A stretch of DNA of 64,000 nt, from NCBI GenBank assembly GCA_039812885.1, contig JBDIBI010000003.1, forward strand, positions 143,237 through 207,236, in the 5' to 3' direction. This DNA is from Blastocatellia bacterium (GTDB lineage: Bacteria > Acidobacteriota > Blastocatellia > Chloracidobacteriales > JADJPF01). The translations under genes and the position numbers were made by a program. This document shows positions 1-64,000 of this stretch, piece by piece. Every line of letters begins with the position of its first letter. Within the stretch, counting starts at the first letter, position 1. Under the pieces are notes generated by a model, which saw only the letters and a program-made list of their open reading frames with translations, made no database searches and had not been told where the DNA came from.

Positions 1-2
1 TT

Positions 3-3000
3 GTTAAGTTTGAAAAAGCTTATAAGTTTTTTCCTCTTTTTGAGCAAACACTAATTTCTCTTACTCCTAGCCCTGAAAACCAGCATTTAGCAGCACTGTT
101 TCAACAATTTAAATGGCAAGATATACGTCCAATAGGAACTATTCGTGACCAACGCTTTGTAATTGAAAAACGCCAAGAAATAAAAGTTGAAGCAGAGAAA
201 TTTAATGAAAATATTTATAAAAATGCTACTTTTACAGTCCTCTCAGCTGATAAAAGGTACTCTTTTAATGATGAACAAACAAGCGCACAAATAGCAGGCT
301 ACCAAGAAAAAGTTAAAGGAATTTTTTCTAACTTTGTTGACCTAGTTCAAGATAAACAACAGAAAAAAGAAATTTTAATGGCTAATGAGTCTGATAAGTA
401 TAATGATTATCAGAAAAAAGAAGCCTTTAAGATAGAGCTTTATTTAACACAAATGTTAGATTTAGCTATTGCTCTATTTAACGACGATTTCTTTTATCAA
501 AGCATACAAATATTTGGAATTATTAGAGAACTACGAGAGCAACATAAGTTAAAGATAGAGGATGTTAAGAAGTTTCAGGATAAAGCAGAATCTTTTAATA
601 TGCAAAAACTAGAAGATTATGCTAGTAGCCGAACAGGTTGTTTATTAATCAAACAAATACTCAGTTTATTTACTTATTGGGATCCTAAGCGAATACTTAC
701 TCACTTACAAGTGGAAGAAAGCCGCCGAGTTCGTAGATTACTACTAAAAATGCTAGAATGTTATGGTAAGGACATCTACGGTCTATTAATTGCTGAACTT
801 AGTAATAAAGCTCACACTTTACCTTGGTGGTATGCACGTAACTTAGTTTATATGTTAGGTAGGATCACTTGTGAAAATGATACTCTTAAAAATCAAGCAG
901 TTGAACAGCTTTGTACCTATTGGCAACCAAGAGCTCAACGTCAATTGGTTAATCAAATAGTTGCCACATTAGGAGCAATTGCTACTGATCTAGCTTGTGA
1001 GCGCTTAGCTGAAAGAATGAAGCTGATTGAGGCTCAAATAGATTCTGATAAACAAGCTACAGAAACTTACCAAAAGATAATTCCTGCTTTAATGGCTATA
1101 GAGTCAGATAAATCTTTAGAACTCGCTCTAGAATCTTGCCAAAGACAAGAAAAGCTTGGTCAGTATATAGATAAATTCCCTAAAATATATCTTTCTGATC
1201 GTATATTACAATATTTAATAGGGAAAATTCGTAAAGAAATACAAAAAATAAAATATACTTTTTCCTTATTAGGTGATAAAGAAACTGCATTTGAACTACT
1301 TAAGCTAATAGGTCATATGGGCAATGAGCCTGTAAAAGCTTTATGTAGGGACATTATAAAAACTCTACCTGGCAAAAATAAGCTTAGTCAAGAAGCTGAA
1401 AGAATCCTAGAACAAGTTACCCCACTGCCTTTATATGCCAAAGATCATACTTTGCAGAAGTTAGCAATGGTAAAAAATATTCCAGAAATGATATGTCATA
1501 TTCTAGAGACTTCTGCTACAGGTAAAATGATAATAAAAACTACTAAAGGTATAGAAGGCGAAATAGATTTTGAGCGTGGAATTGTTACACGCTCCTTTGT
1601 AAGAGCCTTTTACTTAGAGGGAGAGAATGCTTTTTACTGGGGATTTCTCTTAGATGTCCGTGATATTGAAAGTGTATATTTTAATGCTCCTATTTCTAGA
1701 GGAGAAACAAATATAACTAAATTTACAGAAGACTTAATTTGTGAAGGACTTGTACAACGTGGACAAGTATTACAAATTGCAGGTAGTTATATTTCTCCAG
1801 AATCTACTTTCCGACAAAAACAAGTTAAATCCTACTATACAAACTTTAATAACACAGAAGCTCCTGAAAAATATCAGCGTGTTTGGGATGCTCTTGTTAC
1901 TAATACAGATATTGCTAATTTACAACAAGTTACACAACTCTCTAAACATGATGTTTACAAGATTCTGTTCTATTTCCTAAAACAAAATATGTTAATAGTT
2001 GATGGAGATGAAGAGAAAGAAAAACTTGTTGATATTGAAAGCGGTTTAGTAACACTTAGTGCTAATTTGCAAAGAATTGAACGTAGACCAGTAATGTTTA
2101 ATTACTATCGAACCTTTGCAGAAATTTGTGCTGATTTAATGCGTACAGTACAAGATGATGTAATACGATTTGCTATAGGTGTGATACGTAATTATTGTCT
2201 TGAGTATTATGACTCTCGCAAAGTGTTCACTTCTGTAAATATAGAGATTTGTCAACAAGTTATAGAATGGTTAGCTGGTTATATCCAAAATCCTAGTGCT
2301 GAGAATCGACAATCATTATTAGATTACATCAGTTTTACTTTCCGTGTTGAAGATGCTTCACTTCAACCTCTACCACCACCACCACCACAAGTTGATGAAA
2401 ACACAGCTTTGGAAAAATTAGAAAATATTGAAATAGGCAACGATCCATTAGAAAACATAAATGATTTTGATGAATCAATGTTAGATGATGTATTTGGCTC
2501 ATTAGACAATATTTTAGGCTCTGGTGTGGGTATGGATTCAGGGGTTTTTGGTGTAGAAGAAAGCTCAGGTTTAACTGAAGCAGAAGATGCAATGATTAGA
2601 GATCTATTTGATAATATAGCATTAGCTTACGTAAAACCACTAAAAGACTATATTCGTGAACTTTATCGAAATTGGGAAGCAGAAAGAAATACTTCTTTAG
2701 AATGGATTGAAATTATTGAGCCTATTTTCTCACTACTTTCAGGTGCTTCAGCTAAAATGGGCTATCAACAAATTTCAGATGCTGTTAAATATATGGAAAG
2801 CCTAGTGATGAATGATAAGGCTTTGGCTGAACAACAAAACCGAGATCATTTTGAACAACAGGCTGCACAGCAAATAATAATGGCTTATCAAAAGCTAACA
2901 GAGTTGCAACCTAAAACCTTTGCCTTAGTTGTTTCAGAACAAGATTTAGAAGATAAGAAAGAAATTTTAATTGTTAAGTTTGTACTTAAACAAATTTCTG

Positions 3001-3479
3001 GAGTAACAGATAAAATACTTAATAAGATACTATTTGCTGGACTTAATACTTTTGATAAGTTTATGCAAACAAATGCTGATGAAATAGCTGCTTTAACTGG
3101 CATGGGCAAACCATTAGCTGAAGAAATTTATCTTAAGTTTTATCAGTACCGCAATATTTACTATCAAGATGATCCAGACTATAGTCAAAAGTTTATGACT
3201 ATGTTTGACCTAAATTTACGTTTGCTTAAACAAATGCATGAAGAAGTTGAGTTATTGATTTTTGAAGAACAATTAGGTAAAGATATTAGTGCTCTTAAAG
3301 AAGAACTTACTAATGATAGACAAAGAATGTTATGGTCACTATTTATCATGCTATGTGTTAAACAGGAGTATGATTTAATAGAAACTATACAACAATCAGT
3401 CTTTGATGTAAGAGTACAGTTACTAGATGACTATTTCTGTAGATTAGTTATGAGTATGACAGAAACAACATTAGCATAA
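3..3479 (+). CDS. Very large uncharacterised protein, 5' end outside the window
   Basis: The frame of the listed 378..3479 ORF stays open with no stop back to base 3 (VKFEKAYKFFPLFEQTL...), so the ATG at 378 is probably internal and at least 1158 aa are visible. No Walker A or catalytic motif was seen. It has a proline/acidic linker (PLPPPPPQVDEN...DFDESMLDD) and a helix-hairpin-helix-like motif ADEIAALTGMGKPLAEEIY near the C-terminus. Confidence 0.6.
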   Translation, partial: VKFEKAYKFFPLFEQTLISLTPSPENQHLAALFQQFKWQDIRPIGTIRDQRFVIEKRQEIKVEAEKFNENIYKNATFTVLSADKRYSFNDEQTSAQIAGYQEKVKGIFSNFVDLVQDKQQKKEILMANESDKYNDYQKKEAFKIELYLTQMLDLAIALFNDDFFYQSIQIFGIIRELREQHKLKIEDVKKFQDKAESFNMQKLEDYASSRTGCLLIKQILSLFTYWDPKRILTHLQVEESRRVRRLLLKMLECYGKDIYGLLIAELSNKAHTLPWWYARNLVYMLGRITCENDTLKNQAVEQLCTYWQPRAQRQLVNQIVATLGAIATDLACERLAERMKLIEAQIDSDKQATETYQKIIPALMAIESDKSLELALESCQRQEKLGQYIDKFPKIYLSDRILQYLIGKIRKEIQKIKYTFSLLGDKETAFELLKLIGHMGNEPVKALCRDIIKTLPGKNKLSQEAERILEQVTPLPLYAKDHTLQKLAMVKNIPEMICHILETSATGKMIIKTTKGIEGEIDFERGIVTRSFVRAFYLEGENAFYWGFLLDVRDIESVYFNAPISRGETNITKFTEDLICEGLVQRGQVLQIAGSYISPESTFRQKQVKSYYTNFNNTEAPEKYQRVWDALVTNTDIANLQQVTQLSKHDVYKILFYFLKQNMLIVDGDEEKEKLVDIESGLVTLSANLQRIERRPVMFNYYRTFAEICADLMRTVQDDVIRFAIGVIRNYCLEYYDSRKVFTSVNIEICQQVIEWLAGYIQNPSAENRQSLLDYISFTFRVEDASLQPLPPPPPQVDENTALEKLENIEIGNDPLENINDFDESMLDDVFGSLDNILGSGVGMDSGVFGVEESSGLTEAEDAMIRDLFDNIALAYVKPLKDYIRELYRNWEAERNTSLEWIEIIEPIFSLLSGASAKMGYQQISDAVKYMESLVMNDKALAEQQNRDHFEQQAAQQIIMAYQKLTELQPKTFALVVSEQDLEDKKEILIVKFVLKQISGVTDKILNKILFAGLNTFDKFMQTNADEIAALTGMGKPLAEEIYLKFYQYRNIYYQDDPDYSQKFMTMFDLNLRLLKQMHEEVELLIFEEQLGKDISALKEELTNDRQRMLWSLFIMLCVKQEYDLIETIQQSVFDVRVQLLDDYFCRLVMSMTETTLA

Positions 3480-3596
3480 TAAATTGATTTTTAGGTTGCT
3501 TTTCCTCACACAATACTGCATAAACTCGTTATTTATGTTATGATTGCCGTTAAAATGCCCTACATTGCTTTAAAATAAAAATAGCCTTAGATCAAA

Positions 3597-6482
3597 ATGC
3601 AAAATTTTAGCAGCAAAAATAAACAATTCTCCCGCTCAACAGATGATTTATTACAACCTTCTGCTGAAGATATTGAGCGTGAATTACAAGAAAAGCTAGC
3701 CTCTTTGGGTATTAACTTAAGTGGTGGCAGTTCTTCTTTTAGTACACGTGCTACAGGGGCATTACCAGGTGGTTCAGTTGATAAACGTACAACTACACTT
3801 GATATAGGAGAATTGCGTAATGCACTTAAACAGCAAATTAGCATTGCAGAAATAAAGACAGAAATAGAAAAAACTATTCGTCAAATAATTAAAGCTGGGC
3901 CTATTTCACATGGCGAGACACAAGAATTAGAACTAAAAGCTGCTATGTTAATGATTCCTTATTGTAGAGAGTATATACCAGATTTTCCTGAAGAAGTTAG
4001 ACCCGCAGAATTTGCTGTAGATCTTAATTTACAAGATATTATTGATTTTCACTCAGACACTAGTGAGCTTTCAGAAGAAGAATTAATAGAAACAATTGAG
4101 CAATATGCTGTTCAAATTATTCAAACTTTACTTAGTCATCCTCTAATTCCACAAAAAGATGCAAAAAAGATAGGTGTTGATCTAAAAACTACATCCTTAA
4201 AAGACGAACGAGGTACAGCAATGTACTCTAGTAGTGATGCTCAGTTTCTAGAAGTACTTTTTGGGGAAGCCAAACTTCTAGAAAGAGGTGGAGAGGTTGG
4301 TCTTTTAGCTATTTTAATCTCTGCAAAAAAATGGAACAAAATAGATAGTGAAACTCTCTTTAATAATGCGGTTTTATATACTTTAGAAGCTATGGCTAAA
4401 AGAAAAGGAGTTCCTTCTATTATTTTACGTAGCCAAGGCGGAGATCACCCAATAGCCTATATTTTAGGCGAGTATATTGTTCATTGTATTGATCAATCTC
4501 TAGAATCATTAATTAAATTTGTAGAAGATTTTATTACTATTGTTTACGATGCTCTTAATGCTCCTAAAGAAGAATTTCTTAATAATATTTATCATCAGTA
4601 TTTACCTAAGCTTAAAACTATTTTTCATAATTCTATACATGAATCTTTTGATCGTTTTATCGAAACTTTCCGCCGCGAATACCAAAATTCTCAACAAACT
4701 ATTCGTAGTAAAGTATTCTTTCTTAAACGTGTAGGGGATCTTTGTGAGCTTTCTTTTTACACTTATGAAGCTATTAACGCTTTGCAATCAGCTTCAGGTG
4801 AAGTATATGCAAAAGAAAATTTAGATGAAGGCACTAAGCACTATGCAGTACGTAATAATATTCCTTTGGATGAAAGCTTAGATATACTTTCACAAAAAAA
4901 CACTCTAGCAGATTTACTTTTATTTATCTTAAAACAAAGGTGTTCACTTCAAAAAGATGGCATAAAAGCACATTTTGTTTCTAAGTTGATGAATGATACG
5001 CTATTTTTTTTAGATAGTTTGCGTAGGGTATTTGATCATAGCTATGCACGTGGCCGAGCAGTTTCTAGTAGTGATTATAGCAATTGGGAAGAAGTTGTAG
5101 CAGATTGTTCACGTGGGTATGGACGCTTAGTTTTTGGACGTAATTTAAATGATACAGAAAGATATCATTTTGAGAATATATATAGAAAGCTTTTGGAAAA
5201 ACATTTATCTTTCTTTGATTTACAATCTCCTATGGTTTTTTCAGGTTCAGACTTTAAGCTAGAAAAACTAGCTAAGACAAAAAGCCCAGAAGATGCACTC
5301 AAAGAAAAGTTTTTACAGTTTTTAATAGCACTTCATCAAGCTTTGCTTAATTTTAATCCTGACAAACCGGATGAAATAATTAAAGTAAAAGATAATTTAG
5401 ATGTTTTAGCAAAAACACTACCTAATTCAAATGTTTCTGCTCAACAAAATAACACAGCTGCTTTTACTCTAGAAGCTGTACAGACTCGTGTATTGCTTTC
5501 ACAAAGCGAATTACCATTTTCTGATTACACAATAGAAGCTCTTTTAGCGGCAGTTACTCCTGATGCAAAGGATAAAACCCTTTTAACACAAGCTTTGCGT
5601 GCCTCTATTGAACTATCTGAAAAAGCTACAATTGGTGAAGAATTTTTAGCTGCAATAAATTTTCTTCAGAATTTGCGACAGCGCATTAGCTTGATTATTA
5701 GTTTCAATGAACAAGAAAAAGAACAATGGAACACTACAATTGCTGCTTCATTAAAGGATTTGCAACAAGGTGATCCTATTGCACTTTCTTCTTATGGAAT
5801 AATTCTCAGTGAAATAGATGAATGGGAATTATCAGCAGAACGTATTTTAAGCGAATGGAAAAACCCAGAAACTACAATTTTGCGAATACAACAAATTCTT
5901 TTTATTCTGCTACTTAAACGTAACAATGCAGAAATGCAAAATTTAATAGATCAATATCAACGTTGGATTAGTTTAAATACTTTGCCTAGTAGCTCTGTAC
6001 GTCGTAAAGTCTTTGAGAAACGTCTTCAAATATTGCTAAAATTTTCTCGTCAAAGTCCAATAAGAATTAACTTTTTAAAATTTTTGTTGTCTATGATGAG
6101 ATATGCACAATTATCTTATCAAGTAACAAATTGGGAGCAACCAGAAGCTTATTTACTAGAAGACTTATTAGCTGTAGAAACACCTACAAGACGAATTCAG
6201 CAAATTGATACAATACTTTCTACTAAAGAACCGGAAAAAGTCCAAAATCTGGTTCAAAAATTTGCTAGCGTATTGCAAGAACGTTTCCAACAAAGTGCTT
6301 CAGGTTATAGTTATTATACCGACGAGGAAAAATCACTAATGCAAGATAGATTAAGCAAATTTGAAGCTATTAGTAAACGTACTTCTTGGCAAGCTACTAA
6401 AGAACGTTGGCTTTTTTCTCTGGGTCATTTTTTGGTTAAACCAATGAAGAAATTGTCTAATCAACAAATAGTCGATAATTAG
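3597..6482 (+). CDS. Large uncharacterised protein (961 aa)
   Basis: Long uninterrupted ORF, co-directional with and 117 bp downstream of the previous giant ORF. I could recognise no enzymatic or nucleotide-binding motif. The composition looks mostly helical. Confidence 0.55.
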   Translation: MQNFSSKNKQFSRSTDDLLQPSAEDIERELQEKLASLGINLSGGSSSFSTRATGALPGGSVDKRTTTLDIGELRNALKQQISIAEIKTEIEKTIRQIIKAGPISHGETQELELKAAMLMIPYCREYIPDFPEEVRPAEFAVDLNLQDIIDFHSDTSELSEEELIETIEQYAVQIIQTLLSHPLIPQKDAKKIGVDLKTTSLKDERGTAMYSSSDAQFLEVLFGEAKLLERGGEVGLLAILISAKKWNKIDSETLFNNAVLYTLEAMAKRKGVPSIILRSQGGDHPIAYILGEYIVHCIDQSLESLIKFVEDFITIVYDALNAPKEEFLNNIYHQYLPKLKTIFHNSIHESFDRFIETFRREYQNSQQTIRSKVFFLKRVGDLCELSFYTYEAINALQSASGEVYAKENLDEGTKHYAVRNNIPLDESLDILSQKNTLADLLLFILKQRCSLQKDGIKAHFVSKLMNDTLFFLDSLRRVFDHSYARGRAVSSSDYSNWEEVVADCSRGYGRLVFGRNLNDTERYHFENIYRKLLEKHLSFFDLQSPMVFSGSDFKLEKLAKTKSPEDALKEKFLQFLIALHQALLNFNPDKPDEIIKVKDNLDVLAKTLPNSNVSAQQNNTAAFTLEAVQTRVLLSQSELPFSDYTIEALLAAVTPDAKDKTLLTQALRASIELSEKATIGEEFLAAINFLQNLRQRISLIISFNEQEKEQWNTTIAASLKDLQQGDPIALSSYGIILSEIDEWELSAERILSEWKNPETTILRIQQILFILLLKRNNAEMQNLIDQYQRWISLNTLPSSSVRRKVFEKRLQILLKFSRQSPIRINFLKFLLSMMRYAQLSYQVTNWEQPEAYLLEDLLAVETPTRRIQQIDTILSTKEPEKVQNLVQKFASVLQERFQQSASGYSYYTDEEKSLMQDRLSKFEAISKRTSWQATKERWLFSLGHFLVKPMKKLSNQQIVDN

Positions 6483-6502
6483 TTAATTAATTAATATGTT
6501 TT

Positions 6503-6841
6503 ATGGAGGGTAAAGTGCCTATATCCGCTCAAGAACGTTTAGCATCACTAAAAGAACTGCTAAAAGAAAATCCTAATGATGCCTTTGTTCATTATGGAAT
6601 AGCTGATACTTATTATAAACTTGGGGAATTAGAAAAGTCTATTGAGCATATTGAAGCTTACTTAAAGCTTGCTGATGACGAAGGTGCTGTCTATCGTATT
6701 TGGGGACATTCGCTTCTTAGGTTAGGCCGTACACAAGAAGCTAAAGAAGTTTTTGAAAAGGGAATTAAAGCAGCCGAACGCCATAATCATCCAAGTATGG
6801 TTGATGAATTTAGAGATACTATAGAAGATGAATGTGAATAA
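6503..6841 (+). CDS. Small TPR-like repeat protein
   Basis: 112 aa with TPR-like helical hairpins (AFVHYGIADTYYKLGELEKSIEHIEAYLKL; VYRIWGHSLLRLGRTQEAKEVFEKGIK). It starts 20 bp after the 961-aa ORF. Confidence 0.6.
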   Translation: MEGKVPISAQERLASLKELLKENPNDAFVHYGIADTYYKLGELEKSIEHIEAYLKLADDEGAVYRIWGHSLLRLGRTQEAKEVFEKGIKAAERHNHPSMVDEFRDTIEDECE

Positions 6842-7019
6842 GCTATAGTATTGTAACTGATGTAATAACTAGACTAAAAAAGTACTTTAACGAATTTGAG
6901 TATTACTAGGAGTTGCCTAAGTTTTCAGCAGAAGTTATTATTTTTAGTATTTAACTTAAAGAGCTTCTGATTTAACCCAAACAAGAAAATAGGCAGTTGG
7001 AGTTTATTAAGTAACCATT

Positions 7020-10000
7020 ATGAGACTAACACCATCTATTGAAGCAGTTTTAGGGACAGTGATTGATGGAAAATATCGTCTCGATAGTTTGGTTGGTATA
7101 GGTGGAATGGGACGAGTTTTTCGTGCTACTCACCTACAACTTAATAAAACTTTTGCCCTTAAGCTAATGAGCTTTCCTGCTAATGATTCCCCTCAACTTG
7201 CTAGATTTAAACGTGAAGCAGAAGCACTAGGTAAAATACGCCATCCAAATGTAGTAGGTGTTACCGATTTCGGTATCACATCTAATCATACACCTTATAT
7301 AGTTATGGAATATGTTGAAGGTGTATCACTACGTACTATGATGGAACGTCAAGGGCGTTTAAATGAGCGTCAGGCTGTACTAATTGCTAGGCAAGTTTGT
7401 GCTGGTCTTTATGCTGCTCACTTACAAGGTATTGTACATCGTGATTTGAAACCAGAAAATATCATGATAGAAGATCTTGTAGATGGTGAATTATTAGTTA
7501 GAGTTTTGGACTTTAGTATTGCCAAATTGTTACAGGTTGATGATGAAGATGACAATATAAGTGAGCATGAAGAATTGTTAGGGACAGTGAAATATATGAC
7601 ACCAGAACAATTCTTAGGTAGTGTAGTGGATGCTCGCTCAGATATTTTTGGTATATGTTTAGTTGTTTATGAAATGCTTGCAGGAATTGTTCCACCTGCT
7701 ACTGTTTCACTTGCACAGCCTTTGCGAGAAGTAAGAACTGATATTTCTCCTCGTCTGAGCGATATTTTACAAAAAGGACTTTCCACACTACCAGAAAAAC
7801 GCCAACAATCCACTTTAGAGCTAAAACGTGAGTTTGAAAGTTTAGAATTTACCAGTAATGTTGATGCTAGCACTCAGTATTCACAAAGTCTTAGCAGACA
7901 TAGCTTAAATACTCCTGGAGAGTCACTAGTTTCTTTAGAGTTAGAGATTGGTAAAGATATTTCTTATTACCGCATTCTTGAGAAACTAGGCGAAGGTGGA
8001 ATGGGGGAAGTTTACCTAGCTGAAGATACTAGATTAGGTCGCAAAGTTGCTCTTAAGCTACTTCCAACAGAAATTATTAAAGATCCAGTTAGAATTAAAA
8101 GATTTGAACAGGAAGCCCGCACAGCTTCAGCTCTAAACCATCCAAATATAATTACTATTTATGAAATAGGTAATTTTGAAAGAATCTACTTTATTGCAAC
8201 AGAATATATTGAAGGCTTTACTTTAAGACAAAGAATATCTGAAGGGCTTTCTATGAAGGAAGCTTTGGAAATTGCAATACAAATAGCTAATGCCTTAGCT
8301 GTTGCTCATCCAGCAGGTGTGGTACATCGTGATATTAAGCCTGGCAATATAATGTTGCGTTCAGATGGATATGTTAAAATTTTAGATTTCGGACTAGCGA
8401 AATTTACGGATATTGATGAATCAAACCAAAAACCAAAAGAATTAGTTGGAACTAATACAGAAGCAGGGAAAATCATTGGGACTCCCAAATATATGTCTCC
8501 TGAACAAGCTCGTGGTCAAGCTGTAGATGCTCGTACAGATATTTTTAGTTTTGGGGTCGTTCTTTATCAAATGTTTACAAGTAAAGTGCCTTTTGATGGA
8601 GCTACTAATTCAGATATCATCGTTTCAGTCCTAGAGCATGAACCTGTTCCAATTAGCTATTACTTGCTCCAATGTCCTCCAGAACTAGAGAGAATTATTT
8701 CTAAAGCTTTACGCAAAGATAAAGATGAGCGTTATCAAACAGTTAAAGATATGCTCTTGGATCTAAAAAACTTAAAGCAGAAACTTGATTTTGAAAATGA
8801 ATTTAACCGTAGTTCTAATTCAGAGGCTTCTAGTTCAAGTGGAGAGAACCTTTATACAAACAAAATAGATATAACAAATAAAATAGAAACTTCAGATAAT
8901 ACAGAAAAGAGCTTAAAACCCCAGGAAATATCTACAAATACTAATACTCCTAGAAAAAAAACAGCAATACTAGCTATATGGATATTGGTCTTATTAGTAG
9001 TCAGTTTAACAACAGGCTATTTAGTTTTTTACAAAAAAGGTTTTAACAGCAAGAAAGCCCGTAGTTTAGCAATATTGCCATTTCGCAATATGAAAAAAGA
9101 TGCAGATACAGATTTTCTTAGCTTTTCTCTTGCTGATGCAGTAATTAATAAATTAGGTTATGTGGATTCTTTAACCTTACGCCCTTCTTCTGCTATTAAT
9201 AAATACCGAAACCAAGATGATATTGATTCTAAAAAAGTAGCCAGTGAACTCCATGTTAATACTCTGTTACTGGGAAGTTTTCAAAAAGAAGGTGACGACT
9301 TAAGAATTACAGCACAACTTGTAGATGTAGATAATGATCAAGTAATTTGGGTTGATACCCTAAATGTTAAGTACGATAAATTGCTAACTGTACAAAGTAA
9401 AGTCGCAAATCAAATAGTTAAAGGACTAGAAATAAAACTTAATCCAAATGAGGCTGAAGAACTAAAACGCAATTTAACAGCTGACCCTCTAGCTTATGAA
9501 TATTGTTTGCGGAGCGTAGATTTATTAGCACTTTCTGCCAATAATTTTCCTAGAGCTCAAGAAATGCTTGAAAAAGCTGTATCAATAGATCGCAATTATG
9601 CCTTAGCTTGGGCTTACTTGGGATTATGTTATTCTTCTGCTGCTACGGCTCAATATAAAGGCTCAGAGTACTATACTAAAGCCCAGGAAGCCTATGATAA
9701 AGCGATAGATTTAGATAAAGATCAAATTGAAGCTCGTCTCTTTAGCGCTACATTACTAACAGATACTGGTCATGTGGAAGAGGCTGTTAATAGGCTAAAG
9801 AAAATAATAGAGAAAAAACCTCGTTTAGCTTCAGCTTATTGGGAACTAAGTTATGCTTATCGTTATGCTGGTATGTTAAATGAATCCATTATTGTTGGTG
9901 AACGAGCTATAGACTTAGACCCAAGTGTAATGAATAGAACATTTAATAGCTATTTTTATAATCAAGAATATCAAAAATTTATAGATAGTCTGCCAGCTTT

Positions 10001-10448
10001 AGAAGACTCATACTTTATATTCTATCGAGGTTTTGGTTTTTATTACCTAAAAGATTTTACTAAAGCTAAACAAGAATTTGATAAAGCTTATAAACTCAAC
10101 CCAGATCAGCTTTTTGCTCAAGTTGGAAAAGCCTTTAGCCTTTCTATTGAAAATAAAGCAAATGAAGGTATTGCTTTGCTAAAAGGTAGTGAAAAGAAAA
10201 TTAGAGAAGGAGGCGTAAGCGATGGAGAAGCTATCTACAAAATAGCTCAAGCTTATGCGGTTTTAGGAGATAAAGCTTCAGCTCTAGAGACTTTGCGATT
10301 GAGCATTGAAAAAGGCTTTTTTTGCTATCCTTATTTTACGAGAGATGAATTGTTAAATAACATTCGCTCAGAAAAAGAGTTTTCTGACATAATGGAAAGT
10401 GCTCATAAACGCCATGAAGATTTTAAGAAAAGATTTTCTAGCTTTTAG
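7020..10448 (+). CDS. Tandem (double) Ser/Thr protein kinase, TM helix, periplasmic domain and TPR repeats
   Basis: Kinase domain 1: GIGGMGRVF, FALKLM, HRDLKPEN, DFSIAK (DFG replaced by DFS), GTVKYMTPEQ. Kinase domain 2: GEGGMGEVY, VALKLL, HRDIKPGN, DFGLAK, GTPKYMSPEQ. A TM segment (ILAIWILVLLVVSLTTGYLVFY) follows, then SLAILPFRN...FLSFSLADAVINKL and multiple TPR-like repeats. Confidence 0.85.
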   Translation: MRLTPSIEAVLGTVIDGKYRLDSLVGIGGMGRVFRATHLQLNKTFALKLMSFPANDSPQLARFKREAEALGKIRHPNVVGVTDFGITSNHTPYIVMEYVEGVSLRTMMERQGRLNERQAVLIARQVCAGLYAAHLQGIVHRDLKPENIMIEDLVDGELLVRVLDFSIAKLLQVDDEDDNISEHEELLGTVKYMTPEQFLGSVVDARSDIFGICLVVYEMLAGIVPPATVSLAQPLREVRTDISPRLSDILQKGLSTLPEKRQQSTLELKREFESLEFTSNVDASTQYSQSLSRHSLNTPGESLVSLELEIGKDISYYRILEKLGEGGMGEVYLAEDTRLGRKVALKLLPTEIIKDPVRIKRFEQEARTASALNHPNIITIYEIGNFERIYFIATEYIEGFTLRQRISEGLSMKEALEIAIQIANALAVAHPAGVVHRDIKPGNIMLRSDGYVKILDFGLAKFTDIDESNQKPKELVGTNTEAGKIIGTPKYMSPEQARGQAVDARTDIFSFGVVLYQMFTSKVPFDGATNSDIIVSVLEHEPVPISYYLLQCPPELERIISKALRKDKDERYQTVKDMLLDLKNLKQKLDFENEFNRSSNSEASSSSGENLYTNKIDITNKIETSDNTEKSLKPQEISTNTNTPRKKTAILAIWILVLLVVSLTTGYLVFYKKGFNSKKARSLAILPFRNMKKDADTDFLSFSLADAVINKLGYVDSLTLRPSSAINKYRNQDDIDSKKVASELHVNTLLLGSFQKEGDDLRITAQLVDVDNDQVIWVDTLNVKYDKLLTVQSKVANQIVKGLEIKLNPNEAEELKRNLTADPLAYEYCLRSVDLLALSANNFPRAQEMLEKAVSIDRNYALAWAYLGLCYSSAATAQYKGSEYYTKAQEAYDKAIDLDKDQIEARLFSATLLTDTGHVEEAVNRLKKIIEKKPRLASAYWELSYAYRYAGMLNESIIVGERAIDLDPSVMNRTFNSYFYNQEYQKFIDSLPALEDSYFIFYRGFGFYYLKDFTKAKQEFDKAYKLNPDQLFAQVGKAFSLSIENKANEGIALLKGSEKKIREGGVSDGEAIYKIAQAYAVLGDKASALETLRLSIEKGFFCYPYFTRDELLNNIRSEKEFSDIMESAHKRHEDFKKRFSSF

Positions 10449-11791
10449 AACTTAAACCATTCTGATTCTTCACCATAAATAAACATTATATCTTTGCCAT
10501 TAAAACTCTCTGTTACATCAAAACGCTTAGCATTTTCTTTTCCATTATTATCTTCACCATCTTCACCTGCAAACCAAACAACAGGTTTATTATCTTCTAA
10601 TCGATATCCAATAATTTTATTTGTAACAGGATCTATTGGAATTTCTAAATTTAATTGTTCAAAGACTTCTTGAATATTGCTAGGAAATTTACCATATGCC
10701 TTCTTGTAAGCTAAAGAAACTGCAAATGTTTCTAAAGCCATTGTGGTAGCTTTATCCATATATGCTCCTTTTAGTATATAAAAAGAAAAAGCTCCTGTGT
10801 TATAGGAATATTTCTCAAGCAAATCAACTATGGATATGTCTATAAAGCTAGAAGATAAATTATCTGATAGTTTTGCTGCTACTTTTGCTGATTGGAAATC
10901 CCATTGTCTAAGAGGTGTTCCAAACAAAGTAACATTTTTTTGAGATCGTTTAATTAAGCCTGTATATAGCCTTAATCTAAGCCCTGAAGGTAGATATTTT
11001 ACTTTGAAATAATCATCCAAAAATTTATCTTCTTTTTGTTGTACTAAACAACGATCTAAAGTTAGTTGAGCATTCCTTATTTCTCTAAGTAAGGTCTCAT
11101 AAGGACTTGGTGAGGTTCTGCTTGCTTCTTGTAGTTGATAGGCAATATTAACTAAGACATCTGCTTTAGGATCTTTTTCGGTTAGTATATAGTATAACAC
11201 TGCAATAGATTTTGCTTTACCAGAATGCCCAACAGCAGAAGAAATCCAAAGCTGTAAATTTGGTTCTTTTACAATTAAGGAAGCCAGTTTATAAGAGGCT
11301 AAGGCTAATTCTACGGCTTCTTTTATTTTACCTTCATCTGCTAGTTGTCTAGCTTGTAGATTAGCTAAAGAAAATAATGCATCTGTTTCAAAGAGATTTA
11401 AAGAGTTTTCAGCGTAGCTAGGAAAATGATCATAAAATTGAAAATAAGGACTTTTTGAAGCTTCAATTATATGAGAAATACAATCTTGATTTTGTGTTAC
11501 AAATGATAATTCTTGCTGAGTTAGTGGAGTTTGCCCAGATAAACTTTTGTTAAGTTGTGGAAGTGGAAGATTTCCAAGAGATTTAGAATGGCTTTTTAAA
11601 GTTTGTATTGCTAGGTTATATTCTGTTAATGCGTTTTTTGCTGGATCTAGTTTTTCTATTTTTATAGTGTCAGCACGAGGAATTTCTCCAAATGGTGGAA
11701 TAAAACAAATATACACTATAAAAATTGCTAGTATAGCTCCAAAGATTTTTAAACTAGTTAATACCACTTTTTTTGTTTTTTGTAACCACAT
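10445..11791 (-). CDS. Membrane-anchored hypothetical protein
   Basis: 448-aa ORF with an N-terminal TM/signal anchor (VLTSLKIFGAILAIFIVYICFI) and no recognisable motifs. Its stop overlaps the stop of the convergent kinase gene by 4 bp. Confidence 0.5.
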   Translation of the reverse strand: MWLQKTKKVVLTSLKIFGAILAIFIVYICFIPPFGEIPRADTIKIEKLDPAKNALTEYNLAIQTLKSHSKSLGNLPLPQLNKSLSGQTPLTQQELSFVTQNQDCISHIIEASKSPYFQFYDHFPSYAENSLNLFETDALFSLANLQARQLADEGKIKEAVELALASYKLASLIVKEPNLQLWISSAVGHSGKAKSIAVLYYILTEKDPKADVLVNIAYQLQEASRTSPSPYETLLREIRNAQLTLDRCLVQQKEDKFLDDYFKVKYLPSGLRLRLYTGLIKRSQKNVTLFGTPLRQWDFQSAKVAAKLSDNLSSSFIDISIVDLLEKYSYNTGAFSFYILKGAYMDKATTMALETFAVSLAYKKAYGKFPSNIQEVFEQLNLEIPIDPVTNKIIGYRLEDNKPVVWFAGEDGEDNNGKENAKRFDVTESFNGKDIMFIYGEESEWFKF

Positions 11792-11824
11792 AAATCAAAC
11801 ATAACCTCTTTATACTTCATTAAG

Positions 11825-13186
11825 TTAAAGTTGAATGTCGGTAAAATACCTATAAAAAACTTGTTCCTCAACTATTTCACTATCTTCTTTTAGAACTTGA
11901 TTTATTACTCTAATTCCAGCTTCTTCTCTTAAAATAGCTGTTTCTGAAAGTAATGTCATATATAAATACATCCAAGTTGCAATAGCTTCTAATGTACGTT
12001 TCCCAACGTATTTATCACTAGATGCAAAACCTACAACTTTATCATCTTCAAAAATACTAAAGTAATCTAATTCTGGATAAAGACTCTCTATTTGCATTTT
12101 GGCTCGGCTAATTAGTAAAAATGCAGTATCTTCCCCTAAGGATTCTTTAACTCCCTCAAAAAATCTACGAACAATTATTAGTAATCTTTCTACTTCTAGA
12201 CGAAGCACTTCTACTTTAGTTTCTTCTGAATTACTAGACCAGACATCTTGTGGTTTACTCTCTATTAGAAATTCGTCTTTTGTTGCCGAGCTTTCTTGAG
12301 CCGTTGTGTCTTGAGTTGTAGGTGCTGAAATTAAAGGAATTGCTTGAAAAGCACTATTAATAACATTTTCTGATGATGACATTTGTGCAACATTAAGAAT
12401 GTCTTCTATATGTCTAGGGGTTTCAGGTAAATGAGTAAGTATTTTAGATATTGTATCAGCTTGATCTGTTTCTGACTCTGATTCTATTTCTGTTTCTGTG
12501 GTAGTAGAGAAATTTACTTCGTTGGTTATGTCACTATTATTTATATTAGTAGATATGTTTTCCCTCGTTGCTACGGTTTCATTGTTTGAGGAAATGTTGT
12601 TTAAGTCAGAAATATTTTCTTTTTCAGGTTCTTGGTTTTGTGTTAGTGTTTCTGCCTGAGTTTCTACTTGAGTTTCTCTTGAAATTTGTTCAAAAGATTG
12701 TAATACGTTACATTGAGCAAAAATTTCATTTCTAAATAAATTTTGCTCATTATCAACAGGAAACTCTCCTTTTAATTGGCTTAACTTGCGTCGAGCAACA
12801 AAATTTTTAGGTTCAAGATTTATAACACTCTTTAGAATTGCTTGAGTTTCACGAATGCGTCCTTGTTTTTCATAAAGTGCAGAAAGTATAAGTCTAGGCT
12901 CTACAGCAGTTATATTTAAAGAGTTAGACTGCAAAAGTAGTTTTTCTGATTCAGAATAACTTTTGTCCATTTGTACTAGTAATCTAGCCAAAGTTAACAT
13001 ATATAAGTAATTTTTAGGGGATAGTTCTAGAGCTTTTCGCAATAGCCGTTCTGCTGCGCCCATATCACCGATTTTCAAAGCTGATTTAGCGCCTAAGAAA
13101 AACTTTGTTGCTTCATCAACAGGAGCAGATGGTTGTTGATTAGAATTTTCTACAGATTTACTCATACAAATAAGCCACTTGGTCAT
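11825..13186 (-). CDS. TPR-domain protein with acidic low-complexity linker
   Basis: N-terminal TPR-like repeats (GDMGAAERLLRKALELSPKNYLYMLTLARLL...), a central Thr/Glu/Ser-rich low-complexity region (ETQVETQAETLTQNQEPEKE, TETEIESESETDQ) and an uncharacterised C-terminal domain. The true start may be the internal Met of MSKSVENS. Confidence 0.55.
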   Translation of the reverse strand: MTKWLICMSKSVENSNQQPSAPVDEATKFFLGAKSALKIGDMGAAERLLRKALELSPKNYLYMLTLARLLVQMDKSYSESEKLLLQSNSLNITAVEPRLILSALYEKQGRIRETQAILKSVINLEPKNFVARRKLSQLKGEFPVDNEQNLFRNEIFAQCNVLQSFEQISRETQVETQAETLTQNQEPEKENISDLNNISSNNETVATRENISTNINNSDITNEVNFSTTTETEIESESETDQADTISKILTHLPETPRHIEDILNVAQMSSSENVINSAFQAIPLISAPTTQDTTAQESSATKDEFLIESKPQDVWSSNSEETKVEVLRLEVERLLIIVRRFFEGVKESLGEDTAFLLISRAKMQIESLYPELDYFSIFEDDKVVGFASSDKYVGKRTLEAIATWMYLYMTLLSETAILREEAGIRVINQVLKEDSEIVEEQVFYRYFTDIQL

Positions 13187-13251
13187 CCAAGGATATTCAT
13201 AGAATATAAACCAACAAGTGCTTAAAACCTAATAAGTTCTGATAAAAATTT

Positions 13252-13301
13252 AACCTTCTAGTAGGCTTATAGCTTTTAATCTATGAGCTTACTAGAAGGT
13301 T
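13252..13301 (-). terminator. Putative intrinsic terminator after the TonB-dependent receptor gene
   Basis: 15-bp inverted repeat aaccttctagtaggc / gcttactagaaggtt with one mismatch, 24 bp downstream of the minus-strand stop at 13325. On the minus strand it is followed by aaattttta. Confidence 0.45.
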
Positions 13302-13324
13302 TAGCTGGATTTCATATCAATATT

Positions 13325-16267
13325 TTAGAATATAACCTTAAAGCCTAGTTGTAATTGCCTTGGGGAAAAAGCACTACTATAGACCTGTTTAGGTAATTTA
13401 AAGCGTCCATTGTCTTGTTTAATGCCATCGGCTAGAGTTGCTGCTAAAGTAGCACGAGAATAATTAACTCTATTAAAAAGGTTAAATCCTTCAAATATAC
13501 CTTCAATAGAAACTTTTTCTCTAATTTTAATTTTACGTAAAAGTCTTAGATCAACAGTGTAAAAACCATCTAAAATACCTATATTACGAGCTACATTATT
13601 TGGTCGATCCCCTGCAATTAAATCTCCACTAAGATCTTTATCAAATCCTAAACCATAGTAATAGGGTTGCCCACCTTCTAATCGGACAATTGAAGAAAGA
13701 ACAAAATCTTTTAGAAATTGGTTTTTAGTGTAATCAAGAGACCAGACAGCTGAAAGTGAGAAACGATGTCGGATATCTTGTATGGAAAAACCTCTTTCAT
13801 GTCTTAAATCCAATGGGTTTTGAAAGATAGCATTCTCTAATCGGTAATCTGAAAAGTCATCTAATGCTTTTCCAAATGTGTAATTTGTCAATAATTTAAG
13901 ACGTGAGCCTAAACCACGACTTAATTCTAATGTCAAAGCATTATAATAACTATCCCCATTGGATTCTAAATCTAATACACCCCCTCTATTAGTATCTATT
14001 CGTCCTTTGACACGGCTTCCAATAGGATCTCCCACAATAGGTCTTACTATAGGGTTGATATCACGCCTTAATGGTAAACTAATGCCTCTTACATATTGGT
14101 AACTAGCACTAAATGAAGTGTTTTTATCTAACGCAACATCAAAACCAACATGAACTTGTTGAGCATAACCATTACGGAAATCTTTTTGAATATCACTTTC
14201 TCCACTAAGTTGACGTACATAAGTTACACCAGTAGGAAGAGTTGTAGAGGTTGGAAATCTATTTCCAGGTAAACTAAATGGGATAATGGAATAAGGGAAA
14301 AATAGAATTAACTGTTTGAATCCATTAACTTTTTCCAGCCCTGCTTGCATTACTGGTGCTATTGGAGTGATACCATGAAAAATTCCATAAGAAGCATGTA
14401 AATTAAGTCTTTGCCAAGGGTTATAAGCTAAAGATACACGAGGAGAAAAACTTCCTTTATTCTTAGGTAAAAAATCTACTCGCTCTTGATCATAACGTAA
14501 GCCTAACTTAGCTGTTAACTTTGGAGTTAACCTTATATCATCTTGGAAGAATCCAGAAATATATTGATAATTCATTTCAATAGAAGGATCTCCAAAGCCT
14601 TGAATAAATATCGTAGGCAACTCTATTGTTGTTAAATCTGTTAATGGAAACCCAGGAAACCTCCCAGGCAATAATGGTCCAACTATTTTTAAAGCTGCTT
14701 GTTGTTGAGGTGTTCTTAATGCTGGATCAAATGCTTGAATTAAAGTTAATGGTGGCGCGAGAGTGCTTAAGGAAATTGTACTAAATGTAGCTTGACCAAA
14801 GAAACCAGCAGGAAATAAATTCTCTTTTTTAGGTAAATGTACTCTTAAGTAATCTACTCCAAATTTTATTTGATTAATTCCACGTACTAGAGAAGTATTA
14901 TTTACTATTTCAAAAATAAATTCTTTTCTAGGGTTAGGCAAGAATGGATCTTGACCTACAGCTGCACCTGCTTGTAGACGTGGGCCACTTCTAGGATCAA
15001 GTGAATCAGCTTTCAAATCACGGCGAGCAAATAAAAAACGAGTTTCATTAACTAAATTTAAGCTGGGAGCTATGCGAGTATTTGAAACAGAAAGCGTATC
15101 ATCTCTTAGTTGTTGTGTACCGCCTTGAGACTCTGCTCTTCCTCCACCAAATGTAGCTAATGCTCCATTATAAATTCTTCCAAAGTTATAACGAACTGCC
15201 ACTTGATCCTTATCTGAAAGCTTAAAATCATTTCTTAAAAGAAAGGTTGAACTAGCTTCAGAAAAAGGAATATCGCCTACTCTAACAGGAAACCCTCTGC
15301 GATTAAGAGATGCTACCACAACAGCGTTTATATCAACATTTACACTATCTTTAATATTTAGTCTTTCAAAAGAAGCAAAGAAGAAAGCTTTATCTTTTTT
15401 GATTGGCCCACCTAGAGTTAGGCCATATTGATATTGTGAGAAGGATGGTTTATTAGCTCCTGAAAAAGCATTTCGAGCGCTAAGACTATCATTGCGATTA
15501 AGAAAAAATAATGTACCCTCATAAGAATTGCTACCAGTACGAGTTACAATATTTACTAGCCCACCTTGAGCACGACCAAATTCAGCAGAAAATCCATTGC
15601 TAACAACTTGAAATTCCTTTACAGCTTCTTGTGAGTAAGTTGCTCTAACTGAGCCTGCATAATTATCATTGTTGTCTATTCCATCTATTGTAATATTGTT
15701 TTGCCGGGGATTTTGTCCAGAAAAACTTAATCCAGAAGTTGCTTGTGCTCCTTGAAATCGACCACGATCTTGAACTACACCTGATGTAGTAAGAGCAAAA
15801 TCTAAGAAATTTCGTCGGTTTATTGGTAAATTAACAATTTGTGTTGCGTTAATAATAGTGCTTTTTTGGGTTTTAGTTGGTTCTATTATTGTGGATGAAT
15901 CTGCTGTTACTTCGATTACTTCTGAAGGAGTTCCTACTGTAAGAGAGAAGTTTGCTAGTGTAGTAGTTCCAATAGTAAGAGTGATAGGTAATGACTGACT
16001 AGAAAAGCCTTCAGCTTGAGCCATTATTTGATAATTACCCGGAGGTAGTTGAGCAATTATAAAACTACCATCATCTGTAGTTTGTATAGTGCGAAGTAAA
16101 TTGGTCTCTAGTTGTTTAGCTGTAATAGTCGCCCCAACAATTGCTTTACCTTGAGGATCTTTTATTTGCCCAATTACTAAGGCTGTAGTAGAACCTCCTG
16201 ATTGAGCATAAACAGGGGTTAAAGATAAAGTTGCTAAAATGAGCATTGAGCTTAGCCAACGCCACAT
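13325..16267 (-). CDS. TonB-dependent outer-membrane receptor with N-terminal carboxypeptidase-regulatory-like domain (Oar-like)
   Basis: Signal peptide (MLILATLSLTPVYAQS). CarboxypepD_reg-like segment (GQIKDPQGKAIVGATITAKQLETN...DGSFIIAQLPPGNYQI). Plug-like NITIDGIDNND. Long beta-barrel-type sequence ending in an aromatic residue (LGFKVIF). Confidence 0.8.
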   Translation of the reverse strand: MWRWLSSMLILATLSLTPVYAQSGGSTTALVIGQIKDPQGKAIVGATITAKQLETNLLRTIQTTDDGSFIIAQLPPGNYQIMAQAEGFSSQSLPITLTIGTTTLANFSLTVGTPSEVIEVTADSSTIIEPTKTQKSTIINATQIVNLPINRRNFLDFALTTSGVVQDRGRFQGAQATSGLSFSGQNPRQNNITIDGIDNNDNYAGSVRATYSQEAVKEFQVVSNGFSAEFGRAQGGLVNIVTRTGSNSYEGTLFFLNRNDSLSARNAFSGANKPSFSQYQYGLTLGGPIKKDKAFFFASFERLNIKDSVNVDINAVVVASLNRRGFPVRVGDIPFSEASSTFLLRNDFKLSDKDQVAVRYNFGRIYNGALATFGGGRAESQGGTQQLRDDTLSVSNTRIAPSLNLVNETRFLFARRDLKADSLDPRSGPRLQAGAAVGQDPFLPNPRKEFIFEIVNNTSLVRGINQIKFGVDYLRVHLPKKENLFPAGFFGQATFSTISLSTLAPPLTLIQAFDPALRTPQQQAALKIVGPLLPGRFPGFPLTDLTTIELPTIFIQGFGDPSIEMNYQYISGFFQDDIRLTPKLTAKLGLRYDQERVDFLPKNKGSFSPRVSLAYNPWQRLNLHASYGIFHGITPIAPVMQAGLEKVNGFKQLILFFPYSIIPFSLPGNRFPTSTTLPTGVTYVRQLSGESDIQKDFRNGYAQQVHVGFDVALDKNTSFSASYQYVRGISLPLRRDINPIVRPIVGDPIGSRVKGRIDTNRGGVLDLESNGDSYYNALTLELSRGLGSRLKLLTNYTFGKALDDFSDYRLENAIFQNPLDLRHERGFSIQDIRHRFSLSAVWSLDYTKNQFLKDFVLSSIVRLEGGQPYYYGLGFDKDLSGDLIAGDRPNNVARNIGILDGFYTVDLRLLRKIKIREKVSIEGIFEGFNLFNRVNYSRATLAATLADGIKQDNGRFKLPKQVYSSAFSPRQLQLGFKVIF

Positions 16268-16339
16268 AAACCCTCCTTTACGGTTATTATATTAGGTTGT
16301 TTTATTCTATCAAAGCTGGCGACTAAGTTTATTTTTTGC

Positions 16340-17113
16340 TTGGAGAAACACATGAACAAGCATTTATTAAATAGCAGAGATTTAGAGAAATCTTCTGTAG
16401 TGGCAAATTCTCTAATGAACAGAGAAAGAAAAGCTATAGGTTCAAATAGCTATCAACATGAATTAGGTTTTAATCCTATAGAGTATATTGTAAATATACT
16501 AAATGAAAAAGTCAGAACAGCTTGTTTAACTTCCAAAGAGTTGCAAGTTTATAAAGCAAAAGCACATAACCAACAAACCAGTTTTTCTTGGCTAGATATT
16601 TGTTGTGGTAGTGGAAAAGCATTAATTGAAAGCACAGAAATTCTTACTAGCAAAGGTTTTTCAGATAGAGTTAAGTTGATAGGAATTGATTTAGTAGATT
16701 TTTTCCAACCTTATGACCAAAATTTAACTTCTTTACAACTACTAGCAACCTCAGTAAATGACTATAATCCTAACCAACAATTTGACTTAATTACTTGCAT
16801 ACATGGACTACATTACATAGGTGATAAACTCTCTATAATCAAAAAAGCTATTTCTTGGCTTGAACCAACTGGATTATTTGTTGCAAATATTGACCTTGAT
16901 AATTTGCGGTTTGAAGATGGAACAGTTGCAGGACGTAGCATTTTAGCAACTCTTAGAAAACAAGGAGTTGTCTATAAAAATCACTTGCTTAAACACAAAG
17001 GTAATAAACTCCTTAGGTTACCTTATGAATATTTAGGAGCAAGTGATAAAGCTGGTCCAAACTATACAGGTCAAGCTTCAGTAAATTCTTATTATCAGAA
17101 AATAAATGGTTAA
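16340..17113 (+). CDS. Class I SAM-dependent methyltransferase
   Basis: Motif I-like WLDICCGSGKALIE and motif-like FDLITCIHGLHYI. The listed start is TTG at 16340; the ATG at 16352 (MNKHLL) is an equally plausible start. Confidence 0.65.
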   Translation: MEKHMNKHLLNSRDLEKSSVVANSLMNRERKAIGSNSYQHELGFNPIEYIVNILNEKVRTACLTSKELQVYKAKAHNQQTSFSWLDICCGSGKALIESTEILTSKGFSDRVKLIGIDLVDFFQPYDQNLTSLQLLATSVNDYNPNQQFDLITCIHGLHYIGDKLSIIKKAISWLEPTGLFVANIDLDNLRFEDGTVAGRSILATLRKQGVVYKNHLLKHKGNKLLRLPYEYLGASDKAGPNYTGQASVNSYYQKING

Positions 17114-17407
17114 TAAACATTGTTTTCTAACCTAACAACCTAACTTTTGGTAAGTGTAGATGTTATTTTTTATGCTTTGCGTGCTAGAATCACAGGTTGC
17201 AAATAGCTGGCTAAGAAAAACGTTTTAGTACTATATAAATTAATATGTTAACCTATTGATTTTCTAGAAGATTGGTATTAGCTATATCTCCTAATAGATT
17301 AATAGAGTTTACTAATAAAAACCTTTTGTGCAGTTTAGCTTCTAAATTATAAATCCGATAAGCTGCACTAGTGCCCTGTTTTATTTTACAGATATGGAGT
17401 AGAACAT

Positions 17408-20017
17408 ATGTTTGATGAATTTAAACAGCAACTTCCAGATATTGATGAGCAAGAAACAAAAGAATGGATAGATGCCCTTGAGCAAGTAGTTGTAACAGAA
17501 GGTGTTGAGAGAGCTAAATTTTTAATGCGCAAGTTGTTAAAAAAAGCTCGATTGATGCAAATAGGCTTACCTCCTTTAGTTCAGACCCCTTACATTAATA
17601 CCATTTCACCAGAACAAGAGCCTCCTTTTCCAGGAGATGAAAAAATGGAACAACGCATTCGGCGAATCATTCGCTGGAATGCTGCTGTTATGGTAATAGG
17701 TGCTAATAAACACTACCCTGGTATTGGTGGTCACCTCTCTACCTATGCTTCATCTGCAAGCCTTTATGAAGTAGGGTTTAACCACTTTTTTAGAGGAAAA
17801 GATGATGATTCTTCTGGAGATCAAATTTTCTTCCAAGGTCATGCTGCACCAGGGGTTTATGCACGAGCTTTTCTAGAAGGCCGATTAACACAAGATCATT
17901 TAGAGCATTTCCGTCGTGAAGTTGGTGGTAAAGGGCTTTCTTCTTATCCACATCCTAGATTAATGCCAGATTTTTGGGAGTTTCCCACTGTTTCAATGGG
18001 ACTTGGGCCAATTAATGCCATTTATCAAGCCCGCTTTAATCGCTATTTACATGCTCGTGGTATTAAAGATACTTCTAATTCTAAGGTTTGGGCCTTTTTA
18101 GGTGATGGTGAAACAGATGAACCAGAAGCCTTAGGTGCATTGTCTGTAGCCAATCGGGAAGGCTTAGATAATTTAGTGTTTGTAGTTAATTGTAATTTAC
18201 AGCGTTTAGATGGTCCAGTTCGTGGCAATGGCAAGATTGTTCAAGAATTAGAATCTGTATTTCGTGGTGCTGGTTGGAATGTAATTAAAGTAATTTGGGG
18301 ACGTGAATGGGATGAACTTTTAGCTAAAGATGTTGATAGCCTTTTACTACATAAAATGAATGAAGTTCTAGATGGACAATTCCAAAAATATTCTGTATCA
18401 GGTGGGGCTTATATTAGACAACATTTGTTTGGCTCTGATCCTAGATTACTTAAGCTTGTTGAACATCTTAGTGATGAAGAGTTATCTAAACTTAGACGCG
18501 GAGGCCATGATTATAAGAAAGTCTATGCTGCTTACCATGCAGCAGTCAATCATAAAGGTGCACCAACTGTAATTCTAGCTAAAACAATCAAGGGCTGGAC
18601 TTTAGGTGAAAGCGCTGAAGCTCGCAATACTACTCACCAAATGAAAAAACTTAGTGAAACAGACTTAAAGAAATTCCGAGATCGTTTGCATTTGCCAATT
18701 CCAGACGAAGCCATAAAAGATGTTCCACCATTCTATCATCCAGGGCCAAAGAGCGAAGAAGTTCAGTATTTGTTAGAGCGTAGACAAGCACTTAATGGAT
18801 CTGTTCCAACTCGCAAAGTAATGTCTAAACCTCTCAATTTACCTAAGGAAGATGTATATAAAGAATTTTACCAGGAAACTAAACAAGAAGTTTCTACAAC
18901 TATGGCATATGTTCGCATTTTGCGTAAACTCTTAGATGATCCACAAATTGGAAAGCGAATTGTCCCAATTATTCCAGATGAAGCACGTACATTTGGTATG
19001 GATTTTCTATTTAAGAAGATAGGAATTTATGCTTCTTTAGGGCAGCGTTATGATCCAGTGGATTCTGATATGTTGCTTAGTTATAACGAGCAAAAAGATG
19101 GACAGCTTTTAGAAGAGGGAATTACTGAAGCAGGCTCAATTGCTTCACTGACTGCTGCTGGAACTGCTTATGCCACACATGGCGAAAATATGATTCCATT
19201 TTATACCTTCTACTCAATGTTTGGTTTCCAACGTACTGGAGATGGAATTTGGGCTTTTGCTGATATGAGAGGCAAAGGTTTTATGATTGGTGCAACTGCT
19301 GGACGCACCACTTTGATGGGCGAAGGCTTGCAACATGATGATGGTCATAGTCATATATTGGCTTCTGTTGTACCTAGCATTCACACCTATGATCCAGCAT
19401 TTCATTATGAATTTGCAGTAATTGTTAAAAATGGTCTAAAGAGAATGTATGAAGAGCAAGAAGATGTGTTTTATTACATCACTGCATATAATGAAAACTA
19501 TGCAATGCCAGCAATGCCAGAAGGCGTTGAAGAAGGTATTGTTAAAGGAATCTACCTCTTTAAGAAAGGTGATTCTAAGAAGAAAACAAGAGTCCAACTT
19601 TTTGGTAGTGGAACGATTTTAAGAGAAGCTATAAAAGCTGCCGAGATTTTAGCTCAAGAACATAATGTTGCTGCTGATATATGGAGTGTTACTAGTTATT
19701 TAGAGCTAAGACGGGAAGCTTTGGAAGTTGAGCGATGGAATGACGAAAACCAAGGTGAACGTAAGCCTTATATTACTCAGGTTTTAGAAGGTTCTACTGG
19801 GCCAGTAATTGCTGTAACAGATTATATGAGAGCATTACCAGATATGGTTTCACGTTGGATTCCTAACAAATATCGTAGTCTTGGAACAGATGGTTTTGGC
19901 TTAAGTGATACTAGAGAATCTTTACGTAAACATTTTAGAGTAGATTCTAGTGCTATTGTGGATGCTGCTTTATCAATGCTTGGAAAAAAGAGCCAAGGTA
20001 AAGCTGCTAAAAGGTAA
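17408..20017 (+). CDS. aceE: Pyruvate dehydrogenase E1 component, homodimeric type
   Basis: 869 aa. The N-terminus (ETKEWIDALEQVVVTEGVERAKFLMRKLL) and the ThDP-binding region (GDGETDEPEALGAL...NLVFVVNCNLQRLDGPVRGN) are characteristic of AceE. Confidence 0.9.
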   Translation: MFDEFKQQLPDIDEQETKEWIDALEQVVVTEGVERAKFLMRKLLKKARLMQIGLPPLVQTPYINTISPEQEPPFPGDEKMEQRIRRIIRWNAAVMVIGANKHYPGIGGHLSTYASSASLYEVGFNHFFRGKDDDSSGDQIFFQGHAAPGVYARAFLEGRLTQDHLEHFRREVGGKGLSSYPHPRLMPDFWEFPTVSMGLGPINAIYQARFNRYLHARGIKDTSNSKVWAFLGDGETDEPEALGALSVANREGLDNLVFVVNCNLQRLDGPVRGNGKIVQELESVFRGAGWNVIKVIWGREWDELLAKDVDSLLLHKMNEVLDGQFQKYSVSGGAYIRQHLFGSDPRLLKLVEHLSDEELSKLRRGGHDYKKVYAAYHAAVNHKGAPTVILAKTIKGWTLGESAEARNTTHQMKKLSETDLKKFRDRLHLPIPDEAIKDVPPFYHPGPKSEEVQYLLERRQALNGSVPTRKVMSKPLNLPKEDVYKEFYQETKQEVSTTMAYVRILRKLLDDPQIGKRIVPIIPDEARTFGMDFLFKKIGIYASLGQRYDPVDSDMLLSYNEQKDGQLLEEGITEAGSIASLTAAGTAYATHGENMIPFYTFYSMFGFQRTGDGIWAFADMRGKGFMIGATAGRTTLMGEGLQHDDGHSHILASVVPSIHTYDPAFHYEFAVIVKNGLKRMYEEQEDVFYYITAYNENYAMPAMPEGVEEGIVKGIYLFKKGDSKKKTRVQLFGSGTILREAIKAAEILAQEHNVAADIWSVTSYLELRREALEVERWNDENQGERKPYITQVLEGSTGPVIAVTDYMRALPDMVSRWIPNKYRSLGTDGFGLSDTRESLRKHFRVDSSAIVDAALSMLGKKSQGKAAKR

Positions 20018-20043
20018 TAAACAAATATTAGCTTGCAAGTAAT

Positions 20044-20080
20044 ATATTAACCTGGGGTTTAAGCGAAGCTATACCCCAGG
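20044..20080 (+). repeat. Solo right-type hairpin of the dispersed repeat family
   Basis: atattaa then cctggggt-(14 nt)-accccagg. This is the same motif as at 26510-26554 and 42057-42102. It ends 26 nt before the pgi ATG. Confidence 0.7.
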
Positions 20081-20106
20081 AGTTAAAAAGGAGAAAACTA
20101 TTAATT

Positions 20107-21696
20107 ATGAGTTCATTAGCGCTTTGGGATAGATATCGTAAGCATTTATGTGTGTGCCCTTCTGTTGGAATTACCCTTGATATTAGCAGGATGAAGTTTT
20201 CTGATAATTTTTTTGCTGATATGGCAGATAAGATGAATTCTGCTTTTGAGCAAATGGATGCTTTAGAACATGGTAGCATTGCAAACCCTGATGAAGAACG
20301 CATGGTAGGTCATTATTGGTTGCGCGATTCACAACTTGCACCTACTCAAGAATTACGTGAAGAAATTGATAATACTGTTGCAGGAATAAAGAATTTTGCT
20401 GCTTCTGTTCATAATGGTGAAGTTAAAACAGAAAAAGGCGAACTCTTTAAAAATATTTTAGTTGTAGGAATTGGTGGTTCAGCTCTAGGGCCACAGTTTG
20501 TTGCTAATGCTTTAACTACTCCAGCAGATAAAATGAGAGTATTTTTCTTTGATAACACTGATCCAGATGGTATGGATAAAGTGTTTGCTAATATTGGAGC
20601 AGGCCTTAGCCAAACTTTAACTATTGTTATTTCTAAATCTGGTGGTACAAAGGAAACTCGTAATGGAATGCTTGAAGCTAAAGAAGTTTATACCAAAGCT
20701 GGATTGAACTTTTCTAAACATGCCGTAGCTGTAACTCAAACAGGAAGCGAACTTTATAAAGTTGCTACTGGAGATGGTTGGATCACTACTTTTCCAATGT
20801 GGGATTGGGTTGGAGGTCGTACTTCTGAACTTTCTGCTGTGGGGTTATTGCCTGCTGCTTTACAAGGTTTTGATATTGATAGTATGTTAGCTGGAGCTCG
20901 CGAAGTAGATGCAGTTACTAGAGTAAAAGATGTAGCAAATAATCCTTCAGCTTTAATGGCTTTAATGTGGTATCACGCTGGCAATGGCCGTGGACAAAAG
21001 GACATGGTGATCTTGCCTTATAAAGATAGATTAGAATTAATCAGTCGTTACCTTCAACAACTTGTTATGGAATCTTTAGGTAAACAAAATGATCTAGCTG
21101 GAAATGTTGTTAATCAAGGTATTGCTGTTTATGGAAATAAAGGTTCTACAGATCAACATGCTTATGTTCAACAACTACGTGAAGGTGTTAATAACTTTTT
21201 TGTTACTTTTATAGAAGTCCTAAAAGATCGAGCTGGAGAATCTATGAAAGTTGAAGAAGATATAACTTCAGGTGATTATTTAAGCGGCTTTTTACAAGGC
21301 ACTCGCCGAGCATTATTTGAAAATGATCGTGAATCAATGACTGTTACTGTAGAAACAGTAGATGCTCGTACTATAGGTAAGTTATTAGGTCTTTATGAAA
21401 GAGCCGTAGGCTTTTATGGTTTCTTAGTTGGCATTAATGCTTACCATCAACCAGGTGTGGAAGCTGGAAAGAAAGCTGCTGGAGCAGTAATTTCACTGCA
21501 ACGTAAGATCTTAACACATTTACGTGCTCATTCTGGACAAGCATTTACTTTGGATGAAATTGTTAATGCAATTGGAGCTAGTGAAGAAATAGAAACCGCT
21601 TTTAAGATTTTAGAACATTTATCTGCTAATGCGGATCATAAAGTGGGACGTGAAGCAGGGGATTCACCATTTACTGCAAAATACTTTGTTAAGTAG
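20107..21696 (+). CDS. pgi: Glucose-6-phosphate isomerase
   Basis: 529 aa. [28 protein letters not shown] and [12 protein letters not shown] are typical PGI motifs. Confidence 0.9.
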
Positions 21697-21725
21697 TTAG
21701 TTTGAAGAAGTAATTAAGTAAGCAG

Positions 21726-21746
21726 TGGCGGGGTAAATCCCCGCCA
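21726..21746. terminator. Bidirectional intrinsic terminator between convergent genes
   Basis: Perfect GC-rich 8-bp stem tggcgggg-taaat-ccccgcca lying between the pgi stop (21696) and the stop of the minus-strand 136-aa gene (21761). Confidence 0.6.
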
Positions 21747-21760
21747 TCATAACTTTTATA

Positions 21761-22171
21761 TTAGTTTCTCTTGCCAGAAACAGGAAGAACTGTTATTGCA
21801 AATCCGCCTGGGGTATTTGGATCTGCTGTGCTAGTAACAACAATTGCATTTGCTGTTACAGAAGTATCTGTTTTGGTGCCACGGATTACAAATGAGAGGT
21901 CAGAACCGTCTGGAGCAAGTCCTGGAGCTTCAAGAGCTACACTGATATTAGCTGCTTTTTCACGATAAGCAAGTGCTAATGAACCAGATGGAACTGTTAA
22001 AGTCCCTTTGCCGCCAGCCTTAAAAGTAAAAGGAATTGGCAATGCGCCCATTGGGCTTTGAATTGTAAATGTCCAAGAACCTTTTAATGGTTTTTGAGCA
22101 TAGCTTGGAACAACGCTGAAAGCTAAAATGACTAGGGCAAAAAGAAAAGTTTTGAAAAGAGTCTTTTTCAT
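21761..22171 (-). CDS. Small secreted hypothetical protein
   Basis: 136 aa with a signal peptide (KTFLFALVILAFSVVPSYAQ) and beta-rich composition. A minus-strand TTGACA-16-TAAAAT promoter-like element lies near 22262-22235. Confidence 0.55.
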   Translation of the reverse strand: MKKTLFKTFLFALVILAFSVVPSYAQKPLKGSWTFTIQSPMGALPIPFTFKAGGKGTLTVPSGSLALAYREKAANISVALEAPGLAPDGSDLSFVIRGTKTDTSVTANAIVVTSTADPNTPGGFAITVLPVSGKRN

Positions 22172-22512
22172 TGAATTCTCCTAAATTATTTTCAGAAAAG
22201 AGGTGTGGGCGTATAAGTCGCCGCGTATTCTCTAATTTTAAAGGGACAAATAAAGATGTCAATATATTTATTTAATTATTAGCATAATTTTGTCGATTTG
22301 ACATTAAAGAAAAATTGTTTTTAGAAAATAACTCATTCAATATAAGTTAAAAGATTTATGAGTCTGTTCATTTGTTAAAATTTTATTTGTAAAAAGATTT
22401 TTGTCTTGACATTTAGTCTACAAAAAAGTACAAGCAAGTTATAGTAATATCAAACCATATCACATGCCCAACAAACTAAATAATAACACACTTTACTTAA
22501 GGTTTAGACGAG

Positions 22513-24150
22513 ATGAAACAATGTCCTAAGTGTAATGCCCAATATAGTGATGACCAAGCGGTTTGTCCTATAGATGCAACTGTTTTAGTAGACACAAAAG
22601 GCAATCAAGTTAATGTTGATCCAATGCTTGGTCGTGTAATTGCTGATAAGTATCGTATAGAAAAACTAATTGGACGTGGTGGAATGGGTGCAGTGTATGA
22701 AGGGCAACATATGCTGCTAGATAGACGTGTTGCTATCAAGGTATTACAACAAAATATGGCTAATGATGAACAAGCTGCTACTAGATTTATTCGTGAAGCA
22801 AAAGCTTGTGCTAGGATAGAACACCCTAATGCTGTAACTATATATGATTTTGGCGTACTTCAAGAAGGAAGTGCTTATTTGGTGATGGAGTTTATTAAAG
22901 GTTATTCTCTACGCCAGCTTATGATGCAACAAAAACCTTTAACCCCAGAGCAAATTGCTGAGTGGATGATACAAGTTTGTAATGTAGTTGAGGCTGCACA
23001 CCAACAAGGTATTATTCATAGAGATCTTAAACCAGAAAATGTAATGCTAAAAGAAACTCCAGATGGATCTGTAATTGTTAAAGTTGTAGATTTTGGACTA
23101 GCAAAAATTACCTCTGAATCTGGATCTGAAAAGGCTAGCACAAATTTGACTAAGCCAGGAGAAATGTTAGGCACTCCGCATTATATGGCGCCGGAATATT
23201 ATGAAGGCGAAACAATAGATAACCGTGCTGATATTTATGCTATAGGTATTATGATGTATGAGTTGTTTTGTGGAGATACCCCTTTTACTGGCACAGTTCA
23301 AAGTATAATTGGAGGACATCTTTTTAAAGATCCACAACCAATTATTAACTTCAACCCTTCTATCCATCCAGCTCTAGATCAAGTTGTTCAGAAAGCATTA
23401 AAGAAAAAACGTGAAGAAAGAATAGCTTCAGCTTCAGAACTAACCCAAGAACTTAAAAAAGCATTAAAAGTTGCTAGGGAGTTTTTCTTCCAAAAAACAG
23501 ATGTACAAACACCATTAGAGGCAGAGGAATTTAAAGCAGGTTCTCTTGATTCTGAGCAACAAACCTCTGAACTAAAGAAAGATACTTTATTCCAAGCTGA
23601 CTCTCCACAAATCTTAAAAACTGAAAAAGTAATTCCTGCTTCACATAAAGAAACTACAAAAATTCAAGAGATCCCTTCTCAAAATAAGCTTACTCAACAA
23701 ATGAATCTAGAAGCTTTAGAATCTCTTGGTATAGGGCTAGAAGCCAAAACACCAGAAGCTAATAAAGCTGTACCTGCAACCCAAAAAGTAGTTATAGATG
23801 ATGTTATATCTGATAAACCAACAGAGTCCTCTTTTACTTCTGCTTCTACTTTGCCTCAACCTCCTGTAGTTGCCGGAGTTGGTATCGCAATTAGCACTCC
23901 CAATAAAGTAATTAATCCAGTTCCTAATACTCAACCAATTACTCCACCTAGTGTTGCTCCTAACCAACTTCAAGTCCAAATACAATCAACAACTAATGCT
24001 CCTCAAACAGGTGAACTTAAACAAGAATATGAAACTTTGTCAGATGTTCTTTCTGCCTTAAAAGGTCAATTAATAATAGGCTCAATTATTGTGGTTCTTT
24101 TAGCAATTATGGTAAGTTTACTTGTTATATATCGTCTAGAAGTTCACTAA
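22513..24150 (+). CDS. Ser/Thr protein kinase with N-terminal zinc ribbon and C-terminal TM anchor
   Basis: CPKCNAQYSDDQAVCPID zinc ribbon. Kinase motifs GRGGMGAVY, VAIKVL, HRDLKPEN, DFGLAK, GTPHYMAPE. Low-complexity Pro/Thr linker, then TM helix LIIGSIIVVLLAIMVSLLVIY. Confidence 0.85.
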   Translation: MKQCPKCNAQYSDDQAVCPIDATVLVDTKGNQVNVDPMLGRVIADKYRIEKLIGRGGMGAVYEGQHMLLDRRVAIKVLQQNMANDEQAATRFIREAKACARIEHPNAVTIYDFGVLQEGSAYLVMEFIKGYSLRQLMMQQKPLTPEQIAEWMIQVCNVVEAAHQQGIIHRDLKPENVMLKETPDGSVIVKVVDFGLAKITSESGSEKASTNLTKPGEMLGTPHYMAPEYYEGETIDNRADIYAIGIMMYELFCGDTPFTGTVQSIIGGHLFKDPQPIINFNPSIHPALDQVVQKALKKKREERIASASELTQELKKALKVAREFFFQKTDVQTPLEAEEFKAGSLDSEQQTSELKKDTLFQADSPQILKTEKVIPASHKETTKIQEIPSQNKLTQQMNLEALESLGIGLEAKTPEANKAVPATQKVVIDDVISDKPTESSFTSASTLPQPPVVAGVGIAISTPNKVINPVPNTQPITPPSVAPNQLQVQIQSTTNAPQTGELKQEYETLSDVLSALKGQLIIGSIIVVLLAIMVSLLVIYRLEVH

Positions 24151-24279
24151 CTCCTTACTGAATATTGCTTTAACTATAATACTTTTCAATATTTTACTAG
24201 CTAGCTTTCTTCAGGAGAAATACTTTCCTACAAACAACTCTTATTTCAACTCTAACTTAAATTTTTTCTAAATTTTTTC

Positions 24280-24308
24280 TTGATTTTTCTAAATTCGTTT
24301 TATATAAT
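24280..24308 (+). promoter_or_regulatory. Sigma70-like promoter of the E1/E2/JAB cluster
   Basis: TTGATT (24280-24285), 17-nt spacer, TATAAT (24303-24308). It lies 57 bp upstream of the ATG at 24365. Confidence 0.6.
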
Positions 24309-24340
24309 TTAGATAGTGTAAAACATACACTATCTAAATT
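24306..24340. promoter_or_regulatory. Perfect 15-bp inverted repeat (candidate operator) overlapping the -10 box and predicted TSS
   Basis: aatttagatagtgta-aaaca-tacactatctaaatt. The arms at 24306-24320 and 24326-24340 are exact reverse complements. Confidence 0.55.
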
Positions 24341-24364
24341 TATAAGATAGAGATATAAAAAAGT

Positions 24365-25006
24365 ATGTTAAAGAGAAAGCAAAACACCAAAGTTTTTTTA
24401 GCTAGAACTGTTGAAAATCAAGCAGATATAGCCACAGAAACAGCACAAATAATACAAAAGGTAAAAGCTCAAAACCATTATGGTTTATGTCCAATTTGTA
24501 TAGAGGATCTTATTTTTGTAAACAGGCTTCATGTTTGTACAAAATGCCACAAGCAATATGTTAGGCGTAGTCGAGATGGTGAGTTGATAGATTGTGTTTT
24601 GCTTCCTTATGGATACTGTCGTTGCTGCGATCAAGCGTTTCCTTTGATAAAGATTATAAATACAGAAGATTTGCTTTGTCCAATTAGTAAAGAAAGATAC
24701 TTTTTCTACTTAAATAAACACTTGAGGGTTAGTGAATTACCTTTTGGAATATGCTCTTGTTGCCAAATAGCTAGCCCATTGATGAACAAAGCAGATGGTT
24801 CAATTTACTGTAATATAAGTAAAGAAAATTATATACGTAATAATAATGGTACTATTACGCGTAAACCTGTAGAAGTCAATTTACCATCAAGTACAGAAAT
24901 AGAGGCAGCTCTTAATGAAGGCACAGCAGCCTTTTATTATGGTGGTTTTATAGGAACTCAAGAACCTGAGCCACCTAATGAAATACCAAAGCGCCGTCGT
25001 CGATAG
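24365..25006 (+). CDS. Cys-rich protein with three degenerate zinc-ribbon modules and a YYGG-plus-tail C-terminus
   Basis: 213 aa. Modules: YGLCPIC..(x12)..CTKC, YGYCRCC...PL..(x)..CPISKERY, FGICSCC...PL..(x)..CNISKENY. C-terminus is ...EGTAAFYYGG (GG codons at 24941-24946) followed by the 19-aa tail FIGTQEPEPPNEIPKRRRR. It is the first gene of the cluster. Confidence 0.6.
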   Translation: MLKRKQNTKVFLARTVENQADIATETAQIIQKVKAQNHYGLCPICIEDLIFVNRLHVCTKCHKQYVRRSRDGELIDCVLLPYGYCRCCDQAFPLIKIINTEDLLCPISKERYFFYLNKHLRVSELPFGICSCCQIASPLMNKADGSIYCNISKENYIRNNNGTITRKPVEVNLPSSTEIEAALNEGTAAFYYGGFIGTQEPEPPNEIPKRRRR

Positions 25007-25044
25007 AGCTTTAAGATTAATTCAGAGATATAGGAGAAAAGATT

Positions 25045-25278
25045 ATGAACAACCGTCAAAATACACCAACAATTGCACCTACTTGTAGTTGCTGTTTACC
25101 AACCCAAAAACTTGTTGTAACTGACCAAAGAACTTATTGTCCATTAACTCAAAGACTTTATGATAACAATGGCAATCAACTTCCAGCAGTAATTGACTTT
25201 TATCCAGCACAACGTCCAAAGGGTGAAAAAGCTCCTTTTGCCATTAATCCAGCAGAAGAACGCTTTGGTTTAAAGTAA
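25045..25278 (+). CDS. Small single-module Cys-rich paralogue of the 213-aa protein, at the position where Bil-type operons carry the Ubl
   Basis: 77 aa with a good RBS (aggag). It has one module, TCSCCLPTQKLVVTDQRTYCPLTQRLY, matching the repeat of the upstream protein. C-terminus is ...NPAEERFGLK (Gly75 followed by 2 residues). It lies directly upstream of the E2-like gene. Confidence 0.55.
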   Translation: MNNRQNTPTIAPTCSCCLPTQKLVVTDQRTYCPLTQRLYDNNGNQLPAVIDFYPAQRPKGEKAPFAINPAEERFGLK

Positions 25279-25312
25279 CTTAAACAAGCAAACCTCCATA
25301 AGGAAGTGACTT

Positions 25313-26008
25313 ATGCAACAGAAACGTATTTTGCCTAACAATAAGTTAAAAACTTGGGAAGTGGATGTGGAAGTTCTAAAGTCCAAATTTAAAAGCCATG
25401 CTTGGCTAAAAAATGAAAAGTTTTTAAAACGCGATATAGAGGAAATGAGCCAATATTTGCCTCATTGGATTATTACAGTAGGAAATGGAATAAATTTGCT
25501 ACATTCTAAATGTTGTTCTGATAACTTGGCACCTATAGAAGGTGAGCTACGTTGTATTTTATGTAATCGTCCAAGTTCAGAAACTCCAAATACATTAACT
25601 TGGACAGGACTTCTACCAGTGGGTTTAGAAGGTTATGAAAAAGCTTTTAAAAAGTTAGAAAAAGCTAGAGCAGAAGGAAAGCTAAAATATCCAATTATTA
25701 TACCTAACAATAAGCGTCATTTACTTGTTCCAATGATGGTTGTATATCCTAGCAACTGGCCTTATTCGCCTCCTCAGGTTCATTATGTAGATAACCAATA
25801 CATAGATGCTCTAAAACTCCCTTCTAATCATCAAACTCATCTAGGTGGTAGAACAATTTGTCTTTATCATGCAGCACAATGGAATGATAACACCTCAATT
25901 ATGCAAGTAATCGCAAATCGTGTTGCACCTCATTTGTTAGCGCTCTTGAAGCTATCAAATGATCAAGAAAACTTTGAATTTTTTAATACTTCTTATGGTT
26001 ATTATTGA
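25313..26008 (+). CDS. UBC-fold E2-like ubiquitin-conjugating enzyme homologue with an inserted Cys4 knuckle
   Basis: 231 aa. MMVVYPSNWPYSPPQVHYVD...HQTHLGGRTICLYHAAQWNDNTSIMQVI parallels the eukaryotic E2 core (YPxxPPxxxF...HPNI...GxICLDIL...W). The candidate catalytic residue is Cys183 (codon 25859-25861). The insert HSKCCSDNLAPIEGELRCILC carries four Cys. Confidence 0.7.
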   Translation: MQQKRILPNNKLKTWEVDVEVLKSKFKSHAWLKNEKFLKRDIEEMSQYLPHWIITVGNGINLLHSKCCSDNLAPIEGELRCILCNRPSSETPNTLTWTGLLPVGLEGYEKAFKKLEKARAEGKLKYPIIIPNNKRHLLVPMMVVYPSNWPYSPPQVHYVDNQYIDALKLPSNHQTHLGGRTICLYHAAQWNDNTSIMQVIANRVAPHLLALLKLSNDQENFEFFNTSYGYY

Positions 26009-26031
26009 GTTCAGGTTGCGCCTCTTAAACC

Positions 26032-26091
26032 CCAAGATACGTTTCTTGATTCCAAGATACGCTTCTTGATTCCAAGATACGCTTCTTGAAC
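26032..26091 (+). repeat. Three tandem 20-bp units
   Basis: ccaagatacg(t/c)ttcttga(tt/ac) x3. Each unit can form a small caaga/tcttg hairpin. The units lead straight into the larger repeat array. Confidence 0.8.
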
Positions 26092-26360
26092 CCCAGGTTA
26101 CGCTTCGCTAAAACCTGGGGCTAATATGGGTTTGGCGATTTGAATTTTGAGCTATTTTAATAAATGCACTCATTTTTTTGAACCCCAGGTTGCGCTCCTT
26201 TCACTCGCTAAAACCTGGGGCTAATATGGGTTTGGCAATTTGAATTTTGAGCTATTTTAATAAATGCACTCATTTTTTTGAACCCCAGGTTGCGCTCGTT
26301 TCACTCGCTAAAACCTGGGGCTAATATGGGTTTGGCGATTTGAATTTTGAGCTATTTTAA
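26088..26360 (+). repeat. Three direct tandem copies (92, 100 and about 81 bp) of the left-type hairpin unit
   Basis: Each unit reads gaa-CCCCAGGTT-loop-AACCTGGGG-ctaatatgggtttggc(g/a)atttgaattttgagctattttaataaatgcactcattttttt. Copies 2 and 3 differ at only 2 positions over their shared length. A degenerate fourth copy lies at about 26385-26460. Confidence 0.85.
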
Positions 26361-26509
26361 AATATTAGTTTGGAGTTGTGCTTTTTTGAATCCTAGGTTA
26401 TGGGGTTAATGTAGGTTGAGCAATTATGAAATTAGGTAGTTTCAATAATTAAACCTACTTAAAAAATATATAAACCCGAGATTTAGTCAGACTCAAAATT
26501 AGGGAAAAT

Positions 26510-26554
26510 ATATTAGCCTGGGGTTTTAACGAGTGAAACGAGTGCAACCCCAGG
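26510..26554 (+). repeat. Right-type terminal hairpin closing the repeat array
   Basis: atattag-CCTGGGGTT-ttaacgagtgaaacgagtgc-AACCCCAGG. The loop is the reverse complement of the left-type loops. It ends 2 nt before the ATG at 26557 and 14 nt before the ATG at 26569. Confidence 0.8.
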
Positions 26555-26568
26555 TTATGAGGGGGTAT

Positions 26569-27492
26569 ATGAAAAGACCAATAGTAAAAATTAGTTGGCA
26601 AGCATGGAAAGAAATCTCACAAGAAGTAAACAAATGGGCTAAACAGGGCAAAGAGCCTTTGGAATGCGTATTTTACCCACTTACGGAAGTTATATTTGCT
26701 AAAAATAAAGCTCTTACGCCTTTTGATACAATTGACTTAAAGGACGTAGAAGAATTTATTATAAGATCTGTCTTTATTCCTCCTGATAAATACACCAATT
26801 ACTCTAGTTATGCTGCAAGTTTTATTGCTCCAAGTGAAGATTCAACAAAAATGCAGACAGTTTTTGCTGAAGGTATTGATGCAAAACTCAGATCTTTTCC
26901 ACAACTTTACTTCCTAGGGCCAGGACATTCACATCCTTTTTCTGTTGATTCCACTTCTCCATCTTTAACGGATATTAATTATCATATGCGCCCTTACCGC
27001 TTGAAAAATGAGAACCTTCTTGGCTTTCGATTCTCATTAGCATTAATTGTAGTACAAACATCTGATAATGTGTTAGAAGAATTAAAATTTGAGTTTTCTT
27101 TTGAACAACTTGAGTATTTAAAATGGCAAGCTTGTTCATTTGTTTTGGATGAAAATCAGAAGCTACAAGATCTTGGAATAGCAAAAGTAATTTCTAACAA
27201 AAAGTTGTTAACAAAACCTTTTTATTATTCTACAAAAGGAAATGCTTGGGAAAACCAACAGAAATTATCTCTTGGAAATAGATTAATTGAACATCAACGT
27301 TGGCCTGGAGCTTGGACATCTTTTTTGATTAAGCAAAGCCTAGAATTAGCTATGTTAGTAATGTTACCTCCACGATTTCCCATTCAACCAGCTATTAAAC
27401 AGAGTCTCTCACTTACAACTAAACAAGCTAGCAGTGCAGAGTTTTGGAATTGTGGACGCTCTTACAAAGATTATTCTTTAGGAGAAATCTAA
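26569..27492 (+). CDS. JAB/JAMM (MPN+) family metallopeptidase, putative deconjugating or processing isopeptidase
   Basis: Upstream Glu (PLECVFYPL) plus GPGHSHPFSVDSTSPSLTD, which reads H-x-H-x9-S-x2-D (JAMM-like; canonical spacing is x7). The ORF track starts at GTG 26533, inside the repeat hairpin loop. I prefer ATG 26569 (gagg at 26559-26562 as RBS) or ATG 26557. Confidence 0.7.
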   Translation: MKRPIVKISWQAWKEISQEVNKWAKQGKEPLECVFYPLTEVIFAKNKALTPFDTIDLKDVEEFIIRSVFIPPDKYTNYSSYAASFIAPSEDSTKMQTVFAEGIDAKLRSFPQLYFLGPGHSHPFSVDSTSPSLTDINYHMRPYRLKNENLLGFRFSLALIVVQTSDNVLEELKFEFSFEQLEYLKWQACSFVLDENQKLQDLGIAKVISNKKLLTKPFYYSTKGNAWENQQKLSLGNRLIEHQRWPGAWTSFLIKQSLELAMLVMLPPRFPIQPAIKQSLSLTTKQASSAEFWNCGRSYKDYSLGEI

Positions 27493-27493
27493 T

Positions 27494-29080
27494 ATGTTGA
27501 CTACTAGGGCAGATAATAATACAACTCAAGATATAGAGCTTTTTGCTCGAATTAAGCCAATTGTTGGGGATACACTTTTTAATCGTAAAGTAGTTATTTT
27601 AGGCAATGAACAAATGGTTTTGCTAATAGAATATTTAGTTTGTTGTGGAGTTGTAAATTTTGAACTTCTAGAGCTAGATGAACAAGTTAACGAAAATGCC
27701 AAGCCTTTAGTAAAAGCGTTAGAAGAGGTTTCTAAGAGATTACAATTAAAAATCAATTTTCAAACTTGGAGCAAAGAAAATCTTGAAAAATTAAGCACTC
27801 AAAACATAGACTTAATTGTTGGAAGTGGCGACTACAACGCTTTTCAACAAACAAAAACACTTGTCTATAAAAGTGGAAAAGCAGGCATTTTTTATTTGTT
27901 AACTCCTAGTAGCAGTGGGTTAATTATATTTTTACAGCCAAATAATCTAGTGGAATTACCTGTAAATCTTTTTTCTAATAATTCTATATATCAATTTACT
28001 TATTTACACTTAACTAATGTAGTAGCAAATTATGCTAAAGGCCTATTATTAAAAGGAACAAAGTTTGCTAGATTGGATATAGAATCGATTGTAAACAATC
28101 ATCAAATGTTGTTGGTAGGTCATCCTACTTGGCCTTGGGCAATTAAAGCAATTACAGCTTTTGAATTTCCTTATTTGCTTACTAATGTAATTACTCAAAA
28201 TGAGTCAACCCCAAAGTTAACAGGTAAAAAATATCTGGTGGTTGGCTTAGGTAGTTTAGGAAGTGTTATATCAGATAGTCTATTTGATTTAGGGGCAGAT
28301 CTAGTATTAGTTGATGGGGAAAAAGTTGAAAAAGCTAATCCAATTCGTCAGCTTTATAGTGTTGACCAAGTAGGGTTGCCTAAAGCAATTGCTTTATCTA
28401 AACGGCTTAGCAACAAAAGTTTCTACAAAGAGCAAAAAGTTGTAAGTTGTGAGTTAGTAATTACTCCAGATAATATTGAGGAATTTGAGAAATTAATAGA
28501 AATTCACAAGCCTGATGTAGCTGTAGTAGCTACAGGAACAGGCAATGATAGAATTATTTCTCAAAGCTTACTTTCAAAACAAATTCCACATGTTGTAGTG
28601 AGTTGTTATGCTAGAGCTAGGTTTTTTGAAGCAATTGTTGTAGATGCTAAAGGTAGTCCATGTTTTGGTTGTATGAGGGGACATCTTTACTTAGGTAAGA
28701 TGCCAAGTTTAACTCCTGAGCAAAAGGCTAGATATGTAAGTTCTGAGAGTGATCTAATGGCTGAACCTGCTACTAGAATTGAAACAAGTCGTGCTGCTGA
28801 TTTAGCTACACATATAGCTTATGGATTAAGTAATTTAGAATATGCACCTTGGCTAGATCGAGCATTAAAAGAAGAAAAAACATTTTTTCTTGGTGGAAAC
28901 GTAGCAGAGTATCAAGATGGAGAATGGGCATATACGATCAATCAGCCAAGTGAAGTAAAATTATTTGGATTAAGTGATATTACTGGACGAGGAAATTACA
29001 TAGAATGTTGGGATTGTGGGAGAAAACTTCATGTAGAAGTTCAGCAAAAAAATCTAGGAGTCATAGAAAAGATAGAATAA
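27494..29080 (+). CDS. E1-like ThiF/MoeB-family adenylating enzyme with an N-terminal degenerate (inactive-type) Rossmann domain
   Basis: C-terminal half: KYLVVGLGSLGSVISDSLFDLGADLVLVDGEKVEKANPIRQLY (GxGxxG, acidic residue, Arg finger), GLPKA, ATGTGNDR, and two CxxC pairs (CFGC at 390-393, CWDC at 505-508) as in MoeB/ThiF. N-terminal half: RKVVILGNEQMVLLIEYLVCCGVVNFELL resembles the same fold but lacks the glycine motif. The start overlaps the JAB stop (taatatg). Confidence 0.75.
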   Translation: MLTTRADNNTTQDIELFARIKPIVGDTLFNRKVVILGNEQMVLLIEYLVCCGVVNFELLELDEQVNENAKPLVKALEEVSKRLQLKINFQTWSKENLEKLSTQNIDLIVGSGDYNAFQQTKTLVYKSGKAGIFYLLTPSSSGLIIFLQPNNLVELPVNLFSNNSIYQFTYLHLTNVVANYAKGLLLKGTKFARLDIESIVNNHQMLLVGHPTWPWAIKAITAFEFPYLLTNVITQNESTPKLTGKKYLVVGLGSLGSVISDSLFDLGADLVLVDGEKVEKANPIRQLYSVDQVGLPKAIALSKRLSNKSFYKEQKVVSCELVITPDNIEEFEKLIEIHKPDVAVVATGTGNDRIISQSLLSKQIPHVVVSCYARARFFEAIVVDAKGSPCFGCMRGHLYLGKMPSLTPEQKARYVSSESDLMAEPATRIETSRAADLATHIAYGLSNLEYAPWLDRALKEEKTFFLGGNVAEYQDGEWAYTINQPSEVKLFGLSDITGRGNYIECWDCGRKLHVEVQQKNLGVIEKIE

Positions 29081-29242
29081 AATTGAAAAATTAAGGGGAA
29101 ATAACTTTCTTATTTGCTTGACTTTGAGTGTTGTCTGAAATAATGTTTAACACATTAATTTGTTTTAATATAGCTAGTTTAGGTTATTAAAACCTAACTT
29201 AAACATTATTTGTTTGCTGGCATCAATAGTTAGGAGTTTGTT

Positions 29243-30262
29243 GTGACTAACTCTCAACAAGTAAATAAGCTATCAGAATCACATTTTGCTAGTAAAATAA
29301 ATAACTTGTTATGGCTTTTTGTCAAAGTCATATCTGTAATCTTAGTTTTATCAATATTGTTGGTTACCATAACAGTAGCCTTTACTTGGGCACCGGATCA
29401 GCCAGTATCCGTTTTACAAACTCGCTGGGCTCCGCCTCCATCCGCTTTTCTAGATGTTGCAGGAATGAAAGTTCATATTAGAGATGAAGGCCCTAAAGAT
29501 GATCCAACCCCTTTGATCATGATTCATGGAACTTCTTCTAGCTTGCATACTTGGGAAGGTTGGACACAAGAACTTAAAAAACAAAAAAGGGTTATTTCCT
29601 TTGATTTACCAGGTTTTGGCCTTACAGGCCCTTCTCCAGATAATGACTACACCATAAAAAACTATGTACGGTTTGTAAAATCAATACTTGATAAACTGAA
29701 TGTGCAGCATTGCACCTTGGTTGGTAATTCTTTTGGAGGCTTAATTTCTTGTGCAACAGCACTAGCAATGCCTGAACGTATCCAGAAACTTATTTTAGTG
29801 GATTCTGCTGGTTGTCCAGATGCTGAATCAAGCTCAGTTCCTATTGCTTTTTGGGTTGCAGGCACGCCTTTAGTAAACCAACTAGCGGAAATTACTTTAC
29901 CACGTAGTTTTATAGAATCTAGTGTAAAAGATGTTTATGGAAATCCTGACAAAGTAACTCCAGAAATAGTAGATCGTTACTTTGACTTGGCTTTGCGTGA
30001 AGGTAATAGACATGCACTTGTACAAATGATTGAACAATCAATATCAGATGTTTTGATTGATCAAATGCATAAGCTAAAACAACCAACCCTTATTTTATGG
30101 GGAGGAAAAGATAGCTTAATTCCTCCTGATCAAGCCGAACAATTTCATCATGAAATAGCTGGTAGTCAAGTTGTAATGTTTGAGGATCTTGGACATGTTC
30201 CACAGGAAGAAGATCCTATTCGCACTGTAATTAGTGTAAAACGGTTTCTTGGATTAAGATAA
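29243..30262 (+). CDS. Alpha/beta-fold hydrolase, membrane anchored
   Basis: N-terminal TM (LLWLFVKVISVILVLSILLVTITVAF), HG oxyanion motif (IMIHGTSSS), nucleophile elbow VGNSFGG and a C-terminal GHVPQEE His motif. Confidence 0.75.
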   Translation: MTNSQQVNKLSESHFASKINNLLWLFVKVISVILVLSILLVTITVAFTWAPDQPVSVLQTRWAPPPSAFLDVAGMKVHIRDEGPKDDPTPLIMIHGTSSSLHTWEGWTQELKKQKRVISFDLPGFGLTGPSPDNDYTIKNYVRFVKSILDKLNVQHCTLVGNSFGGLISCATALAMPERIQKLILVDSAGCPDAESSSVPIAFWVAGTPLVNQLAEITLPRSFIESSVKDVYGNPDKVTPEIVDRYFDLALREGNRHALVQMIEQSISDVLIDQMHKLKQPTLILWGGKDSLIPPDQAEQFHHEIAGSQVVMFEDLGHVPQEEDPIRTVISVKRFLGLR

Positions 30263-30334
30263 TATATATCACTTCTACGTAGTTTATTACTCTTATTACT
30301 TACCATTTTTAATTCTAGATAACTTAATAAAATG

Positions 30335-30362
30335 TTGACTTTTAGCTATAGCTTTGTAATAT
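30335..30362 (+). promoter_or_regulatory. Sigma70-like promoter upstream of aceK
   Basis: TTGACT (30335-30340), 16-nt spacer, TAATAT (30357-30362). Confidence 0.4.
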
Positions 30363-30407
30363 CAACAACTCTTGCAATTTCTAGTTTAAGTGTGAAGGAA
30401 ACTCAAA

Positions 30408-32129
30408 GTGAATATCGAAAAAATTTCTTATACCAATGCAGAGCTTATTGTAAAAGGATTTGAGGCTTTTGATAAGGAATTTAGAAACATTACTAGCCGT
30501 GCTAAGAGCAGATTTGAAAATCGAGATAATTTTGGTTTTTATAATGATGCTAATGAACGACTAGAGCTTTATACAAAATCAGTAAAAGAGCTAGTTGTTA
30601 AACTTAAGGAAAATCTAGGTGATAGAAGCCAAGAAAAAGAAATTTGGGTTGGTATAAAGAAGAATTATTCACAATTTATATCTAATTTTGGTAACTTGGA
30701 GATTGCAGAGACATTTTTTAATTCAGTAACAAGAAAAATTTTTACAACTACTGGTGTAGATCCAGAAGTTGAATATGTAGACTCTGACTTTGAAACTTTT
30801 CCTCAGCCTTCTCAAGAAACTATTTATTGTAGTTATCAAGCAAGTAATTTGCCTCAAACAATAGAGAAAATCCTAATAGATTTTAAATTTGATGTTAACT
30901 ATGAAAATATTTCTGTGGATATTAAATTACTAGTAGAACGAATTACAGAAGAAATAGGTAGTAATATAGATTCAATAGAACTTTTAACCTCATTATTCTA
31001 CCGCAATAAGAAAGCTTGGATTATAGGAAGAATTCGTTATCAAGATGGCTTTGTCCCTTTGGCTATGGCATTAATCAATGGAAGTGCAGGTGTTTATGTA
31101 GATACTGTTTTACTAACTCAAAATGAAGTAAGTATTATTTTTAGTTTTACTCGTTCTTATTTTCATGTAGAAACACAAAGACCCCATGAAGTAATAGCTT
31201 TTTTAAAAACAATAATGCCGCTAAAACCTATTGCAGAACTCTATATTTCTATTGGTTACAATAAGCATGGAAAAACAGAACTTTATAGAGACCTGCTTCA
31301 TCATTTAGAGAAGTCTTCTGATAAATTTGAGTTTGCTAAGGGTAAGAAAGGAATGGTGATGTCTGTTTTTACACTACCTTCTTATGATGTAGTGTTTAAG
31401 ATAATTAAAGATAAACCAGATTATCCTAAAAAGAGTACTCGTCAAGATGTAATAGACAAATATAACTTAGTTTTTACTCATGACCGTGCAGGAAGATTAG
31501 TTGATGCTCAAGAATATGAACATCTAAAGTTTGATAAAAATAGGTTTTCACAGGACTTACTAGAAGAATTGGTAAAAGTTGCTGCAAGTAGTATTGTTGT
31601 AGAAGATGGGAGTGTGATTATCAAACATCTTTATAGTGAGAGAAAATTAGTTCCTCTTAATATCTATGTAAAGGAAATGCCATTTCAATTGGCTACAGAA
31701 GCCATTATAGACTATGGAAATGCTATTAAGGATTTAGTTGCAGCTAATATATTTCCTGGGGATATTTTAATAAAGAACTTTGGAGTTACTAGACATGGAA
31801 GAGTAATTTTCTATGACTATGATGAGCTTTGTCTGCTTACAGAATGCAATTTCCGAGCAATTCCCCCTGCTAGAAATTATTTTGATGAACTTGATTCAGA
31901 GCCTTGGTATTACGTAGCGGAAAATGACATATTTCCAGAAGAATTTAAGTCTTTCTTAGATCTGGAAGGAGATTTAAGAGAGATTTTTCTTAATTTTCAT
32001 GGAGACTTATTTAAAGTTAATTTTTGGCTTAACTTACAAAATAGAATAAAAGCTGGTGAGATTCCTGATATATTTCCTTATAAACCAAGTCGGAAGCTAA
32101 GAAATGCTACCAATGAGATTGCTATATAG
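30408..32129 (+). CDS. aceK: Isocitrate dehydrogenase kinase/phosphatase
   Basis: 573 aa. The N-terminus (AELIVKGFEAFDKEFRNITSRAKSRFENRD) and overall length match the AceK family. GTG start. Confidence 0.8.
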   Translation: MNIEKISYTNAELIVKGFEAFDKEFRNITSRAKSRFENRDNFGFYNDANERLELYTKSVKELVVKLKENLGDRSQEKEIWVGIKKNYSQFISNFGNLEIAETFFNSVTRKIFTTTGVDPEVEYVDSDFETFPQPSQETIYCSYQASNLPQTIEKILIDFKFDVNYENISVDIKLLVERITEEIGSNIDSIELLTSLFYRNKKAWIIGRIRYQDGFVPLAMALINGSAGVYVDTVLLTQNEVSIIFSFTRSYFHVETQRPHEVIAFLKTIMPLKPIAELYISIGYNKHGKTELYRDLLHHLEKSSDKFEFAKGKKGMVMSVFTLPSYDVVFKIIKDKPDYPKKSTRQDVIDKYNLVFTHDRAGRLVDAQEYEHLKFDKNRFSQDLLEELVKVAASSIVVEDGSVIIKHLYSERKLVPLNIYVKEMPFQLATEAIIDYGNAIKDLVAANIFPGDILIKNFGVTRHGRVIFYDYDELCLLTECNFRAIPPARNYFDELDSEPWYYVAENDIFPEEFKSFLDLEGDLREIFLNFHGDLFKVNFWLNLQNRIKAGEIPDIFPYKPSRKLRNATNEIAI

Positions 32130-32222
32130 TTTTATATGGGAAGTTATTGTATAGAGTAGTTACAGGTAGAAAATCGGTTGGCAAAAAGTCCAAGCGATTT
32201 TTAGAGGATGTTTAGGTTTTAT

Positions 32223-32708
32223 CTAAAAAGCTTTTTCTAGAGAAACAATTAATGTAGTGTCAGAAAGTTTAATAATATCACCGTTTCTAAGCCAACATCT
32301 AGTAATAGCAAGGTCATTTACAAAAGTTTTATTTCTAGAGGCGGTATCAAAAAGCTCTGCACGACCTGTAGAATGAACAATAATAAAACAATGTCTACGA
32401 GAAATATAAGGATCATCTAAAACTATATTGTTATCACTATATCTACCAATAGTATTTTTGCCGAATTTCAAAGTATAGGTATCTAAACCTACTCGAAGTG
32501 TATAGCGAGAATCGACTTTCTTAGCTGATAATATAGCTGGATCTATACAAATTTCTCCTAAAGGGTAAGCAGGGCGAAGAAATTCCAATAGATTAGTGCT
32601 ATTACCCATAGAAGAGTCTGCTTCTTTGCGGATAGCTTTAAATTGCTCACGTCTTTGAGGTTCATCCCAAAGATGTGCACTAGTAGTTTTAAATAGGTTA
32701 TCATCCAT
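32223..32708 (-). CDS. FHA-domain protein
   Basis: IGRYSDNNIVLDDPYISRRHCFIIVHSTGRAELFDTASRNKTFVND is a typical FHA core (GR...S..H...N.T.vN). Confidence 0.75.
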   Translation of the reverse strand: MDDNLFKTTSAHLWDEPQRREQFKAIRKEADSSMGNSTNLLEFLRPAYPLGEICIDPAILSAKKVDSRYTLRVGLDTYTLKFGKNTIGRYSDNNIVLDDPYISRRHCFIIVHSTGRAELFDTASRNKTFVNDLAITRCWLRNGDIIKLSDTTLIVSLEKAF

Positions 32709-32888
32709 AGCTATCTCCTCTCTACAAGATTTTTCTAATAAGTTACCTTATTAGTACCATTTAGAACTAAGATTAGTTTCAGCTTATTTTCGTTTGCTAA
32801 AAATAATGTTTTTTGTAGTTTTGAGTGTTAGGGTAGATTAGGTTTAGATAAAGTGTTTTTATGATGAGATTAGATATATCATAAATTA

Positions 32889-33632
32889 TTAATAAAATAC
32901 AGAGTTGGAGTTAGGTAAATTAGTATTTCTAAGAACTCTGACCCATTTGAAAAGCTGGTCTGAAATAAAATAAAGTTTTTTAGAATTAAATGTATAAGGA
33001 GTAATAGTGTAAACACTTTCATCTTTTAACCCAACTCGTATCCTATACCAACTATAACCTTCTCTGTCGCTGTCTTCATCTACATAAACTCTAGAAATAT
33101 CTCTAATAGTAAACCTACGATTATAAAACCAAGGAAATGGACCATGAGAAATAATGATTTCAGATGAAGTAGCTCTTATAGTAGTTTTATTAAAGCAATT
33201 AGCTATAGCAAAATAGTTTAATATAGCCATTAGGATAAGTACAATAGTAGTAACAGTGAGATTAAAATTAGTAGATTCTGGATTTCTGCTAATTTGGTTA
33301 AATCTTTCAAATAGTAGTAGGGATGAAAAAGTAATTGAAGCTAAAAGAAGAAATATAGAATAACCAGTAACCCATTTATAAGTTAAAGTACAACTGTCAC
33401 TACCAATGACAATACTTATGTTTCTAGGGCATATATCAGGAGCAGTTGCAGCTATTGTTTCAAATGCAGGACAACCGGGTTGAATAAGAGGTTGATTAGG
33501 TGGAGAACATCTTAAACAATGGTTTAGCTGTGGGTCAAAACGATCTTTTTGATGGCATATTTCACAACGTTCTGGTAAGAATTGGGCTTTGATTTTTAAC
33601 TTAGACATAATTGCTATTATTAGTTTAACCAA
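32889..33632 (-). CDS. Membrane protein with N-terminal zinc ribbon
   Basis: CEICHQKDRFDPQLNHCLRC, then two clear hydrophobic helices (YSIFLLLASITFSSLLLF; VTTIVLILMAILNYFAIA) and an uncharacterised C-terminal domain. Confidence 0.5.
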   Translation of the reverse strand: MVKLIIAIMSKLKIKAQFLPERCEICHQKDRFDPQLNHCLRCSPPNQPLIQPGCPAFETIAATAPDICPRNISIVIGSDSCTLTYKWVTGYSIFLLLASITFSSLLLFERFNQISRNPESTNFNLTVTTIVLILMAILNYFAIANCFNKTTIRATSSEIIISHGPFPWFYNRRFTIRDISRVYVDEDSDREGYSWYRIRVGLKDESVYTITPYTFNSKKLYFISDQLFKWVRVLRNTNLPNSNSVFY

Positions 33633-33759
33633 TACTAAAAGTGTTAGGACGGTTTTTTATATAATCGTCTACATTTTAACTATAATAATACTCTAGAAAA
33701 GCTACAAAAGTTTCTTAAATAGTTATTATTAGTTGGTGATGTTAAAAGAGCAAATTCTA

Positions 33760-36700
33760 TTATTCGTTAGGTTTTTGAAGTGTAATTTGCTCAGAAGGAA
33801 TGATTTTGTCTGTATCTGGAGAACTTTTTTTAGCGGATATTATTATTGTTGCTTGCTCAGATTTTGAAACATCTTGGTCTTTTTCTCCTTTTAACTCTAT
33901 TTCCTCGGTAGTGTGTAATGATTTATATTCAATCCCTGTTATATTAGCGAATATGCTAGCTATTTCTTCTAAAGAAGGCCGTTCCTCTGGTTTTTTCTTT
34001 AGTGCAGCTAATACAATTGCTTCTATTTCATCAGGAGTTTCAGGAGTAAAATCTTTTATAGGATTAGGTTCTTGAAAAAGATGTGCTGCTGTAATTGCTG
34101 GAAAACTCGACATTTTATCTTGGAAAGGTAATCGACCAGACAGTAGTTCATACAAAATAATACCTAAACTATAAGTATCTGAACTTCCATCATAGGCTTT
34201 AAGTGCAAGCCGTTCAGGTGCCATATAAATAGGTGTTCCAATGATTCCACCTGTTTTAGTTAAATGAAGGTTATTTTGTTCACTCTCACCCATATCTATT
34301 AGTTTAGCAATACCAAAGTCAAGTACCTTAACTACTTCACCTTCAATAGTATAATGTAAGAAAATATTATCAGGTTTAATATCTCTATGTATAATACCAG
34401 ATTTATGAGCTTTAGATAAAACTTTGCAAATGGGTATTGCTATTTCAGCACATCTTTTAACTGATAATTTTCCTTCTTTCCTTAATTCTGATTTAAGAGT
34501 GTGTCCTTGTAATAATTCCATAACTAAGTAAGGAATTCCTTCACTAGAAATACCTGAATCCAGTATTGCAACAGCGTTTGGATGATTAACACGACAAGTT
34601 GAAATAGCTTCACGTTGAAAGCGTTCTAAATTTTCTACTGAGTCATTGCCTGGAGAAGGAGAAAATACTTTTACTGCAACATGGCGTTTTATATTTAGAT
34701 GCATAGCTTTATAAACTGCCCCAAAACCACCACTTCCAATTTTTTCTTCTAATTTATATTTTCCATCTAATACAGTTCCTGGAAGTGCTTCTGAGAGGAC
34801 TGCGAATATACGATTTGCTTTTTGGTTAAGCTGTAAAAGATCTTCATAATTTTCTGCTAACTCGCGGTTTTTACTGTTTAGTTGTTCATTTTTCTGTTTT
34901 AATTCTTCGGTTCTTTCTTGTACTTTTTTCTCTAGTTCTTGGTTACGTATTGTAAGAAGTCCTAAACGGTAATTGTGAAATAGAAAAATGGATGAGCTAA
35001 TAACAAGTAGATAAAGAAAATAAGCTAGATTAGTTTTCCACCAAGGAGGAAAAATTATTATTTTTACTGCAATTCCTTCATTATTCCATAAACCATCATT
35101 GTTTGAAGCAATTACGCGAAATGTATATTCTCCTGGTGATAAGTTAGAATATCTAGCAAATCTTTTAGTGCTATCTGTATCAATCCACGCTTTATCTGTT
35201 CCTTCCATTTTAACACGATATTTGTTTTTTTCTGGGCGTATGAAGTTAAGTGCAGAAAACTCAATCTCAACAAAATTTTTGTTGTATGGAAAATTAAGCT
35301 CAGCATTTGCAGATAAAAAATGTTGGTAGTTATCATAGGTTGTGCTACCGTCATAAACCTTAAAACTTGTTATTACAATATTAGGGGCTCTTTCATTATT
35401 TTTTATTGTACTAGGATAAAACCGATTAAATCCATTTACTCCTCCAAAGAAAAGCTCTCCTTTTGAACTTTTGTAGTAAGAGCCAAAGTTAAACTCATTA
35501 TTTTGTAACCCATCTGTATCAGTATAATGCCAAATATCATTGGTTTTAGGGTCATACTTTATAAGCCCTTTGTTGCTACTCATCCAGAGAAAGCCTTTTT
35601 CATCCTCTAATATTCCATAGATAAAATCATTGAGAAGTGCAATATCAGGGATAGTTGAAAACTCTCCAGAAGTGGAATCCATCTTATTTAATCCATTTTC
35701 AGTGGCTACAAACACGATGCCTGATTTGGTTTTATAAGCACAGGTTATAGCATTAGTATTGATGGTTTTATTATTTTGAGGGTCATGTGTATAGGCAATA
35801 AAAGAGTCTTTTTCTTTATTGTAAAGAAAAAGTCCATTACCTGTAGAAACCCAGATATTTTCTAGATCGTCTTCATAAATTTGTCGAACACGATTGGTAC
35901 TAAGCTTGTTTGGAGATACATCTCTTGAGTAAATATCTAAGGTTTTAGTGTTAAGATCGAACTTATATATTCCTTTGCTGTTAGTTCCAAACCAAAGATT
36001 TTTTTTCTTATCTTCCAAAATAACATTACTATATATTTGTTTTAGGCTATCAGGTAAATCAAGTTTATCTGTTATAAACTGTTCAAGTTCAACACTATAT
36101 ACCTTTAACCCTTTATTAGTCGCTATCCAAATTAATCCTGATGAATCTTTAGCCATTGCTAAGATTAAATCACTAGACAATGCATTTGGATCTTTTGGAT
36201 TAGATTGAAATTTATTAATAAGTTTGTTATCAGAAGAATATCTATATAAACCATTAAGAGTTCCAACCCAAATATAACTCTTAGAGTCTTCACAAAATCC
36301 TGTAACAGAACTCTTTGTTGGCGATAAGGAATCAAGATTAAATTGTGGTCTAATTGGTGAAAATCGGTTGCTTAGTGAATTGAGCTTAATTAGTCCTGTA
36401 TCAGAAGCAGCTAACCACATTTCATTTGCAGAGTCAAAAAATACTTGATTAATAACTGTATTTTTTAGATTTGATGAAAGTTCATACTCAGTAAATTTTT
36501 CAGTATTTGGGTCAAAACTTAATATTTTGTCTATCATTGTTATCCATAAAATTCCTAGATGATCACAAGAAATAGAATTAATAACAGGCTGAAATAAAGA
36601 ATTTCCTATTGGTAAACTAAAACAATTGTAAATATTGTTTGCTTTCTCATCATACCTACATAATTTATCAGAAGTAGCCACCCAAATATTGCCATTTAAA

Positions 36701-37431
36701 TCTTCAACAGTATTAACAATTTTAGATAAGTCATTAGGGGTTTTATTAGAAGGGAAAAATCTTTTAAAAGTTTTGTTCTTTTCATCGAATAAGCTTAATC
36801 CATCAGTGGTTGAAACCCATAATCTAGCTTTGCTGTCAGAGAAAATAGCAGTTATAAAATTACTACTAATGCTAAGAAGGTTATTGGGATCATTGGAGAA
36901 ATTAGAAAGTGTATCTGTCTTTTGATCTAAACAAATTAGTCCCTCATTGGGTGTACCAATCCAAATTCTATCTTTTTGATCTGCATATATGGTGGAAATA
37001 TAATTACTATTTATTTGTTGGTTTTTAGAAAAATCTTTCCCCAAAATAGTTATAGTTTCATCCTTAGTACTATATTTGTTTACTCCTCCTCCATTAGTGC
37101 CAATCCATATGTTTCCATCCTTATCAGCTACAACACAAGTAATATAGTTATTAGAAATTGAATTTGAGTTAGTCGGTTTATTGGTTAGTGTATAAAATGT
37201 ATAACCATCATATCTGTTTAAGCCATATCTAGTAGCAAACCATAAATACCCTTGCTTGTCTTGTGTTATTTGATAAACAGTATTGTTTGATATTTTGTTT
37301 TCTGTATAAACAGGATCAAATTGTAAAAATTTCTTTTGTGCTGACACACTAATGACAAAACCGAATAATAATAAAAAAACAATTATTAAACGAAATAGAT
37401 TAGTCACACAAAACTCCTTGTTTTGGGGCAA
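33760..37431 (-). CDS. Sensor Ser/Thr kinase: periplasmic two-component-regulator-propeller repeats plus Y_Y_Y domain, TM, coiled coil, kinase
   Basis: Repeated ...D..G.lWigT..GL..yd motifs (for example QDKQGYLWFATRYGLNRYD), Y_Y_Y-like YRVKMEGTDKAWID...GEYTFRVIASNNDGLWN, TM LAYFLYLLVISSSIFLF, coiled coil (QELEKKVQERTEELKQKNEQLNSKNRELAE). Kinase motifs GSGGFGAVY, VAVKVF, HRDIKPDN, DFGIAK, GTPIYMAPE. Confidence 0.8.
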   Translation of the reverse strand: MPQNKEFCVTNLFRLIIVFLLLFGFVISVSAQKKFLQFDPVYTENKISNNTVYQITQDKQGYLWFATRYGLNRYDGYTFYTLTNKPTNSNSISNNYITCVVADKDGNIWIGTNGGGVNKYSTKDETITILGKDFSKNQQINSNYISTIYADQKDRIWIGTPNEGLICLDQKTDTLSNFSNDPNNLLSISSNFITAIFSDSKARLWVSTTDGLSLFDEKNKTFKRFFPSNKTPNDLSKIVNTVEDLNGNIWVATSDKLCRYDEKANNIYNCFSLPIGNSLFQPVINSISCDHLGILWITMIDKILSFDPNTEKFTEYELSSNLKNTVINQVFFDSANEMWLAASDTGLIKLNSLSNRFSPIRPQFNLDSLSPTKSSVTGFCEDSKSYIWVGTLNGLYRYSSDNKLINKFQSNPKDPNALSSDLILAMAKDSSGLIWIATNKGLKVYSVELEQFITDKLDLPDSLKQIYSNVILEDKKKNLWFGTNSKGIYKFDLNTKTLDIYSRDVSPNKLSTNRVRQIYEDDLENIWVSTGNGLFLYNKEKDSFIAYTHDPQNNKTINTNAITCAYKTKSGIVFVATENGLNKMDSTSGEFSTIPDIALLNDFIYGILEDEKGFLWMSSNKGLIKYDPKTNDIWHYTDTDGLQNNEFNFGSYYKSSKGELFFGGVNGFNRFYPSTIKNNERAPNIVITSFKVYDGSTTYDNYQHFLSANAELNFPYNKNFVEIEFSALNFIRPEKNKYRVKMEGTDKAWIDTDSTKRFARYSNLSPGEYTFRVIASNNDGLWNNEGIAVKIIIFPPWWKTNLAYFLYLLVISSSIFLFHNYRLGLLTIRNQELEKKVQERTEELKQKNEQLNSKNRELAENYEDLLQLNQKANRIFAVLSEALPGTVLDGKYKLEEKIGSGGFGAVYKAMHLNIKRHVAVKVFSPSPGNDSVENLERFQREAISTCRVNHPNAVAILDSGISSEGIPYLVMELLQGHTLKSELRKEGKLSVKRCAEIAIPICKVLSKAHKSGIIHRDIKPDNIFLHYTIEGEVVKVLDFGIAKLIDMGESEQNNLHLTKTGGIIGTPIYMAPERLALKAYDGSSDTYSLGIILYELLSGRLPFQDKMSSFPAITAAHLFQEPNPIKDFTPETPDEIEAIVLAALKKKPEERPSLEEIASIFANITGIEYKSLHTTEEIELKGEKDQDVSKSEQATIIISAKKSSPDTDKIIPSEQITLQKPNE

Positions 37432-37450
37432 TTACAAGAATTTTTATTTT

Positions 37451-40400
37451 TTACCTAACATTAAATGCAAATGCTGCTAATCGCATTCTTCCTGAATCAT
37501 CAACTCCAGTAAATATAAATTGTTGGATTCCTAATGCTGCTTTCTTCTTAATCTTAAAGCTAATGCTAGCCATTGTTCCAGAAGTAGTTTGCATAGATGG
37601 AGTTAACTTAATTTTTGTTGCTTTAGTATCTGGTGAAATAATTCTTACACTCCCTGAAAAACCTCCGCTACGAGTAATGGTTATATTAATTGTTCCTGTT
37701 TGACCACGAGAGACTTCTAATTGTGAGGGATTAAGATTGATACTAAAATCAGGAACCACTGGCGCTGCCATTACAGTGATTTGTGCTATTGCTGTATGAA
37801 CAATCTGAGAAGATGTGCCTATTACTCTTATTGTAAATGTAGTTGCTTTGGTATTTACACTAGTATTGATTGTTAGTGTAGTAGTACTATCAGCATTTAT
37901 TGTGCTACTAGTAAAATCTCCAGTTATATCAGAATCTTTAGGATCTATACTTAGAGTCAATTCAATAGGTTGAGTAAAATTATTTATAGCTTTAGTTTTA
38001 ACCATAAAACTTAAACTATTACCAGCTACTATTATTTGATTTATAGGATCAATACTTATGGAAAAGTCTGAGGAAATTACATTTAAATTTGCTATAGCAG
38101 TACGGACAATCTGACCTGCTGTTGCTGTAAGTGTTATATTAAAAGCATTTGCTGGAGTATTTGCTGTTGTGCTAACTGTTAGTGTTGCACTATCTCCAGG
38201 CATTATTGTGTTTCTAGAAAATGTAACTATAACACTAGGATCATTAGGCGTTACATTAGTATTAAGGCTAATTGGCTGATTAAATCCTCCAACAGCTTTA
38301 GAGTTAATAGTAAAACTAGTGCTATTGTTAGGAGTAATAGTTTGAGAATTAGGAGTAATAGTTATAGAAAAATCTGGTGTTGAAGCTATAGGATCAGCAA
38401 TTTTTACAATAAAAGCATCTGTTGAACCTCCAGATGTTTTTTGAAGTGCATTTGAGATAGGAAAATCACTGGACATCGATGAACCTACTAGGTAAGTTGT
38501 ACCGTCTTTGTCTACTGTCATCGCTAAACTTTCATCTTGAGCAGAACCACCTAGGTAAGTTGAATAAAGTAGATTTAAGCCTGTTGGATCTAATTTAGTT
38601 AAGAAAACATCGTTACTTCCCCTGTTCTTATCTTGAAGTGCGTTGCTTATAGGAAAATCTGTAGAAAAACTTGTTCCTGTTATATATAAGTTTCCAGAAT
38701 CATCAATATCAATAGCTCTAGCATTATCATCTAACTTTCCTCCAAGATAGGTAGAATACATCAAGTTAGTACCCTTGGAATCAAGTTTAGCTATAAAAGT
38801 ATCCACTCCTCCTGAAATATTTTTTTGAAAGGCTAGTTTAATAGGAAAATTATTAGAGGTTGTTGAACCAACTATGTAAGCATTATTACTAGAATCTATT
38901 GCAACATCCACACCTTCATCATTGTTGTTTCCACCTAAGTAAGTAGAATAGGTTATACCTCCGCTAGTATTTAATTTTGTTAGAAATGCATCTTGCCCAC
39001 CACCTAAAGTGTTTTGTACTGAGTCTAAAGTAGGGAAATTGTTTGAAAAAGTATCTCCAGTGATGTAGGCATTATTATTTGAATCTACAACAATACTAGA
39101 ACATTCATCTTCATCATCTCCACCAAGTAACCGAGAATAGACTATCTCATTTCCTTTAGCTCCAAGCTCAATAACAAAGCCATCTGAACTGCCACTTACA
39201 ACACCTTGTACACCAGGAAAATTACGAGAACTAGTACTTCCAACAACAAAAGCATTTCCTAAACTATTGACAGCTAAAGCAAAAGCTTGATCATCATCAT
39301 TTCCACCTAAGTAACTAGAATAGATTATATCTGTTCCAGAAGCATTTAGTTTGGTAACAAAACCATCAAAAGTCCCTCCACCTTTTTGGGATTGTAGTGC
39401 AGACTTAGTTGGAAAATTGCTAGATACTGTTGCTCCAACAATATAGGTGTTACCAGAAGAATCAACTGCTATATCAAAACCTTGATCAATACTGTTTCCA
39501 CCAATATAAGTGGAATACAGTAAGTTAGTACCCGTAGGGTCTATTTTAGCAACAAAAATATCAAAAGGGCCTGCAATGTTTTGTTGTAAAGCTTTGGCAA
39601 TAGGAAAGTTAGCGGAACTTGTTGAACCAACAACATAGATATTCCCCATAGTATCTGTTGTTACTGCATTTGCTTGATCTGTCAAACGTCCACCTAAGTA
39701 AGTAGAGAATGAGATTTCTGGATCAATAATTAGTTCTTTTTCTTCATCATATTTATCGACATAAAATCCAAAAGTCTTGTCATCATATTTTTTATAACCA
39801 CCAGAAATAAAATGTTTAACACCTGCAATTTCTTGATAAATAATAGGTTTATGCTGGTAAAAAGTATCAATATCAGTTTTAAGAACTAACTCTCCTTGTT
39901 CATTTATTTTAATAGGATCTTGAATTGTGGAGTTAAGCCCTTGAAACTTAAGCTTAATGGATTTTGGATCAATTTTAGGAGCAATTATCAAATCATATTC
40001 TAAGATATTTTCTTTGCCATAAAATACTAGATCAATACCTGGGTAAAGCTGATTATAAGTAACTTTCTTATAAGTACTTATATTTTTCTTCCATTTGCTA
40101 GAATCATTGCCTAACAGGTAATTAGTTTTGGCTTGCTGTAAATTAGTTCCTTCTATTTTAGGTTGTAAATTAGTTCCTAAAAATTCCATAGAAAGAAAAG
40201 ATTTTTCTATTTTGTTAGAAACCAAAGTGGCTTTATTATCAGCTAGTAGCAAGTTGTAGTTAACTCCATGCCCAATAAACTTAACAGAGTCATCAAGTTG
40301 GCCTTGATTTGGTTCAAAATTTATAGGAAATTGAACATCCTTTAGCTTAGATTGGTTTATTAAAGAAAGAGATATCTTATTTGGTTGATACACAACATTC

Positions 40401-40495
40401 TTAAATTGTAAAAAAAAGCTATAACTTAATATTAATGTTAATGTTAACGTTAATATTAACATTGCTAAACTAAGAAAACGATAACTAGCTAACAT
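37451..40495 (-). CDS. Secreted SBBP beta-propeller-repeat protein with C-terminal Ig-like repeats
   Basis: About 8 repeats of YSTYLGG...D.a.ai.vD.sGN.YvvG.T.S.nFP (SBBP-type), then three roughly 95-aa repeats (FSITITPNSQTI...TLTVSTTANTP...). N-terminal signal/anchor. Confidence 0.75.
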   Translation of the reverse strand: MLASYRFLSLAMLILTLTLTLILSYSFFLQFKNVVYQPNKISLSLINQSKLKDVQFPINFEPNQGQLDDSVKFIGHGVNYNLLLADNKATLVSNKIEKSFLSMEFLGTNLQPKIEGTNLQQAKTNYLLGNDSSKWKKNISTYKKVTYNQLYPGIDLVFYGKENILEYDLIIAPKIDPKSIKLKFQGLNSTIQDPIKINEQGELVLKTDIDTFYQHKPIIYQEIAGVKHFISGGYKKYDDKTFGFYVDKYDEEKELIIDPEISFSTYLGGRLTDQANAVTTDTMGNIYVVGSTSSANFPIAKALQQNIAGPFDIFVAKIDPTGTNLLYSTYIGGNSIDQGFDIAVDSSGNTYIVGATVSSNFPTKSALQSQKGGGTFDGFVTKLNASGTDIIYSSYLGGNDDDQAFALAVNSLGNAFVVGSTSSRNFPGVQGVVSGSSDGFVIELGAKGNEIVYSRLLGGDDEDECSSIVVDSNNNAYITGDTFSNNFPTLDSVQNTLGGGQDAFLTKLNTSGGITYSTYLGGNNNDEGVDVAIDSSNNAYIVGSTTSNNFPIKLAFQKNISGGVDTFIAKLDSKGTNLMYSTYLGGKLDDNARAIDIDDSGNLYITGTSFSTDFPISNALQDKNRGSNDVFLTKLDPTGLNLLYSTYLGGSAQDESLAMTVDKDGTTYLVGSSMSSDFPISNALQKTSGGSTDAFIVKIADPIASTPDFSITITPNSQTITPNNSTSFTINSKAVGGFNQPISLNTNVTPNDPSVIVTFSRNTIMPGDSATLTVSTTANTPANAFNITLTATAGQIVRTAIANLNVISSDFSISIDPINQIIVAGNSLSFMVKTKAINNFTQPIELTLSIDPKDSDITGDFTSSTINADSTTTLTINTSVNTKATTFTIRVIGTSSQIVHTAIAQITVMAAPVVPDFSINLNPSQLEVSRGQTGTINITITRSGGFSGSVRIISPDTKATKIKLTPSMQTTSGTMASISFKIKKKAALGIQQFIFTGVDDSGRMRLAAFAFNVR

Positions 40496-40723
40496 AGTTA
40501 CTCCAAATAGGTTTTTAACTCATTGAATATAGACCGCATTATCAGTAATATTAAATGGAATTACTTACACAGTATAACACTAATTTTTGTCTTAGAATAA
40601 GCAAAAATGCTTACAAGTGGAATGGGCTTGCTTATGCTATCACAACCCAATACCATGTCTGGTGCATCTAAAACGGGAAATGTTTTATAAACCATTTAAC
40701 TTTATTTCTAGGGGAAAATCCTA

Positions 40724-41863
40724 GTGGCTGTACTACATGGCTATATTTATCATACTCCTAATGTTGAGCCTTACACCTTTCAACGTAAGGGTTTTTTTTA
40801 TCGCCATAAATTATTATTAGCAATTCTTATATCAATAACTTGTCATTTTTCTTACTTTGGTTGGAGTTTTTATCAATGGATATTTTCTCCTTTTACAGGT
40901 ATTTCAATGGTTGATGCTGCATACAATGATATAAAGTGGATTGAGTTAAATAAACTAACTAAACCACTAAAATATCCTGCTAATATGTTAGTTTTTCCAG
41001 GTAAAGTTGTTCCTTTAGACAAAATAAAAGAGGAAATGGAAAAAGCAGAAGAACGCCGTAAGGAAGAAGCTAGGAAAAAAGCAGAAGAACGCAAGAAAAA
41101 AGATGAAGAGCGAAAGAAAAAGCAACAACAAGAAAATCAAGAAGATAAAGACAAATCAGATTCAGAAGATCCAGATAACCAGTTAGCAAAAAATGAAGTT
41201 AAGAATGTAGATAAAGAGCCCCCACCAGCAACTCCACCAAAATTTGGTCAGATAAACGCTCGCCCTATTCGTGAAATCATGGGCAAAGTCTATAACATTT
41301 ATAGAAGTGGTAATTTAGACATTAGGAGAGCCTTTTTTTCTGTTACTGTTGGGTATGAAGTAAATAAAGATGGCTCACTTTATGAAGTGAGAATTATAAA
41401 ATCTTCTGGTTCAGAACAACTTGATGGCGCTGCAATTAATATTGCTAATGCTATTAGTGAATCGCATGCTCTTATGCCTCTAACAGTGCTTACAGCTAAT
41501 ACTGCTACTTTAGAACTTGGAGAGGAAAAAGCTTCTTTTATTATTAAAGGATTTGCTACTAACAGTGAAATTGCTTCTGATATGGCAAACCTCTTTAATC
41601 AACAAGTTGCAGGTTTGCGTTTGTTACTAAGCTTTAAAAACCCAGAAGCTTTAATTTTATTTAATCATTTACAGGTAAGTACTCAAGGAAATCAACTAGT
41701 AGCAGATATGACTATGTCTAGAGCTGAAGCTGATGAAATGATGCACAGAAATTTTAAGAGTTTACCAAATACAGAAGAAAAAGCTCCAGAAGCAGTTACT
41801 ACACCTACTCCAACTCAGAGTTCTGGTGAAAATGAGAAGAAAAACGATTCATCTCAAAATTAA
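40724..41863 (+). CDS. TonB-like protein (TM anchor, Lys/Glu-rich and Pro-rich spacer, TonB_C-like domain)
   Basis: TM LLLAILISITCHFSYFGW, charged spacer KAEERRKEEARKKAEERKKKDEERKKK, EPPPATPP, then FSVTVGYEVNKDGSLYEVRIIKSSGSEQLDGAAINIANAI, which resembles the TonB C-terminal domain. The start codon (GTG) is uncertain. Confidence 0.45.
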   Translation: MAVLHGYIYHTPNVEPYTFQRKGFFYRHKLLLAILISITCHFSYFGWSFYQWIFSPFTGISMVDAAYNDIKWIELNKLTKPLKYPANMLVFPGKVVPLDKIKEEMEKAEERRKEEARKKAEERKKKDEERKKKQQQENQEDKDKSDSEDPDNQLAKNEVKNVDKEPPPATPPKFGQINARPIREIMGKVYNIYRSGNLDIRRAFFSVTVGYEVNKDGSLYEVRIIKSSGSEQLDGAAINIANAISESHALMPLTVLTANTATLELGEEKASFIIKGFATNSEIASDMANLFNQQVAGLRLLLSFKNPEALILFNHLQVSTQGNQLVADMTMSRAEADEMMHRNFKSLPNTEEKAPEAVTTPTPTQSSGENEKKNDSSQN

Positions 41864-41915
41864 ATCTATAGTTTTAGCGAGCTATATAACTAATTTGACT
41901 AGTGTTATGCTCATA

Positions 41916-42102
41916 AACCCCAGGTAACGCTCGTTATTACTCGCTAGAACCTGGGCTAATATGGGTTGAGCAAATTGAAAAATGAGCTATTTCAATAATT
42001 AAATCTCTTGCAAACGGAATTCTATGAAAATGGATCTTATTGCGTAATCGAGCCATATATTAGCCTGGGGTTTTAGCGAGCGTTAGCGAGCGCAACCCCA
42101 GG
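41916..42102 (+). mobile_element. Complete 187-bp copy of the dispersed repeat (MITE/REP-like): left-type hairpin, AT-rich core, right-type hairpin
   Basis: Left: ccccaggt-loop-acctggg-ctaatat (41918-41962). Core shares gagctatttcaataattaaa with the 26.4-kb array. Right: atattag-CCTGGGGTT-loop-AACCCCAGG (42057-42102). It has no coding capacity and ends 13 nt before the ATG at 42116. Confidence 0.55.
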
Positions 42103-42115
42103 AAATGGAGGAACA

Positions 42116-45094
42116 ATGATAAACAAATCTAGAAACACAATTTTCCTCATATTATTATTGATTTTAGTTGTGCCAAATATTCAAGCACAAAGTGGACGTA
42201 ATCGCCCTGAGCCAAATCCGCCAAGCAATCCGCCAAGTAATCCAAATCCACCAAAAAATACAGAGCCTAAAAAGGACAACTCTACACAACCTAGTAATCC
42301 TACTAGCAATACAAAGCCAACAAATGTTCCTCCAGGCAAAGTTTTAGTTCCTAGTGGTGCAGCAATTGCTTCTCAAGAACATACTGGAGTAACTTCTCGA
42401 TATGTTTTTAAAAATGGTGTGACTGTTATTGTTCGCGAAGATCATTCTATTCCACTAGCTGCTTCAACTGTGATGGTAAAAGCAGGTGCTAGTTATGAAG
42501 GAGAAGATCAAGTAGGTGTTTCTCGTGTAGTAGAAAGACTTTTAGCTGAGTCTTCAAATAATGAACAAGATCCATTACGTCAATTAAGATTATTGGGTGG
42601 AGTATTAAGAACTAAAACAGACTTTGAATCGACTAGTTATAGTTTGTTAGGACAATCAGCTAATTTCACTAAATTGCTAGAAATGCAGTTTCGTAGCCTT
42701 CAACGACAAAGTTTTACAACAGAAGATGTTAATCGTGCAGCTAAATTTGTACTTCAAACTAACCGCTATAAATTAGATGATCCTCTTAGTTATAGCCAAC
42801 AAAGAATTTTACAAGCTGCCTTTGATAATAACCCTAACCAAAATGTCTTAGATGAAACTAAATTAGTTACCAAAGAACAAGCTCAAGCATTTTATGATAA
42901 ATATTATCGTGGTGGAAATATTATAGTAGTTATAGTGGGGGATATTACTGCTGATGCTGCTCGATTAGCTGCTCAGCAATTTCTTGGAGCCTTAAAGCCT
43001 AGTGAACCAGTTAGCAAACAATCTTCAAAACCTACTGAAGGCAGTCCGATTCGCTATCTAGCAGAGCGGGCAGATATTAATCAAACAGTTGTGTCTGTTG
43101 GTTATCGAGTTAATGACATTAAAGATAGTGCTGTGTTTGAGGTATTAGGCGCTATTTTAACCAAAGGTAGAGGAGCATTGTTACCACAAGCTTTAATTGA
43201 ACCTTCTTTTGCTTCTAAAATTGGAGCAGGTTATGTTGCTACTAATAAAGGCGCACTGTTTTCTTTCCAAATGCAAGTTGTTCCTGAGCGCTTGGTCAAA
43301 GCTGAAAATGCACTGTTTGACCAAATTGAGGCTTTGCGTCGGATAGTGTTATCTCCTGCGGATCTACAACGTGCTAAATCACTTCTTGAAAAGGATTATT
43401 ACACTAGTACTTTGGATTTAACAAAGTTATCTAGTCAAATTGCTTTTTGGGAATTAAGAGGTGGTTATAAAAATTTTGATAGCTATGTAAAACGAATAAA
43501 AGCTGTTACGGCTGAACAAGTTCAAGAATTAGCAGCACAGTATTTTAATTTTAGTACTTCCATTGTGCATGAATATGAACCACGTAATGCTCCTGCACGC
43601 CTTGCGGGTTCAGACGCAACTTATACACCAGATCGCTTTGATTCTTATATTAAAGTCCTAGTTCCAGATACACATAAAGAGACTATTTCTAAAGATGAGA
43701 TTAGCTATGCTTCTGAAAAACCTTTGGCTAAACAAGGGAAAGAAAAAGTTGAACAAACAACAGAAAGCGGATTTATTTTAGAACTTCAACCACAACCAGT
43801 TCGTGAATTTAACACTTTGCATGGACCTCGCGCTATAGTTCGTGAAGATCAAGCACGTCCTTTAATTTCTGTAGGCTTTTTCTTTCAAGGTGGAAGAATT
43901 TTAGAAAAAGATGCTAGTAATGGTATTACCGAGCTAATGTTACGTAGTATTTTGCGAGGGACTCAACGTCAAACTGGGTCAGAACTTGCTTCATTTTTAG
44001 AACAGTTAGGTGCTGAAGTAAAAATAGTTAATGAGCCAGATTTCTTTGGTTTCACAATTGAAATGCTTTCTCGCAATGCTGAAGTAGTAATGAAACAAGT
44101 AATTACCACAATGGAAAACCCACTTTTTGATAAAGATGATGTAGCTAGAGAAAGAGGTAGTTTACTTGCTGCAATTCAAGCTTCAAAAGACAATGGAGCA
44201 ACTTCAGCCTTAGAAATTACTAATTCATTACTGTATGGGGACCATCCTTATGGATTTGCTCTGCTTGGTTCAGAAAAGGCTGTTTCTAAATTTACAGAAA
44301 CAGATGTTTCCGATTGGTATCAAAAAACAATTAAGCACCAAATCCCTTTAGTGGTAATTGTTGGAGATACTGAAGGGTCTTCACTAGTAGGAAGACTTAT
44401 AGCAGATGGATTTTCTCGTCTAGAACAACAATTAGATAAGTCTATATCTGTTCCTATTGTCAATGTTCATAGTCCAGCTGGAGAAAAAACAGAAGTTAGA
44501 GAAAGACGGCAAACTTCTCAAGTTCTACAATTTAGCGTTCCAGAAGGTAAAAATAAGGATAAATATGCTATAGATGTAATACGTCAACTTATAGATGGGC
44601 CTGGAGGACGTATTTTAACAAGTATTCAGCAGCAACAACTTAGCTTTGATTTTTCTACAGAAATAAAAACTAATCAGCAACGTAGTAGCTTTTTAATTTA
44701 TCTAAATTCTGCTTCGGATCAAGAACAAAAAGCTCGTACAGTTGTTGAAGATGAATTTCGTCGTTTAATCAATAGTCCTGCAAATGAACAAGAAATTGCT
44801 GCTGCACGTAGTTGCGCAGCAGCAGAACAAACTCAACTCTTAAGAGATCATACTAATAGAGTTATTGCTTATGCTAAATATACGTTCTTAACTATTCCGT
44901 TTGCTGATGTTGATGAAGTAGCAGAAAAAATTTTAGCTATTGGCAAAGATGATGTAAAACGAGTTTTACAAAGTTATTTTTCTCCTGAAAAACGTGCTTT
45001 AGGTGTAATTAGAGGATCAATTAGTACAACAAATACAACAAATACAACTACAACACCTGTTCAAAGCACTACACCAAATACAGGAAACAAGTAA
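42116..45094 (+). CDS. Secreted M16 (pitrilysin/insulinase) family homologue, double-length, apparently lacking the catalytic zinc motif
   Basis: Signal peptide plus Pro/Asn-rich linker. Two M16-like halves. Where HxxEH is expected the first half reads GVSRVVERLL (RxxER) and the second GITELMLRSIL. Confidence 0.7.
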   Translation: MINKSRNTIFLILLLILVVPNIQAQSGRNRPEPNPPSNPPSNPNPPKNTEPKKDNSTQPSNPTSNTKPTNVPPGKVLVPSGAAIASQEHTGVTSRYVFKNGVTVIVREDHSIPLAASTVMVKAGASYEGEDQVGVSRVVERLLAESSNNEQDPLRQLRLLGGVLRTKTDFESTSYSLLGQSANFTKLLEMQFRSLQRQSFTTEDVNRAAKFVLQTNRYKLDDPLSYSQQRILQAAFDNNPNQNVLDETKLVTKEQAQAFYDKYYRGGNIIVVIVGDITADAARLAAQQFLGALKPSEPVSKQSSKPTEGSPIRYLAERADINQTVVSVGYRVNDIKDSAVFEVLGAILTKGRGALLPQALIEPSFASKIGAGYVATNKGALFSFQMQVVPERLVKAENALFDQIEALRRIVLSPADLQRAKSLLEKDYYTSTLDLTKLSSQIAFWELRGGYKNFDSYVKRIKAVTAEQVQELAAQYFNFSTSIVHEYEPRNAPARLAGSDATYTPDRFDSYIKVLVPDTHKETISKDEISYASEKPLAKQGKEKVEQTTESGFILELQPQPVREFNTLHGPRAIVREDQARPLISVGFFFQGGRILEKDASNGITELMLRSILRGTQRQTGSELASFLEQLGAEVKIVNEPDFFGFTIEMLSRNAEVVMKQVITTMENPLFDKDDVARERGSLLAAIQASKDNGATSALEITNSLLYGDHPYGFALLGSEKAVSKFTETDVSDWYQKTIKHQIPLVVIVGDTEGSSLVGRLIADGFSRLEQQLDKSISVPIVNVHSPAGEKTEVRERRQTSQVLQFSVPEGKNKDKYAIDVIRQLIDGPGGRILTSIQQQQLSFDFSTEIKTNQQRSSFLIYLNSASDQEQKARTVVEDEFRRLINSPANEQEIAAARSCAAAEQTQLLRDHTNRVIAYAKYTFLTIPFADVDEVAEKILAIGKDDVKRVLQSYFSPEKRALGVIRGSISTTNTTNTTTTPVQSTTPNTGNK

Positions 45095-45117
45095 CATTTA
45101 AAAAGTTGATGTTTGGT

Positions 45118-45147
45118 TTGACACTGTTTTAGCAGGTCAACTATAAT
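45118..45147 (+). promoter_or_regulatory. Sigma70-like promoter upstream of the VWA gene pair
   Basis: TTGACA (45118-45123), 18-nt spacer, TATAAT (45142-45147). Confidence 0.5.
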
Positions 45148-45210
45148 TTTTAGGTTATTTTCTTAGAAATTTCTTGAATGCAAAATTAACAAAAAAAAGG
45201 GTTTAGCAAT

Positions 45211-46281
45211 ATGAAAACCATGCGCTTCTATTTCTTTATTCTAATTCTTATAATTATTCCAATAGTCTTAAGTAGCACTACTAGCACTACTTTTGCTCAA
45301 GACAAAAATACTAAAACACAGAAAAAGCAGGATAAGCCTACTAACACAACACAAAAACCAGAAGGTTCAATTGAAGAAGGTGGTAATTTGAAGGTAGGTG
45401 AAATTACAAATATTACTTTACCTGTAATTGTTACAGATAAAGATGGTCGGTTTATTTCTAATTTATCAAAAGAAAATTTTGAAGTTTATGAAGATAAGAA
45501 GCCTCAAAAGATAATAGACTTTCAGGCTGCAACAGAACTACCTCTTTATATAGCTATTTTGTTAGATACTAGCGGCAGCGTAAAGGGTAAACTAAAGTTT
45601 GAAAAAGATGCTACTTTAAGCTTTCTTCAAACCGTGCTACAACGCCGCAAAGATAAGGCTTTGCTAGTTACTTTTGATTCCAACATAGAAATGCGCCAAG
45701 ATTTTACAGATGATCTAAACCTACTTACTAAAGCGATGGCTCCAGTAAAAGCTAGTGGAAATACCTCACTTTATGATGCAATTTACAAAGTTTGTGAAGA
45801 AAAAATGTTTAATGTCCCAACTCCCCGTAAAGTAATAATTGTGATCTCAGATGGTGCTGATACTGCTAGCGAACACACTTTAGAAGAGGCAATTCAAATT
45901 GCTCAAAGAAATGAAGTGGTGATTTTTGGTATTAGTACTAAAGGAGCAGGTTTTTTTGGGATTGAAGGTGGAAATATAGAAGGGGAAGATGATAAAGAGT
46001 TACGGCGTATCTGCGAAGAAACCGGAGGAGAAATTGCTTTTCCAGGCAATTATTTAGATTTGGAACGTTCTTTCTCTAATGTTAATACAAAGGCACGTAG
46101 ATATTACTTAGTTGCTTATGAACCAGATGATCCAGACCGTCCTGGTTATCGTAAGATAGAGGTAAAATTAGTTGGTCGTAATGATCAGAAAAATCTAAGG
46201 TTACGTACTCGTAAAGGATATAACGTTCTTAAAAAGACAACTACAACTGCTGCTCCAGGACAACCACCAGCAGATAAGTAG
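45211..46281 (+). CDS. Secreted VWA-domain protein (VWFA-related acidobacterial-type N-terminal module)
   Basis: Signal peptide. LPVIVTDKDGRFISNLSKENFEVYEDKKPQKIIDF module. MIDAS motif LLDTSGSV. VIIVISDGADT. Confidence 0.8.
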   Translation: MKTMRFYFFILILIIIPIVLSSTTSTTFAQDKNTKTQKKQDKPTNTTQKPEGSIEEGGNLKVGEITNITLPVIVTDKDGRFISNLSKENFEVYEDKKPQKIIDFQAATELPLYIAILLDTSGSVKGKLKFEKDATLSFLQTVLQRRKDKALLVTFDSNIEMRQDFTDDLNLLTKAMAPVKASGNTSLYDAIYKVCEEKMFNVPTPRKVIIVISDGADTASEHTLEEAIQIAQRNEVVIFGISTKGAGFFGIEGGNIEGEDDKELRRICEETGGEIAFPGNYLDLERSFSNVNTKARRYYLVAYEPDDPDRPGYRKIEVKLVGRNDQKNLRLRTRKGYNVLKKTTTTAAPGQPPADK

Positions 46282-46331
46282 TAAACAATACCGAAGTGAA
46301 ATTATTTTACTTCGGCAACTAAAGGGGATTT

Positions 46332-47390
46332 ATGAAAAAACTTTTAATTTGGTGGACAGTCGTTTTAGTTGTTTTAGTGGCACTACCATTAAGTTTAATT
46401 GCTCAAACTCCTCAAAATAAAGATAAGGGTAAACCTTCTCAAACTGACCAAAAAGACAAAAATAAACCTCCTCAAACTGAGCCAGAAGATGGTGTTCTTA
46501 AAGTTAATAGCGAACTTGTAACTGTGCCTTTTAGTATTACAGATAAGAAAAACCATTACATAACAGATGTTAAGCAAGAAGAAGTGACCATAATGGAAGA
46601 TGGTAAGGTTCAAGACATTTTTTCTTTTACTAAGGAAAAAGATTTACCTTTAACTTTTGCGCTGCTTCTAGATATAAGTGGAAGCCAAGAGTTTACCATT
46701 CCTGCACAAAAAGAAGCTGCATTAAGGTTTTTAGAAAAAGTTATTCATGTAGAACGAGATTTAGCATCAGTTATAACTTTTCGTAAAGATGTTGAAATGC
46801 TCCAAAGCCTTACTTCTAATGTAAATCAAATTCGTAATGCCTTAAATAATATTCGGTTTACTGGAAGTACTTCTTCTGTAGGGACACCACCTATAGGAGG
46901 TTCAGATTTTGCAGGTACTTCACTTTATGATGCTGTATATGTAACAGCAGATGAGCTTTTAGCTAAAGAAGCTGGTCGTCGAGTAATTATTTTGTTAACA
47001 GATGGCCGGGATACTACGTCTAGTTATAATATAAAGAAAGCTATTGACCGAGCTTTACGCTCAGAAGTGTTAATTTATGCCATAGGTATTGCTGGTCGTG
47101 GTCAGTATGGTGGGAGCGTTTTTAATGAAGATGTTGATAAGAAAACTCTTCAAACTATGTGTGAAGAAACAGGTGGAAGATTTTTCCTACCTAAAAATGA
47201 AAGTGAATATGATCAAGCCTTTAGACAAATTGAAGATGATCTTAGGCAACAGTATATTCTTTCTTATTCTCCAAGTAATGATGCTCAAGACGGAAGTTTC
47301 CGAAATATATCAGTAAAAATTAACCGTAAAGAGGCCAAAGATTTAAAAGTTCTTTGTAGACGCGGCTATTATGCTAAAAAAGGTGCTTAA
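46332..47390 (+). CDS. Secreted VWA-domain protein, tandem paralogue of the previous gene
   Basis: Same architecture: VPFSITDKKNHYITDVKQEEVTIMEDGKVQDIFSF, LLLDISGSQ, VIILLTDGRDT. Confidence 0.8.
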   Translation: MKKLLIWWTVVLVVLVALPLSLIAQTPQNKDKGKPSQTDQKDKNKPPQTEPEDGVLKVNSELVTVPFSITDKKNHYITDVKQEEVTIMEDGKVQDIFSFTKEKDLPLTFALLLDISGSQEFTIPAQKEAALRFLEKVIHVERDLASVITFRKDVEMLQSLTSNVNQIRNALNNIRFTGSTSSVGTPPIGGSDFAGTSLYDAVYVTADELLAKEAGRRVIILLTDGRDTTSSYNIKKAIDRALRSEVLIYAIGIAGRGQYGGSVFNEDVDKKTLQTMCEETGGRFFLPKNESEYDQAFRQIEDDLRQQYILSYSPSNDAQDGSFRNISVKINRKEAKDLKVLCRRGYYAKKGA

Positions 47391-47437
47391 TTTTCTAGAA
47401 TGGACTAAAACCTATAACTATTTGAAGGGATTAACAG

Positions 47438-48619
47438 ATGAAAAAATTATTCTTGTCCGCAATTATATTAGCTTTAACTTTTACTACAGTTTATAGCGGT
47501 ATTAATTTTACCAGTAAACTAATGCCTAGGGCTAATGCTGCAAGCATTACAGCAGCTGATCAATTAGCTCTATTGCCAGATTCTGACATAGTAGTTTTAT
47601 TGGACTTTAATAAGTTTCTAAACACCAAGCTATTTTCTTATATTATTCAAGATGCAAAATCAAAAGAAGAATTTGATAAATTTGAGAAAGAAGCTTTAAG
47701 TTATGGTCTTAACATACGCCAAATTCAACAAGTTGCAGTAGGTGTTGACTCAGATCCAAAATCTGGCAAAGATGCAAAATTTTGTGCTGTAGTTACTGGT
47801 GGTTTTGATAGGGAAAAGATTTTAGCTAGTATGGCAACACATTTAGATAAATTCTCTGTTGATGCTGAAGAATATCAAGGTAAAACTATTTACTTAGTTA
47901 CAGATAAGCAAAATAAAACTAAAGAGTTAGCAAAAGTTAATGGTGTGGGCAATGTAAAAATAGATGATAAAGTTGCTGCTGTGTTTCTTAATTCCCAATC
48001 TATAGCTTTAGGTTCTTTGGAAAAGGTTAAAGATGCTATTGATGTACAAAATGGTAAAAGAAATAGTGTTGCTTCCAATACACAATTAAATAATTATCTT
48101 AATAGTGCTAATGCTTCAGCACTTGTTAGATTTGCTTTTGTTGTACCAGATAAAGACAAAGTAGCTAGTAGTGCACCAAGTAACTCTGGCAAGAAATCAA
48201 AATCGCTAACAAATGATGATTTAAGTGGAAGTTCTAGTAATAATAGCAAACCTTCAACTTCTTCTACACAAGATGAAAATGGTGGTGGCCCATTTGGAAA
48301 TATGGATAAGCTTTTGCAAGCTATTCGTGGATGTTATGGTTCATTAGATTTAGCTTCTGGTGTTCAATTAGATACCACTTTACTTATTCGCAGTGAAGCT
48401 GAAGCTAAACAAATGACAGATGCCTTAAATGGATTGCTCTTCTTAGGCCGCAGTGCTTTACAAGGTGATCCAAAGAATGCCACTGTTGCTAAACTTCTTG
48501 ATGGTGTTTCTATTGCTGGTGGTGCAAAAGATGTAAAACTAAACATCAATATTGCAGAAAACTTAATCAATGAGTTGATCAAAGAATCAAGCAAAGATAA
48601 GACAAAGAAGGCCAATTAA
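47438..48619 (+). CDS. Secreted hypothetical protein
   Basis: 393-aa ORF with a signal peptide (LSAIILALTFTTVYS), a Ser-rich low-complexity insert and no recognisable motif. Confidence 0.5.
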   Translation: MKKLFLSAIILALTFTTVYSGINFTSKLMPRANAASITAADQLALLPDSDIVVLLDFNKFLNTKLFSYIIQDAKSKEEFDKFEKEALSYGLNIRQIQQVAVGVDSDPKSGKDAKFCAVVTGGFDREKILASMATHLDKFSVDAEEYQGKTIYLVTDKQNKTKELAKVNGVGNVKIDDKVAAVFLNSQSIALGSLEKVKDAIDVQNGKRNSVASNTQLNNYLNSANASALVRFAFVVPDKDKVASSAPSNSGKKSKSLTNDDLSGSSSNNSKPSTSSTQDENGGGPFGNMDKLLQAIRGCYGSLDLASGVQLDTTLLIRSEAEAKQMTDALNGLLFLGRSALQGDPKNATVAKLLDGVSIAGGAKDVKLNINIAENLINELIKESSKDKTKKAN

Positions 48620-48655
48620 TTCTTATAGATTATTGATAGAAATATTCTTACATAA

Positions 48656-48691
48656 GCTCACTAGTGTTTGCATTAGTGGGCTTTTCCTTTT
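48656..48691 (+). terminator. Intrinsic terminator after the 393-aa gene
   Basis: gctcacta-(10 nt)-tagtgggc, an 8-bp stem with one G-U pair, followed by ttttcctttt. Confidence 0.55.
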
Positions 48692-48751
48692 ATTTTCCCT
48701 ACAATTTTTGCTTGACCGAAAATTAAGCTCAGTGTAGGGTAAACACTTATT

Positions 48752-50005
48752 ATGGAAAAACTAATAATCACTAACATTGGTCAACTTATCACTTTAGCCG
48801 GAAATTCCCTACCACGTACAAAGGAAACTTTAGCAGAACTTTCCATTATAGAGAGTGCTGCTATAATTTGTAACAAAGGTGTTATTGAATGGTTAGGGCA
48901 AGAAAAAGATTTATCTTACTCAGATGATTGTTTAGTCTTAGATGCTAATAAATCTGTTGTTACTCCAGGTCTAGTAGATGCTCATACACACCCTATTTTT
49001 TCAGGTAGCCGGGAAAATGAATATGAGCTACGTATCTTAGGGAAAACTTATCAAGAAATAGCTGCTTCTGGAGGAGGCATTCGCTCAAGTGTTAGGCGAA
49101 CTCGTTCTGCTTCTAAACCAGATTTATTAGTAGAATCTCGCCAACATACAGACTTGCTCTTGTCTCATGGCACTACAACAGCAGAAGCAAAAAGTGGTTA
49201 TGGCCTTTCCTTAAAGGATGAAATTAAAAGTCTTGAAGTAATTAAAGAAATTAATAGTGAAGGGAATATAGAGCTTGTTCCTACGTTTTTAGGAGCACAT
49301 GAAATTCCTGATGAATACCGCAGTAACCGTAAAGCTTACATTAATATTCTAATAGAAGAAATGCTACCATTTGTAGCTAAAGCCAATTTAGCAGAATATT
49401 GTGATATTTTTTGTGAAAGTCATGTTTTTTCAATTGATGAGTCTAGAGAAATTCTAAGTAAAGCTAAAGAATATAGCTTAAAACTACGTTTGCATGCCGA
49501 TCAATTAACTCTTTCTGGTGGAGCAAAATTAGCTGCTGAATTAAAAGCTGCTACAGCAGATCACTTAGAGCATATTGATGATGATAGTATTGCTGCACTA
49601 AAAGAGGCTTCTGTTATGCCAGTTTTGTTACCTGGTTCTGTCTTTCATTTGGGCTTAAAGCAATATCCACCAGCTAGAAAAATGATTGAAGCAGGGCTTG
49701 CTGTGGTAATAGCTACAGATTTTAATCCAGGTAGTTCACCTACGCCAAGTTTACCAATGGTGATGAGTTTAGCTTGTACTCAAATGCGTATGACTCCGGC
49801 AGAAGCTCTTACAGCTTGCACTATAAATGCAGCTTGTAGTTTAGGGCGAGAAGATAAAATAGGTTCTATAGAAGTAGGAAAGCAAGCTGATCTAGTTATT
49901 TTTAGCTGTAAAGATTATCGTCAGATTCCTTATTTTTTTGGTACAAATCTTGTTAGTACAGTAATTAAGCGTGGTAATGTAGTTTATAGGAGGCAAAATA
50001 GTTAA
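48752..50005 (+). CDS. hutI: Imidazolonepropionase
   Basis: 417 aa. GLVDAHTHP, amidohydrolase-fold motifs, and the HADQL and ATDFNPGSSP motifs typical of HutI. Confidence 0.85.
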   Translation: MEKLIITNIGQLITLAGNSLPRTKETLAELSIIESAAIICNKGVIEWLGQEKDLSYSDDCLVLDANKSVVTPGLVDAHTHPIFSGSRENEYELRILGKTYQEIAASGGGIRSSVRRTRSASKPDLLVESRQHTDLLLSHGTTTAEAKSGYGLSLKDEIKSLEVIKEINSEGNIELVPTFLGAHEIPDEYRSNRKAYINILIEEMLPFVAKANLAEYCDIFCESHVFSIDESREILSKAKEYSLKLRLHADQLTLSGGAKLAAELKAATADHLEHIDDDSIAALKEASVMPVLLPGSVFHLGLKQYPPARKMIEAGLAVVIATDFNPGSSPTPSLPMVMSLACTQMRMTPAEALTACTINAACSLGREDKIGSIEVGKQADLVIFSCKDYRQIPYFFGTNLVSTVIKRGNVVYRRQNS

Positions 50006-51582
50006 TGGAAAAGATTGTTGAATGTATCCCAAATTTTAGCGAAGGTCGTAGAGAAGAAGTTGTTGAAGCAATAGTTGCAGAAATAAAAGCTGTGCCAGGA
50101 GTAGTATTACTAGATCGTGAGATGGATGCTAGTCATAATCGTTCAGTAGTAACTTTTGTAGGTGAGCCAGATGCTTGTGTAGAAGCTGCTGTAAGAGCTG
50201 CTGGAAAAGCTGCCGAGTTAATAGACCTCAACACTCATCAAGGAGAACATCCACGCTTAGGAGCAACAGATGTAATTCCATTTGTTCCAATTTCTAATGT
50301 GACAATGGAAGATTGTGTACGTTTAGCAAGAGAAGCTGCACGGCGTATTGCAGCAGAACATAAAATCCCTGTCTATCTTTATGAATCAGCTGCTACTCGT
50401 CCAGATAGAGTAAATTTAGCTGATGTTCGCAAAGGGGAATTTGAGTTACTAAAAAAAGAAATAGAAACTAATCCTAACCGTAAACCAGACTATGGAGAGG
50501 CTAAAATTCATCCAACTGCTGGTGGAACTGTTGTTGGAGCACGCTATCCATTAGTTGCTTATAATATTAACCTAGCTACTAGTGATATTAATGTGGCAAA
50601 GAAAATAGCTAAAGTAATACGCTTTGCTGGGGGCGGTTTAAGGTATGTCAAGGCGTTAGGCTTTGAGTTAAAAGATCGTGGTATTGTTCAAGTTTCTATG
50701 AATATGGTGAATTTTGAAGGTACTCCATTGTTTCGCGCTTTTGAAATGGTTAGACGAGAAGCAGAACGTTATGGAGTTAATATTTTAGCCAGTGAAATTG
50801 TTGGGCTTGTACCTCAAGCTGCTCTTAATGCTTGTTCAGACTTTTATTTACAATTAGAAAACTTTAATGAAGACCAGATTTTAGAAAATCGCCTTCAAAA
50901 GGCTTTGGCTCAGCAAGAAAAAGTACTTTCTGGAAAAGCAGATGAAGATGAAGGAAGTTTAGCTAATACTATAGGTACATTCCCAGATTTAGTTGCTGCT
51001 GGAACACCTGCTCCTGGTGGTGGAAGTGTTGCAGCACATTGCGGAATGCTGGCAGCAGCTTTAGGACAAATGATGGGTAATCTTACTGTGGGTAAAAATA
51101 AATTTGCTGCTGTAGAATGGCAAGTTAGACAAATACTTACCCAATTAGATGAGCTAAAACTTATTTTACGACAAACCATTGAAGACGATGCACAAAGCTT
51201 TAATGGTGTACTACAAGCAATGAAACTTGCTAAAGGCTCTGAGGCAGAAAAATTAGCTAGAGATACTGCTATTCAAGAAGCTACTAAACATGCTGTTTCT
51301 GTCCCAATTCGTACCGCAGAACAATCTTTTGCTGTATTAGAATTGCTAGATGAAATAGCTGAAATAGGTAACCCTAATGTTTTTACAGATGTAGCTGTAG
51401 GTTCACAACTAGCCTTAGTAGCAATTCGTGGGGCTTATTATAATGTATTAGTGAACTTAAGTTCTATTACTGATGGTGAGTTTGTTACAGAAAGTCAAAA
51501 CAAAGTAGAAAATTTACTTTTGCGTGCACAAGAGATTGCTAGTAAAATTGAGGAGGCACTGAAAAAAAGTTTAGCTAAATAA
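50005..51582 (+). CDS. Bifunctional glutamate formimidoyltransferase / formimidoyltetrahydrofolate cyclodeaminase (FTCD-like fusion)
   Basis: N-terminus IVECIPNFSEGRR (formiminotransferase). C-terminal domain TPAPGGGSVAAHCGMLAAALGQMMGNLTVGK (cyclodeaminase). The ATG overlaps the hutI stop (TAATG). Confidence 0.8.
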   Translation: MEKIVECIPNFSEGRREEVVEAIVAEIKAVPGVVLLDREMDASHNRSVVTFVGEPDACVEAAVRAAGKAAELIDLNTHQGEHPRLGATDVIPFVPISNVTMEDCVRLAREAARRIAAEHKIPVYLYESAATRPDRVNLADVRKGEFELLKKEIETNPNRKPDYGEAKIHPTAGGTVVGARYPLVAYNINLATSDINVAKKIAKVIRFAGGGLRYVKALGFELKDRGIVQVSMNMVNFEGTPLFRAFEMVRREAERYGVNILASEIVGLVPQAALNACSDFYLQLENFNEDQILENRLQKALAQQEKVLSGKADEDEGSLANTIGTFPDLVAAGTPAPGGGSVAAHCGMLAAALGQMMGNLTVGKNKFAAVEWQVRQILTQLDELKLILRQTIEDDAQSFNGVLQAMKLAKGSEAEKLARDTAIQEATKHAVSVPIRTAEQSFAVLELLDEIAEIGNPNVFTDVAVGSQLALVAIRGAYYNVLVNLSSITDGEFVTESQNKVENLLLRAQEIASKIEEALKKSLAK

Positions 51583-51678
51583 AAATAAGTAAAATAACAT
51601 CGTCATATATATTAAGTCTTATATCTGTATTACAACCAAGAAAAATAATGTACAGGACTTAACTTAAGGGAGTGTAAC

Positions 51679-52485
51679 ATGTCGGATTATGTAGAGTCTG
51701 ACTTTGGGCCGTCTAATTATGAGACAATTCAAGTAGTAGTGGCAGATCGGGTAGCTTATATTATTTTTAATAAGCCTCCTTTAAATATTTTTACTATTGG
51801 TATGATGAAGGAAATTAACGATGCTATTAATCGTTTAATGAAGATAACTCATATTTGTTCAATAGTTTTTGCTGCCACCCCTAGTTCAAAAGCTTTTTCT
51901 GCTGGAGTTTCTATTGAAGATCATAGACAAGAAACTGTCTATCAGATGGTGGAAAACTTTCATAACATTTTTCGCTTACTAAATAGTTTTTCTAAACCTA
52001 CTATTGCCGTAATTAACGGTCCAGCCCTAGGTGGAGGGTGCGAACTAGCAGCTTTTTGCGATATCGTTATTGCTTCAGAAAAAGCTAAGTTTGGTCAACC
52101 AGAAATTCGCTTAGGAGTATTTCCTCCTATGGCTTCTGTGATTTTACCTAGGATTATAGGGATTAGAAAGGCTACAGAGCTTATTTTGACAGGGGAATCT
52201 GTAGATGCTATAGATGCTCAAAGCATGGGTTTAGTAAATTTTGTTGTTACAGAAGAACAACTTGAAGAAAGAACTTTAGAAGTCATTTCTTATTTTAGGG
52301 AAAATAGTGCTTCTGTTTTAGAAGTAACTAGACGAGCAATTTTTACTGGATTTTTCCCAAATTTTGAAGAAGTACTAGCTAAAGTAGAAGAACAGTATTT
52401 GTTACAATTAATGAACTTAAAAGATCCTCATGAAGGGCTAAAAGCTTTTATGGAAAAGCGTAGACCTATTTGGAAACATAAGTAA
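51679..52485 (+). CDS. Enoyl-CoA hydratase/isomerase (crotonase) family protein
   Basis: ALGGGCELAAFCDIVIASEKAKFGQPEIRLGVFP is a crotonase signature. Confidence 0.8.
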   Translation: MSDYVESDFGPSNYETIQVVVADRVAYIIFNKPPLNIFTIGMMKEINDAINRLMKITHICSIVFAATPSSKAFSAGVSIEDHRQETVYQMVENFHNIFRLLNSFSKPTIAVINGPALGGGCELAAFCDIVIASEKAKFGQPEIRLGVFPPMASVILPRIIGIRKATELILTGESVDAIDAQSMGLVNFVVTEEQLEERTLEVISYFRENSASVLEVTRRAIFTGFFPNFEEVLAKVEEQYLLQLMNLKDPHEGLKAFMEKRRPIWKHK

Positions 52486-52708
52486 TCAAATTAAGTTAGT
52501 TGTTAGGAGAAAATAGAATTATAAATTTAAACTAAGCCTATAAGATATTTTAGGAAATAACTAAAACTTAAGATAAAAAGATTATTTTCTTTAATAAGAA
52601 TTAAAAGTAAGCGTATTTTTTATTGTAAAATTATAGCTTAGATGACACTTCTGATTAGAGACCAGATAAAATGGTCATTTTAATTAATTGGCTTATGACT
52701 AGCCAAAT

Positions 52709-53179
52709 TTAACAGCCTGATGGAACCCCTTTAGCCGAAGGAACTTCTTGTTCATTAGCTTCTAGATCTCTTTTAATACCATCTAAAATGCCATTAATGA
52801 ATTGAGTCGCTTCATAAGTGCTAAAACGACGAGCAATTTCTAAAGCTTCATTAATAACTACTGTTTTAGGGGTATTAGGTTGATAGAAGAACTCATAAAC
52901 AGCCATTCTTAGTAAATTACGATCTACTATTGCCATACGAGAAATACGCCAATTAGCAGCACGATTGCTGATACGATCATCTAACTCTGTTAAGTGGGCA
53001 ATAGTACCTTTTACTAAGGCAGTGGCAAATTCGGTGATTTCTGGACTGACTTCGGATTTTGGAGTTTCACACATTTCTTCCCAATAGGTTTTGATTAAAT
53101 CTTCTACCTTGGGACGTGCAATATCATACTGAAAGAGCATTTGTAAGGCACACTCTCTAGCCTTACGACGAGCACCCAT
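52709..53179 (-). CDS. nusB: Transcription antitermination factor NusB
   Basis: ARRKARECALQMLFQYDI..., 156 aa, immediately downstream of ribH as in many bacteria. Confidence 0.85.
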   Translation of the reverse strand: MGARRKARECALQMLFQYDIARPKVEDLIKTYWEEMCETPKSEVSPEITEFATALVKGTIAHLTELDDRISNRAANWRISRMAIVDRNLLRMAVYEFFYQPNTPKTVVINEALEIARRFSTYEATQFINGILDGIKRDLEANEQEVPSAKGVPSGC

Positions 53180-53232
53180 AATTTTATACCTAAATACAAA
53201 AAACTTAGCTTGAAATAAGCTAGTTGTTAATA

Positions 53233-53706
53233 CTAAGTTTGTTTAATTTGTTGACACAAATTAACCATTTCTACTGCAGACATTGCTGCCTCTGCACCTT
53301 TATTACCAGCTTTCATCCCTGCACGATCGATAGCTTGATCAACTGAATCAGCAGTAATAATTCCATAAGTAATAGGAATACTGCTATTTAAAGCAATCTG
53401 AGCAATTCCTTTAGTTACTTCTGCAGCAATATAGTCAAAATGTGGTGTTTCACCTCTAATTACAGCGCCTAAGCATATAATAGCATCCCAGTTACCTGTT
53501 TCTGCTAATTTTTTAGTTATTAAAGGAATTTCAAATGAGCCAGGAACTCGACAAATAGTTATATTGTCGGAATCTGCACCTAAACGTTCTAGTATATCTA
53601 TTGCACCATCAATAAGACGATTTACTACTAGGTCATTCCAACGACTAGCAACAAGTGCAAATTTAAAGCTATTCGCAGTTAGCGATCCCTGTATTTGTCG
53701 CGGCAC
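53233..53706 (-). CDS. ribH: 6,7-dimethyl-8-ribityllumazine synthase
   Basis: FALVASRWNDLVVNRLIDGA...VPGSFEIP...GAVIRGETPHFDY. Confidence 0.9.
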   Translation of the reverse strand: MPRQIQGSLTANSFKFALVASRWNDLVVNRLIDGAIDILERLGADSDNITICRVPGSFEIPLITKKLAETGNWDAIICLGAVIRGETPHFDYIAAEVTKGIAQIALNSSIPITYGIITADSVDQAIDRAGMKAGNKGAEAAMSAVEMVNLCQQIKQT

Positions 53707-53780
53707 GGCCGCGTTCCTCCTTGGTTAAGCTATTTGTTTGGTCAGCAGTATAGTGTTCCCTAAAATGACTGTCAATGAAG

Positions 53781-54233
53781 CTATGCTTTCTCTTTGCAGT
53801 TGTAAATATAATTTTCAAAGGCAGTTAATACTTCTTGAGGAAAAGTTGAGCGTTTTCGCTCACTATCTACCACTAAATGAGTGGTTTCACCTTCTGCAAG
53901 CTTGACCTTATCATTAACACGATAAATTTCATATCCAAACCTAACAAGTCTACGGTTGATTTGTTTTACAAATGTATGAATAGAAATCTCATCATCATAA
54001 AAAGCAGAACTTAAATAACGACAATTGATCTCTATTAGTGGTGTAAATAGTTTATATTCCCTTTCTAAATCTCGATAAGTAAACCCTAACTCACGAAAAT
54101 AATCGGTTCGTCCTACTTCCATCCAAACTAAATAATTTGCATGATAAACAATTCCCATACAATCTGTCTCAGCATATCTAACTCGCAACCGAGATTCTAC
54201 AAAACGCATTGGTAAGGTTTCTTTGTTTTGCAT
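53781..54233 (-). CDS. Acyl-CoA thioesterase, 4HBT/YbgC family
   Basis: RVRYAETDCMGIVYHANYLVWMEVGRTDYFRELG hotdog-fold motif. Confidence 0.75.
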   Translation of the reverse strand: MQNKETLPMRFVESRLRVRYAETDCMGIVYHANYLVWMEVGRTDYFRELGFTYRDLEREYKLFTPLIEINCRYLSSAFYDDEISIHTFVKQINRRLVRFGYEIYRVNDKVKLAEGETTHLVVDSERKRSTFPQEVLTAFENYIYNCKEKA

Positions 54234-54316
54234 ATTTTAGGATTTATACATAGGTAAAATTTGATAGTCACTGACAAAACAAATAGTATGCTAAAGATTA
54301 ATTCTTAGCAAGTTTT

Positions 54317-55861
54317 TTAAGTAGTTGATTTAGTTAAAGAATCCTTTAATTTGTTGCGTTCTAATTTTCCCATAGCATTACGAGGCAGTGATTGAACAAA
54401 ACAGTATTGTTTAGGTCGCTTATAAGCAGCTAGCTGTTCTTGGCAAGCTACTTTTAAGTTATCTTCTAGAGCTTTAGTGTCAGTCTTATCATTAGTGACT
54501 ATGCAGGCTACAATCTTTTCCCCCAAATCTATATCAGGAATTGAGGTTACAGCACATTCTAAAACTAATGGATTTTTTTCTAGTACAGTTTCTATTTCTC
54601 CTGGAGTTACATTGCTACCACCAACAATAATTAACTCTTTTATTCTTCCTACAATTGATAAATAACCATCACTATCAAATTGTCCTAAATCTCCTGTGCG
54701 AAACCATCCATTATGAAATGCTAAGCTAGTGTTTTCAGGATCTTTATAGTAACCAGAAAAAACATTTTCACCTTTTACCCAAATTTCCCCAATGCTATTT
54801 TCCTTCACAGGTATGAGAGTTTGTGGATCTACAATACAGATATCTACTCCTGAAAGAGGTAGTCCCACAGTCCCAGCTTTACGTACTTTGTTTAGAGGGT
54901 TTGAGGCATTAAAAAGAGTTTCTGTTAAACCATAGCGTTCTAAAATTGTAAAACCAAACTGGGTATTAAACTGGCTAAATGTTTCCTTAGAAAGAGGTGC
55001 TGAGCCAGAAATAAATAGTCGAATTGATGAAAGATCAAAATCTCCTTCAATACTAAGCATTCGATGATACATTGTTGGTACGCCCATAAAAAGGCTAATT
55101 TTATATTCTGTAATAGCTGAGAGAACAGTTAAAGGCTCAAACTTTTCTAGTAAAAAACAACTATTTCCTGCTAGTAGACTTCCGTAAATGCCTAAACCTA
55201 AGCCATGTATATGGTGAGGAGGCAATGCATGTAAAAGGCTATCTTGCTCACTAAAGTTCCAAGTAGAAATCAACAATGTTTCTAGGTTAGAAATGAGACT
55301 ATTATGAGTAATTCCAACTCCTTTAGGTTTGCCTGTTGTTCCACTTGTAAAAACAAGCAAGGCAATGTCTTCTTTATCAATTGGGCATATTTCTGTAACA
55401 GGAGATGAATTGCTTAAGACATTGTTAAACTCAACACATTTTTCTAAGTTTGTAGCAGTTAGACAATCAACCCACCAACTACCACTAATAGAATTTACTA
55501 GGTGTGGGCTATTAGTTAAAATTTCTGGTTTAGTAATTGCAAGGCGGCTTTCTGCTTTATTTAGAACTTGCTGAATTTCTATACTTGTTAGTGCTGGATT
55601 AAGAGGGACAATAATAGCTCCTACAGCTAAAAGTGCTATATGCAAAGGGAAAAGAGAAGGGGATTTACCCAAAGATAGAATAACTCTATCGCCTTTATTA
55701 ATACCATAACTTTTTAATGCTCCTATCCAGTGATAGGTTTGCTCTAAGAGTTCTTTTTTGGTTCTTTGCCAAGAGATTTTTCCATCTGCTGAGAGTCCTG
55801 CCAAAATTACTCTGTCTTCTTGCCTTTGTAAATTTACAATAAATTTCTCTGAGATATTCAT
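54317..55861 (-). CDS. AMP-dependent acyl-CoA synthetase/ligase
   Basis: LVFTSGTTGKPKGV (AMP-binding motif), YGLTET, GWFRTGDLG, and the terminal PRNAMGKL motif. Confidence 0.85.
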   Translation of the reverse strand: MNISEKFIVNLQRQEDRVILAGLSADGKISWQRTKKELLEQTYHWIGALKSYGINKGDRVILSLGKSPSLFPLHIALLAVGAIIVPLNPALTSIEIQQVLNKAESRLAITKPEILTNSPHLVNSISGSWWVDCLTATNLEKCVEFNNVLSNSSPVTEICPIDKEDIALLVFTSGTTGKPKGVGITHNSLISNLETLLISTWNFSEQDSLLHALPPHHIHGLGLGIYGSLLAGNSCFLLEKFEPLTVLSAITEYKISLFMGVPTMYHRMLSIEGDFDLSSIRLFISGSAPLSKETFSQFNTQFGFTILERYGLTETLFNASNPLNKVRKAGTVGLPLSGVDICIVDPQTLIPVKENSIGEIWVKGENVFSGYYKDPENTSLAFHNGWFRTGDLGQFDSDGYLSIVGRIKELIIVGGSNVTPGEIETVLEKNPLVLECAVTSIPDIDLGEKIVACIVTNDKTDTKALEDNLKVACQEQLAAYKRPKQYCFVQSLPRNAMGKLERNKLKDSLTKSTT

Positions 55862-56162
55862 ATGATTACTAGTGTATGATTATGTAATATGCGAAAAAAT
55901 TCCAACTTAAATGTAAATTTTCGCAACAAAAAGAGAAAAATAACCAAGTTAAAATTAATTATATAAACACAAATGATTGTAACAGGTTGATTATAAATAA
56001 GATAGTAGTTCAAAACATATTTTATAAAATCATTTGTCAATAAATTTTACTTAAGTACAGAATTATCTATTTAGGGCACAACTATAAATACTATGATGAA
56101 GAAAATCAACAATTTAAAGTAAGTCAAAATCACCAGGTTTTAAGCTTAAAGTAGGCTTGAAT

Positions 56163-56178
56163 TGGTATGTTGTTTGCA
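56163..56178 (+). promoter_or_regulatory. Sigma54-type (-24/-12) promoter upstream of hsp20
   Basis: TGGTATgttgtTTGCA matches TGGCAC-N5-TTGCA with the correct GG-to-GC spacing. It lies 42 nt upstream of the ATG at 56220, and the RBS aaggagg is at 56207-56213. Confidence 0.5.
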
Positions 56179-56219
56179 AATGTCAAAGGTGCAAGGTCGT
56201 TTCAGAAAGGAGGTAAAAT

Positions 56220-56786
56220 ATGAACAAGGCAATGGAGAAAACCACAACGACAAAAGAAGAACCCAAAGCCATGGAACGAAAAGGATTCTTCACTCCAGGC
56301 TTCTTTATGACTCCGTACAATTTCTTTAATGCAAATCCTTTTGAGCTTATGAAGGAAATTACAGAAGAAATGGACAAGAGATTTGAGAGCTTTGGATTAT
56401 GGCGCGATGAAGGAAAAATGTTTGACTGGAAACCTGCCATTGAAGTGTTCAAAAAAGACGGTAACCTGTTTGTTCGAGCAGAATTACCAGGAATGACCAA
56501 AGAAGAGATTAAAGTCGAAGTTGAGGAAAATAAGCTAATTATTCGTGGCGAACGTAAGAAAGAAGAAAAAGAAGAAAAGAAAGACTATTATCGCTCTGAG
56601 GTTTCCTATGGCCACTTCTATAGAACGGTTTTGTTACCAGAAGGAACAAAAGTAGAAGCTATAGAAGCTAAATTTAACAATGGTGTACTAGAAGTTACAG
56701 TTCCAGTACCAGAAGTTGTTAAAGAAGAGCCAAAGAAGAAGGAGGTTCCTATTGGCGAAGCAGCTGCTAAGGCAGCAAAAGCCTAA
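56220..56786 (+). CDS. Small heat-shock protein (Hsp20/alpha-crystallin family)
   Basis: Alpha-crystallin domain WKPAIEVFKKDGNLFVRAELPGMTKEEIKVEVEENKLIIRGER...AKFNNGVLEVTVP. Confidence 0.9.
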   Translation: MNKAMEKTTTTKEEPKAMERKGFFTPGFFMTPYNFFNANPFELMKEITEEMDKRFESFGLWRDEGKMFDWKPAIEVFKKDGNLFVRAELPGMTKEEIKVEVEENKLIIRGERKKEEKEEKKDYYRSEVSYGHFYRTVLLPEGTKVEAIEAKFNNGVLEVTVPVPEVVKEEPKKKEVPIGEAAAKAAKA

Positions 56787-56900
56787 AACTTTGGTTTGTG
56801 AGATAAAAAATCTACAGTTGCTTAACTTTATAGATGGCCTTTTTTAAGGCACTAACTCTAAACTTCCTACTTCCCTAAGCAGAAGTGAAAAGTAAGCAAG

Positions 56901-56936
56901 CTAACCTCAAGCCGCCCGGCTTGGGGTTAGTGTTTT
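56901..56936 (+). terminator. Intrinsic terminator after hsp20
   Basis: ctaacctcaagcc-gccc-ggcttggggttag, a 13-bp stem with one G-U pair, followed by tgtttt. Confidence 0.6.
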
Positions 56937-56955
56937 AAATGGCTAAAATCTTTTC

Positions 56956-56984
56956 TTGACAAAAATAAGAGATGTGTTTAAGGT
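56956..56984 (+). promoter_or_regulatory. Sigma70-like promoter of a short non-coding unit
   Basis: TTGACA (56956-56961), 17-nt spacer, TAAGGT (56979-56984). Confidence 0.4.
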
Positions 56985-56989
56985 AAAGA

Positions 56990-57092
56990 GAACAATTTAT
57001 TTGTGGCGATTTACAGCAAATTGCTCCACGTTAAAAACTGCTAAAAAGCTGGGAGATTTTAACCCCTGTGCTATTTAGCGCAGGGGTTTTTA
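56990..57092 (+). ncRNA. Candidate roughly 100-nt sRNA or terminator-containing leader of the DinB-family gene
   Basis: Bounded by the promoter above and a strong intrinsic terminator, cccctgtgc-tattta-gcgcagggg plus tttttagctttt (57063-57092). There is an internal hairpin gcgattt-acagc-aaattgc and no ORF of meaningful length. Confidence 0.35.
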
Positions 57093-57152
57093 GCTTTTAA
57101 AGTCTTTCAGTTTTCTGCTTTTGCTTTAATAACCACTCTAAGGAGAAAAACT

Positions 57153-57674
57153 GTGATTAACAATTTACCTATTACTTGTCAACAAGAGGATAAACTAGAG
57201 CTAGTAGAGGACTACATTTCTAAATTAGAACAAACTCACAACCAATTATCTGATTTAATAAAATCTCTTCCTAAAGGTGCTTTTACTTGGCAACCAATAC
57301 TTACCACACAAAACATTGCTATGTTATTGCTTCACATAGCTTATACAGAAGCTTATTGGCTTGGAGAGACTATTTCAGAAGAAGCTAAATCTTATCTTTG
57401 GGATGATGCTAAACCAAAAACTATTCTATCTGTTCCAGAAAAACGCTGTGAATGGTATTTAGATTTAATGGATGGTGTTCGTTACCATACTATAAAGAAA
57501 ATAAAACAATTATCTGATTCTAAGTATATTAGCTTAAGAAACGAAAAAGGTGTAGAACGCTACCCTATTAGTTGGGTTTTATGGCATTTAATGGAACATG
57601 AAACACATCATCGAGGTCAAATAGCTTTATTAAAAAATTGGTATCAACAAACTTATACACCAGTTTATGCTTAG
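57153..57674 (+). CDS. DinB/YfiT-like metal-dependent hydrolase family protein
   Basis: 173 aa. IAMLLLHIAYTEAYW and WHLMEHETHHRGQIALL (His triad of the DinB fold). GTG start with RBS aaggag. Confidence 0.7.
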   Translation: MINNLPITCQQEDKLELVEDYISKLEQTHNQLSDLIKSLPKGAFTWQPILTTQNIAMLLLHIAYTEAYWLGETISEEAKSYLWDDAKPKTILSVPEKRCEWYLDLMDGVRYHTIKKIKQLSDSKYISLRNEKGVERYPISWVLWHLMEHETHHRGQIALLKNWYQQTYTPVYA

Positions 57675-57744
57675 TCAATAACCCTGAAGTAGATTATTTG
57701 GGTAAATGTCTATTTCAGGGTTATTTATAGGATTTATTAGGGGT

Positions 57745-59451
57745 TTAGCCTAGTGTAGGGCTGTCAGGTGATGCAGGTTGAGCAGCATTTGATTCAGATA
57801 CTAGAATTTTGGTTTGGTTTCTTACAATAGGCTTAAATTCTACACCTATAGTTTTAGAAAGCCTTTCAGCTAAATCTATAGCTGTTGGGCGTTCTTTAGG
57901 ATCTTTTTTTAGCGTTTGCATAACAATTTCTTCAACTTCTACTGGGATATCTGAATTTATTTTTCTTAATGGTGGAGGTGGATCGCTAAGATGCATTTGT
58001 ATGGTTTTCCAAAGATCATCTGAGCGAAAAGGTACTTTTCCGCATAACATTTGATATAACATAACTCCTACACTGTAAATATCAGATGAATCCTCACAAA
58101 TATTATGAAGTAAACGTTCTGGGGACATATAAGTAGGTGTACCTACAAGCCCACCTCCCATAGTTAGATTGTTCATTGCTACACCTTCAATTTCACCTTG
58201 TAGTTTAGCAATACCAAAATCAACTACTTTAATAACTTCACCTTGTTCTGAATGGTGAAGGAAAATGTTATCAGGTTTTATATCTCTATGGATTATTCCT
58301 GCTGAGTGTGCTTTAGCTAGTACATTACAAACAGGAATAATTATTTCAGCACAACGTTTTGGAGTTAAATGATCATATCTTTTAATCTCTTGTGTAAGGG
58401 TACATCCATTAAGTAATTCCATTGTAATGTAAGCAATTCCACCTGAAATACCAGAATCTAAAACTTCAATAGCATTACTATGGTTAACTCTACAAGCTAG
58501 AATGGCTTCTAGTTGGAAGCGCTCTAGTCCTTCAGCTGTGGCATTGCCAGCCATTGGTTGAAAAACTTTTACTGCTACTAACCGTTTGGTAACTAAGTGA
58601 GTAGCTCGAAAGACTGCTCCAAAACCACCTGTTCCAATTTTCTCATCTAGTCTGTATTTTCCATCCAAAACAGTCCCAGGCAAAGCTTCTGATAGAGCAG
58701 AAAAGATTAAATTTGCCCTTTTATAAGACTGCATAAGTTCTTCATTTTTATTATTAAGCTCCTTATTCTTACCTGCTAACTCTTGATTTTTATCCGCTAA
58801 TTCTAGATTTTTCTTTTCTGTTTCTGAATTAGCTTTTTTAAGTTCTTCTAATGTTTCAGCAAGTTTACTCTCTGCTTTTAGTGCAGCTCTATCACTAGCA
58901 AAAATTGATAGTGATATTACAAAAATAAAAATTAACAAATTCATTATGTTAAAAGTATTTAATATAAGTGGAGATAAAACTTTTGTAGGTACAGAAATTT
59001 GAGCATAGTAATTTAGGCAAATATATGTTAGTGCAATTGCAATAGCTAAAGCTATTTTAAGAGAGAGTTTTTTTGAGGGTGAAGCAAAAACGGCTACTAC
59101 CAAACCTAAAATATAATACTGAAACCCAGAAGCTAATCCTAAGGTATATACACATACTATTGCATGGGAAATAATTTCAAGTGCTGCTAAGCCAATACTA
59201 AAGATTAAGAACCCTCTTAGGTTAAATGCTATTGCACTTAGAAATAGTAAACAACTTCCAATATTAAAAAAAGCAAGTGAGTTTACTCCAACTAATGCAA
59301 ATGATGCCAGCAAAGCCCCATGTGAAAAAAAGGCAAGAATATAAATATAGTTGGTTAAAACATAGTAACGGTAGTTTTCTTTAGAGAGCCCTTCAGGCAA
59401 ACTAGAAAATTTTTCTATGAAAGTTTTAAAATATGATGTCGATTTTTCCAT
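57745..59451 (-). CDS. Polytopic-membrane sensor Ser/Thr kinase (multi-TM N-terminus, coiled coil, kinase)
   Basis: About 6 hydrophobic helices, then a coiled coil (ELKKANSETEKKNLELADKNQELAGKNKELNNKNEEL). Kinase motifs GTGGFGAVF, VAVKVF, HRDIKPDN, DFGIAK, GTPTYMSPE. The linker plus kinase region is closely similar to that of the 33760..37431 gene. Confidence 0.8.
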   Translation of the reverse strand: MEKSTSYFKTFIEKFSSLPEGLSKENYRYYVLTNYIYILAFFSHGALLASFALVGVNSLAFFNIGSCLLFLSAIAFNLRGFLIFSIGLAALEIISHAIVCVYTLGLASGFQYYILGLVVAVFASPSKKLSLKIALAIAIALTYICLNYYAQISVPTKVLSPLILNTFNIMNLLIFIFVISLSIFASDRAALKAESKLAETLEELKKANSETEKKNLELADKNQELAGKNKELNNKNEELMQSYKRANLIFSALSEALPGTVLDGKYRLDEKIGTGGFGAVFRATHLVTKRLVAVKVFQPMAGNATAEGLERFQLEAILACRVNHSNAIEVLDSGISGGIAYITMELLNGCTLTQEIKRYDHLTPKRCAEIIIPVCNVLAKAHSAGIIHRDIKPDNIFLHHSEQGEVIKVVDFGIAKLQGEIEGVAMNNLTMGGGLVGTPTYMSPERLLHNICEDSSDIYSVGVMLYQMLCGKVPFRSDDLWKTIQMHLSDPPPPLRKINSDIPVEVEEIVMQTLKKDPKERPTAIDLAERLSKTIGVEFKPIVRNQTKILVSESNAAQPASPDSPTLG

Positions 59452-59678
59452 TAAATTAGCCCTCTTAAACTTTGCTCATTAAAATGCTAGGACAGGAGAG
59501 TTATCTACAGAGTAATTCGAGTCAGAATTTTATAGGTTAAAATAGCATTTAGCAAAGATTTTTACTGGTTTATTTGATAGTTGATTTTAAGCAAATCTAA
59601 CAGAAAAACAGAAGGCTTAATAGAGGCTAGGAGGTGGGTTATAAGGTAGTACCTACTAGATACTACCTTGTGCAAAAA

Positions 59679-60863
59679 CTAACGTGGGGTAATACCATTC
59701 ATTTGTTGAATTTGTTGTTGTCGTTGTTTTAGGATTTCTTGACGTTGTTGCAAAAGCATTTGATTCATTTTCTTGAATTGTTCTTGTTGTCGTTTAATAT
59801 CATCATCTGTTTGACCAAGTATAGCTCTAGGATTTGAACTTGTGTTGCCCATAGCTTGGTTTAAATCAATTACATTTTGCTCTTGAGAAGGATCATAATT
59901 TTGGTTGTATTGTTCAGCTTGTGTATAAGCAGTATTTTGGTAAAGATTTGCTGGAGTAACACTAGCAACACCACCGCTTGAAATTTCATCTTTCATCTTA
60001 ACTGGCCAGCGTACACCAAGAGCTTCTTTAACATCTTCTAATTCCATATTGCCTTTAGAAATGGAAACGACTTTCCAATTAGTGAATATGACATCGCCTA
60101 CTTTAGCTGTACTGGTTGGTTTGGTATCACTTTCTGATAAAACAGCATTAGGATTTCCATCTCTATCAGTAAAATGGCCTATCATCTTAAACAATGAGTT
60201 AGGATTTTTAGGCTCAGCAACAGGGATTTGCAAAACATTGGAAAAGAAAGCTTGCTCTTGACCAGGTTTTTTAATCTCAAAACGAAGCATTCCTTGATTT
60301 GAAAAATAACTTTGTGGCACTGTAGCCTTAATTTGATGATCATTTACCAAAATAGTTTGAGCAAAATTAGGATTCCCGTTTAAGTAAAGCCTCATATCCA
60401 ACGAGAAATTGCTTCCATTAACTACTACCTCAAAAGGTGCTGTACGAGCATAAACTGAGCTAGGGCTAATAGAAGTTAACTGTATTGTTGGAGGAGGTGG
60501 AGGTGGTGTTGGTTTAGGAGATGGAGGTGGTGGATATTCAAAAAGGTTTCGACCAACACTTATGTCGCTAGCCTTTCTAGCTAATCCATTCATATCAAGC
60601 AGCCCAGGCACAGGTTCAGGTTGTTCATTTGATGTAGCTTGAGGTTTTTGTTGTGGTTGACTGCTACCACTTTGATCAAGTTGATCCCAAGGGATTCTCC
60701 CATTTTTTGCTTGATCTGTATCAGCGGCTGGTGCAGGAATTGCACTTGTTACAAAGTACTGATAGACTAGAACAACTGCTACAACTGAACATAACACGCC
60801 TAGGATAAGAAGTTTCTTTTTTACATCTGGTTCTGGTGTTGCTGGTTTTTTTGGTTTATTCAT
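59679..60863 (-). CDS. Membrane-anchored protein with Pro-rich linker, IPT/TIG-like domain and Gln-rich C-terminus
   Basis: TM LLILGVLCSVVAVVLVYQYFV, PPPPSPKPTPPPPPPT, an Ig-like segment ISPSSVYARTAPFEVVVNGSNFSLDMRLYLNG, and a C-terminal QQEQFKKMNQMLLQQRQEILKQRQQQIQQ. Confidence 0.5.
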   Translation of the reverse strand: MNKPKKPATPEPDVKKKLLILGVLCSVVAVVLVYQYFVTSAIPAPAADTDQAKNGRIPWDQLDQSGSSQPQQKPQATSNEQPEPVPGLLDMNGLARKASDISVGRNLFEYPPPPSPKPTPPPPPPTIQLTSISPSSVYARTAPFEVVVNGSNFSLDMRLYLNGNPNFAQTILVNDHQIKATVPQSYFSNQGMLRFEIKKPGQEQAFFSNVLQIPVAEPKNPNSLFKMIGHFTDRDGNPNAVLSESDTKPTSTAKVGDVIFTNWKVVSISKGNMELEDVKEALGVRWPVKMKDEISSGGVASVTPANLYQNTAYTQAEQYNQNYDPSQEQNVIDLNQAMGNTSSNPRAILGQTDDDIKRQQEQFKKMNQMLLQQRQEILKQRQQQIQQMNGITPR

Positions 60864-61024
60864 AACTTTTACTAATGAATACAGAAAAAATTAAAGGAAT
60901 ATTGCAGCTACTAACAAATAGCCCACAAATTTTGATAATAACTGTGTATGTGTAGTAACTGCAACTAAATTCTTCTTAAGCTTTGCACGCAGTTGATTGT
61001 TATGAGTTCCAAAAGATTTGCTAA

Positions 61025-61053
61025 AAGCTGGAATAAAATTTTTACTCCAGCTT
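61025..61053 (-). terminator. Putative intrinsic terminator after lpdA
   Basis: aagctgga-(13 nt)-tccagctt, an 8-bp stem 9 nt past the minus-strand stop. On the minus strand it is followed by ttagcaaatctttt. Confidence 0.45.
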
Positions 61054-61061
61054 AATAGATC

Positions 61062-62462
61062 TTAAAAGTTAATCATATGGCCTACTAAACCATGAGCTGC
61101 TTCTTTGATTGCTTCGCTTAGAGTTGGATGAGCATGAACATTGCGAGCTACTTCTTCAGCTGTTAATTCCCATTTTTGAGCTAGAGTTAATTCTGGAAGC
61201 AATTCTGTAACATCTGGCCCAATCATATGAGCGCCTAACAATTCGCCATATTTACTATCACTAATTAATTTTACAAAACCAGTAGCATCACCTAAGCCAT
61301 GAGCTTTACCATTAGCTTGGAATGGGAATTTAGCTACTTTAATATCATAGCCTTTTTCACGGGCTTGTTTTTCAGTGTAGCCAAAACTAGCGATCTGAGG
61401 TTGGCAATAAGTAGCACGTGGCATCATATCAAAATCAAGCTCAATGCTTTCTACTCCAGCAATATTTTCTGCTGCAATTATACCCATTGCTTCTGCCACA
61501 TGAGCAAGCATCAGTTTAGCTGTAACATCCCCAATAGCATAAATATGCCCAACATTAGTTTGCATTTTATTGTTTATAGCAATTGCACCGCGATCAGTTA
61601 ATTTTACTCCAGTATTTTCTAAACCATAGCCTTCTACACGTGGCTTAAAGCCAATTGCTTGAAGCACTTTGTCAGCCTCTAAGGTTTGTTGTGTTCCATC
61701 CGCTTTAGTTACTGTTACTTTTACATTGTTACCTGTGTCTTCAATTTTATCAACACGGGTTTTGGTCATTATTTTTATTCCACTACGTTCATATTGTTTA
61801 TGTAATTCTGCGGATACCTCTTCATCTTCTAATGGAACAACTTTGTCTAAAAATTCAATAATAGTTACATCTACATCATAGTTTTTCATTACATAAGCAA
61901 ACTCAACTCCAATTGCTCCTGCTCCTGCAATAATAATACTATTAGGTAAGTGATCTGTCATAATTTGTTCTTCATAAGTAACAACTCGTTCACTTAGTTT
62001 AGATCCTGGGATTAAGCGGGTAGTAGTTCCAGTAGCGATAATACAATGCTTAAACTTAAGGGTTTCTTCCCCACCTTTATTTAATTTAACGGTCATAGTG
62101 TGGGGATCAGTAAAGTTTGCCCAACCTTCATATTCATCAATTTTATTTTTACGCATTAGAAAATGTACGCCTTTAACGCGACCATCTGCTACTTTACGGC
62201 TGCGACGGAAAGCTTCACCAAAGTCAAAAGTAACTTTGCCTTCTACTTTAATCCCAAAAGTCTTAGCTTCTTTCTTAAAAATATGAGCTAATTCTGCGTT
62301 TCTAAGCAAAGCCTTGGATGGAATACAGCCAACATTAAGACAAACTCCTCCCCAGTATTGTTTCTCTACAATAGCAGTTTTAAATCCAAGTTGACTGGCT
62401 CTGATAGCCGCAACATAACCTCCTGGCCCAGCTCCTAACACAATAACATCATATTCTTTCAC
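61062..62462 (-). CDS. lpdA: Dihydrolipoyl dehydrogenase (E3 component)
   Basis: [23 protein letters not shown]...[16 protein letters not shown] redox-active disulfide motif and the C-terminal HAHPTLSE motif. Confidence 0.9.
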
Positions 62463-62596
62463 AATAAGACCCTCCTAAAATTTTAACTATATAAAAAGAA
62501 CTTCTACAAAATCGCTATAATGAATTATAACTGATTTTTTGTAAATGTTGATTGGTTGCAGATTAAGTACTTAAAACTACACTTTAAAATAGTAAA

Positions 62597-62634
62597 TACT
62601 GCTATCTATCGAACAATACTACTAGATAGCAGTA
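62597..62634 (-). terminator. Intrinsic terminator after the partial kinase-membrane gene
   Basis: Perfect 12-bp stem tactgctatcta-(14 nt)-tagatagcagta. On the minus strand it is followed by tttactatttt. Confidence 0.55.
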
Positions 62635-62658
62635 CTACTTTAAGCTATTATCTATATC

Positions 62659-64000
62659 CTACTTAGCTAATATTACTTTAGCTTGTTTAACAATTTCCTC
62701 AAGAGTTTCACCTGAAGCTTGGCGGGCTTGTATATAAAGAAGGCTATGACTAATAGAAAATAGTGGAGCAATTAAAAAGGCTAGTGACCCTGTAATAGAA
62801 AGTCCAAATAACCCTAAACAAACTGCTAGTACCTTTTCTTCTGGAGCTAAGTTACTGGTAAATAATTTATTTAGTGTCCAGACTAAAGTAGCAGATAAAA
62901 AACAAATATCAAATAAAAGCATATTTAGAATTAATCCTGCATATCCTTTAATATATTTAACTTGATTCATCAAAACTGTAGCACGGGATTTAGCGTCTTG
63001 TCTTTTTGTCCCTTCTAAAGTTTGTATAATTTCTAGAAAAGAATTTCTAGAAAATCTTGAACCAGATAAAAATAAAGCACTAAGGATAATCACTAGCAAC
63101 ATTAAACCAACAACAAAAAATATATAGAATGAAGATTCTGAAATAATGCTTTTTGTAAATATCGAGTTAACATAACTTAATTTCCAGAATATTGCTCCTA
63201 AAACTACTATATGAATTGGTAAACTAACTATATGATAAATAAAAGTTAAGCGATGCCTTTTCAATAAATTAAAAATAGAACTAACTGATAAGGGTGTCTT
63301 AGCATTATCAATATATTGCAAAACTAATGGTGCTATCACTGTTGCATTTGTTAAATTAGTAAAACGCATAGCAAAAATACTTAAAGGTATTGAAACCAAT
63401 AAACCAAAAGCAGAAAATGGTTTTTCAGAAATAGAAGGGAGTATTGGTAGAAGTATTGCTAAAAATAAACTAAGAATTAAAGGGCCATAAGCAATTTTAC
63501 TAGCTATTAATAAACTAAGAAAATTATTGCTGTAGATAGAAATTGCTTGACGAATCAATGAAATCTCCCCTTGAGATCTAGCCTTCAAGGTTGTAGCAAA
63601 AGCAATTGCACTCTTAGGACGATCCGCAGGATTTTTTGCTAGTGCAGTCATAACACATTCACTTACTGCTTCTGGAAAATCTTTTCTTTTCTCCTTAATT
63701 GCTATTGGGGGCATATTAGTATGTTTAGCTGTGAGTTCAGCGAGATTTCCTGTAAATGGAGTATCTCCAGTAATCATTTGATACGTGATTACTCCAATAC
63801 TATAAACATCCGAACTAGTATCTAGCGTTTTGCCATGACATTGCTCAGGAGACATATAAAGAGGCGTTCCTAAAATCATTCCTGCACGGGTTAACCAAAC
63901 TGGTACAGTTTCAGGTGAAACATTTCCATGTGTGACAACATCTTTTTTTATATCAATATTTGCGACTGATAAACCATCATTAATTTGGTAAAGTGTACTG
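62659..64000 (-). CDS. Ser/Thr kinase (C-lobe visible) fused to a C-terminal polytopic membrane domain; 5' end outside the window
   Basis: The listed ORF starts at the Met in GMILGTPLYMSPEQ, the kinase activation-segment/APE region. The minus-strand frame stays open with no stop to base 63999 (...THGNVSPETVPVWLTRAG-MILGTPLYMSPEQ). The C-terminal two thirds has about 7 hydrophobic helices. Confidence 0.75.
   Translation of the reverse strand, partial: STLYQINDGLSVANIDIKKDVVTHGNVSPETVPVWLTRAGMILGTPLYMSPEQCHGKTLDTSSDVYSIGVITYQMITGDTPFTGNLAELTAKHTNMPPIAIKEKRKDFPEAVSECVMTALAKNPADRPKSAIAFATTLKARSQGEISLIRQAISIYSNNFLSLLIASKIAYGPLILSLFLAILLPILPSISEKPFSAFGLLVSIPLSIFAMRFTNLTNATVIAPLVLQYIDNAKTPLSVSSIFNLLKRHRLTFIYHIVSLPIHIVVLGAIFWKLSYVNSIFTKSIISESSFYIFFVVGLMLLVIILSALFLSGSRFSRNSFLEIIQTLEGTKRQDAKSRATVLMNQVKYIKGYAGLILNMLLFDICFLSATLVWTLNKLFTSNLAPEEKVLAVCLGLFGLSITGSLAFLIAPLFSISHSLLYIQARQASGETLEEIVKQAKVILAK

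Follow-up and report, generated by a model that had tools for sequence, protein, structure and literature searches.

The window, a stretch of 64,000 nucleotides from the genome of a Blastocatellia bacterium, carries an operon that probably encodes a competent, diverged E2 with a structural zinc ribbon, acting in a tagging system together with an E1 and a JAB peptidase (Table 1). This explanation, which we find the best overall, builds on the observed fold assignment, residue conservation and gene order, from which we infer the function. The operon is apparently a rare and undescribed bacterial variant of E1–E2–JAB conjugation, its function being predicted, and may overlap with an E2 clade of Burroughs 2011; our literature search, whose reach ended short of Burroughs et al. 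2008 (J Struct Biol) and 2011 (Mol Biosyst), brought up no account of such an operon.

Table 1. Features of the operon, with positions numbered from the first letter of the window.
Feature	Position	Strand	Remarks
Multi-zinc-ribbon protein	24365..25006	+	213 aa; C-terminus ALNEGTAAFYYGGFIG...KRRRR
Small protein, candidate modifier	25045..25278	+	77 aa; zinc ribbon and conserved tail
E2-like (UBC-fold) protein	25313..26008	+	231 aa; ATG start
Predicted zinc-ribbon insert of the E2-like protein	25505..25564	+	residues 65–84 (S-K-C67-C68 ... C81-I-L-C84), β1–β2 hairpin
Active-site stretch of the E2-like protein	25838..25861	+	H176-L-G-G-R-T-I-C183; candidate catalytic Cys183, conserved upstream His176
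Tandem repeat block between the E2 and JAB genes	26032..26556	.	20 nt x3, 100 nt x3, and one inverted copy
JAB/JAMM-like metallopeptidase	26569..27492	+	307 aa from M at 26569; mechanical ORF start GTG 26533
E1-like adenylating enzyme	27494..29080	+	528 aa; ThiF domain 236–398, Pfam ThiF E=2.2e-16

A diverged E2-like protein with a minimal UBC fold

The E2-like sequence yields no match in Pfam, NCBIfam or the PDB, and Pfam UQ_con matches neither this protein nor its 29 relatives at E<=1. Its AlphaFold2 model (pLDDT 89.5, pTM 0.87) displays a minimal UBC fold in which α1, a four-stranded antiparallel sheet and the crossover helix are present in order: an N-terminal extension (residues 1–33) is followed by α1 (35–48), β1 (53–58), the zinc ribbon, β2 (94–104), an extra helix (109–120), β3 (136–144), β4 (155–158), the active-site loop and the crossover helix (196–215), without α3 and α4. 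Among the top 50 Foldseek matches of this model in the PDB, 49 are UBC, UEV or UFC1 folds, with a weak best E-value of 0.12 and target-normalised TM-scores of at most 0.56. Alignment of the E2 family by hhalign with UBE2D2, UBC9 and UBE2N (E=2.7e-4) pairs residues 132–220 with UBE2D2 residues 46–119, sets C183 on UBE2D2 C85 and YPxxWPxxPPxV on the E2 motif YPxxPPKV. The PADLOC E2 model PDLC00860 matches nine of 30 family members (best E 2.6e-6), and the PADLOC E1–E2 models match the family weakly (E >= 4e-4). When a profile of 30 relatives was run against the PDB, zinc ribbons and, at E 0.5, a fragment of UBC9 were all that it recovered, and Bil chains are absent from the PDB sequence and profile matches. 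The Foldseek, hhalign and PADLOC results, each weak, point to a very diverged E2-type enzyme. They bear out the initial annotation, made from the sequence alone, which had called the protein E2-like and placed a UBC core in its C-terminal 95 residues, in agreement with the span paired by hhalign; structure prediction likewise returned the UBC-like fold expected there. A genome scan with the E2 alignment A1 retrieved only four loci, and a scan of viral contigs for relatives none.

The open reading frame contains only five cysteines, at 67, 68, 81, 84 and 183, exactly as first annotated; KCCSDNLAPIEGELRCILC begins at residue 66, GGRTICLY at 178, and HQTH occupies residues 173–176. All 14 orthologues, with identities down to 49%, keep C67, C68, C81, C84, H176 and C183. 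In a sample of 30 sequences from the wider family (19–59% identity), C183, C81 and C84 are each found in 29, C68 in 27 and H176 in 24. Since the cysteines and H176 are invariant across the 14 orthologues, this pattern, as read from the alignments, is beyond chance. The comparison of homologues thus came out in favour of Cys183 and of the four insert cysteines, whose conservation the initial annotation had proposed to check.

Cys183 sits in the loop between β4 and the crossover helix of the model, and pLDDT falls to 64–74 across the active-site stretch. The idea that HQTH is a variant of the HPN triad is not supported in that form. H173 is variable (9 of 14 orthologues) and neither Q174 nor T175 shows conservation, which leaves H176 as the one residue of note; it lies seven residues upstream of Cys183, against ten in UBE2D2. 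Neither Pro-Asn nor any other conserved Asn occurs downstream of H176, and HPN is absent. In hhalign the HQTH stretch stays unaligned against human E2s, which gives no ground for equating it with the HPN position; judged by its conservation, HQTH is no motif.

A predicted zinc ribbon within the UBC core

By sequence and model, the insert looks like a zinc ribbon with two knuckles and four predicted ligands. The wider family has CPxC-x(10-17)-CxxC, and the window clade xxCC..CxxC, still with four cysteines. Position 65 is Cys in 25 of 30 wider-family members and the window clade has S65 and C67; in this alignment the predicted first zinc ligand is shifted from 65 to 67. The model places ribbon strands at 71–75 and 78–81, profile matches include the zinc ribbons of eS27, eL37 and RPA12 (best E 0.017, a weak match to eS27), and Pfam Zn_ribbon matches seven of the 30 family members weakly. 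The earlier description of the insert as metal-binding therefore looks right, given the canonical CPxC...CxxC of the wider family and the weak eS27 match. Its position has to be corrected: the four cysteines had been placed between helix 1 and the core, but they are found inside the core, between β1 and β2.

The initial annotation also took the CC...C spacing of this insert as an echo of the neighbouring cysteine-rich proteins and as a sign of a shared module. The pattern itself is real: the ribbons of the neighbours are CxCC...C(P)xT variants, with canonical CxxC...CxxC in P0084–86 and at locus L011. As evidence for a shared module it fails. Aligned by hhalign, the ribbon profiles of the E2 and of the modifier give E=0.005 in a single comparison and a probability of 7%, which is generic similarity only, and a specific kinship of the two ribbons was rejected on this ground. 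Moreover, the knuckle variant of an E2 does not track that of its cognate small protein: at L011 an xxCC E2 is paired with a canonical modifier ribbon, and at L013 an E2 devoid of knuckle 1 with a CxCC modifier. We attribute the likeness to shifts of zinc ligands that arose independently in each of two ribbon families. The insert may still interact with partner proteins.

Operon and genomic setting

The order multi-zinc-ribbon protein, small protein, E2, JAB-like peptidase and E1 is found at about ten loci, and is kept in full at L001, L002, L003, L005, L009, L011/L012, the remote L013/L014 and L015; at L008 the contig ends early and genes are visible only up to the start of the gene after E2. 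The genes of the operon abut or overlap, with a gap of 1 nt between JAB and E1. The gap between E2 and JAB measures 560 nt in the window, against 4–32 nt in close orthologous loci; the repeat block found there is an insertion that the system lacks in other genomes. Most loci also hold a lidless HSP70 and an isochorismatase-like gene, and a ClpB-like AAA+ protein is encoded in a related operon (L013). In the window the operon is flanked by housekeeping genes (PDH E1, PGI and AceK), and four related genomes show synteny at this locus. An upstream Ser/Thr kinase was considered as a member of the system and excluded because it adjoins the operon nowhere but in the four syntenic genomes; at L003 and L011 the two are not adjacent. 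Its matches to PADLOC PD-T4-6 look like generic kinase-domain matches. Rfam returned no RNA family across the whole window.

Proteins encoded by the neighbouring genes

The multi-ribbon protein matches no family in Pfam or NCBIfam. It comprises one CxxC..CxxC module and two CxCC..C modules, the latter paralogous to the ribbon of the small protein. Its orthologues have from zero to three ribbon modules and keep the N-terminal ..EMLKRKR and C-terminal AAFYYGGF motifs. The YYGG of this protein was considered as a conjugated terminus and rejected, because the residues after GG are conserved (F-[IV]) and a remote orthologue at L013 lacks YYGG.

The product of 26569..27492 is assigned as a putative JAB-like peptidase, mainly on motif and context. 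Residues E32, H120-S-H122 and S132 are invariant in the alignment. Several PADLOC JAB models match weakly (best E 0.006), Pfam Prok-JAB matches one family member (E 0.16, weak) and there is a weak Rpn11-like match at the HxH region (E 1.4).

The ThiF domain of the E1-like protein carries GLGSLGS and NPIRQ, with an intact nucleotide loop. It is preceded by an N-terminal domain of about 230 residues without a recognised fold; compared with the C-terminal half as a possible degenerate adenylation domain, in the manner of BilD, this N-terminal half gave only E 0.13 over 13 columns in hhalign. A zinc site is predicted from C390/C393 and C505/C508, and C371 is the sole further invariant cysteine. 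The protein has no obvious catalytic-Cys domain and no Cys at the CYS-domain position. Its PDB matches are ThiF-type proteins and Cap2, and its best NCBIfam matches are ThiF and MoeB models, all under their cut-offs.

A candidate modifier encoded upstream of the E2 gene

The small cysteine protein with a conserved C-terminal glycine tail, overlooked in the initial annotation, is the probable modifier. Its ribbon (C14-x-C16-C17 ... C32-P-L-T) is followed by a variable linker and by the tail DFYP..KGE.APFAINPAEERFG75, then LK. In an alignment of 25 sequences, C14, C17 and C32 never vary, and the conservation of G75 reaches at least 90%; the tail consensus INPAE[ED]RFG is followed by zero to nine variable, non-conserved residues, and two sequences terminate precisely at the Gly. 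Remote operons encode the same kind of small protein, which ends in ..EKIG*, ..ESGF* or ..ETYA*; a Gly or Ala C-terminus is seen there too. In one Blastocatellia lineage (L011/L012, three contigs), the small protein and the E2 form a natural in-frame fusion.

An AlphaFold2 model of the small protein, built from database homologues, contains short hairpins at 11–40 (pLDDT 74–78) and a low-confidence tail at 54–66, without any helix or β-grasp. The tail is also predicted to be disordered or floppy. A fold search with this model gave only non-significant matches, among them the HOIP RBR and RNF31 IBR (E 3.8–5.4) and no ubiquitin-like structure; likewise, no gene of the operon matches the Ubl families of Pfam. 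We infer that the small protein is a non-β-grasp modifier, activated at Gly75.

Proposed mechanism and alternative explanations

The E2 would be a catalytically competent enzyme with a minimal UBC core and a zinc ribbon grafted into the β1–β2 hairpin, and it would act together with two proteins encoded downstream, an E1-like adenylase and a JAB-like peptidase. The modifier would be the adjacent 77-aa protein, with its conserved tail ending at Gly75. The JAB peptidase may remove the zero to nine residues beyond this glycine, and in the fused lineage it may separate the modifier from the E2. In Bil, the residue after Gly97 of BilA must similarly be removed by the operon DUB before E1 can use it (PMC10557695), and Cap2 conjugates the C-terminus of a non-Ubl protein, a CD-NTase (PMC11601603). 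The E1 would then adenylate Gly75 and hand the modifier, possibly via its Cys371, to Cys183 of the E2 as a thioester, from which the modifier would move to a target amine. The α1/β1–β2 face is the E1 and E3 docking surface of canonical E2s. Because the ribbon of the window E2 is placed on this face, its role is most likely partner docking. Candidate partners are the E1, the modifier with its own ribbon, and the multi-ribbon protein, which may itself be a scaffold, adaptor or target. The presence of HSP70 and ClpB-like AAA+ proteins in related operons and the housekeeping, syntenic locus speak for proteostasis or regulation no less than for phage defence.

If conjugation is real, the modifier could still be a hidden β-grasp domain, located in the C-terminal region of JAB, the N-terminal domain of E1 or an unlinked gene, with the ribbon proteins as substrates, adaptors or E3-like factors. 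Room for such a domain exists, in about 120 JAB residues and about 230 E1 residues without an assigned fold, and an auxiliary role of the ribbon proteins would suit the three tandem zinc modules of the multi-ribbon protein and the E3-type, non-significant structural matches of the small protein. We nevertheless consider this unlikely, as the tail of the small protein is invariant up to the Gly, beyond which both its length and its composition vary, as in a modifier C-terminus, unlike the conserved residues after GG in the multi-ribbon protein. Its fusion with the E2 makes sense only if a cut after the Gly frees something, and the Pfam search for Ubl families argues in the same direction. Even less probable, in our opinion, is a modification of the small protein C-terminus by E1 in the style of peptide natural products or cofactors (MccB/PaaA-like or sulfur-carrier-like), with the E2 as a non-catalytic scaffold and no conjugation at all; of the explanations considered here, it appears to be the least probable. 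It would account for the lack of an obvious catalytic-Cys domain in E1, for the ThiF and MoeB models that come closest to it in NCBIfam, and for a small protein made of a conserved C-terminal peptide and a long 'leader-like' N-terminal part. An inactive scaffold would, however, be expected to lose Cys183, as UEV and RWD domains lost their catalytic Cys, and this residue persists in nearly all family members, with the upstream His, across more than 70% sequence divergence. The E2–JAB–E1 trio is also the signature of conjugation systems (PMC1779556), and the operons contain no sulfur-transfer, export or immunity genes.

A CBASS-like regulation or another form of phage defence, in which conjugation of the small or multi-ribbon protein would activate an effector upon infection, concerns the biological role, and its mechanism overlaps with the one that we favour. 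According to PMC11601603, all characterised bacterial E1–E2–JAB systems (type II CBASS, Bil) are anti-phage, and the nearest sequence profiles are the PADLOC E1–E2 and JAB models. Against this, none of about ten loci contains a CD-NTase, nuclease, TIR, pore-former or other recognisable effector, the flanking genes are housekeeping ones with synteny in four related genomes, viral contigs gave no relatives, and the associated genes encode chaperones (HSP70, ClpB-like). A defence role thus seems improbable to us, slightly more so than a hidden modifier. The favoured reading, a competent E2 with an E1 and a JAB peptidase, can be tentatively extended to an undescribed class of conjugation, a possibility that we rate as less likely than not: the E1–E2–JAB machinery may have been retargeted from a β-grasp Ubl to a zinc-ribbon 'Pup-like' tag with a disordered, Gly-ended tail, recognised by the E2 ribbon and the multi-ribbon partner, with a dedicated lidless HSP70 or ClpB-like AAA+ protein as a link to unfolding and proteostasis and not to phage defence.

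The E2 clade described here lies outside the Pfam, NCBIfam and PDB sequence entries and bears a zinc ribbon on the canonical E1/E3-docking face. If the proposed mechanism is true, a dedicated small modifier need not be ubiquitin-like, and E1 and E2 enzymes would read little beyond a C-terminal tail; E1/E2 tagging would also be tied genetically to chaperones in free-living Acidobacteriota, in a housekeeping context and not in a defence island. The system is directly testable by co-expression, because the proteins are small and the predictions sharp (Gly75, Cys183, the JAB cut site and the zinc content).

Comparison with known systems

The discovery of type II CBASS, Bil and Bub has changed views on the origin of ubiquitination. 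To our knowledge, all these characterised bacterial ubiquitin-type pathways use β-grasp modifiers, except CBASS. With eukaryotic UBE2D2, UBC9 and UEV proteins, which are its top structural matches, the window E2 shares the core fold and the YPxxPP motif at β3–β4, and with UBE2D2 and UBC9 also a catalytic Cys followed by L and, about seven residues on, by W. It differs from eukaryotic E2s in lacking HPN, α3/α4 and a Pfam UQ_con match, and in having a 33-residue N-terminal extension and, within the sheet, a zinc ribbon and an extra helix.

The in-frame modifier–E2 fusion at L011, presumably released by JAB, and the zinc-chelating partner proteins of the operon recall prokaryotic Ubl–E2 fusion/RING systems (Burroughs, Iyer and Aravind 2011, as cited in PMC7159879), whose fusions differ in bearing a β-grasp Ubl and a RING E3. 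Bub (6E/DUF6527) pathways are likewise encoded by diverged bacterial operons for an E1, an E2, a modifier and a peptidase, and their chemistry is non-canonical, with a Ser E2, a Tyr E1 (oxyester), β-grasp Ubls and the DUF6527 serine protease (PMC11601596). In contrast, the window family retains the E2 Cys and a JAMM-type peptidase.

Type II CBASS Cap2/Cap3 offers a parallel in that a non-Ubl C-terminus is conjugated and recognised as a tail, with a JAB peptidase as partner. In the PDB and in PADLOC, Cap2 ranks with the closest matches to the window E1, and weakly to the E2. However, Cap2 is an E2–E1 fusion acting on a CD-NTase, whereas the window E2 is a stand-alone protein with a zinc ribbon, the JAB gene lies between E2 and E1, and neither a CD-NTase nor an effector is present.

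Close parallels exist with Bil (BilABCD, Iyer class 6d/6c), in which separate E2, JAB-type peptidase and E1 genes lie beside a modifier gene, residues beyond the C-terminal Gly of the modifier need removal, the E1 combines an N-terminal extra domain with an active ThiF domain and lacks a UFD, and the four cysteines of the E1 zinc site come partly from the crossover loop and partly from the C-terminus, in the arrangement seen in BilD (PMC10557695). BilB has a long loop before the Cys and its His residues after it, in a CEHH motif (C..E.H....H; PMC10557695). Unlike BilB, the window E2 carries a zinc ribbon in β1–β2, and its His precedes the Cys by seven residues; the window E1 differs from that of Bil in having no Cys at the CYS-domain position. 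Moreover, BilA is a β-grasp Ubl, whereas the candidate modifier is modelled as a zinc ribbon with a disordered tail.

In this last respect the candidate modifier resembles Pup, a small, largely disordered modifier recognised via its C-terminal tail, which is ligated without E1 or E2 by PafA, a glutamine-synthetase-like ligase, through a Glu side chain. By analogy, the window protein may be a small tag with a disordered tail and, in related operons (L013), a chaperone/AAA+ link, differing from Pup in that its terminus is a Gly and that it would be handled by an E1/E2/JAB machinery.

Conservation and fold of the E2-like protein

The E2-like protein has five cysteines in all, at positions 67, 68, 81, 84 and 183, and the strings singled out in the initial annotation are present, with KCCSDNLAPIEGELRCILC beginning at residue 66, HQTH at residues 173-176 and GGRTICLY from residue 178. 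Searching 5.8 billion proteins retrieved only 14 relatives (49-100% identity), all annotated as hypothetical proteins and originating from Acidobacteriota-type MAGs and metagenomes. As had been anticipated for Cys183 and the four insert cysteines, all five are invariant in the alignment of these relatives, and so is H176. When 1.84 billion cluster representatives were searched exhaustively with a profile, 51 proteins scored E ≤ 1e-3. In the alignment of 30 members of this wider family (19-59% identical to the window protein), C68 is present in 27, C81, C84 and C183 in 29 each and H176 in 24. The suggestion that HQTH is a variant of the HPN triad is not supported as it stands: one histidine is kept 7-8 residues before the cysteine, but no asparagine is kept and H173 is variable (present in 9 of the 14 close relatives); the equivalence of this stretch to the HPN position is not established.

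The AlphaFold2 model built from a 14-sequence alignment (mean pLDDT 89.5, pTM 0.87; see table) is predicted to have UBC topology with insertions, lacking alpha3 and alpha4, and UBC-type folds dominate its Foldseek matches, which bears out the assignment as E2-like. Against the PDB, 49 of the 50 best matches are Tsg101/Vps23 UEV, UBC9, UFC1, UBE2G2 and similar proteins, with E-values of 0.12 or worse and target-normalised TM scores up to about 0.55. The family profile was compared by hhalign with sequences taken to be those of UBE2D2, UBC9 and UBE2N (E=2.7e-4, 41% probability). The LLVP..YP..WP..PP.V.Y stretch falls on the beta3-beta4 YPxxPPKV motif of E2s, and ICLY..W falls on ICLDIL..W of the presumed UBE2D2 sequence, so that C183 would correspond to UBE2D2 C85. 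The PADLOC 'E2' model matches 9 of the 30 family members (best E 2.6e-6). Through these converging weak signals and the genomic context, E2 homology is well supported.

Features of the operon and of the E2 model
Feature	Position	Strand	Source
Multi-zinc-ribbon protein	24365-25006	+	
77-aa Cys protein	25045-25278	+	
E2-like protein, 231 aa	25313-26008	+	ORF
JAB-like protein	26569-27492	+	
E1	27494-29080	+	
E2 N-terminal extension, two strands and short helix	residues 1-33		AlphaFold2
E2 helix	residues 35-48		AlphaFold2
E2 strand	residues 53-58		AlphaFold2
E2 strand	residues 94-104		AlphaFold2
E2 helix	residues 109-120		AlphaFold2
E2 strands, then two short helices	residues 136-144 and 155-158		AlphaFold2
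E2 loop, lower confidence	contains H176 and C183		AlphaFold2
E2 long helix	residues 196-215		AlphaFold2

The zinc-ribbon insert

Since position 65 is a cysteine in 25 of the 30 wider-family members and a serine in the window clade, which has C67 instead, the insert was ancestrally a canonical CPxC...CxxC zinc ribbon, and the CC of the window protein represents a shifted first ligand. The first zinc knuckle is gone entirely in three of the 30 aligned members. In the model, the ribbon forms a small hairpin (71-75/78-81) and is predicted to lie in the beta1-beta2 hairpin, beside alpha1. In established E2 structures, the alpha1/beta1-beta2 surface is the binding site of E1 UFDs and of E3s; because the ribbon is placed on this face, a docking element is, by analogy, the most economical reading. 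The echo previously seen between the insert and the CxCC..C ribbons of the neighbouring proteins amounts to generic similarity (hhalign E 0.005, probability 7%), and no co-variation of ligand variants between the E2 and its cognate small protein was found in the loci compared.

The small neighbour as candidate modifier

The N-terminal ribbon of the small protein reads CxCC...CPLT; it is canonical (CxxC...CPLC) in the database homologues P0084-86 and in locus L011, and CxxC...CxxC in the L011/L012 fusion lineage. It is followed by a low-complexity linker of variable length and by a tail whose sequence, DFYPGR..RGE.AP.AINPAE[ED]RFG, is strongly conserved in an alignment of 25 members. Beyond the final glycine of this tail there are 0-9 unconserved residues (LK, QI, A, AR, R, SNQS, SIYAEENIA and others), and two of the 25 sequences end exactly at this glycine. 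Remote operons encode a small protein of the same architecture, ending in ..EKIG*, ..ESGF* or ..ETYA*. Conservation up to a glycine followed by a disposable tail looks like the pattern of a modifier precursor. In one Blastocatellia lineage (three contigs), the small protein and the E2 are joined in a single reading frame (...RFG-RPESFT-QRRIMPDR...), a fusion that requires a peptidase cut after the glycine. Two of these genes, at 6001-6924 in both L011 (Blastocatellia MAG GCA_033583975.1) and L012 (SRR15826901), encode 307 aa reading ...INPAEDRFG-RPESFT-QRRIMPDR...

Because of the precursor-like tail and of the cut needed by the fusion, we infer that the small protein, which is not a Ubl, is activated by the E1. 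Its AlphaFold2 model (25 sequences) contains only short hairpins in residues 11-40 (pLDDT 74-78) and an unstructured, low-confidence tail; it has no helix and therefore no beta-grasp. Fold searches gave no significant match, the best being ribosomal zinc-ribbon proteins. There are precedents for such a modifier: the residue after Gly97 of BilA must be removed by the DUB of its own operon (PMC10557695), and Cap2 attaches a non-Ubl protein by its C-terminus (PMC11601603).

The YYGG of the multi-ribbon protein is unlikely to be a second modifier terminus, because conservation continues past GG and YYGG is missing from the L013 orthologue; the protein more probably serves as a scaffold, an adaptor or a target. 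Its CxCC..C modules are, from their sequences, clearly paralogous to the ribbon of the small protein. Orthologues carry from none (L008) or one (L003) up to three ribbon modules, and those of L001-L011 always retain N-terminal ..KIxEMLKRKR motifs and a C-terminal ALNxGxAAFYYGGF[IV], usually followed by an acidic stretch and 4-7 arginines. The multi-ribbon protein of the window lacks the first N-terminal KIEEMLKRKR repeat.

E1 and JAB-like proteins

The E1 contains a ThiF domain (E 2e-16); among proteins of known structure, sequence comparison places it nearest to ThiF-type proteins and Cap2. Its GLGSLGS and NPIRQ motifs are invariant. PCFGC and CWDC (C390/C393 and C505/C508) together supply a split four-Cys site, an arrangement like that of the zinc site of BilD (PMC10557695). 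BilD has a mobile catalytic-Cys domain between two zinc-binding CxxC motifs, whereas this E1 has no cysteine there; its sole other invariant cysteine is C371 (SCYARARFFE), upstream of the crossover loop. hhalign detected no resemblance between the N-terminal ~230 residues and the adenylation domain. The JAB-like protein keeps E32, H120-x-H122 and S132 in the alignment and matches JAB models only weakly.

Gene order and genomic setting

The five genes form a tight cluster with successive gaps of 38, 34, 560 and 1 nt. Their order is kept in L001, L002, L003, L005 and L009. It also recurs in L013/L014 and L015, remote loci with E2s at 25-33% identity to the window E2. L008, a contig that ends early, shows it as far as the first part of the gene that follows the E2; in L017, a small Cys protein lies immediately 5' of the E2. 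Most close relatives have two extra genes upstream of the multi-ribbon gene, one for a lidless HSP70 (~499 aa) and one for an isochorismatase-like protein of 284 aa (L001, L003, L005, L009 and L011, versus 24150-24365 in the window); tblastn found neither anywhere in the window. In L013, a 751-aa ClpB/Clp_N-type AAA+ ATPase (4869-7124) directly 3' of the E1 replaces this pair, and the operon E2, 33% identical to the window E2, has lost the first zinc knuckle.

The window operon is a reduced version with a repeat insertion. A tandem repeat block (26032-26556) occupies the E2-JAB gap, which in orthologous loci measures 4-32 nt and lacks the block. It comprises three 20-nt units (26032-26096), three 100-nt units (26105-26404; the first two 98% identical), each unit carrying a hairpin, AACCCCAGGTT...AACCTGGGG, and an inverted repeat copy (26510-26556) overlapping the mechanically assigned GTG start of the JAB ORF. 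Its core motif is absent elsewhere in the 64-kb window, and it has no Rfam match. Just 5' of the multi-ribbon gene, a perfect 12-nt inverted repeat, TTTAGATAGTGT-N7-ACACTATCTAAA (24308-24338), is a possible operator; it abuts a promoter-like TTGATT-17-TATAAT (24280-24308), and promoter-like matches near 24280-24338 are no more numerous than in shuffles.

L001, L005 and L009 show synteny with the window locus, which is flanked by housekeeping genes (PDH E1, PGI and AceK). Directly upstream (22513-24150) lies a Ser/Thr protein kinase that begins with a zinc-ribbon-like CPxC..C motif, includes a long stretch of low complexity and has a transmembrane helix at its C-terminus. It is syntenic in the same three loci, and L003 and L011 do not have it beside the operon; its very strong scores with PADLOC 'PD-T4-6' look as if any kinase domain would give them. 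L005 and L006, from 'uncultured Clostridia bacterium' MAGs, share synteny both with the window and with MAGs labelled Acidobacteria (PGI 85% and E2 68-72% identical to the window), and their Clostridia labels look doubtful. A viral contig scan found no relatives.

Proposed pathway and comparison with known systems

The JAB protein would trim the small-protein precursor, or cut the fusion, after Gly75, which the E1 would adenylate; the modifier would then pass to E2 Cys183, possibly via E1 C371, and on to an amine of a target. Reversal of the conjugation may be a further activity of the JAB protein. Because of the chaperone linkage and the housekeeping context, a role in proteostasis or regulation is no less plausible than one in phage defence.

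None of the Iyer classes 6a-6e (PMC1779556) matches the architecture of this operon, which also differs from type II CBASS (PMC11601603), Bil (PMC10557695) and Bub (PMC11601596) as characterised; in the literature searched, key non-open papers aside, no description of this operon type was found. The Ubl-E2-fusion logic of the RING-type systems cited in PMC7159879 is shared by this operon family. The E1/E2/JAB chemistry is of a familiar kind, the E2 clade with a zinc-ribbon insert appears new, and the modifier, judging from its model, is probably non-beta-grasp.

Follow-up and report, generated by a model that had tools for sequence, protein, structure and literature searches.

A hairpin repeat cluster, probably of REP/REPIN-like origin, between the E2 and JAB genes of a ubiquitin-like conjugation operon in a Blastocatellia bacterium

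In a Blastocatellia bacterium, the E2-like and JAB-like genes of a cluster for ubiquitin-like protein conjugation are separated by 560 bp of ordered, hairpin-forming repeats. This spacer is most probably a cluster of a lineage-specific, non-coding and non-autonomous palindromic repeat of the REP/REPIN-like (MITE-like) kind, inserted at the junction and then amplified locally. It was analyzed within a 64,000-nucleotide stretch of one contig (the window), whose host has a G+C content of ~33%, unusually low for Acidobacteriota. The housekeeping neighbors (aceE, pgi, and aceK), together with the homologues that match them best, group this organism with uncultured Acidobacteriota. Hairpin-forming selfish repeats are a common kind of junk-like DNA in bacteria, and their clusters are well described in Pseudomonas and enterobacteria; to our knowledge, REP/REPIN-like repeats have hardly been described in Acidobacteriota. 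The initial annotation of this DNA reported a structured array that divides an operon and extends over the start of a gene, and missed that the array is one locus of a dispersed family of hairpin elements. What it described now appears to have a mundane basis, namely that a mobile hairpin repeat was amplified in place, and the origin of the array is largely explained. Its anatomy, its membership of a dispersed family, its secondary insertion, the polymorphism of a 20-bp unit and the compensatory conservation of the stems are all established. A REP/REPIN-like family is in this way documented in an uncultured low-GC lineage of Acidobacteriota, the start of the JAB gene is corrected to 26569, and the loss of conserved C-terminal residues from the E2 protein is ascribed to the insertion.

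Anatomy of the array and its hairpins

The spacer extends from the E2 stop (26008) to the JAB ATG (26569) and is filled, on the plus strand, by three 20-bp units, three units of 92–100 bp, one decayed unit and one oppositely built hairpin; all the repeat parts listed in the initial annotation were recovered at the coordinates given there. At the 5′ edge, positions 26009–26031 hold a decayed left-arm remnant (repeat family D2, 87%), and because its sequence, GTTCAGGTTGCGCCTCTT, resembles CCCCAGGTTGCGCTCCTT, the spacer is considered element-derived from the first base after the E2 stop. Three 20-bp units (CCAAGATACGCTTCTTGATT) follow at 26032–26091 (26032–26089 in Tandem Repeats Finder, with a period of 20, 2.9 copies and 97% matches), each being a decayed copy of the 5′ flank, the 5′ arm and half of the loop of the left hairpin. 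The larger units, for which Tandem Repeats Finder gives a period of 100 with 2.6 copies and 98% matches over 26105–26360, in agreement with the separate repeat search, each open with the hairpin CCCCAGGTT...AACCTGGGG.

Unit 1 (92 bp, 26089–26180) contains a left-type hairpin with a short loop (CCCCAGGTT-12 nt-AACCTGGGG, 26091–26120; −16.3 kcal/mol, z −3.8), a CTAATAT tag and an AT-rich left core. Unit 2 (100 bp, 26181–26280) has a left-type hairpin with a long loop, the tag and the left core, and its tail differs from that of unit 1 by one mismatch. Unit 3 (26281–26388) repeats unit 2 with exactly two mismatches (26198 C/G and 26237 A/G) across the first 80 nt, the number already counted in the initial annotation, and diverges beyond. 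The 9-mer CCCCAGGTT occurs eight times in the window against 0.19 expected, and seven of the eight occurrences lie within 26091–26556.

The remainder of the array, from 26389 onward, is built differently. A decayed left end with a deleted loop (AATCCTAGGTTATGGGGTTAATGT), followed by a left core and a variable center, occupies 26389–26507, as seen by alignment with the element at 41910–42110 described below. The degenerate copy proposed earlier is thus real, with ~26389–26460 matching the internal part of that element at 41953–42006 (blastn, 80% over 55 nt). The inverted right-type hairpin, also noticed earlier, occupies 26508–26556 and consists of an ATATTAG tag and then CCTGGGG-24 nt-CCCCAGG (−21.5 kcal/mol, z −5.0); it forms the 3′ half of a 47-nt inverted repeat with 83% identity (I2, 26281–26327 and 26510–26556), and its loop and tag are inverted relative to the left ends, but three of its stem base pairs are exchanged. 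The decayed stretch and the right hairpin together (26389–26556) are best read as the original complete element, partly decayed. Because the degenerate copy fits the core of the element at 41916 better than it fits the amplified units, the array can be described as one complete element preceded by three left-half copies and three 20-bp copies. The array contains no ORF of at least 50 aa, and small ORFs were rejected on that ground. A CRISPR array was likewise rejected, as the "spacers" between the hairpins are themselves 98–99% identical rather than unique.

The hairpins are individually stable (−16 to −24 kcal/mol, z −3.1 to −5.4 against shuffled sequences, the range of folds widening to −13 to −24 kcal/mol in the comparison with REPs), and the whole 571-nt stretch folds with a z of −8.9 against shuffles. 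Four left ends and the reverse complements of three right ends were aligned. In this alignment, 96.8% of the cells of the 9-bp stem are paired across the seven copies versus 86.4 ± 2.7 in shuffles, and the pairing drops sharply when the 3′ partner is slid by 1–3 columns. Loops and tags match between the left and right ends, but the three central adjacent stem pairs are swapped (C-G to U-A, C-G to G-C, and A-U to G-C) in all three right-type copies; these changes probably reflect one ancient difference between the ends and not three separate events. Since the three pairs differ between them, the two ends are unable to form a perfect long palindrome. The loops are 16–25 nt long with internal duplications of 9–10 nt, and the tag next to the stem reads TTAG in six copies and TTAA in the solo copy described below.

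No Rfam family reached its gathering score anywhere in the window, and nothing meaningful was found at E ≤ 1 in 25900–26700; the best match, a plant MIR precursor with 27 bits against a gathering score of 230, is explained by the presence of a long inverted repeat and by nothing more. A role of the CCWGG sites in the stems in restriction or Dcm methylation was also considered and dropped, given that such sites are not avoided in the window (63 versus 47 expected) and come to about the expected total when the elements, which hold 14 of them, are left aside.

A dispersed family and its insertion into the operon

Sensitive self-comparison of the window revealed the same element at two further loci. 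A single complete element of 187 bp lies on the plus strand at 41916–42102. Its parts are, in order, a left hairpin (CCCCAGG...CCTGGG) with the CTAATAT tag, a core that is AT-rich and conserved, a center that varies, and the ATATTAG tag with a right hairpin (CCTGGGG...CCCCAGG). The whole element folds into a long rod (−73.8 kcal/mol, z −5.1), and 13 nt separate its end from the ATG (42116) of a gene for an M16 peptidase. A solo right-type hairpin (20040–20082, plus strand) sits in the aceE–pgi spacer, 24 nt from the ATG of pgi, and three further samples of this organism contain it as well. A profile of the ends, run with nhmmer, matches all seven copies (E 1e-11 to 5e-20), and the three family loci in 64 kb are all intergenic. 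Because the same element recurs at 41916–42102 and 20040–20082, the array is regarded as a cluster of a REP/MITE-type mobile repeat and not as a structure specific to its locus.

Assembly behavior points in the same direction. All seven short-read contigs with the exact E2 end 64–363 bp into the array, and both of those with the exact JAB begin inside the right hairpin. Breaks of this kind are the behavior expected of a multi-copy repeat and therefore support a dispersed family; short-read assemblies of this organism are expected to break at the elements, as all nine examined short contigs that encode the exact E2 or JAB protein do. The tandem structure, the near-identical units and a slippage-type polymorphism would also suit a minisatellite of purely local origin, formed de novo at the junction and unconnected with any mobile element. 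That origin is extremely improbable, as it is contradicted by the dispersed copies, which share hairpins, tag and core with the array and in which assemblies break.

Only three loci of the mobile repeat have been seen directly, which counts against the mobile-element reading, as do two further results. No transposase of any kind is found among the 39 ORFs of at least 120 aa in the window, and no target-site duplication was identified: no clear direct repeat flanks 41916–42102 or 20040–20082, and in relatives, the empty sites have diverged too far for an alignment. A scan of 185,579 species genomes with ATATTAGCCYSRGGTTTTA returned 13 singleton matches, consistent with chance, and one look-alike cluster, the source genome not being in that collection; a metagenome collection and viral contigs, scanned with a longer family signature, gave no match, and the source genome is evidently not in the scanned collections. 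The look-alike is a dense cluster of ATATTAG-CCCRGGG-TTTTAA-YCCTGGG-ATAAT hairpins on a Verrucomicrobiota contig (MAG179; L013, positions 1–700). These hairpins have the tag and the loop start of the window's right-type hairpin, and may be convergent or belong to a wider tag family.

Other repeats were noted around these loci. In a genus-level relative (L028, 12631–12704), the aceE–pgi spacer, which in the window contains the solo CCTGGGG hairpin, holds a different hairpin (ATTGCTCTTTAAC...GTTAAAGAGCAAT) and after it a short tandem of CAATCTAAAGAG; this spacer is occupied by different repeat families in related genomes. In the window itself, a 50-nt palindrome (84%) unrelated to the CCCCAGG family lies at 13252–13301 between two minus-strand genes, just 3′ of a TonB-dependent receptor gene (13325–16267).

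The array splits a cluster in which a Ser/Thr kinase gene (22513–24150) is followed by genes for a 213-aa protein, a 77-aa protein, an E2-like protein, a JAB-like protein, a ThiF-type E1 (Pfam, 2.2e-16) and an alpha/beta hydrolase; it is the presence of E2-like, JAB-like and ThiF-type E1 genes that identifies the system as one of ubiquitin-like protein conjugation. The E2-like gene 5′ of the array (25313–26008, plus strand) is assigned by PADLOC with an E of 3.7e-4, and the JAB/JAMM-like gene 3′ of it (26569–27492, plus strand) weakly so (E 6.4e-3), with an H-x-H...S-x-x-D motif in the alignment. PDB sequence searches with the E2 and JAB proteins gave no match, and the search with the E1 protein gave similarity only at the ThiF/Cap2 level. 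Neither the exact E1 protein of the window nor the representative of its 100%-identity cluster had an entry on record. A promoter-like TTGATT-17-TATAAT sequence (24280–24308, 10/12) is located upstream of the first cluster gene, and directly after it, 26 nt before that gene, lies a perfect palindrome, TTTAGATAGTGT-N7-ACACTATCTAAA. As this promoter-like site and the palindrome precede the first cluster gene, the array is placed inside the operon. Palindromes of the ATAGTGT-N7-ACACTAT type also occur 5′ of the cluster in the genus-level relative (L028, 17173–17228), and the palindrome in the window (24280–24339 with the promoter-like site) looks like a conserved operator for the operon. The kinase gene directly 5′ of the cluster is one of five Ser/Thr protein kinase genes in the 64 kb (7020–10448, 22513–24150, 33760–37431, 57745–59451, and 62659–63879); its PADLOC assignment as PD-T4-6-type (E 1e-91) may merely reflect the kinase domain.

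That the array is a secondary insertion within the operon, as the initial annotation had suspected from the tightness of the other junctions, which measure 38, 34, and 1 bp, was established by comparison with seven orthologous Ubl–E2–JAB–E1 clusters from metagenomes and MAGs, with E1 proteins 47–70% identical. The E2–JAB gap is only 18, 32, 27, 36, 27, 37, and 13 bp in these clusters versus 560 bp here; the array is thus absent from the junction in all seven, and it is on this ground that it is considered a secondary insertion. The nhmmer end profile found no significant match in the related Acidobacteriota loci scanned; the cluster with the 13-bp gap (L037) was not among them, and its gap is too short to hold an element.

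The orthologous clusters differ in other respects as well. In an Acidobacteria MAG (GCA_016213785.1; L031, 3800–4302), a TAG-rich tandem array of 8.7 × 59 bp (93% matches) lies between the Ubl and E2 genes, and no other sizeable tandem array is present in that 13.6-kb locus; the array was rejected as the same kind of element, being unrelated in sequence and not above shuffles in structure (z +2.3). In five clusters (L028, L031, L034, L035, and an ENA contig), HSP70-like and isochorismatase-like genes lie between the kinase gene and the Ubl/E2/JAB/E1 genes, and in four of the five a GerE-type regulator follows E1, L028 ending before that point. The window (22513–30262) and its closest relative (L001) are without the HSP70-like and isochorismatase-like genes, and have a gene for a 213–217-aa protein instead and an alpha/beta hydrolase gene after E1.

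The E2 product ends in ...SYGYY and is without the last 2–3 residues, a conserved ...(Y)D-R common to all five orthologues in an alignment of six E2 proteins, and the TGA stop of the gene directly adjoins element-derived sequence (25990–26011). We infer that the insertion cut off the last 2–3 codons of E2 and supplied a stop. On the other side, the longest JAB ORF starts at GTG 26533, inside the last hairpin, and the array had accordingly been thought to overlap the JAB start. As the JAB protein of the closest orthologue (L001, 72% identical) aligns only from ATG 26569, GTG 26533 is not taken as the JAB start and is probably an annotation artefact. The ATG is preceded by a ribosome-binding site, GAGGGGG (26559–26571 with the ATG, plus strand), and lies 12 nt after the hairpin; the array does not overlap the coding sequence but adjoins it.

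The recent amplification proposed in the initial annotation is borne out by the near identity of the units (1–2 differences) and by variation between samples. Every sample with this exact E2, six or more in all, carries the array, and the number of 20-bp units is three in the window and in three Logan assemblies versus five, including one undecayed CCCAGGTTACGCTTCTTGAAC unit, in two independent JGI assemblies (contig tails L018 and L022, compared with L017, L019, and L021). As the unit number differs between samples, the array is still changing. The initial annotation had also proposed looking for copy-number variation of the 100-bp unit, and the natural polymorphism of the 20-bp unit answers this in part.

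These observations can be combined into a probable course of events. The basic element is ~187 bp long, with two 47-nt terminal inverted repeats that each form their own 9-bp GC-rich hairpin, an unpaired ATATTAG/CTAATAT tag on the inner side of each end and an AT-rich core of ~100 bp between them. Its mobilization would take place in trans, through a transposase whose gene lies elsewhere; the enzyme could be of the RAYT-like HUH type, which works on single-stranded hairpins, or one that binds the terminal inverted repeats. One element most probably entered the space that separates the E2 stop from the ribosome-binding site of JAB, removing the last 2–3 codons of E2. The left half (hairpin and core, 100 bp) was afterwards duplicated in tandem, and a 20-bp piece from the left arm followed, the likely route being slippage or unequal recombination between direct AACCCCAGGTT hairpin repeats.

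Expected consequences for expression

A scan of 26009–26568 found no terminator-like site (a GC hairpin with a T-run), and because of this, we infer that the array is co-transcribed with the operon. An intrinsic terminator or a known RNA family as an explanation of the array was rejected on the same scan and on the lack of Rfam matches at the gathering score. The minimal consequence of the insertion would be that the tight E2–JAB coupling of all relatives is lost and that four stable stem-loops are present in the predicted mRNA. The hairpins, if they act at all, would do so mainly as passive RNA stem-loops that break the translational coupling between E2 and JAB and may buffer mRNA decay, and not as a selected regulator.

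An internal promoter, which the initial annotation had also proposed, gains no support. The consensus scan found no promoter-like site on the plus strand of the array; two weak sites (9/12, TTCAAA-17-TAAAAT) lie on the minus strand at 26182–26154 and 26282–26254, once per 100-bp unit. These sites and the AT-rich spacers are what could be cited for units that carry promoters, whether internal ones for JAB–E1 or antisense ones reading back into E2. This reading is very unlikely: the matches reach only 9/12, the region holds fewer promoter-like sites than shuffled sequence does (16 versus 21.2 ± 4.8), and a much better promoter, with its operator-like palindrome, precedes the first cluster gene at 24280–24339.

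A second alternative is that the array is kept as useful. The hairpins in the mRNA would then hinder decay or offer RNases a processing site, and would also decouple translation, such that Ubl/E2 and JAB/E1 levels differ and the unit number tunes their relation, by analogy with the REP/BIME elements in the malE–malF spacer of E. coli. Read-through of the array is plausible, because it holds no terminator-like site; its stable hairpins are conserved through compensatory changes; and it is present in every sample with the exact E2 while its unit number is polymorphic. All three right-type hairpins, moreover, lie 12–24 nt upstream of a same-strand start codon, just 5′ of the ribosome-binding site. 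This position would fit a 5′ stabilizer that acts once the transcript has been processed, but three cases are no proof. Since the intergenic spaces here are mostly short and co-directional, a positional preference cannot be read from three loci. The unrelated 8.7 × 59-bp array at another junction of an orthologous operon might be taken as a parallel, but a weak one, since that array is no more structured than shuffles (z +2.3). Six of the seven orthologous clusters work without any array, and the decayed units (26009–26091 and 26389–26410) look like neutral erosion. On balance, retention for a useful function is unlikely, and a mobile repeat amplified in place remains the preferred reading. 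If it were true that the array shifts the balance between E2 and JAB–E1 expression, the locus would be a natural test case for stoichiometry in bacterial systems of ubiquitin-like conjugation.

Comparison with known repeat systems

The tag is TTAG/TTAA, with T and not G in its first position, and the hairpins are therefore placed outside the described GTAG and CGTC super-families of REPs. The family appears to be new: its tag is TTAG in place of GTAG, Rfam gave no match, and neither did the public scans. A bolder, joint proposal would treat the hairpins as the mark of a REPIN-type super-family, "ATATTAG-tagged" and so far undescribed, that has a transposase of its own and an obligatory stem swap (CCCCAGG/CCTGGGG) serving in recognition or protection, possibly across phyla (Verrucomicrobiota, L013), and/or would make the array a selected insulator that sets the Ubl/E2 : JAB/E1 ratio; we consider it decidedly unlikely.

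Several known systems resemble the ATATTAG-tagged elements in part. Like MITEs, the complete element is small (187 bp), has terminal inverted repeats (47 nt) and contains no ORF of at least 50 aa. The Correia/NEMIS elements of Neisseria and other MITEs are non-coding elements of 100–190 bp with terminal inverted repeats that lie near gene starts, are co-transcribed and fold as long hairpins. By this general description, the present element is alike in being short and non-coding, in its terminal inverted repeats, in its closeness to a gene start and in its long-hairpin fold. Correia elements, however, carry 26-bp repeats that form no hairpins of their own, and they are further marked by a TA duplication and by defined modules for IHF and for promoters; none of these features was identified here.

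The BIME-2 arrays of E. coli are tandemly amplified mosaics of REP hairpins and fixed linker motifs in the intergenic spaces of operons; their copy number varies between strains, they have a known effect on segmental mRNA stability, and their REPs alternate in orientation (Y and Z types). The E2–JAB array resembles them in the tandem amplification of hairpins with linkers in an operon spacer and in its variable copy number, but has no sequence similarity to them and differs in that its amplified hairpins are all direct, the last alone being inverted.

REP elements have a GC-rich stem of 6–13 bp and an unpaired terminal tag, GTAG (with G-Y/T-R/M-G variants) or CGTC; they are dispersed at high copy number in intergenic space between co-directional genes and form HH or TT dimers with 20–100-bp spacers (Di Nocera et al. 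2013, PMC3733652). In the same account, REP clusters arise from units reiterated in tandem together with flanking DNA, and "heterodimers" with different stems are known, for which protection from the cleavage of long hairpins has been proposed (PMC3733652). The elements described here differ from REPs in the TTAG/TTAA tag and in loops of 16–25 nt, longer than those of most REPs, both of which weigh against the class assignment, as well as in the 9–10-nt duplications within the loops and in their low-GC uncultured Acidobacteriota host. They resemble REPs in the 9-bp GC-rich stem with an unpaired tag at one end; in their location between co-directional genes; in the tags-inside (TT) dimer with a spacer, as at 41916–42102; in "heterodimers" with different partner stems; in clusters formed by tandem reiteration that includes flanking DNA, here a hairpin and core; and in an element terminus able to supply a stop codon.

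REPINs are defined in part by a cognate RAYT (Y1 HUH transposase) gene in the genome, flanked by REPs; in Pseudomonas fluorescens, evenly spaced REP arrays are known alongside tandem REPIN clusters that exceed 700 bp (Bertels and Rainey 2011, PMC3116915). Unlike REPINs, the present elements have no RAYT gene in the 64-kb window and a spacer of ~100 bp, longer than typical, and the amplified unit is the left half of the doublet only and not the whole doublet. The likeness lies in the overall design: two inverted hairpin-forming REPs and a spacer can fold into one long hairpin (47-nt arms at 83% and −73.8 kcal/mol here), and near-identical units stand in tandem arrays, including evenly spaced arrays of a single type, as they do over more than 700 bp in P. 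fluorescens.

What the first reader, a model, noticed from the sequence alone, without database searches (positions are those of the whole stretch)
41916..42102. Dispersed MITE/REP-like element with non-equivalent left and right hairpins; right-type hairpins always abut a start codon
Seen directly: a complete 187-bp copy lies here, a solo right end at 20044-20080, and the composite array at 26.0-26.6 kb. Left type is CCCCAGGTT-loop-AACCTGGGG-CTAATAT. Right type is ATATTAG-CCTGGGGTT-loop'-AACCCCAGG. The flanking heptamer and the loop are reverse complements between the two ends, as expected for inverted termini. The stems are not. The exact reverse complement of a left end would again start CCCCAGGTT, yet all three right ends have CCTGGGGTT. 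The three central base pairs are therefore exchanged on both arms, which preserves pairing. That consistent compensatory asymmetry suggests the folded hairpin (ssDNA or RNA), not just the sequence, is what is maintained. All three right-type hairpins are on the plus strand and end 26 nt (pgi), 2-14 nt (JAB) and 13 nt (M16 homologue) before a start codon, just upstream of the RBS. Established knowledge: REP/BIME elements and IS200/IS605-type ends are hairpins recognised as single strands by Y1 (RAYT/TnpA) transposases, with distinct left and right ends. Inference: this is a similar family, or a hairpin with a post-transcriptional role at 5' UTRs.
Basis: partly seen in the sequence, partly recalled or inferred. 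Interest (0 to 1): 0.55.

Follow-up and report, generated by a model that had tools for sequence, protein, structure and literature searches.

The report
REP-like hairpin repeat, paired ends
This is a small repeated DNA element built from two tagged hairpins facing each other, a relative of the bacterial REP repeats that single-strand (Y1/IS200-type) transposases handle; it was inserted recently between genes and is not a conserved gene-control signal.

Summary
The window holds exactly seven hairpin-plus-heptamer units at three intergenic loci (20.0, 26.0-26.6 and 41.9-42.1 kb). Four are left type and three are right type, and the two types have their three central stem base pairs swapped.

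A pattern scan of public genomes and metagenomes found 12 further copies in 50-68% GC DNA. All have complementary arms. Four stem variants occur, or five counting the window's right type. Several of these copies match Rfam RF01687, the Acido-Lenti-1 motif of unknown function.

In four independent lineages, arrays of such units flank a single-copy 148-152 aa Y1 (IS200-like) transposase gene, as in a REPtron. Unequal left and right hairpins recur in two of these lineages. They correspond to the REP "heterodimers" already described.

In relatives with conserved gene order, all three window sites are empty. There the intergenic regions are 27-57 nt at two sites, and the third holds unrelated repeats. 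The hairpins are therefore lineage-specific insertions, not conserved 5'-UTR elements. Elsewhere in the family the units do not sit next to start codons.

No Y1 gene lies in the window.

Verdict: a new, AT-rich member of the REP/BIME/REPIN kind. A useful side result links Acido-Lenti-1 to Y1 transposases.

The parts
41916..42102 (+). Complete 187-nt element: two tagged hairpins with the tags facing inward (a tail-tail REP heterodimer) around a 94-nt spacer.
   Evidence: The whole element folds as one long hairpin, z = -5.6 for both DNA and RNA. The site is empty in relative L026.
41918..41962 (-). Left unit. Hairpin CCCAGGT-23 nt-ACCTGGG plus tag CTAATAT (41956-41962). On the - strand it reads ATATTAG followed by the hairpin.
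   Evidence: 39.1 bits, E = 4e-7.
41963..42056 (+). Spacer. Its left half is about 75% identical to the spacer of the 26.4-kb element. It contains a 7-bp AT hairpin, ATTGAAA...TTTCAAT.
   Evidence: (family D4).
42057..42102 (+). Right unit. Tag ATATTAG plus hairpin CCTGGGGTT-21 nt-AACCCCAGG. It ends 13 nt before the ATG of the M16 peptidase gene and 4 nt before GGAGG.
   Evidence: 56 bits. M16 Pfam domains.
20044..20080 (+). Solo right unit. Tag ATATTAA plus hairpin CCTGGGGT-14 nt-ACCCCAGG, 26 nt before the pgi ATG. A stray partial tag ATATTAGC lies at 20025-20032.
   Evidence: 37.2 bits. Identical in three Logan contigs. Absent from relatives L015, L017 and L019.
26032..26089 (+). Tandem 20-nt repeats (2.9 copies) that copy the outer arm and half the loop of the first left hairpin.
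26091..26327 (-). Three left units in 100-nt tandem repeats: 26091-26127, 26183-26227 and 26283-26327.
   Evidence: family D1; 43.8-54.1 bits.
26383..26554 (+). Last element of the array. It has a degenerate left hairpin (about 26389-26412), a spacer, and an intact right unit at 26510-26554. The right unit ends 2 nt before one in-frame ATG and 14 nt before the next, in the gene upstream of the ThiF-like gene.
   Evidence: (52.5 bits). The orthologous intergenic region is only 27-33 nt in L017 and L019.

Best explanation
The elements are REP-type repeats. Each unit is a short tagged palindrome: 5'-ATATTAG followed by a 9-bp stem CC-NNN-GGTT / AACC-N'N'N'-GG with a variable loop.

The units occur in three forms: as inverted pairs with the tags inside (a BIME/REPIN-like tail-tail heterodimer of 187 nt), as solo units, and as tandem arrays.

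Inferred mechanism: a Y1 HUH transposase of the IS200-like class recognises the folded hairpin plus its 5' tag on single-stranded DNA, probably at replication forks, and cuts and rejoins it. This spreads copies into intergenic DNA. Arrays then grow by slippage or recombination. The enzyme would be encoded elsewhere in this genome, or has been lost.

The two ends are two sub-types of the same hairpin, with three stem base pairs swapped. Each local hairpin stays intact, while the alternative end-to-end pairing is weakened by about 12 kcal/mol as DNA.

Shown here: the copies are recent, lineage-specific insertions placed just upstream of the ribosome-binding sites of pgi, a gene next to ThiF, and an M16 peptidase gene. 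Any effect on those mRNAs would be secondary.
For: 1. Seven units at three loci, far above chance, and nothing else in the 64 kb.

2. The pattern scan left the three central positions of each arm free. All 12 hits in public DNA nevertheless have fully complementary arms: CCCGGGG, CCCCGGG and CCCCAGG in the scan, plus CCCCCGG, CCGGGGG and CCAGGGG found nearby. They share the loop word AGCGAAGCG with the window copies.

3. On alignment A3 the three central pairs show 17 double-sided changes, and 97.6% of cells are paired against 86.5% in shuffles.

4. The related loci hit Rfam RF01687 Acido-Lenti-1, up to 45.3 bits against a gathering score of 37.

5. Y1_Tnp genes (Pfam E = 5e-24 and 4e-22) lie between arrays of the units in L010 and L011. 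The same holds for homologues fetched independently: L021/22 and L023-25. The L023-25 gene keeps the same neighbours in different samples, so it is single-copy and REPtron-like.

6. Left/right heterodimers with the tags inside recur in L008/L013 and L010.

7. All three window sites are empty in syntenic relatives. There are no model hits in about 78 kb of relatives.

8. The element folds as a long hairpin, z = -5.6. The stem swap costs that form 12 kcal/mol (DNA) or 16 kcal/mol (RNA) and leaves the local hairpins unchanged.

9. All three loci have one orientation, and GC skew is uniformly positive. This fits the strand bias expected of Y1 elements.
Against: - No Y1 gene lies in the window, and the rest of the genome could not be searched.
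- The window copies do not hit RF01687, even at E <= 10.
- The link to the GC-rich family rests on a pattern derived from the window, plus the shared loop word and shared architecture.
- The tag is TTAG/ATAG, not the canonical GTAG.
- The associated Y1 proteins score as IS200-type, not as RAYT: the NCBIfam REP_Tyr_transpos model gives 18-21 bits against a cut-off of 80, and the nearest solved structures are the IS608 and ISDra2 TnpA proteins.
- Only three loci are available, so copy number and orientation bias across the genome are unknown.
- Mobility is inferred from presence/absence between lineages. It was not observed.
Confidence: 0.7

Rival explanations
1. The right-type hairpin is primarily a cis-acting RNA element in 5' leaders, controlling mRNA stability, RNase processing or translation. 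Selection keeps it next to ribosome-binding sites.
For: All three right hairpins end 4-8 nt before a Shine-Dalgarno-like run and 2-26 nt before a start codon, co-oriented with the gene. A rough estimate suggests this is somewhat closer than uniform insertion within the free part of the intergenic regions would give, by my own estimate p of about 0.02. Compensatory changes preserve the stem. Rfam lists the related Acido-Lenti-1 as a likely RNA (PMC2864571).
Against: The orthologous leaders of pgi, the ThiF-neighbour gene and the M16 gene in relatives (pgi 83-94% identical; M16 69%) have no such hairpin. Left-type units, tandem arrays and solo units are not explained. In other lineages the units face gene 3' ends or lie 170-190 nt from starts. 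No promoter or terminator signal exceeds shuffles. No one-sided G-U intermediates appear among the stems.
Confidence: 0.1
2. It is a classical MITE: a deletion derivative of a DDE-transposase insertion sequence with terminal inverted repeats, moved by cut-and-paste. The hairpins are only incidental parts of the inverted termini.
For: The 187-nt size, the inverted ends (heptamers and loops are reverse complements), the long-hairpin fold, and presence/absence between lineages.
Against: No target-site duplication is visible at the three loci. Solo single ends and head-to-tail arrays of one end only are typical of REPs, not MITEs. Each end is itself a conserved palindrome with covariation. The related units flank Y1 genes, not DDE genes. 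No transposase gene lies in the window.
Confidence: 0.08
3. It is a non-autonomous derivative of a true IS200/IS605 insertion sequence (a PATE-like element), retaining the left and right ends of a mobile IS, rather than a REP serviced by a resident single-copy gene.
For: The associated Y1 proteins pass the NCBIfam IS200 model (61-67 bits, cut-off 55). They carry Y---Q rather than the RAYT Y---NP motif and are nearest to IS608 TnpA among solved structures. The two ends are not equivalent, as in IS200/IS605.
Against: IS200/IS605 ends carry hairpins in direct orientation; here they are inverted. The Y1 genes are flanked by arrays of several units on both sides and keep the same chromosomal neighbours across samples, which is REPtron-like. 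The Y---Q--HH signature is that of TnpAY1 subclass 1.2, described as low-copy and not IS-like (PMC6006769).
Confidence: 0.1

Closest known systems
REP / BIME / REPIN elements with their RAYT (TnpA-REP) genes, such as E. coli REPs and Pseudomonas REPINs
   Same: Short intergenic palindromes with a conserved tag at the 5' foot of the hairpin. They occur as singletons, inverted dimers and clusters. Dimers can be made of two sub-types (heterodimers; Y/Z REPs). A whole dimer can fold as one hairpin. In related loci a single-copy Y1 HUH gene is flanked by the repeats (a REPtron).
   Different: The tag is ATATTAG (xTAG), not GT[AG]G. GC-rich relatives have a second small hairpin beyond the tag. The associated Y1 proteins are IS200-like (Y---Q--HH) rather than class-2 RAYTs (Y---NP). 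No Y1 gene was seen in the 64-kb window.
Rfam RF01687, the Acido-Lenti-1 RNA motif (Weinberg et al. 2010, PMC2864571)
   Same: Hairpin 1 followed by CUAAUxU. This is the window's left-type orientation. Found in Acidobacteria and Lentisphaerae; the window's nearest named relatives are MAGs labelled Acidobacteria. Loci retrieved with the window's motif reach the family's gathering score (L010, 45.3 bits).
   Different: The window copies have long loops, lack a recognisable hairpin 2, and do not score against the model. Rfam treats the motif as an sRNA of unknown function. Here it appears on both strands as inverted pairs flanking Y1 genes, so it behaves as a DNA repeat.
IS200/IS605 insertion sequences and their miniature derivatives
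   Same: Y1 HUH enzyme of the same class. Subterminal hairpins are recognised as single strands, and the left and right ends are non-equivalent.
   Different: IS ends have hairpins in direct orientation and specific flanking cleavage tetranucleotides. Here the ends are inverted, arrays and solo units occur, and the related Y1 genes look single-copy.
TnpAY1 subclass 1.2 (Quentin et al. 2018, PMC6006769)
   Same: The Y1 proteins next to the related repeats carry the subclass signature Y---Q--HH (YIANQMEHH, YINSQEAHH). They are about 150 aa long and low-copy.
   Different: [quoted passage not shown] The passages I read report no repeat family associated with it. Here the genes sit in arrays of tagged hairpins. 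Membership was judged on the motif only.
Correia/NEMIS, RPE and other TIR-type MITEs
   Same: Size of 100-200 nt, inverted ends, intergenic location close to gene starts, and potential RNA hairpins in transcripts.
   Different: No target-site duplication. Each end is an autonomous palindrome. Single-end arrays occur. There is no link to DDE transposases.

Membership tests
REP/BIME/REPIN (REPtron) elements | Short (20-45 nt) hairpin-forming repeats, multi-copy and intergenic | tested here: met
   Seven units of 37-46 nt at three intergenic loci and none inside genes.
REP/BIME/REPIN (REPtron) elements | Conserved tag GT[AG]G at the 5' foot of the hairpin | tested here: not met
   A conserved tag exists, but it is ATATTAG, ATATTAA, AGTATAG or AAAATAG, that is xTAG. 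It is analogous to the canonical tetranucleotide, not identical.
REP/BIME/REPIN (REPtron) elements | Inverted dimers that can fold as one hairpin; clusters | tested here: met
   Tail-tail dimers at 41916-42102 and 26383-26554. Long-hairpin minimum-energy fold, z = -5.6. Cluster at 26.0-26.6 kb.
REP/BIME/REPIN (REPtron) elements | A cognate Y1 gene flanked by the same repeats in the same genome | not testable with these tools
The feature is met in related lineages L010, L011, L021/22 and L023-25.
REP/BIME/REPIN (REPtron) elements | Associated protein is a class-2 RAYT (Y---NP motif; NCBIfam REP_Tyr_transpos) | tested here: not met
   The motif is Y---Q--HH. REP_Tyr_transpos scores 18-21 bits against a cut-off of 80; the IS200 model scores 61-67 bits against a cut-off of 55.
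Rfam RF01687 Acido-Lenti-1 | Covariance-model score at or above the gathering score (37 bits) | tested here: not met
   The window has no hit at the gathering score or at E <= 10. Related loci do hit: L010 at 45.3 bits twice, others at 21-35 bits.
Rfam RF01687 Acido-Lenti-1 | Architecture: hairpin 1, CUAAUxU linker, 5-bp hairpin 2 | tested here: inconclusive
   Hairpin 1 and CTAATAT are present. In the 41.9-kb copy only an AT-rich 7-bp hairpin lies 17 nt further on. The array units have no clear hairpin 2.
IS200/IS605 and miniature derivatives | Left and right subterminal hairpins in direct orientation on one strand; multi-copy units that carry tnpA | tested here: not met
   The ends are inverted. 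The related Y1 genes keep fixed neighbours across samples.
TIR-type MITE | Terminal inverted repeats bounded by a target-site duplication | tested here: not met
   No duplicated flank at any of the three loci beyond A-rich runs.
TnpAY1 subclass 1.2 (proteins of the related loci) | Y---Q--HH signature and low copy number | tested here: met
   YIANQMEHH and YINSQEAHH. Same neighbours in 3-4 samples. Definition taken from PMC6006769. No phylogeny was done.

The most novel reading that the evidence does not exclude
The orphan 'Acido-Lenti-1 RNA' is not an sRNA gene. It is the REP of a previously unrecognised REPtron system run by IS200-like Y1 proteins of subclass 1.2, a group with no known substrate, spread across Acidobacteria-labelled MAGs, Verrucomicrobia and Lentisphaerae.

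In this reading the swapped stem base pairs of the two ends are a selected design. They keep two separately folding hairpins, or distinguish the 5' end from the 3' end, for the enzyme.

The AT-rich window lineage would also insert its copies preferentially a few bases upstream of ribosome-binding sites.
Probability: 0.3. Interest if true: 0.6.

Novelty: new member of a known kind. Interest (0 to 1): 0.4.

Why it matters
For this genome the finding is ordinary. The three odd intergenic regions are occupied by a REP-type repeat that arrived recently, so they should not be annotated as regulatory RNAs or used as conserved 5'-UTR motifs.

The wider value is a testable link between three things. 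One is an Rfam motif of unknown function (Acido-Lenti-1). The second is a class of IS200-like Y1 proteins that had no known DNA partner. The third is the REP/REPIN way of life in poorly studied phyla.

The left/right stem swap also gives a clean natural experiment on how Y1 enzymes read hairpin shape as opposed to hairpin sequence.

Tried and rejected
- **Rfam scans.** At gathering thresholds the window gave nothing. At E <= 10 it gave only spurious miRNA and snoRNA matches caused by the long inverted repeat.
- **tRNA scan.** Nothing found.
- **Promoter and terminator scans** of the elements gave counts no higher than shuffles. The hairpins are not followed by T runs. This rejects intrinsic terminators and outward sigma-70 promoters.
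- **Search for a Y1 gene in the window.** tblastn with the L010 Y1 protein found nothing. Pfam on ten window ORFs found only housekeeping domains.
- **One failed look-up.** The Luteolibacter homologue P0130 was not on record.
- **My idea that the stem swap abolishes end-to-end pairing** was rejected. The long hairpin is still the minimum-energy fold; the swap only reduces its advantage, from -20 to -8 kcal/mol as DNA.
- **Start-codon adjacency as a family rule** is rejected by the other lineages.
- The single genome-collection scan and the single metagenome scan were both spent on one strict pattern, so copies with variant tags were found only when they lay near a hit.
- **Not achieved.** The window's own genome beyond 64 kb could not be reached, so genome-wide copy number and orientation were not obtained.

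Full report
**1. What is in the window**

- Left-type units read CCCCAGGTT-loop-AACCTGGGG-CTAATAT.
  - They lie at 26091-26127, 26183-26227 and 26283-26327.
  - A slightly eroded copy, with arms one base shorter, lies at 41918-41962.
- Right-type units read ATATTAG-CCTGGGGTT-loop-AACCCCAGG.
  - They lie at 26510-26554 and 42057-42102.
  - A variant at 20044-20080 has tag ATATTAA and an 8-bp stem.

These patterns have zero expected matches in shuffled sequence. The 7-mer CCCCAGG occurs 16 times against 1.5 expected.

A covariance model built from the units and run with filters off finds exactly these seven units (37-56 bits) in the 64 kb. Nothing else rises above noise.

The 26-kb locus is a composite:
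- 2.9 copies of a 20-nt repeat that duplicates the outer arm;
- three 100-nt tandem units, each with one left hairpin;
- a last complete element with a degenerate left hairpin.

The heptamers and loops of the two ends are reverse complements. The three central stem pairs are swapped instead (CCA/TGG against TGG/CCA).

**2. The hairpin is conserved as a structure across distant lineages**

I scanned one genome per species (GTDB) and the JGI metagenomes with ATATTAGCCYSRGGTT-N(8-30)-AACCYSRGG. This pattern leaves the three central positions of each arm free, so only 8 of the 64 combinations pair.

The 12 matches lie in 11 stretches of DNA with 50-68% GC, against the window's 34%. All 12 have fully complementary arms.

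- Three stem types occur among the matches: CCCGGGG, CCCCGGG and CCCCAGG.
- Neighbouring copies add CCCCCGG, CCGGGGG and CCAGGGG.
- Several matches share the loop word AGCGAAGCG with the window copies. The pattern did not require this.

On the 24-unit alignment A3 the three central pairs show 17 double-sided changes. One position uses C-G, U-A, G-C and A-U. Overall 97.6% of cells pair, against 86.5% in shuffles and at most 72% for slid partners.

Part of that set was selected for being hairpins. The unbiased evidence is the 12 out of 12 from the pattern scan.

**3. What family it is**

An Rfam scan of the retrieved loci hits RF01687, the Acido-Lenti-1 motif. Scores reach 45.3 bits against a gathering score of 37.

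- The model is hairpin 1, then CUAAUxU, then a small hairpin 2.
- Its sense strand corresponds to the window's left-type orientation.
- Acido-Lenti-1 was described in 2010 as a probable sRNA of Acidobacteria and Lentisphaerae with no known function (PMC2864571). A 2026 preprint still calls its function unknown.
- The window's nearest named relatives, by pgi at 78-84% identity, are MAGs labelled Acidobacteria or Acidobacteriota.
- The window copies themselves do not score against RF01687, even at E <= 10. They have long loops and no clear hairpin 2.

The window elements are therefore relatives of the motif, not members of the family by Rfam's criterion.

**4. Link to Y1 transposases**

Contig L010 (1.2 kb) carries five RF01687 matches on both strands. 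They surround a 152-aa ORF.

- The ORF is a Y1_Tnp protein (Pfam E = 5e-24).
- L011 has a 40%-identical homologue between two arrays of units.
- I then searched for homologues of these proteins and fetched their contigs without reference to the repeats.
- L021/L022 (73% identical, downstream of secY-cmk) and L023-L025 both show arrays of tagged hairpins next to the gene.
- The L023-25 gene has the same neighbours in several samples, so it is a resident single-copy gene. This is the REPtron arrangement described for RAYTs (PMC6006769).

The proteins are not canonical RAYTs.

- They pass NCBI's IS200 model (61-67 bits, cut-off 55) and fail REP_Tyr_transpos (18-21 bits, cut-off 80).
- Among solved structures their best matches are the IS608 and ISDra2 TnpA proteins.
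- They carry Y---Q--HH. Quentin et al. give this as the signature of TnpAY1 subclass 1.2, a low-copy, non-IS group for which the passages I read report no associated repeats.
- No Y1 gene is present in the window. The rest of the genome was out of reach.

**5. Left/right non-equivalence**

Pairs with the tags inside and different stems recur in other lineages.

| Locus | Left stem | Right stem |
|---|---|---|
| L008/L013 | CCCCCGGTG | CCCCGGGTT |
| L010 | CCCGGGGTT, long loop | CCAGGGGA, 4-nt loop |
| L011 | same as right | same as left |

This matches what Di Nocera et al. call tail-tail REP heterodimers. They note that heterodimers with different stems are common and unexplained (PMC3733652). 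E. coli BIMEs combine Y and Z REPs.

The complete 187-nt element is predicted to fold end-to-end as one long hairpin, with z = -5.6. Replacing the right stem by the exact inverse of the left would stabilise that form by 12 kcal/mol (DNA) or 16 kcal/mol (RNA). The local hairpins would not change.

The swap therefore shifts the balance toward two separately folded hairpins, but it does not abolish the long form. Whether this is selected is inference.

**6. Are the hairpins 5'-UTR elements?**

Synteny around all three loci is kept in relatives.

- **Site upstream of the ThiF-neighbour gene.** The intergenic region is 27-33 nt in L017 and L019, against 524 nt in the window.
- **TonB-like to M16 site.** The intergenic region is 57 nt in L026, against 252 nt in the window.
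- **E1-pgi site.** In L015, L017 and L019 this region holds other, unrelated repeats and no copy of this element.
- **Model search.** Model R1 finds nothing in about 78 kb of relatives.

All three copies are therefore lineage-specific insertions.

The native ribosome-binding sites are retained immediately downstream of the right hairpins. Insertion into very short spacers largely explains the closeness to start codons.

A rough estimate of my own still suggests the right ends are somewhat closer to the Shine-Dalgarno runs than uniform insertion would give (about p = 0.02). With three loci this is only a hint.

In other lineages the units lie 48-270 nt from ORFs, in co-directional, convergent and divergent settings. 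No promoter or terminator signal exceeds shuffles.

The shared orientation of the three loci coincides with uniformly positive GC skew. This is what a strand-biased, single-strand transposition mechanism would give, but three loci prove nothing.

**7. Verdict**

The element is a new AT-rich member of the REP/BIME/REPIN kind. It is most likely mobilised in trans by an IS200-like Y1 enzyme (confidence about 0.7).

- Its two ends are a REP heterodimer.
- Its position next to start codons is mostly a by-product of insertion into tight intergenic regions.
- The more interesting by-product is the evidence that the orphan Acido-Lenti-1 motif is the repeat partner of subclass-1.2-like Y1 genes. This deserves a systematic test.

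Noticed in passing
window 26032-26089; L004 about 7668-7740; L006 about 1615-1700; L011 about 3518-3620 and 4298-4440: Short tandem duplications (15-20 nt) that copy the outer arm plus part of the loop lie directly beside the hairpin in unrelated lineages. This may be a footprint of the cleavage-and-rejoining or slippage process that amplifies these repeats.
   Followed up: partly
window 26528-26548 and 42073-42093: The long loops of the right hairpins are themselves 9-10-nt direct duplications (AACGAGTGA x2.3; TTAGCGAGCG x2). The short-loop copies carry one unit.
   Followed up: partly
window 20058-20071 and 26100-26111 (- strand); L005, L007, L008, L013, L014 loops: Short loops contain GC-GNA-GC (GCGAAGC or GCGCAGC), and only on the strand where the tag is 5' of the hairpin. 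From my own recollection, d(GCGAAGC) is a very stable DNA mini-hairpin. This would point to single-stranded DNA of that strand as the recognised form.
   Followed up: no
L015 7095-7240; L017 9831-10000; L019 9825-10000: The E1-pgi intergenic region of each relative holds a different, unrelated hairpin or tandem-repeat element. The site looks like a hot spot for small repeats across the clade.
   Followed up: no
L010 1-1226; L011 3290-4520; L021 3460-3868; L023 2700-3700: Y1 (IS200-like, Y---Q--HH) genes are embedded in arrays of Acido-Lenti-1-type units, so an Rfam 'sRNA' behaves as a REP. I found no paper making this link among the five that mention the motif.
   Followed up: partly
window 42116-42169: The public gene call for the M16 peptidase (P0241, 974 aa) starts 18 codons after the ATG at 42116. 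That ATG has a GGAGG 8 nt upstream and would encode a signal-peptide-like N-terminus, so the public start is probably too late.
   Followed up: no
L004 7629-7800 and L006 1576-1810 (RGIG4413 MAG): Both units in this rumen MAG, which is labelled Proteobacteria, lie upstream of Ser/Thr kinase genes. The window also carries kinase paralogues (7020-10448, 22513-24150). This is probably coincidence, and the MAG's phylum label looks doubtful.
   Followed up: no
window 1-64000: GC skew is positive throughout and the cumulative skew rises steadily, so the window lies within one replichore with the + strand as the leading-strand sequence.
   Followed up: partly
window 56905-56933 and 57056-57086: Two G+C-rich short hairpins lie between the Hsp20 and DinB-family genes, unrelated to the element. 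The second is followed by a T run and is probably an ordinary terminator.
   Followed up: no
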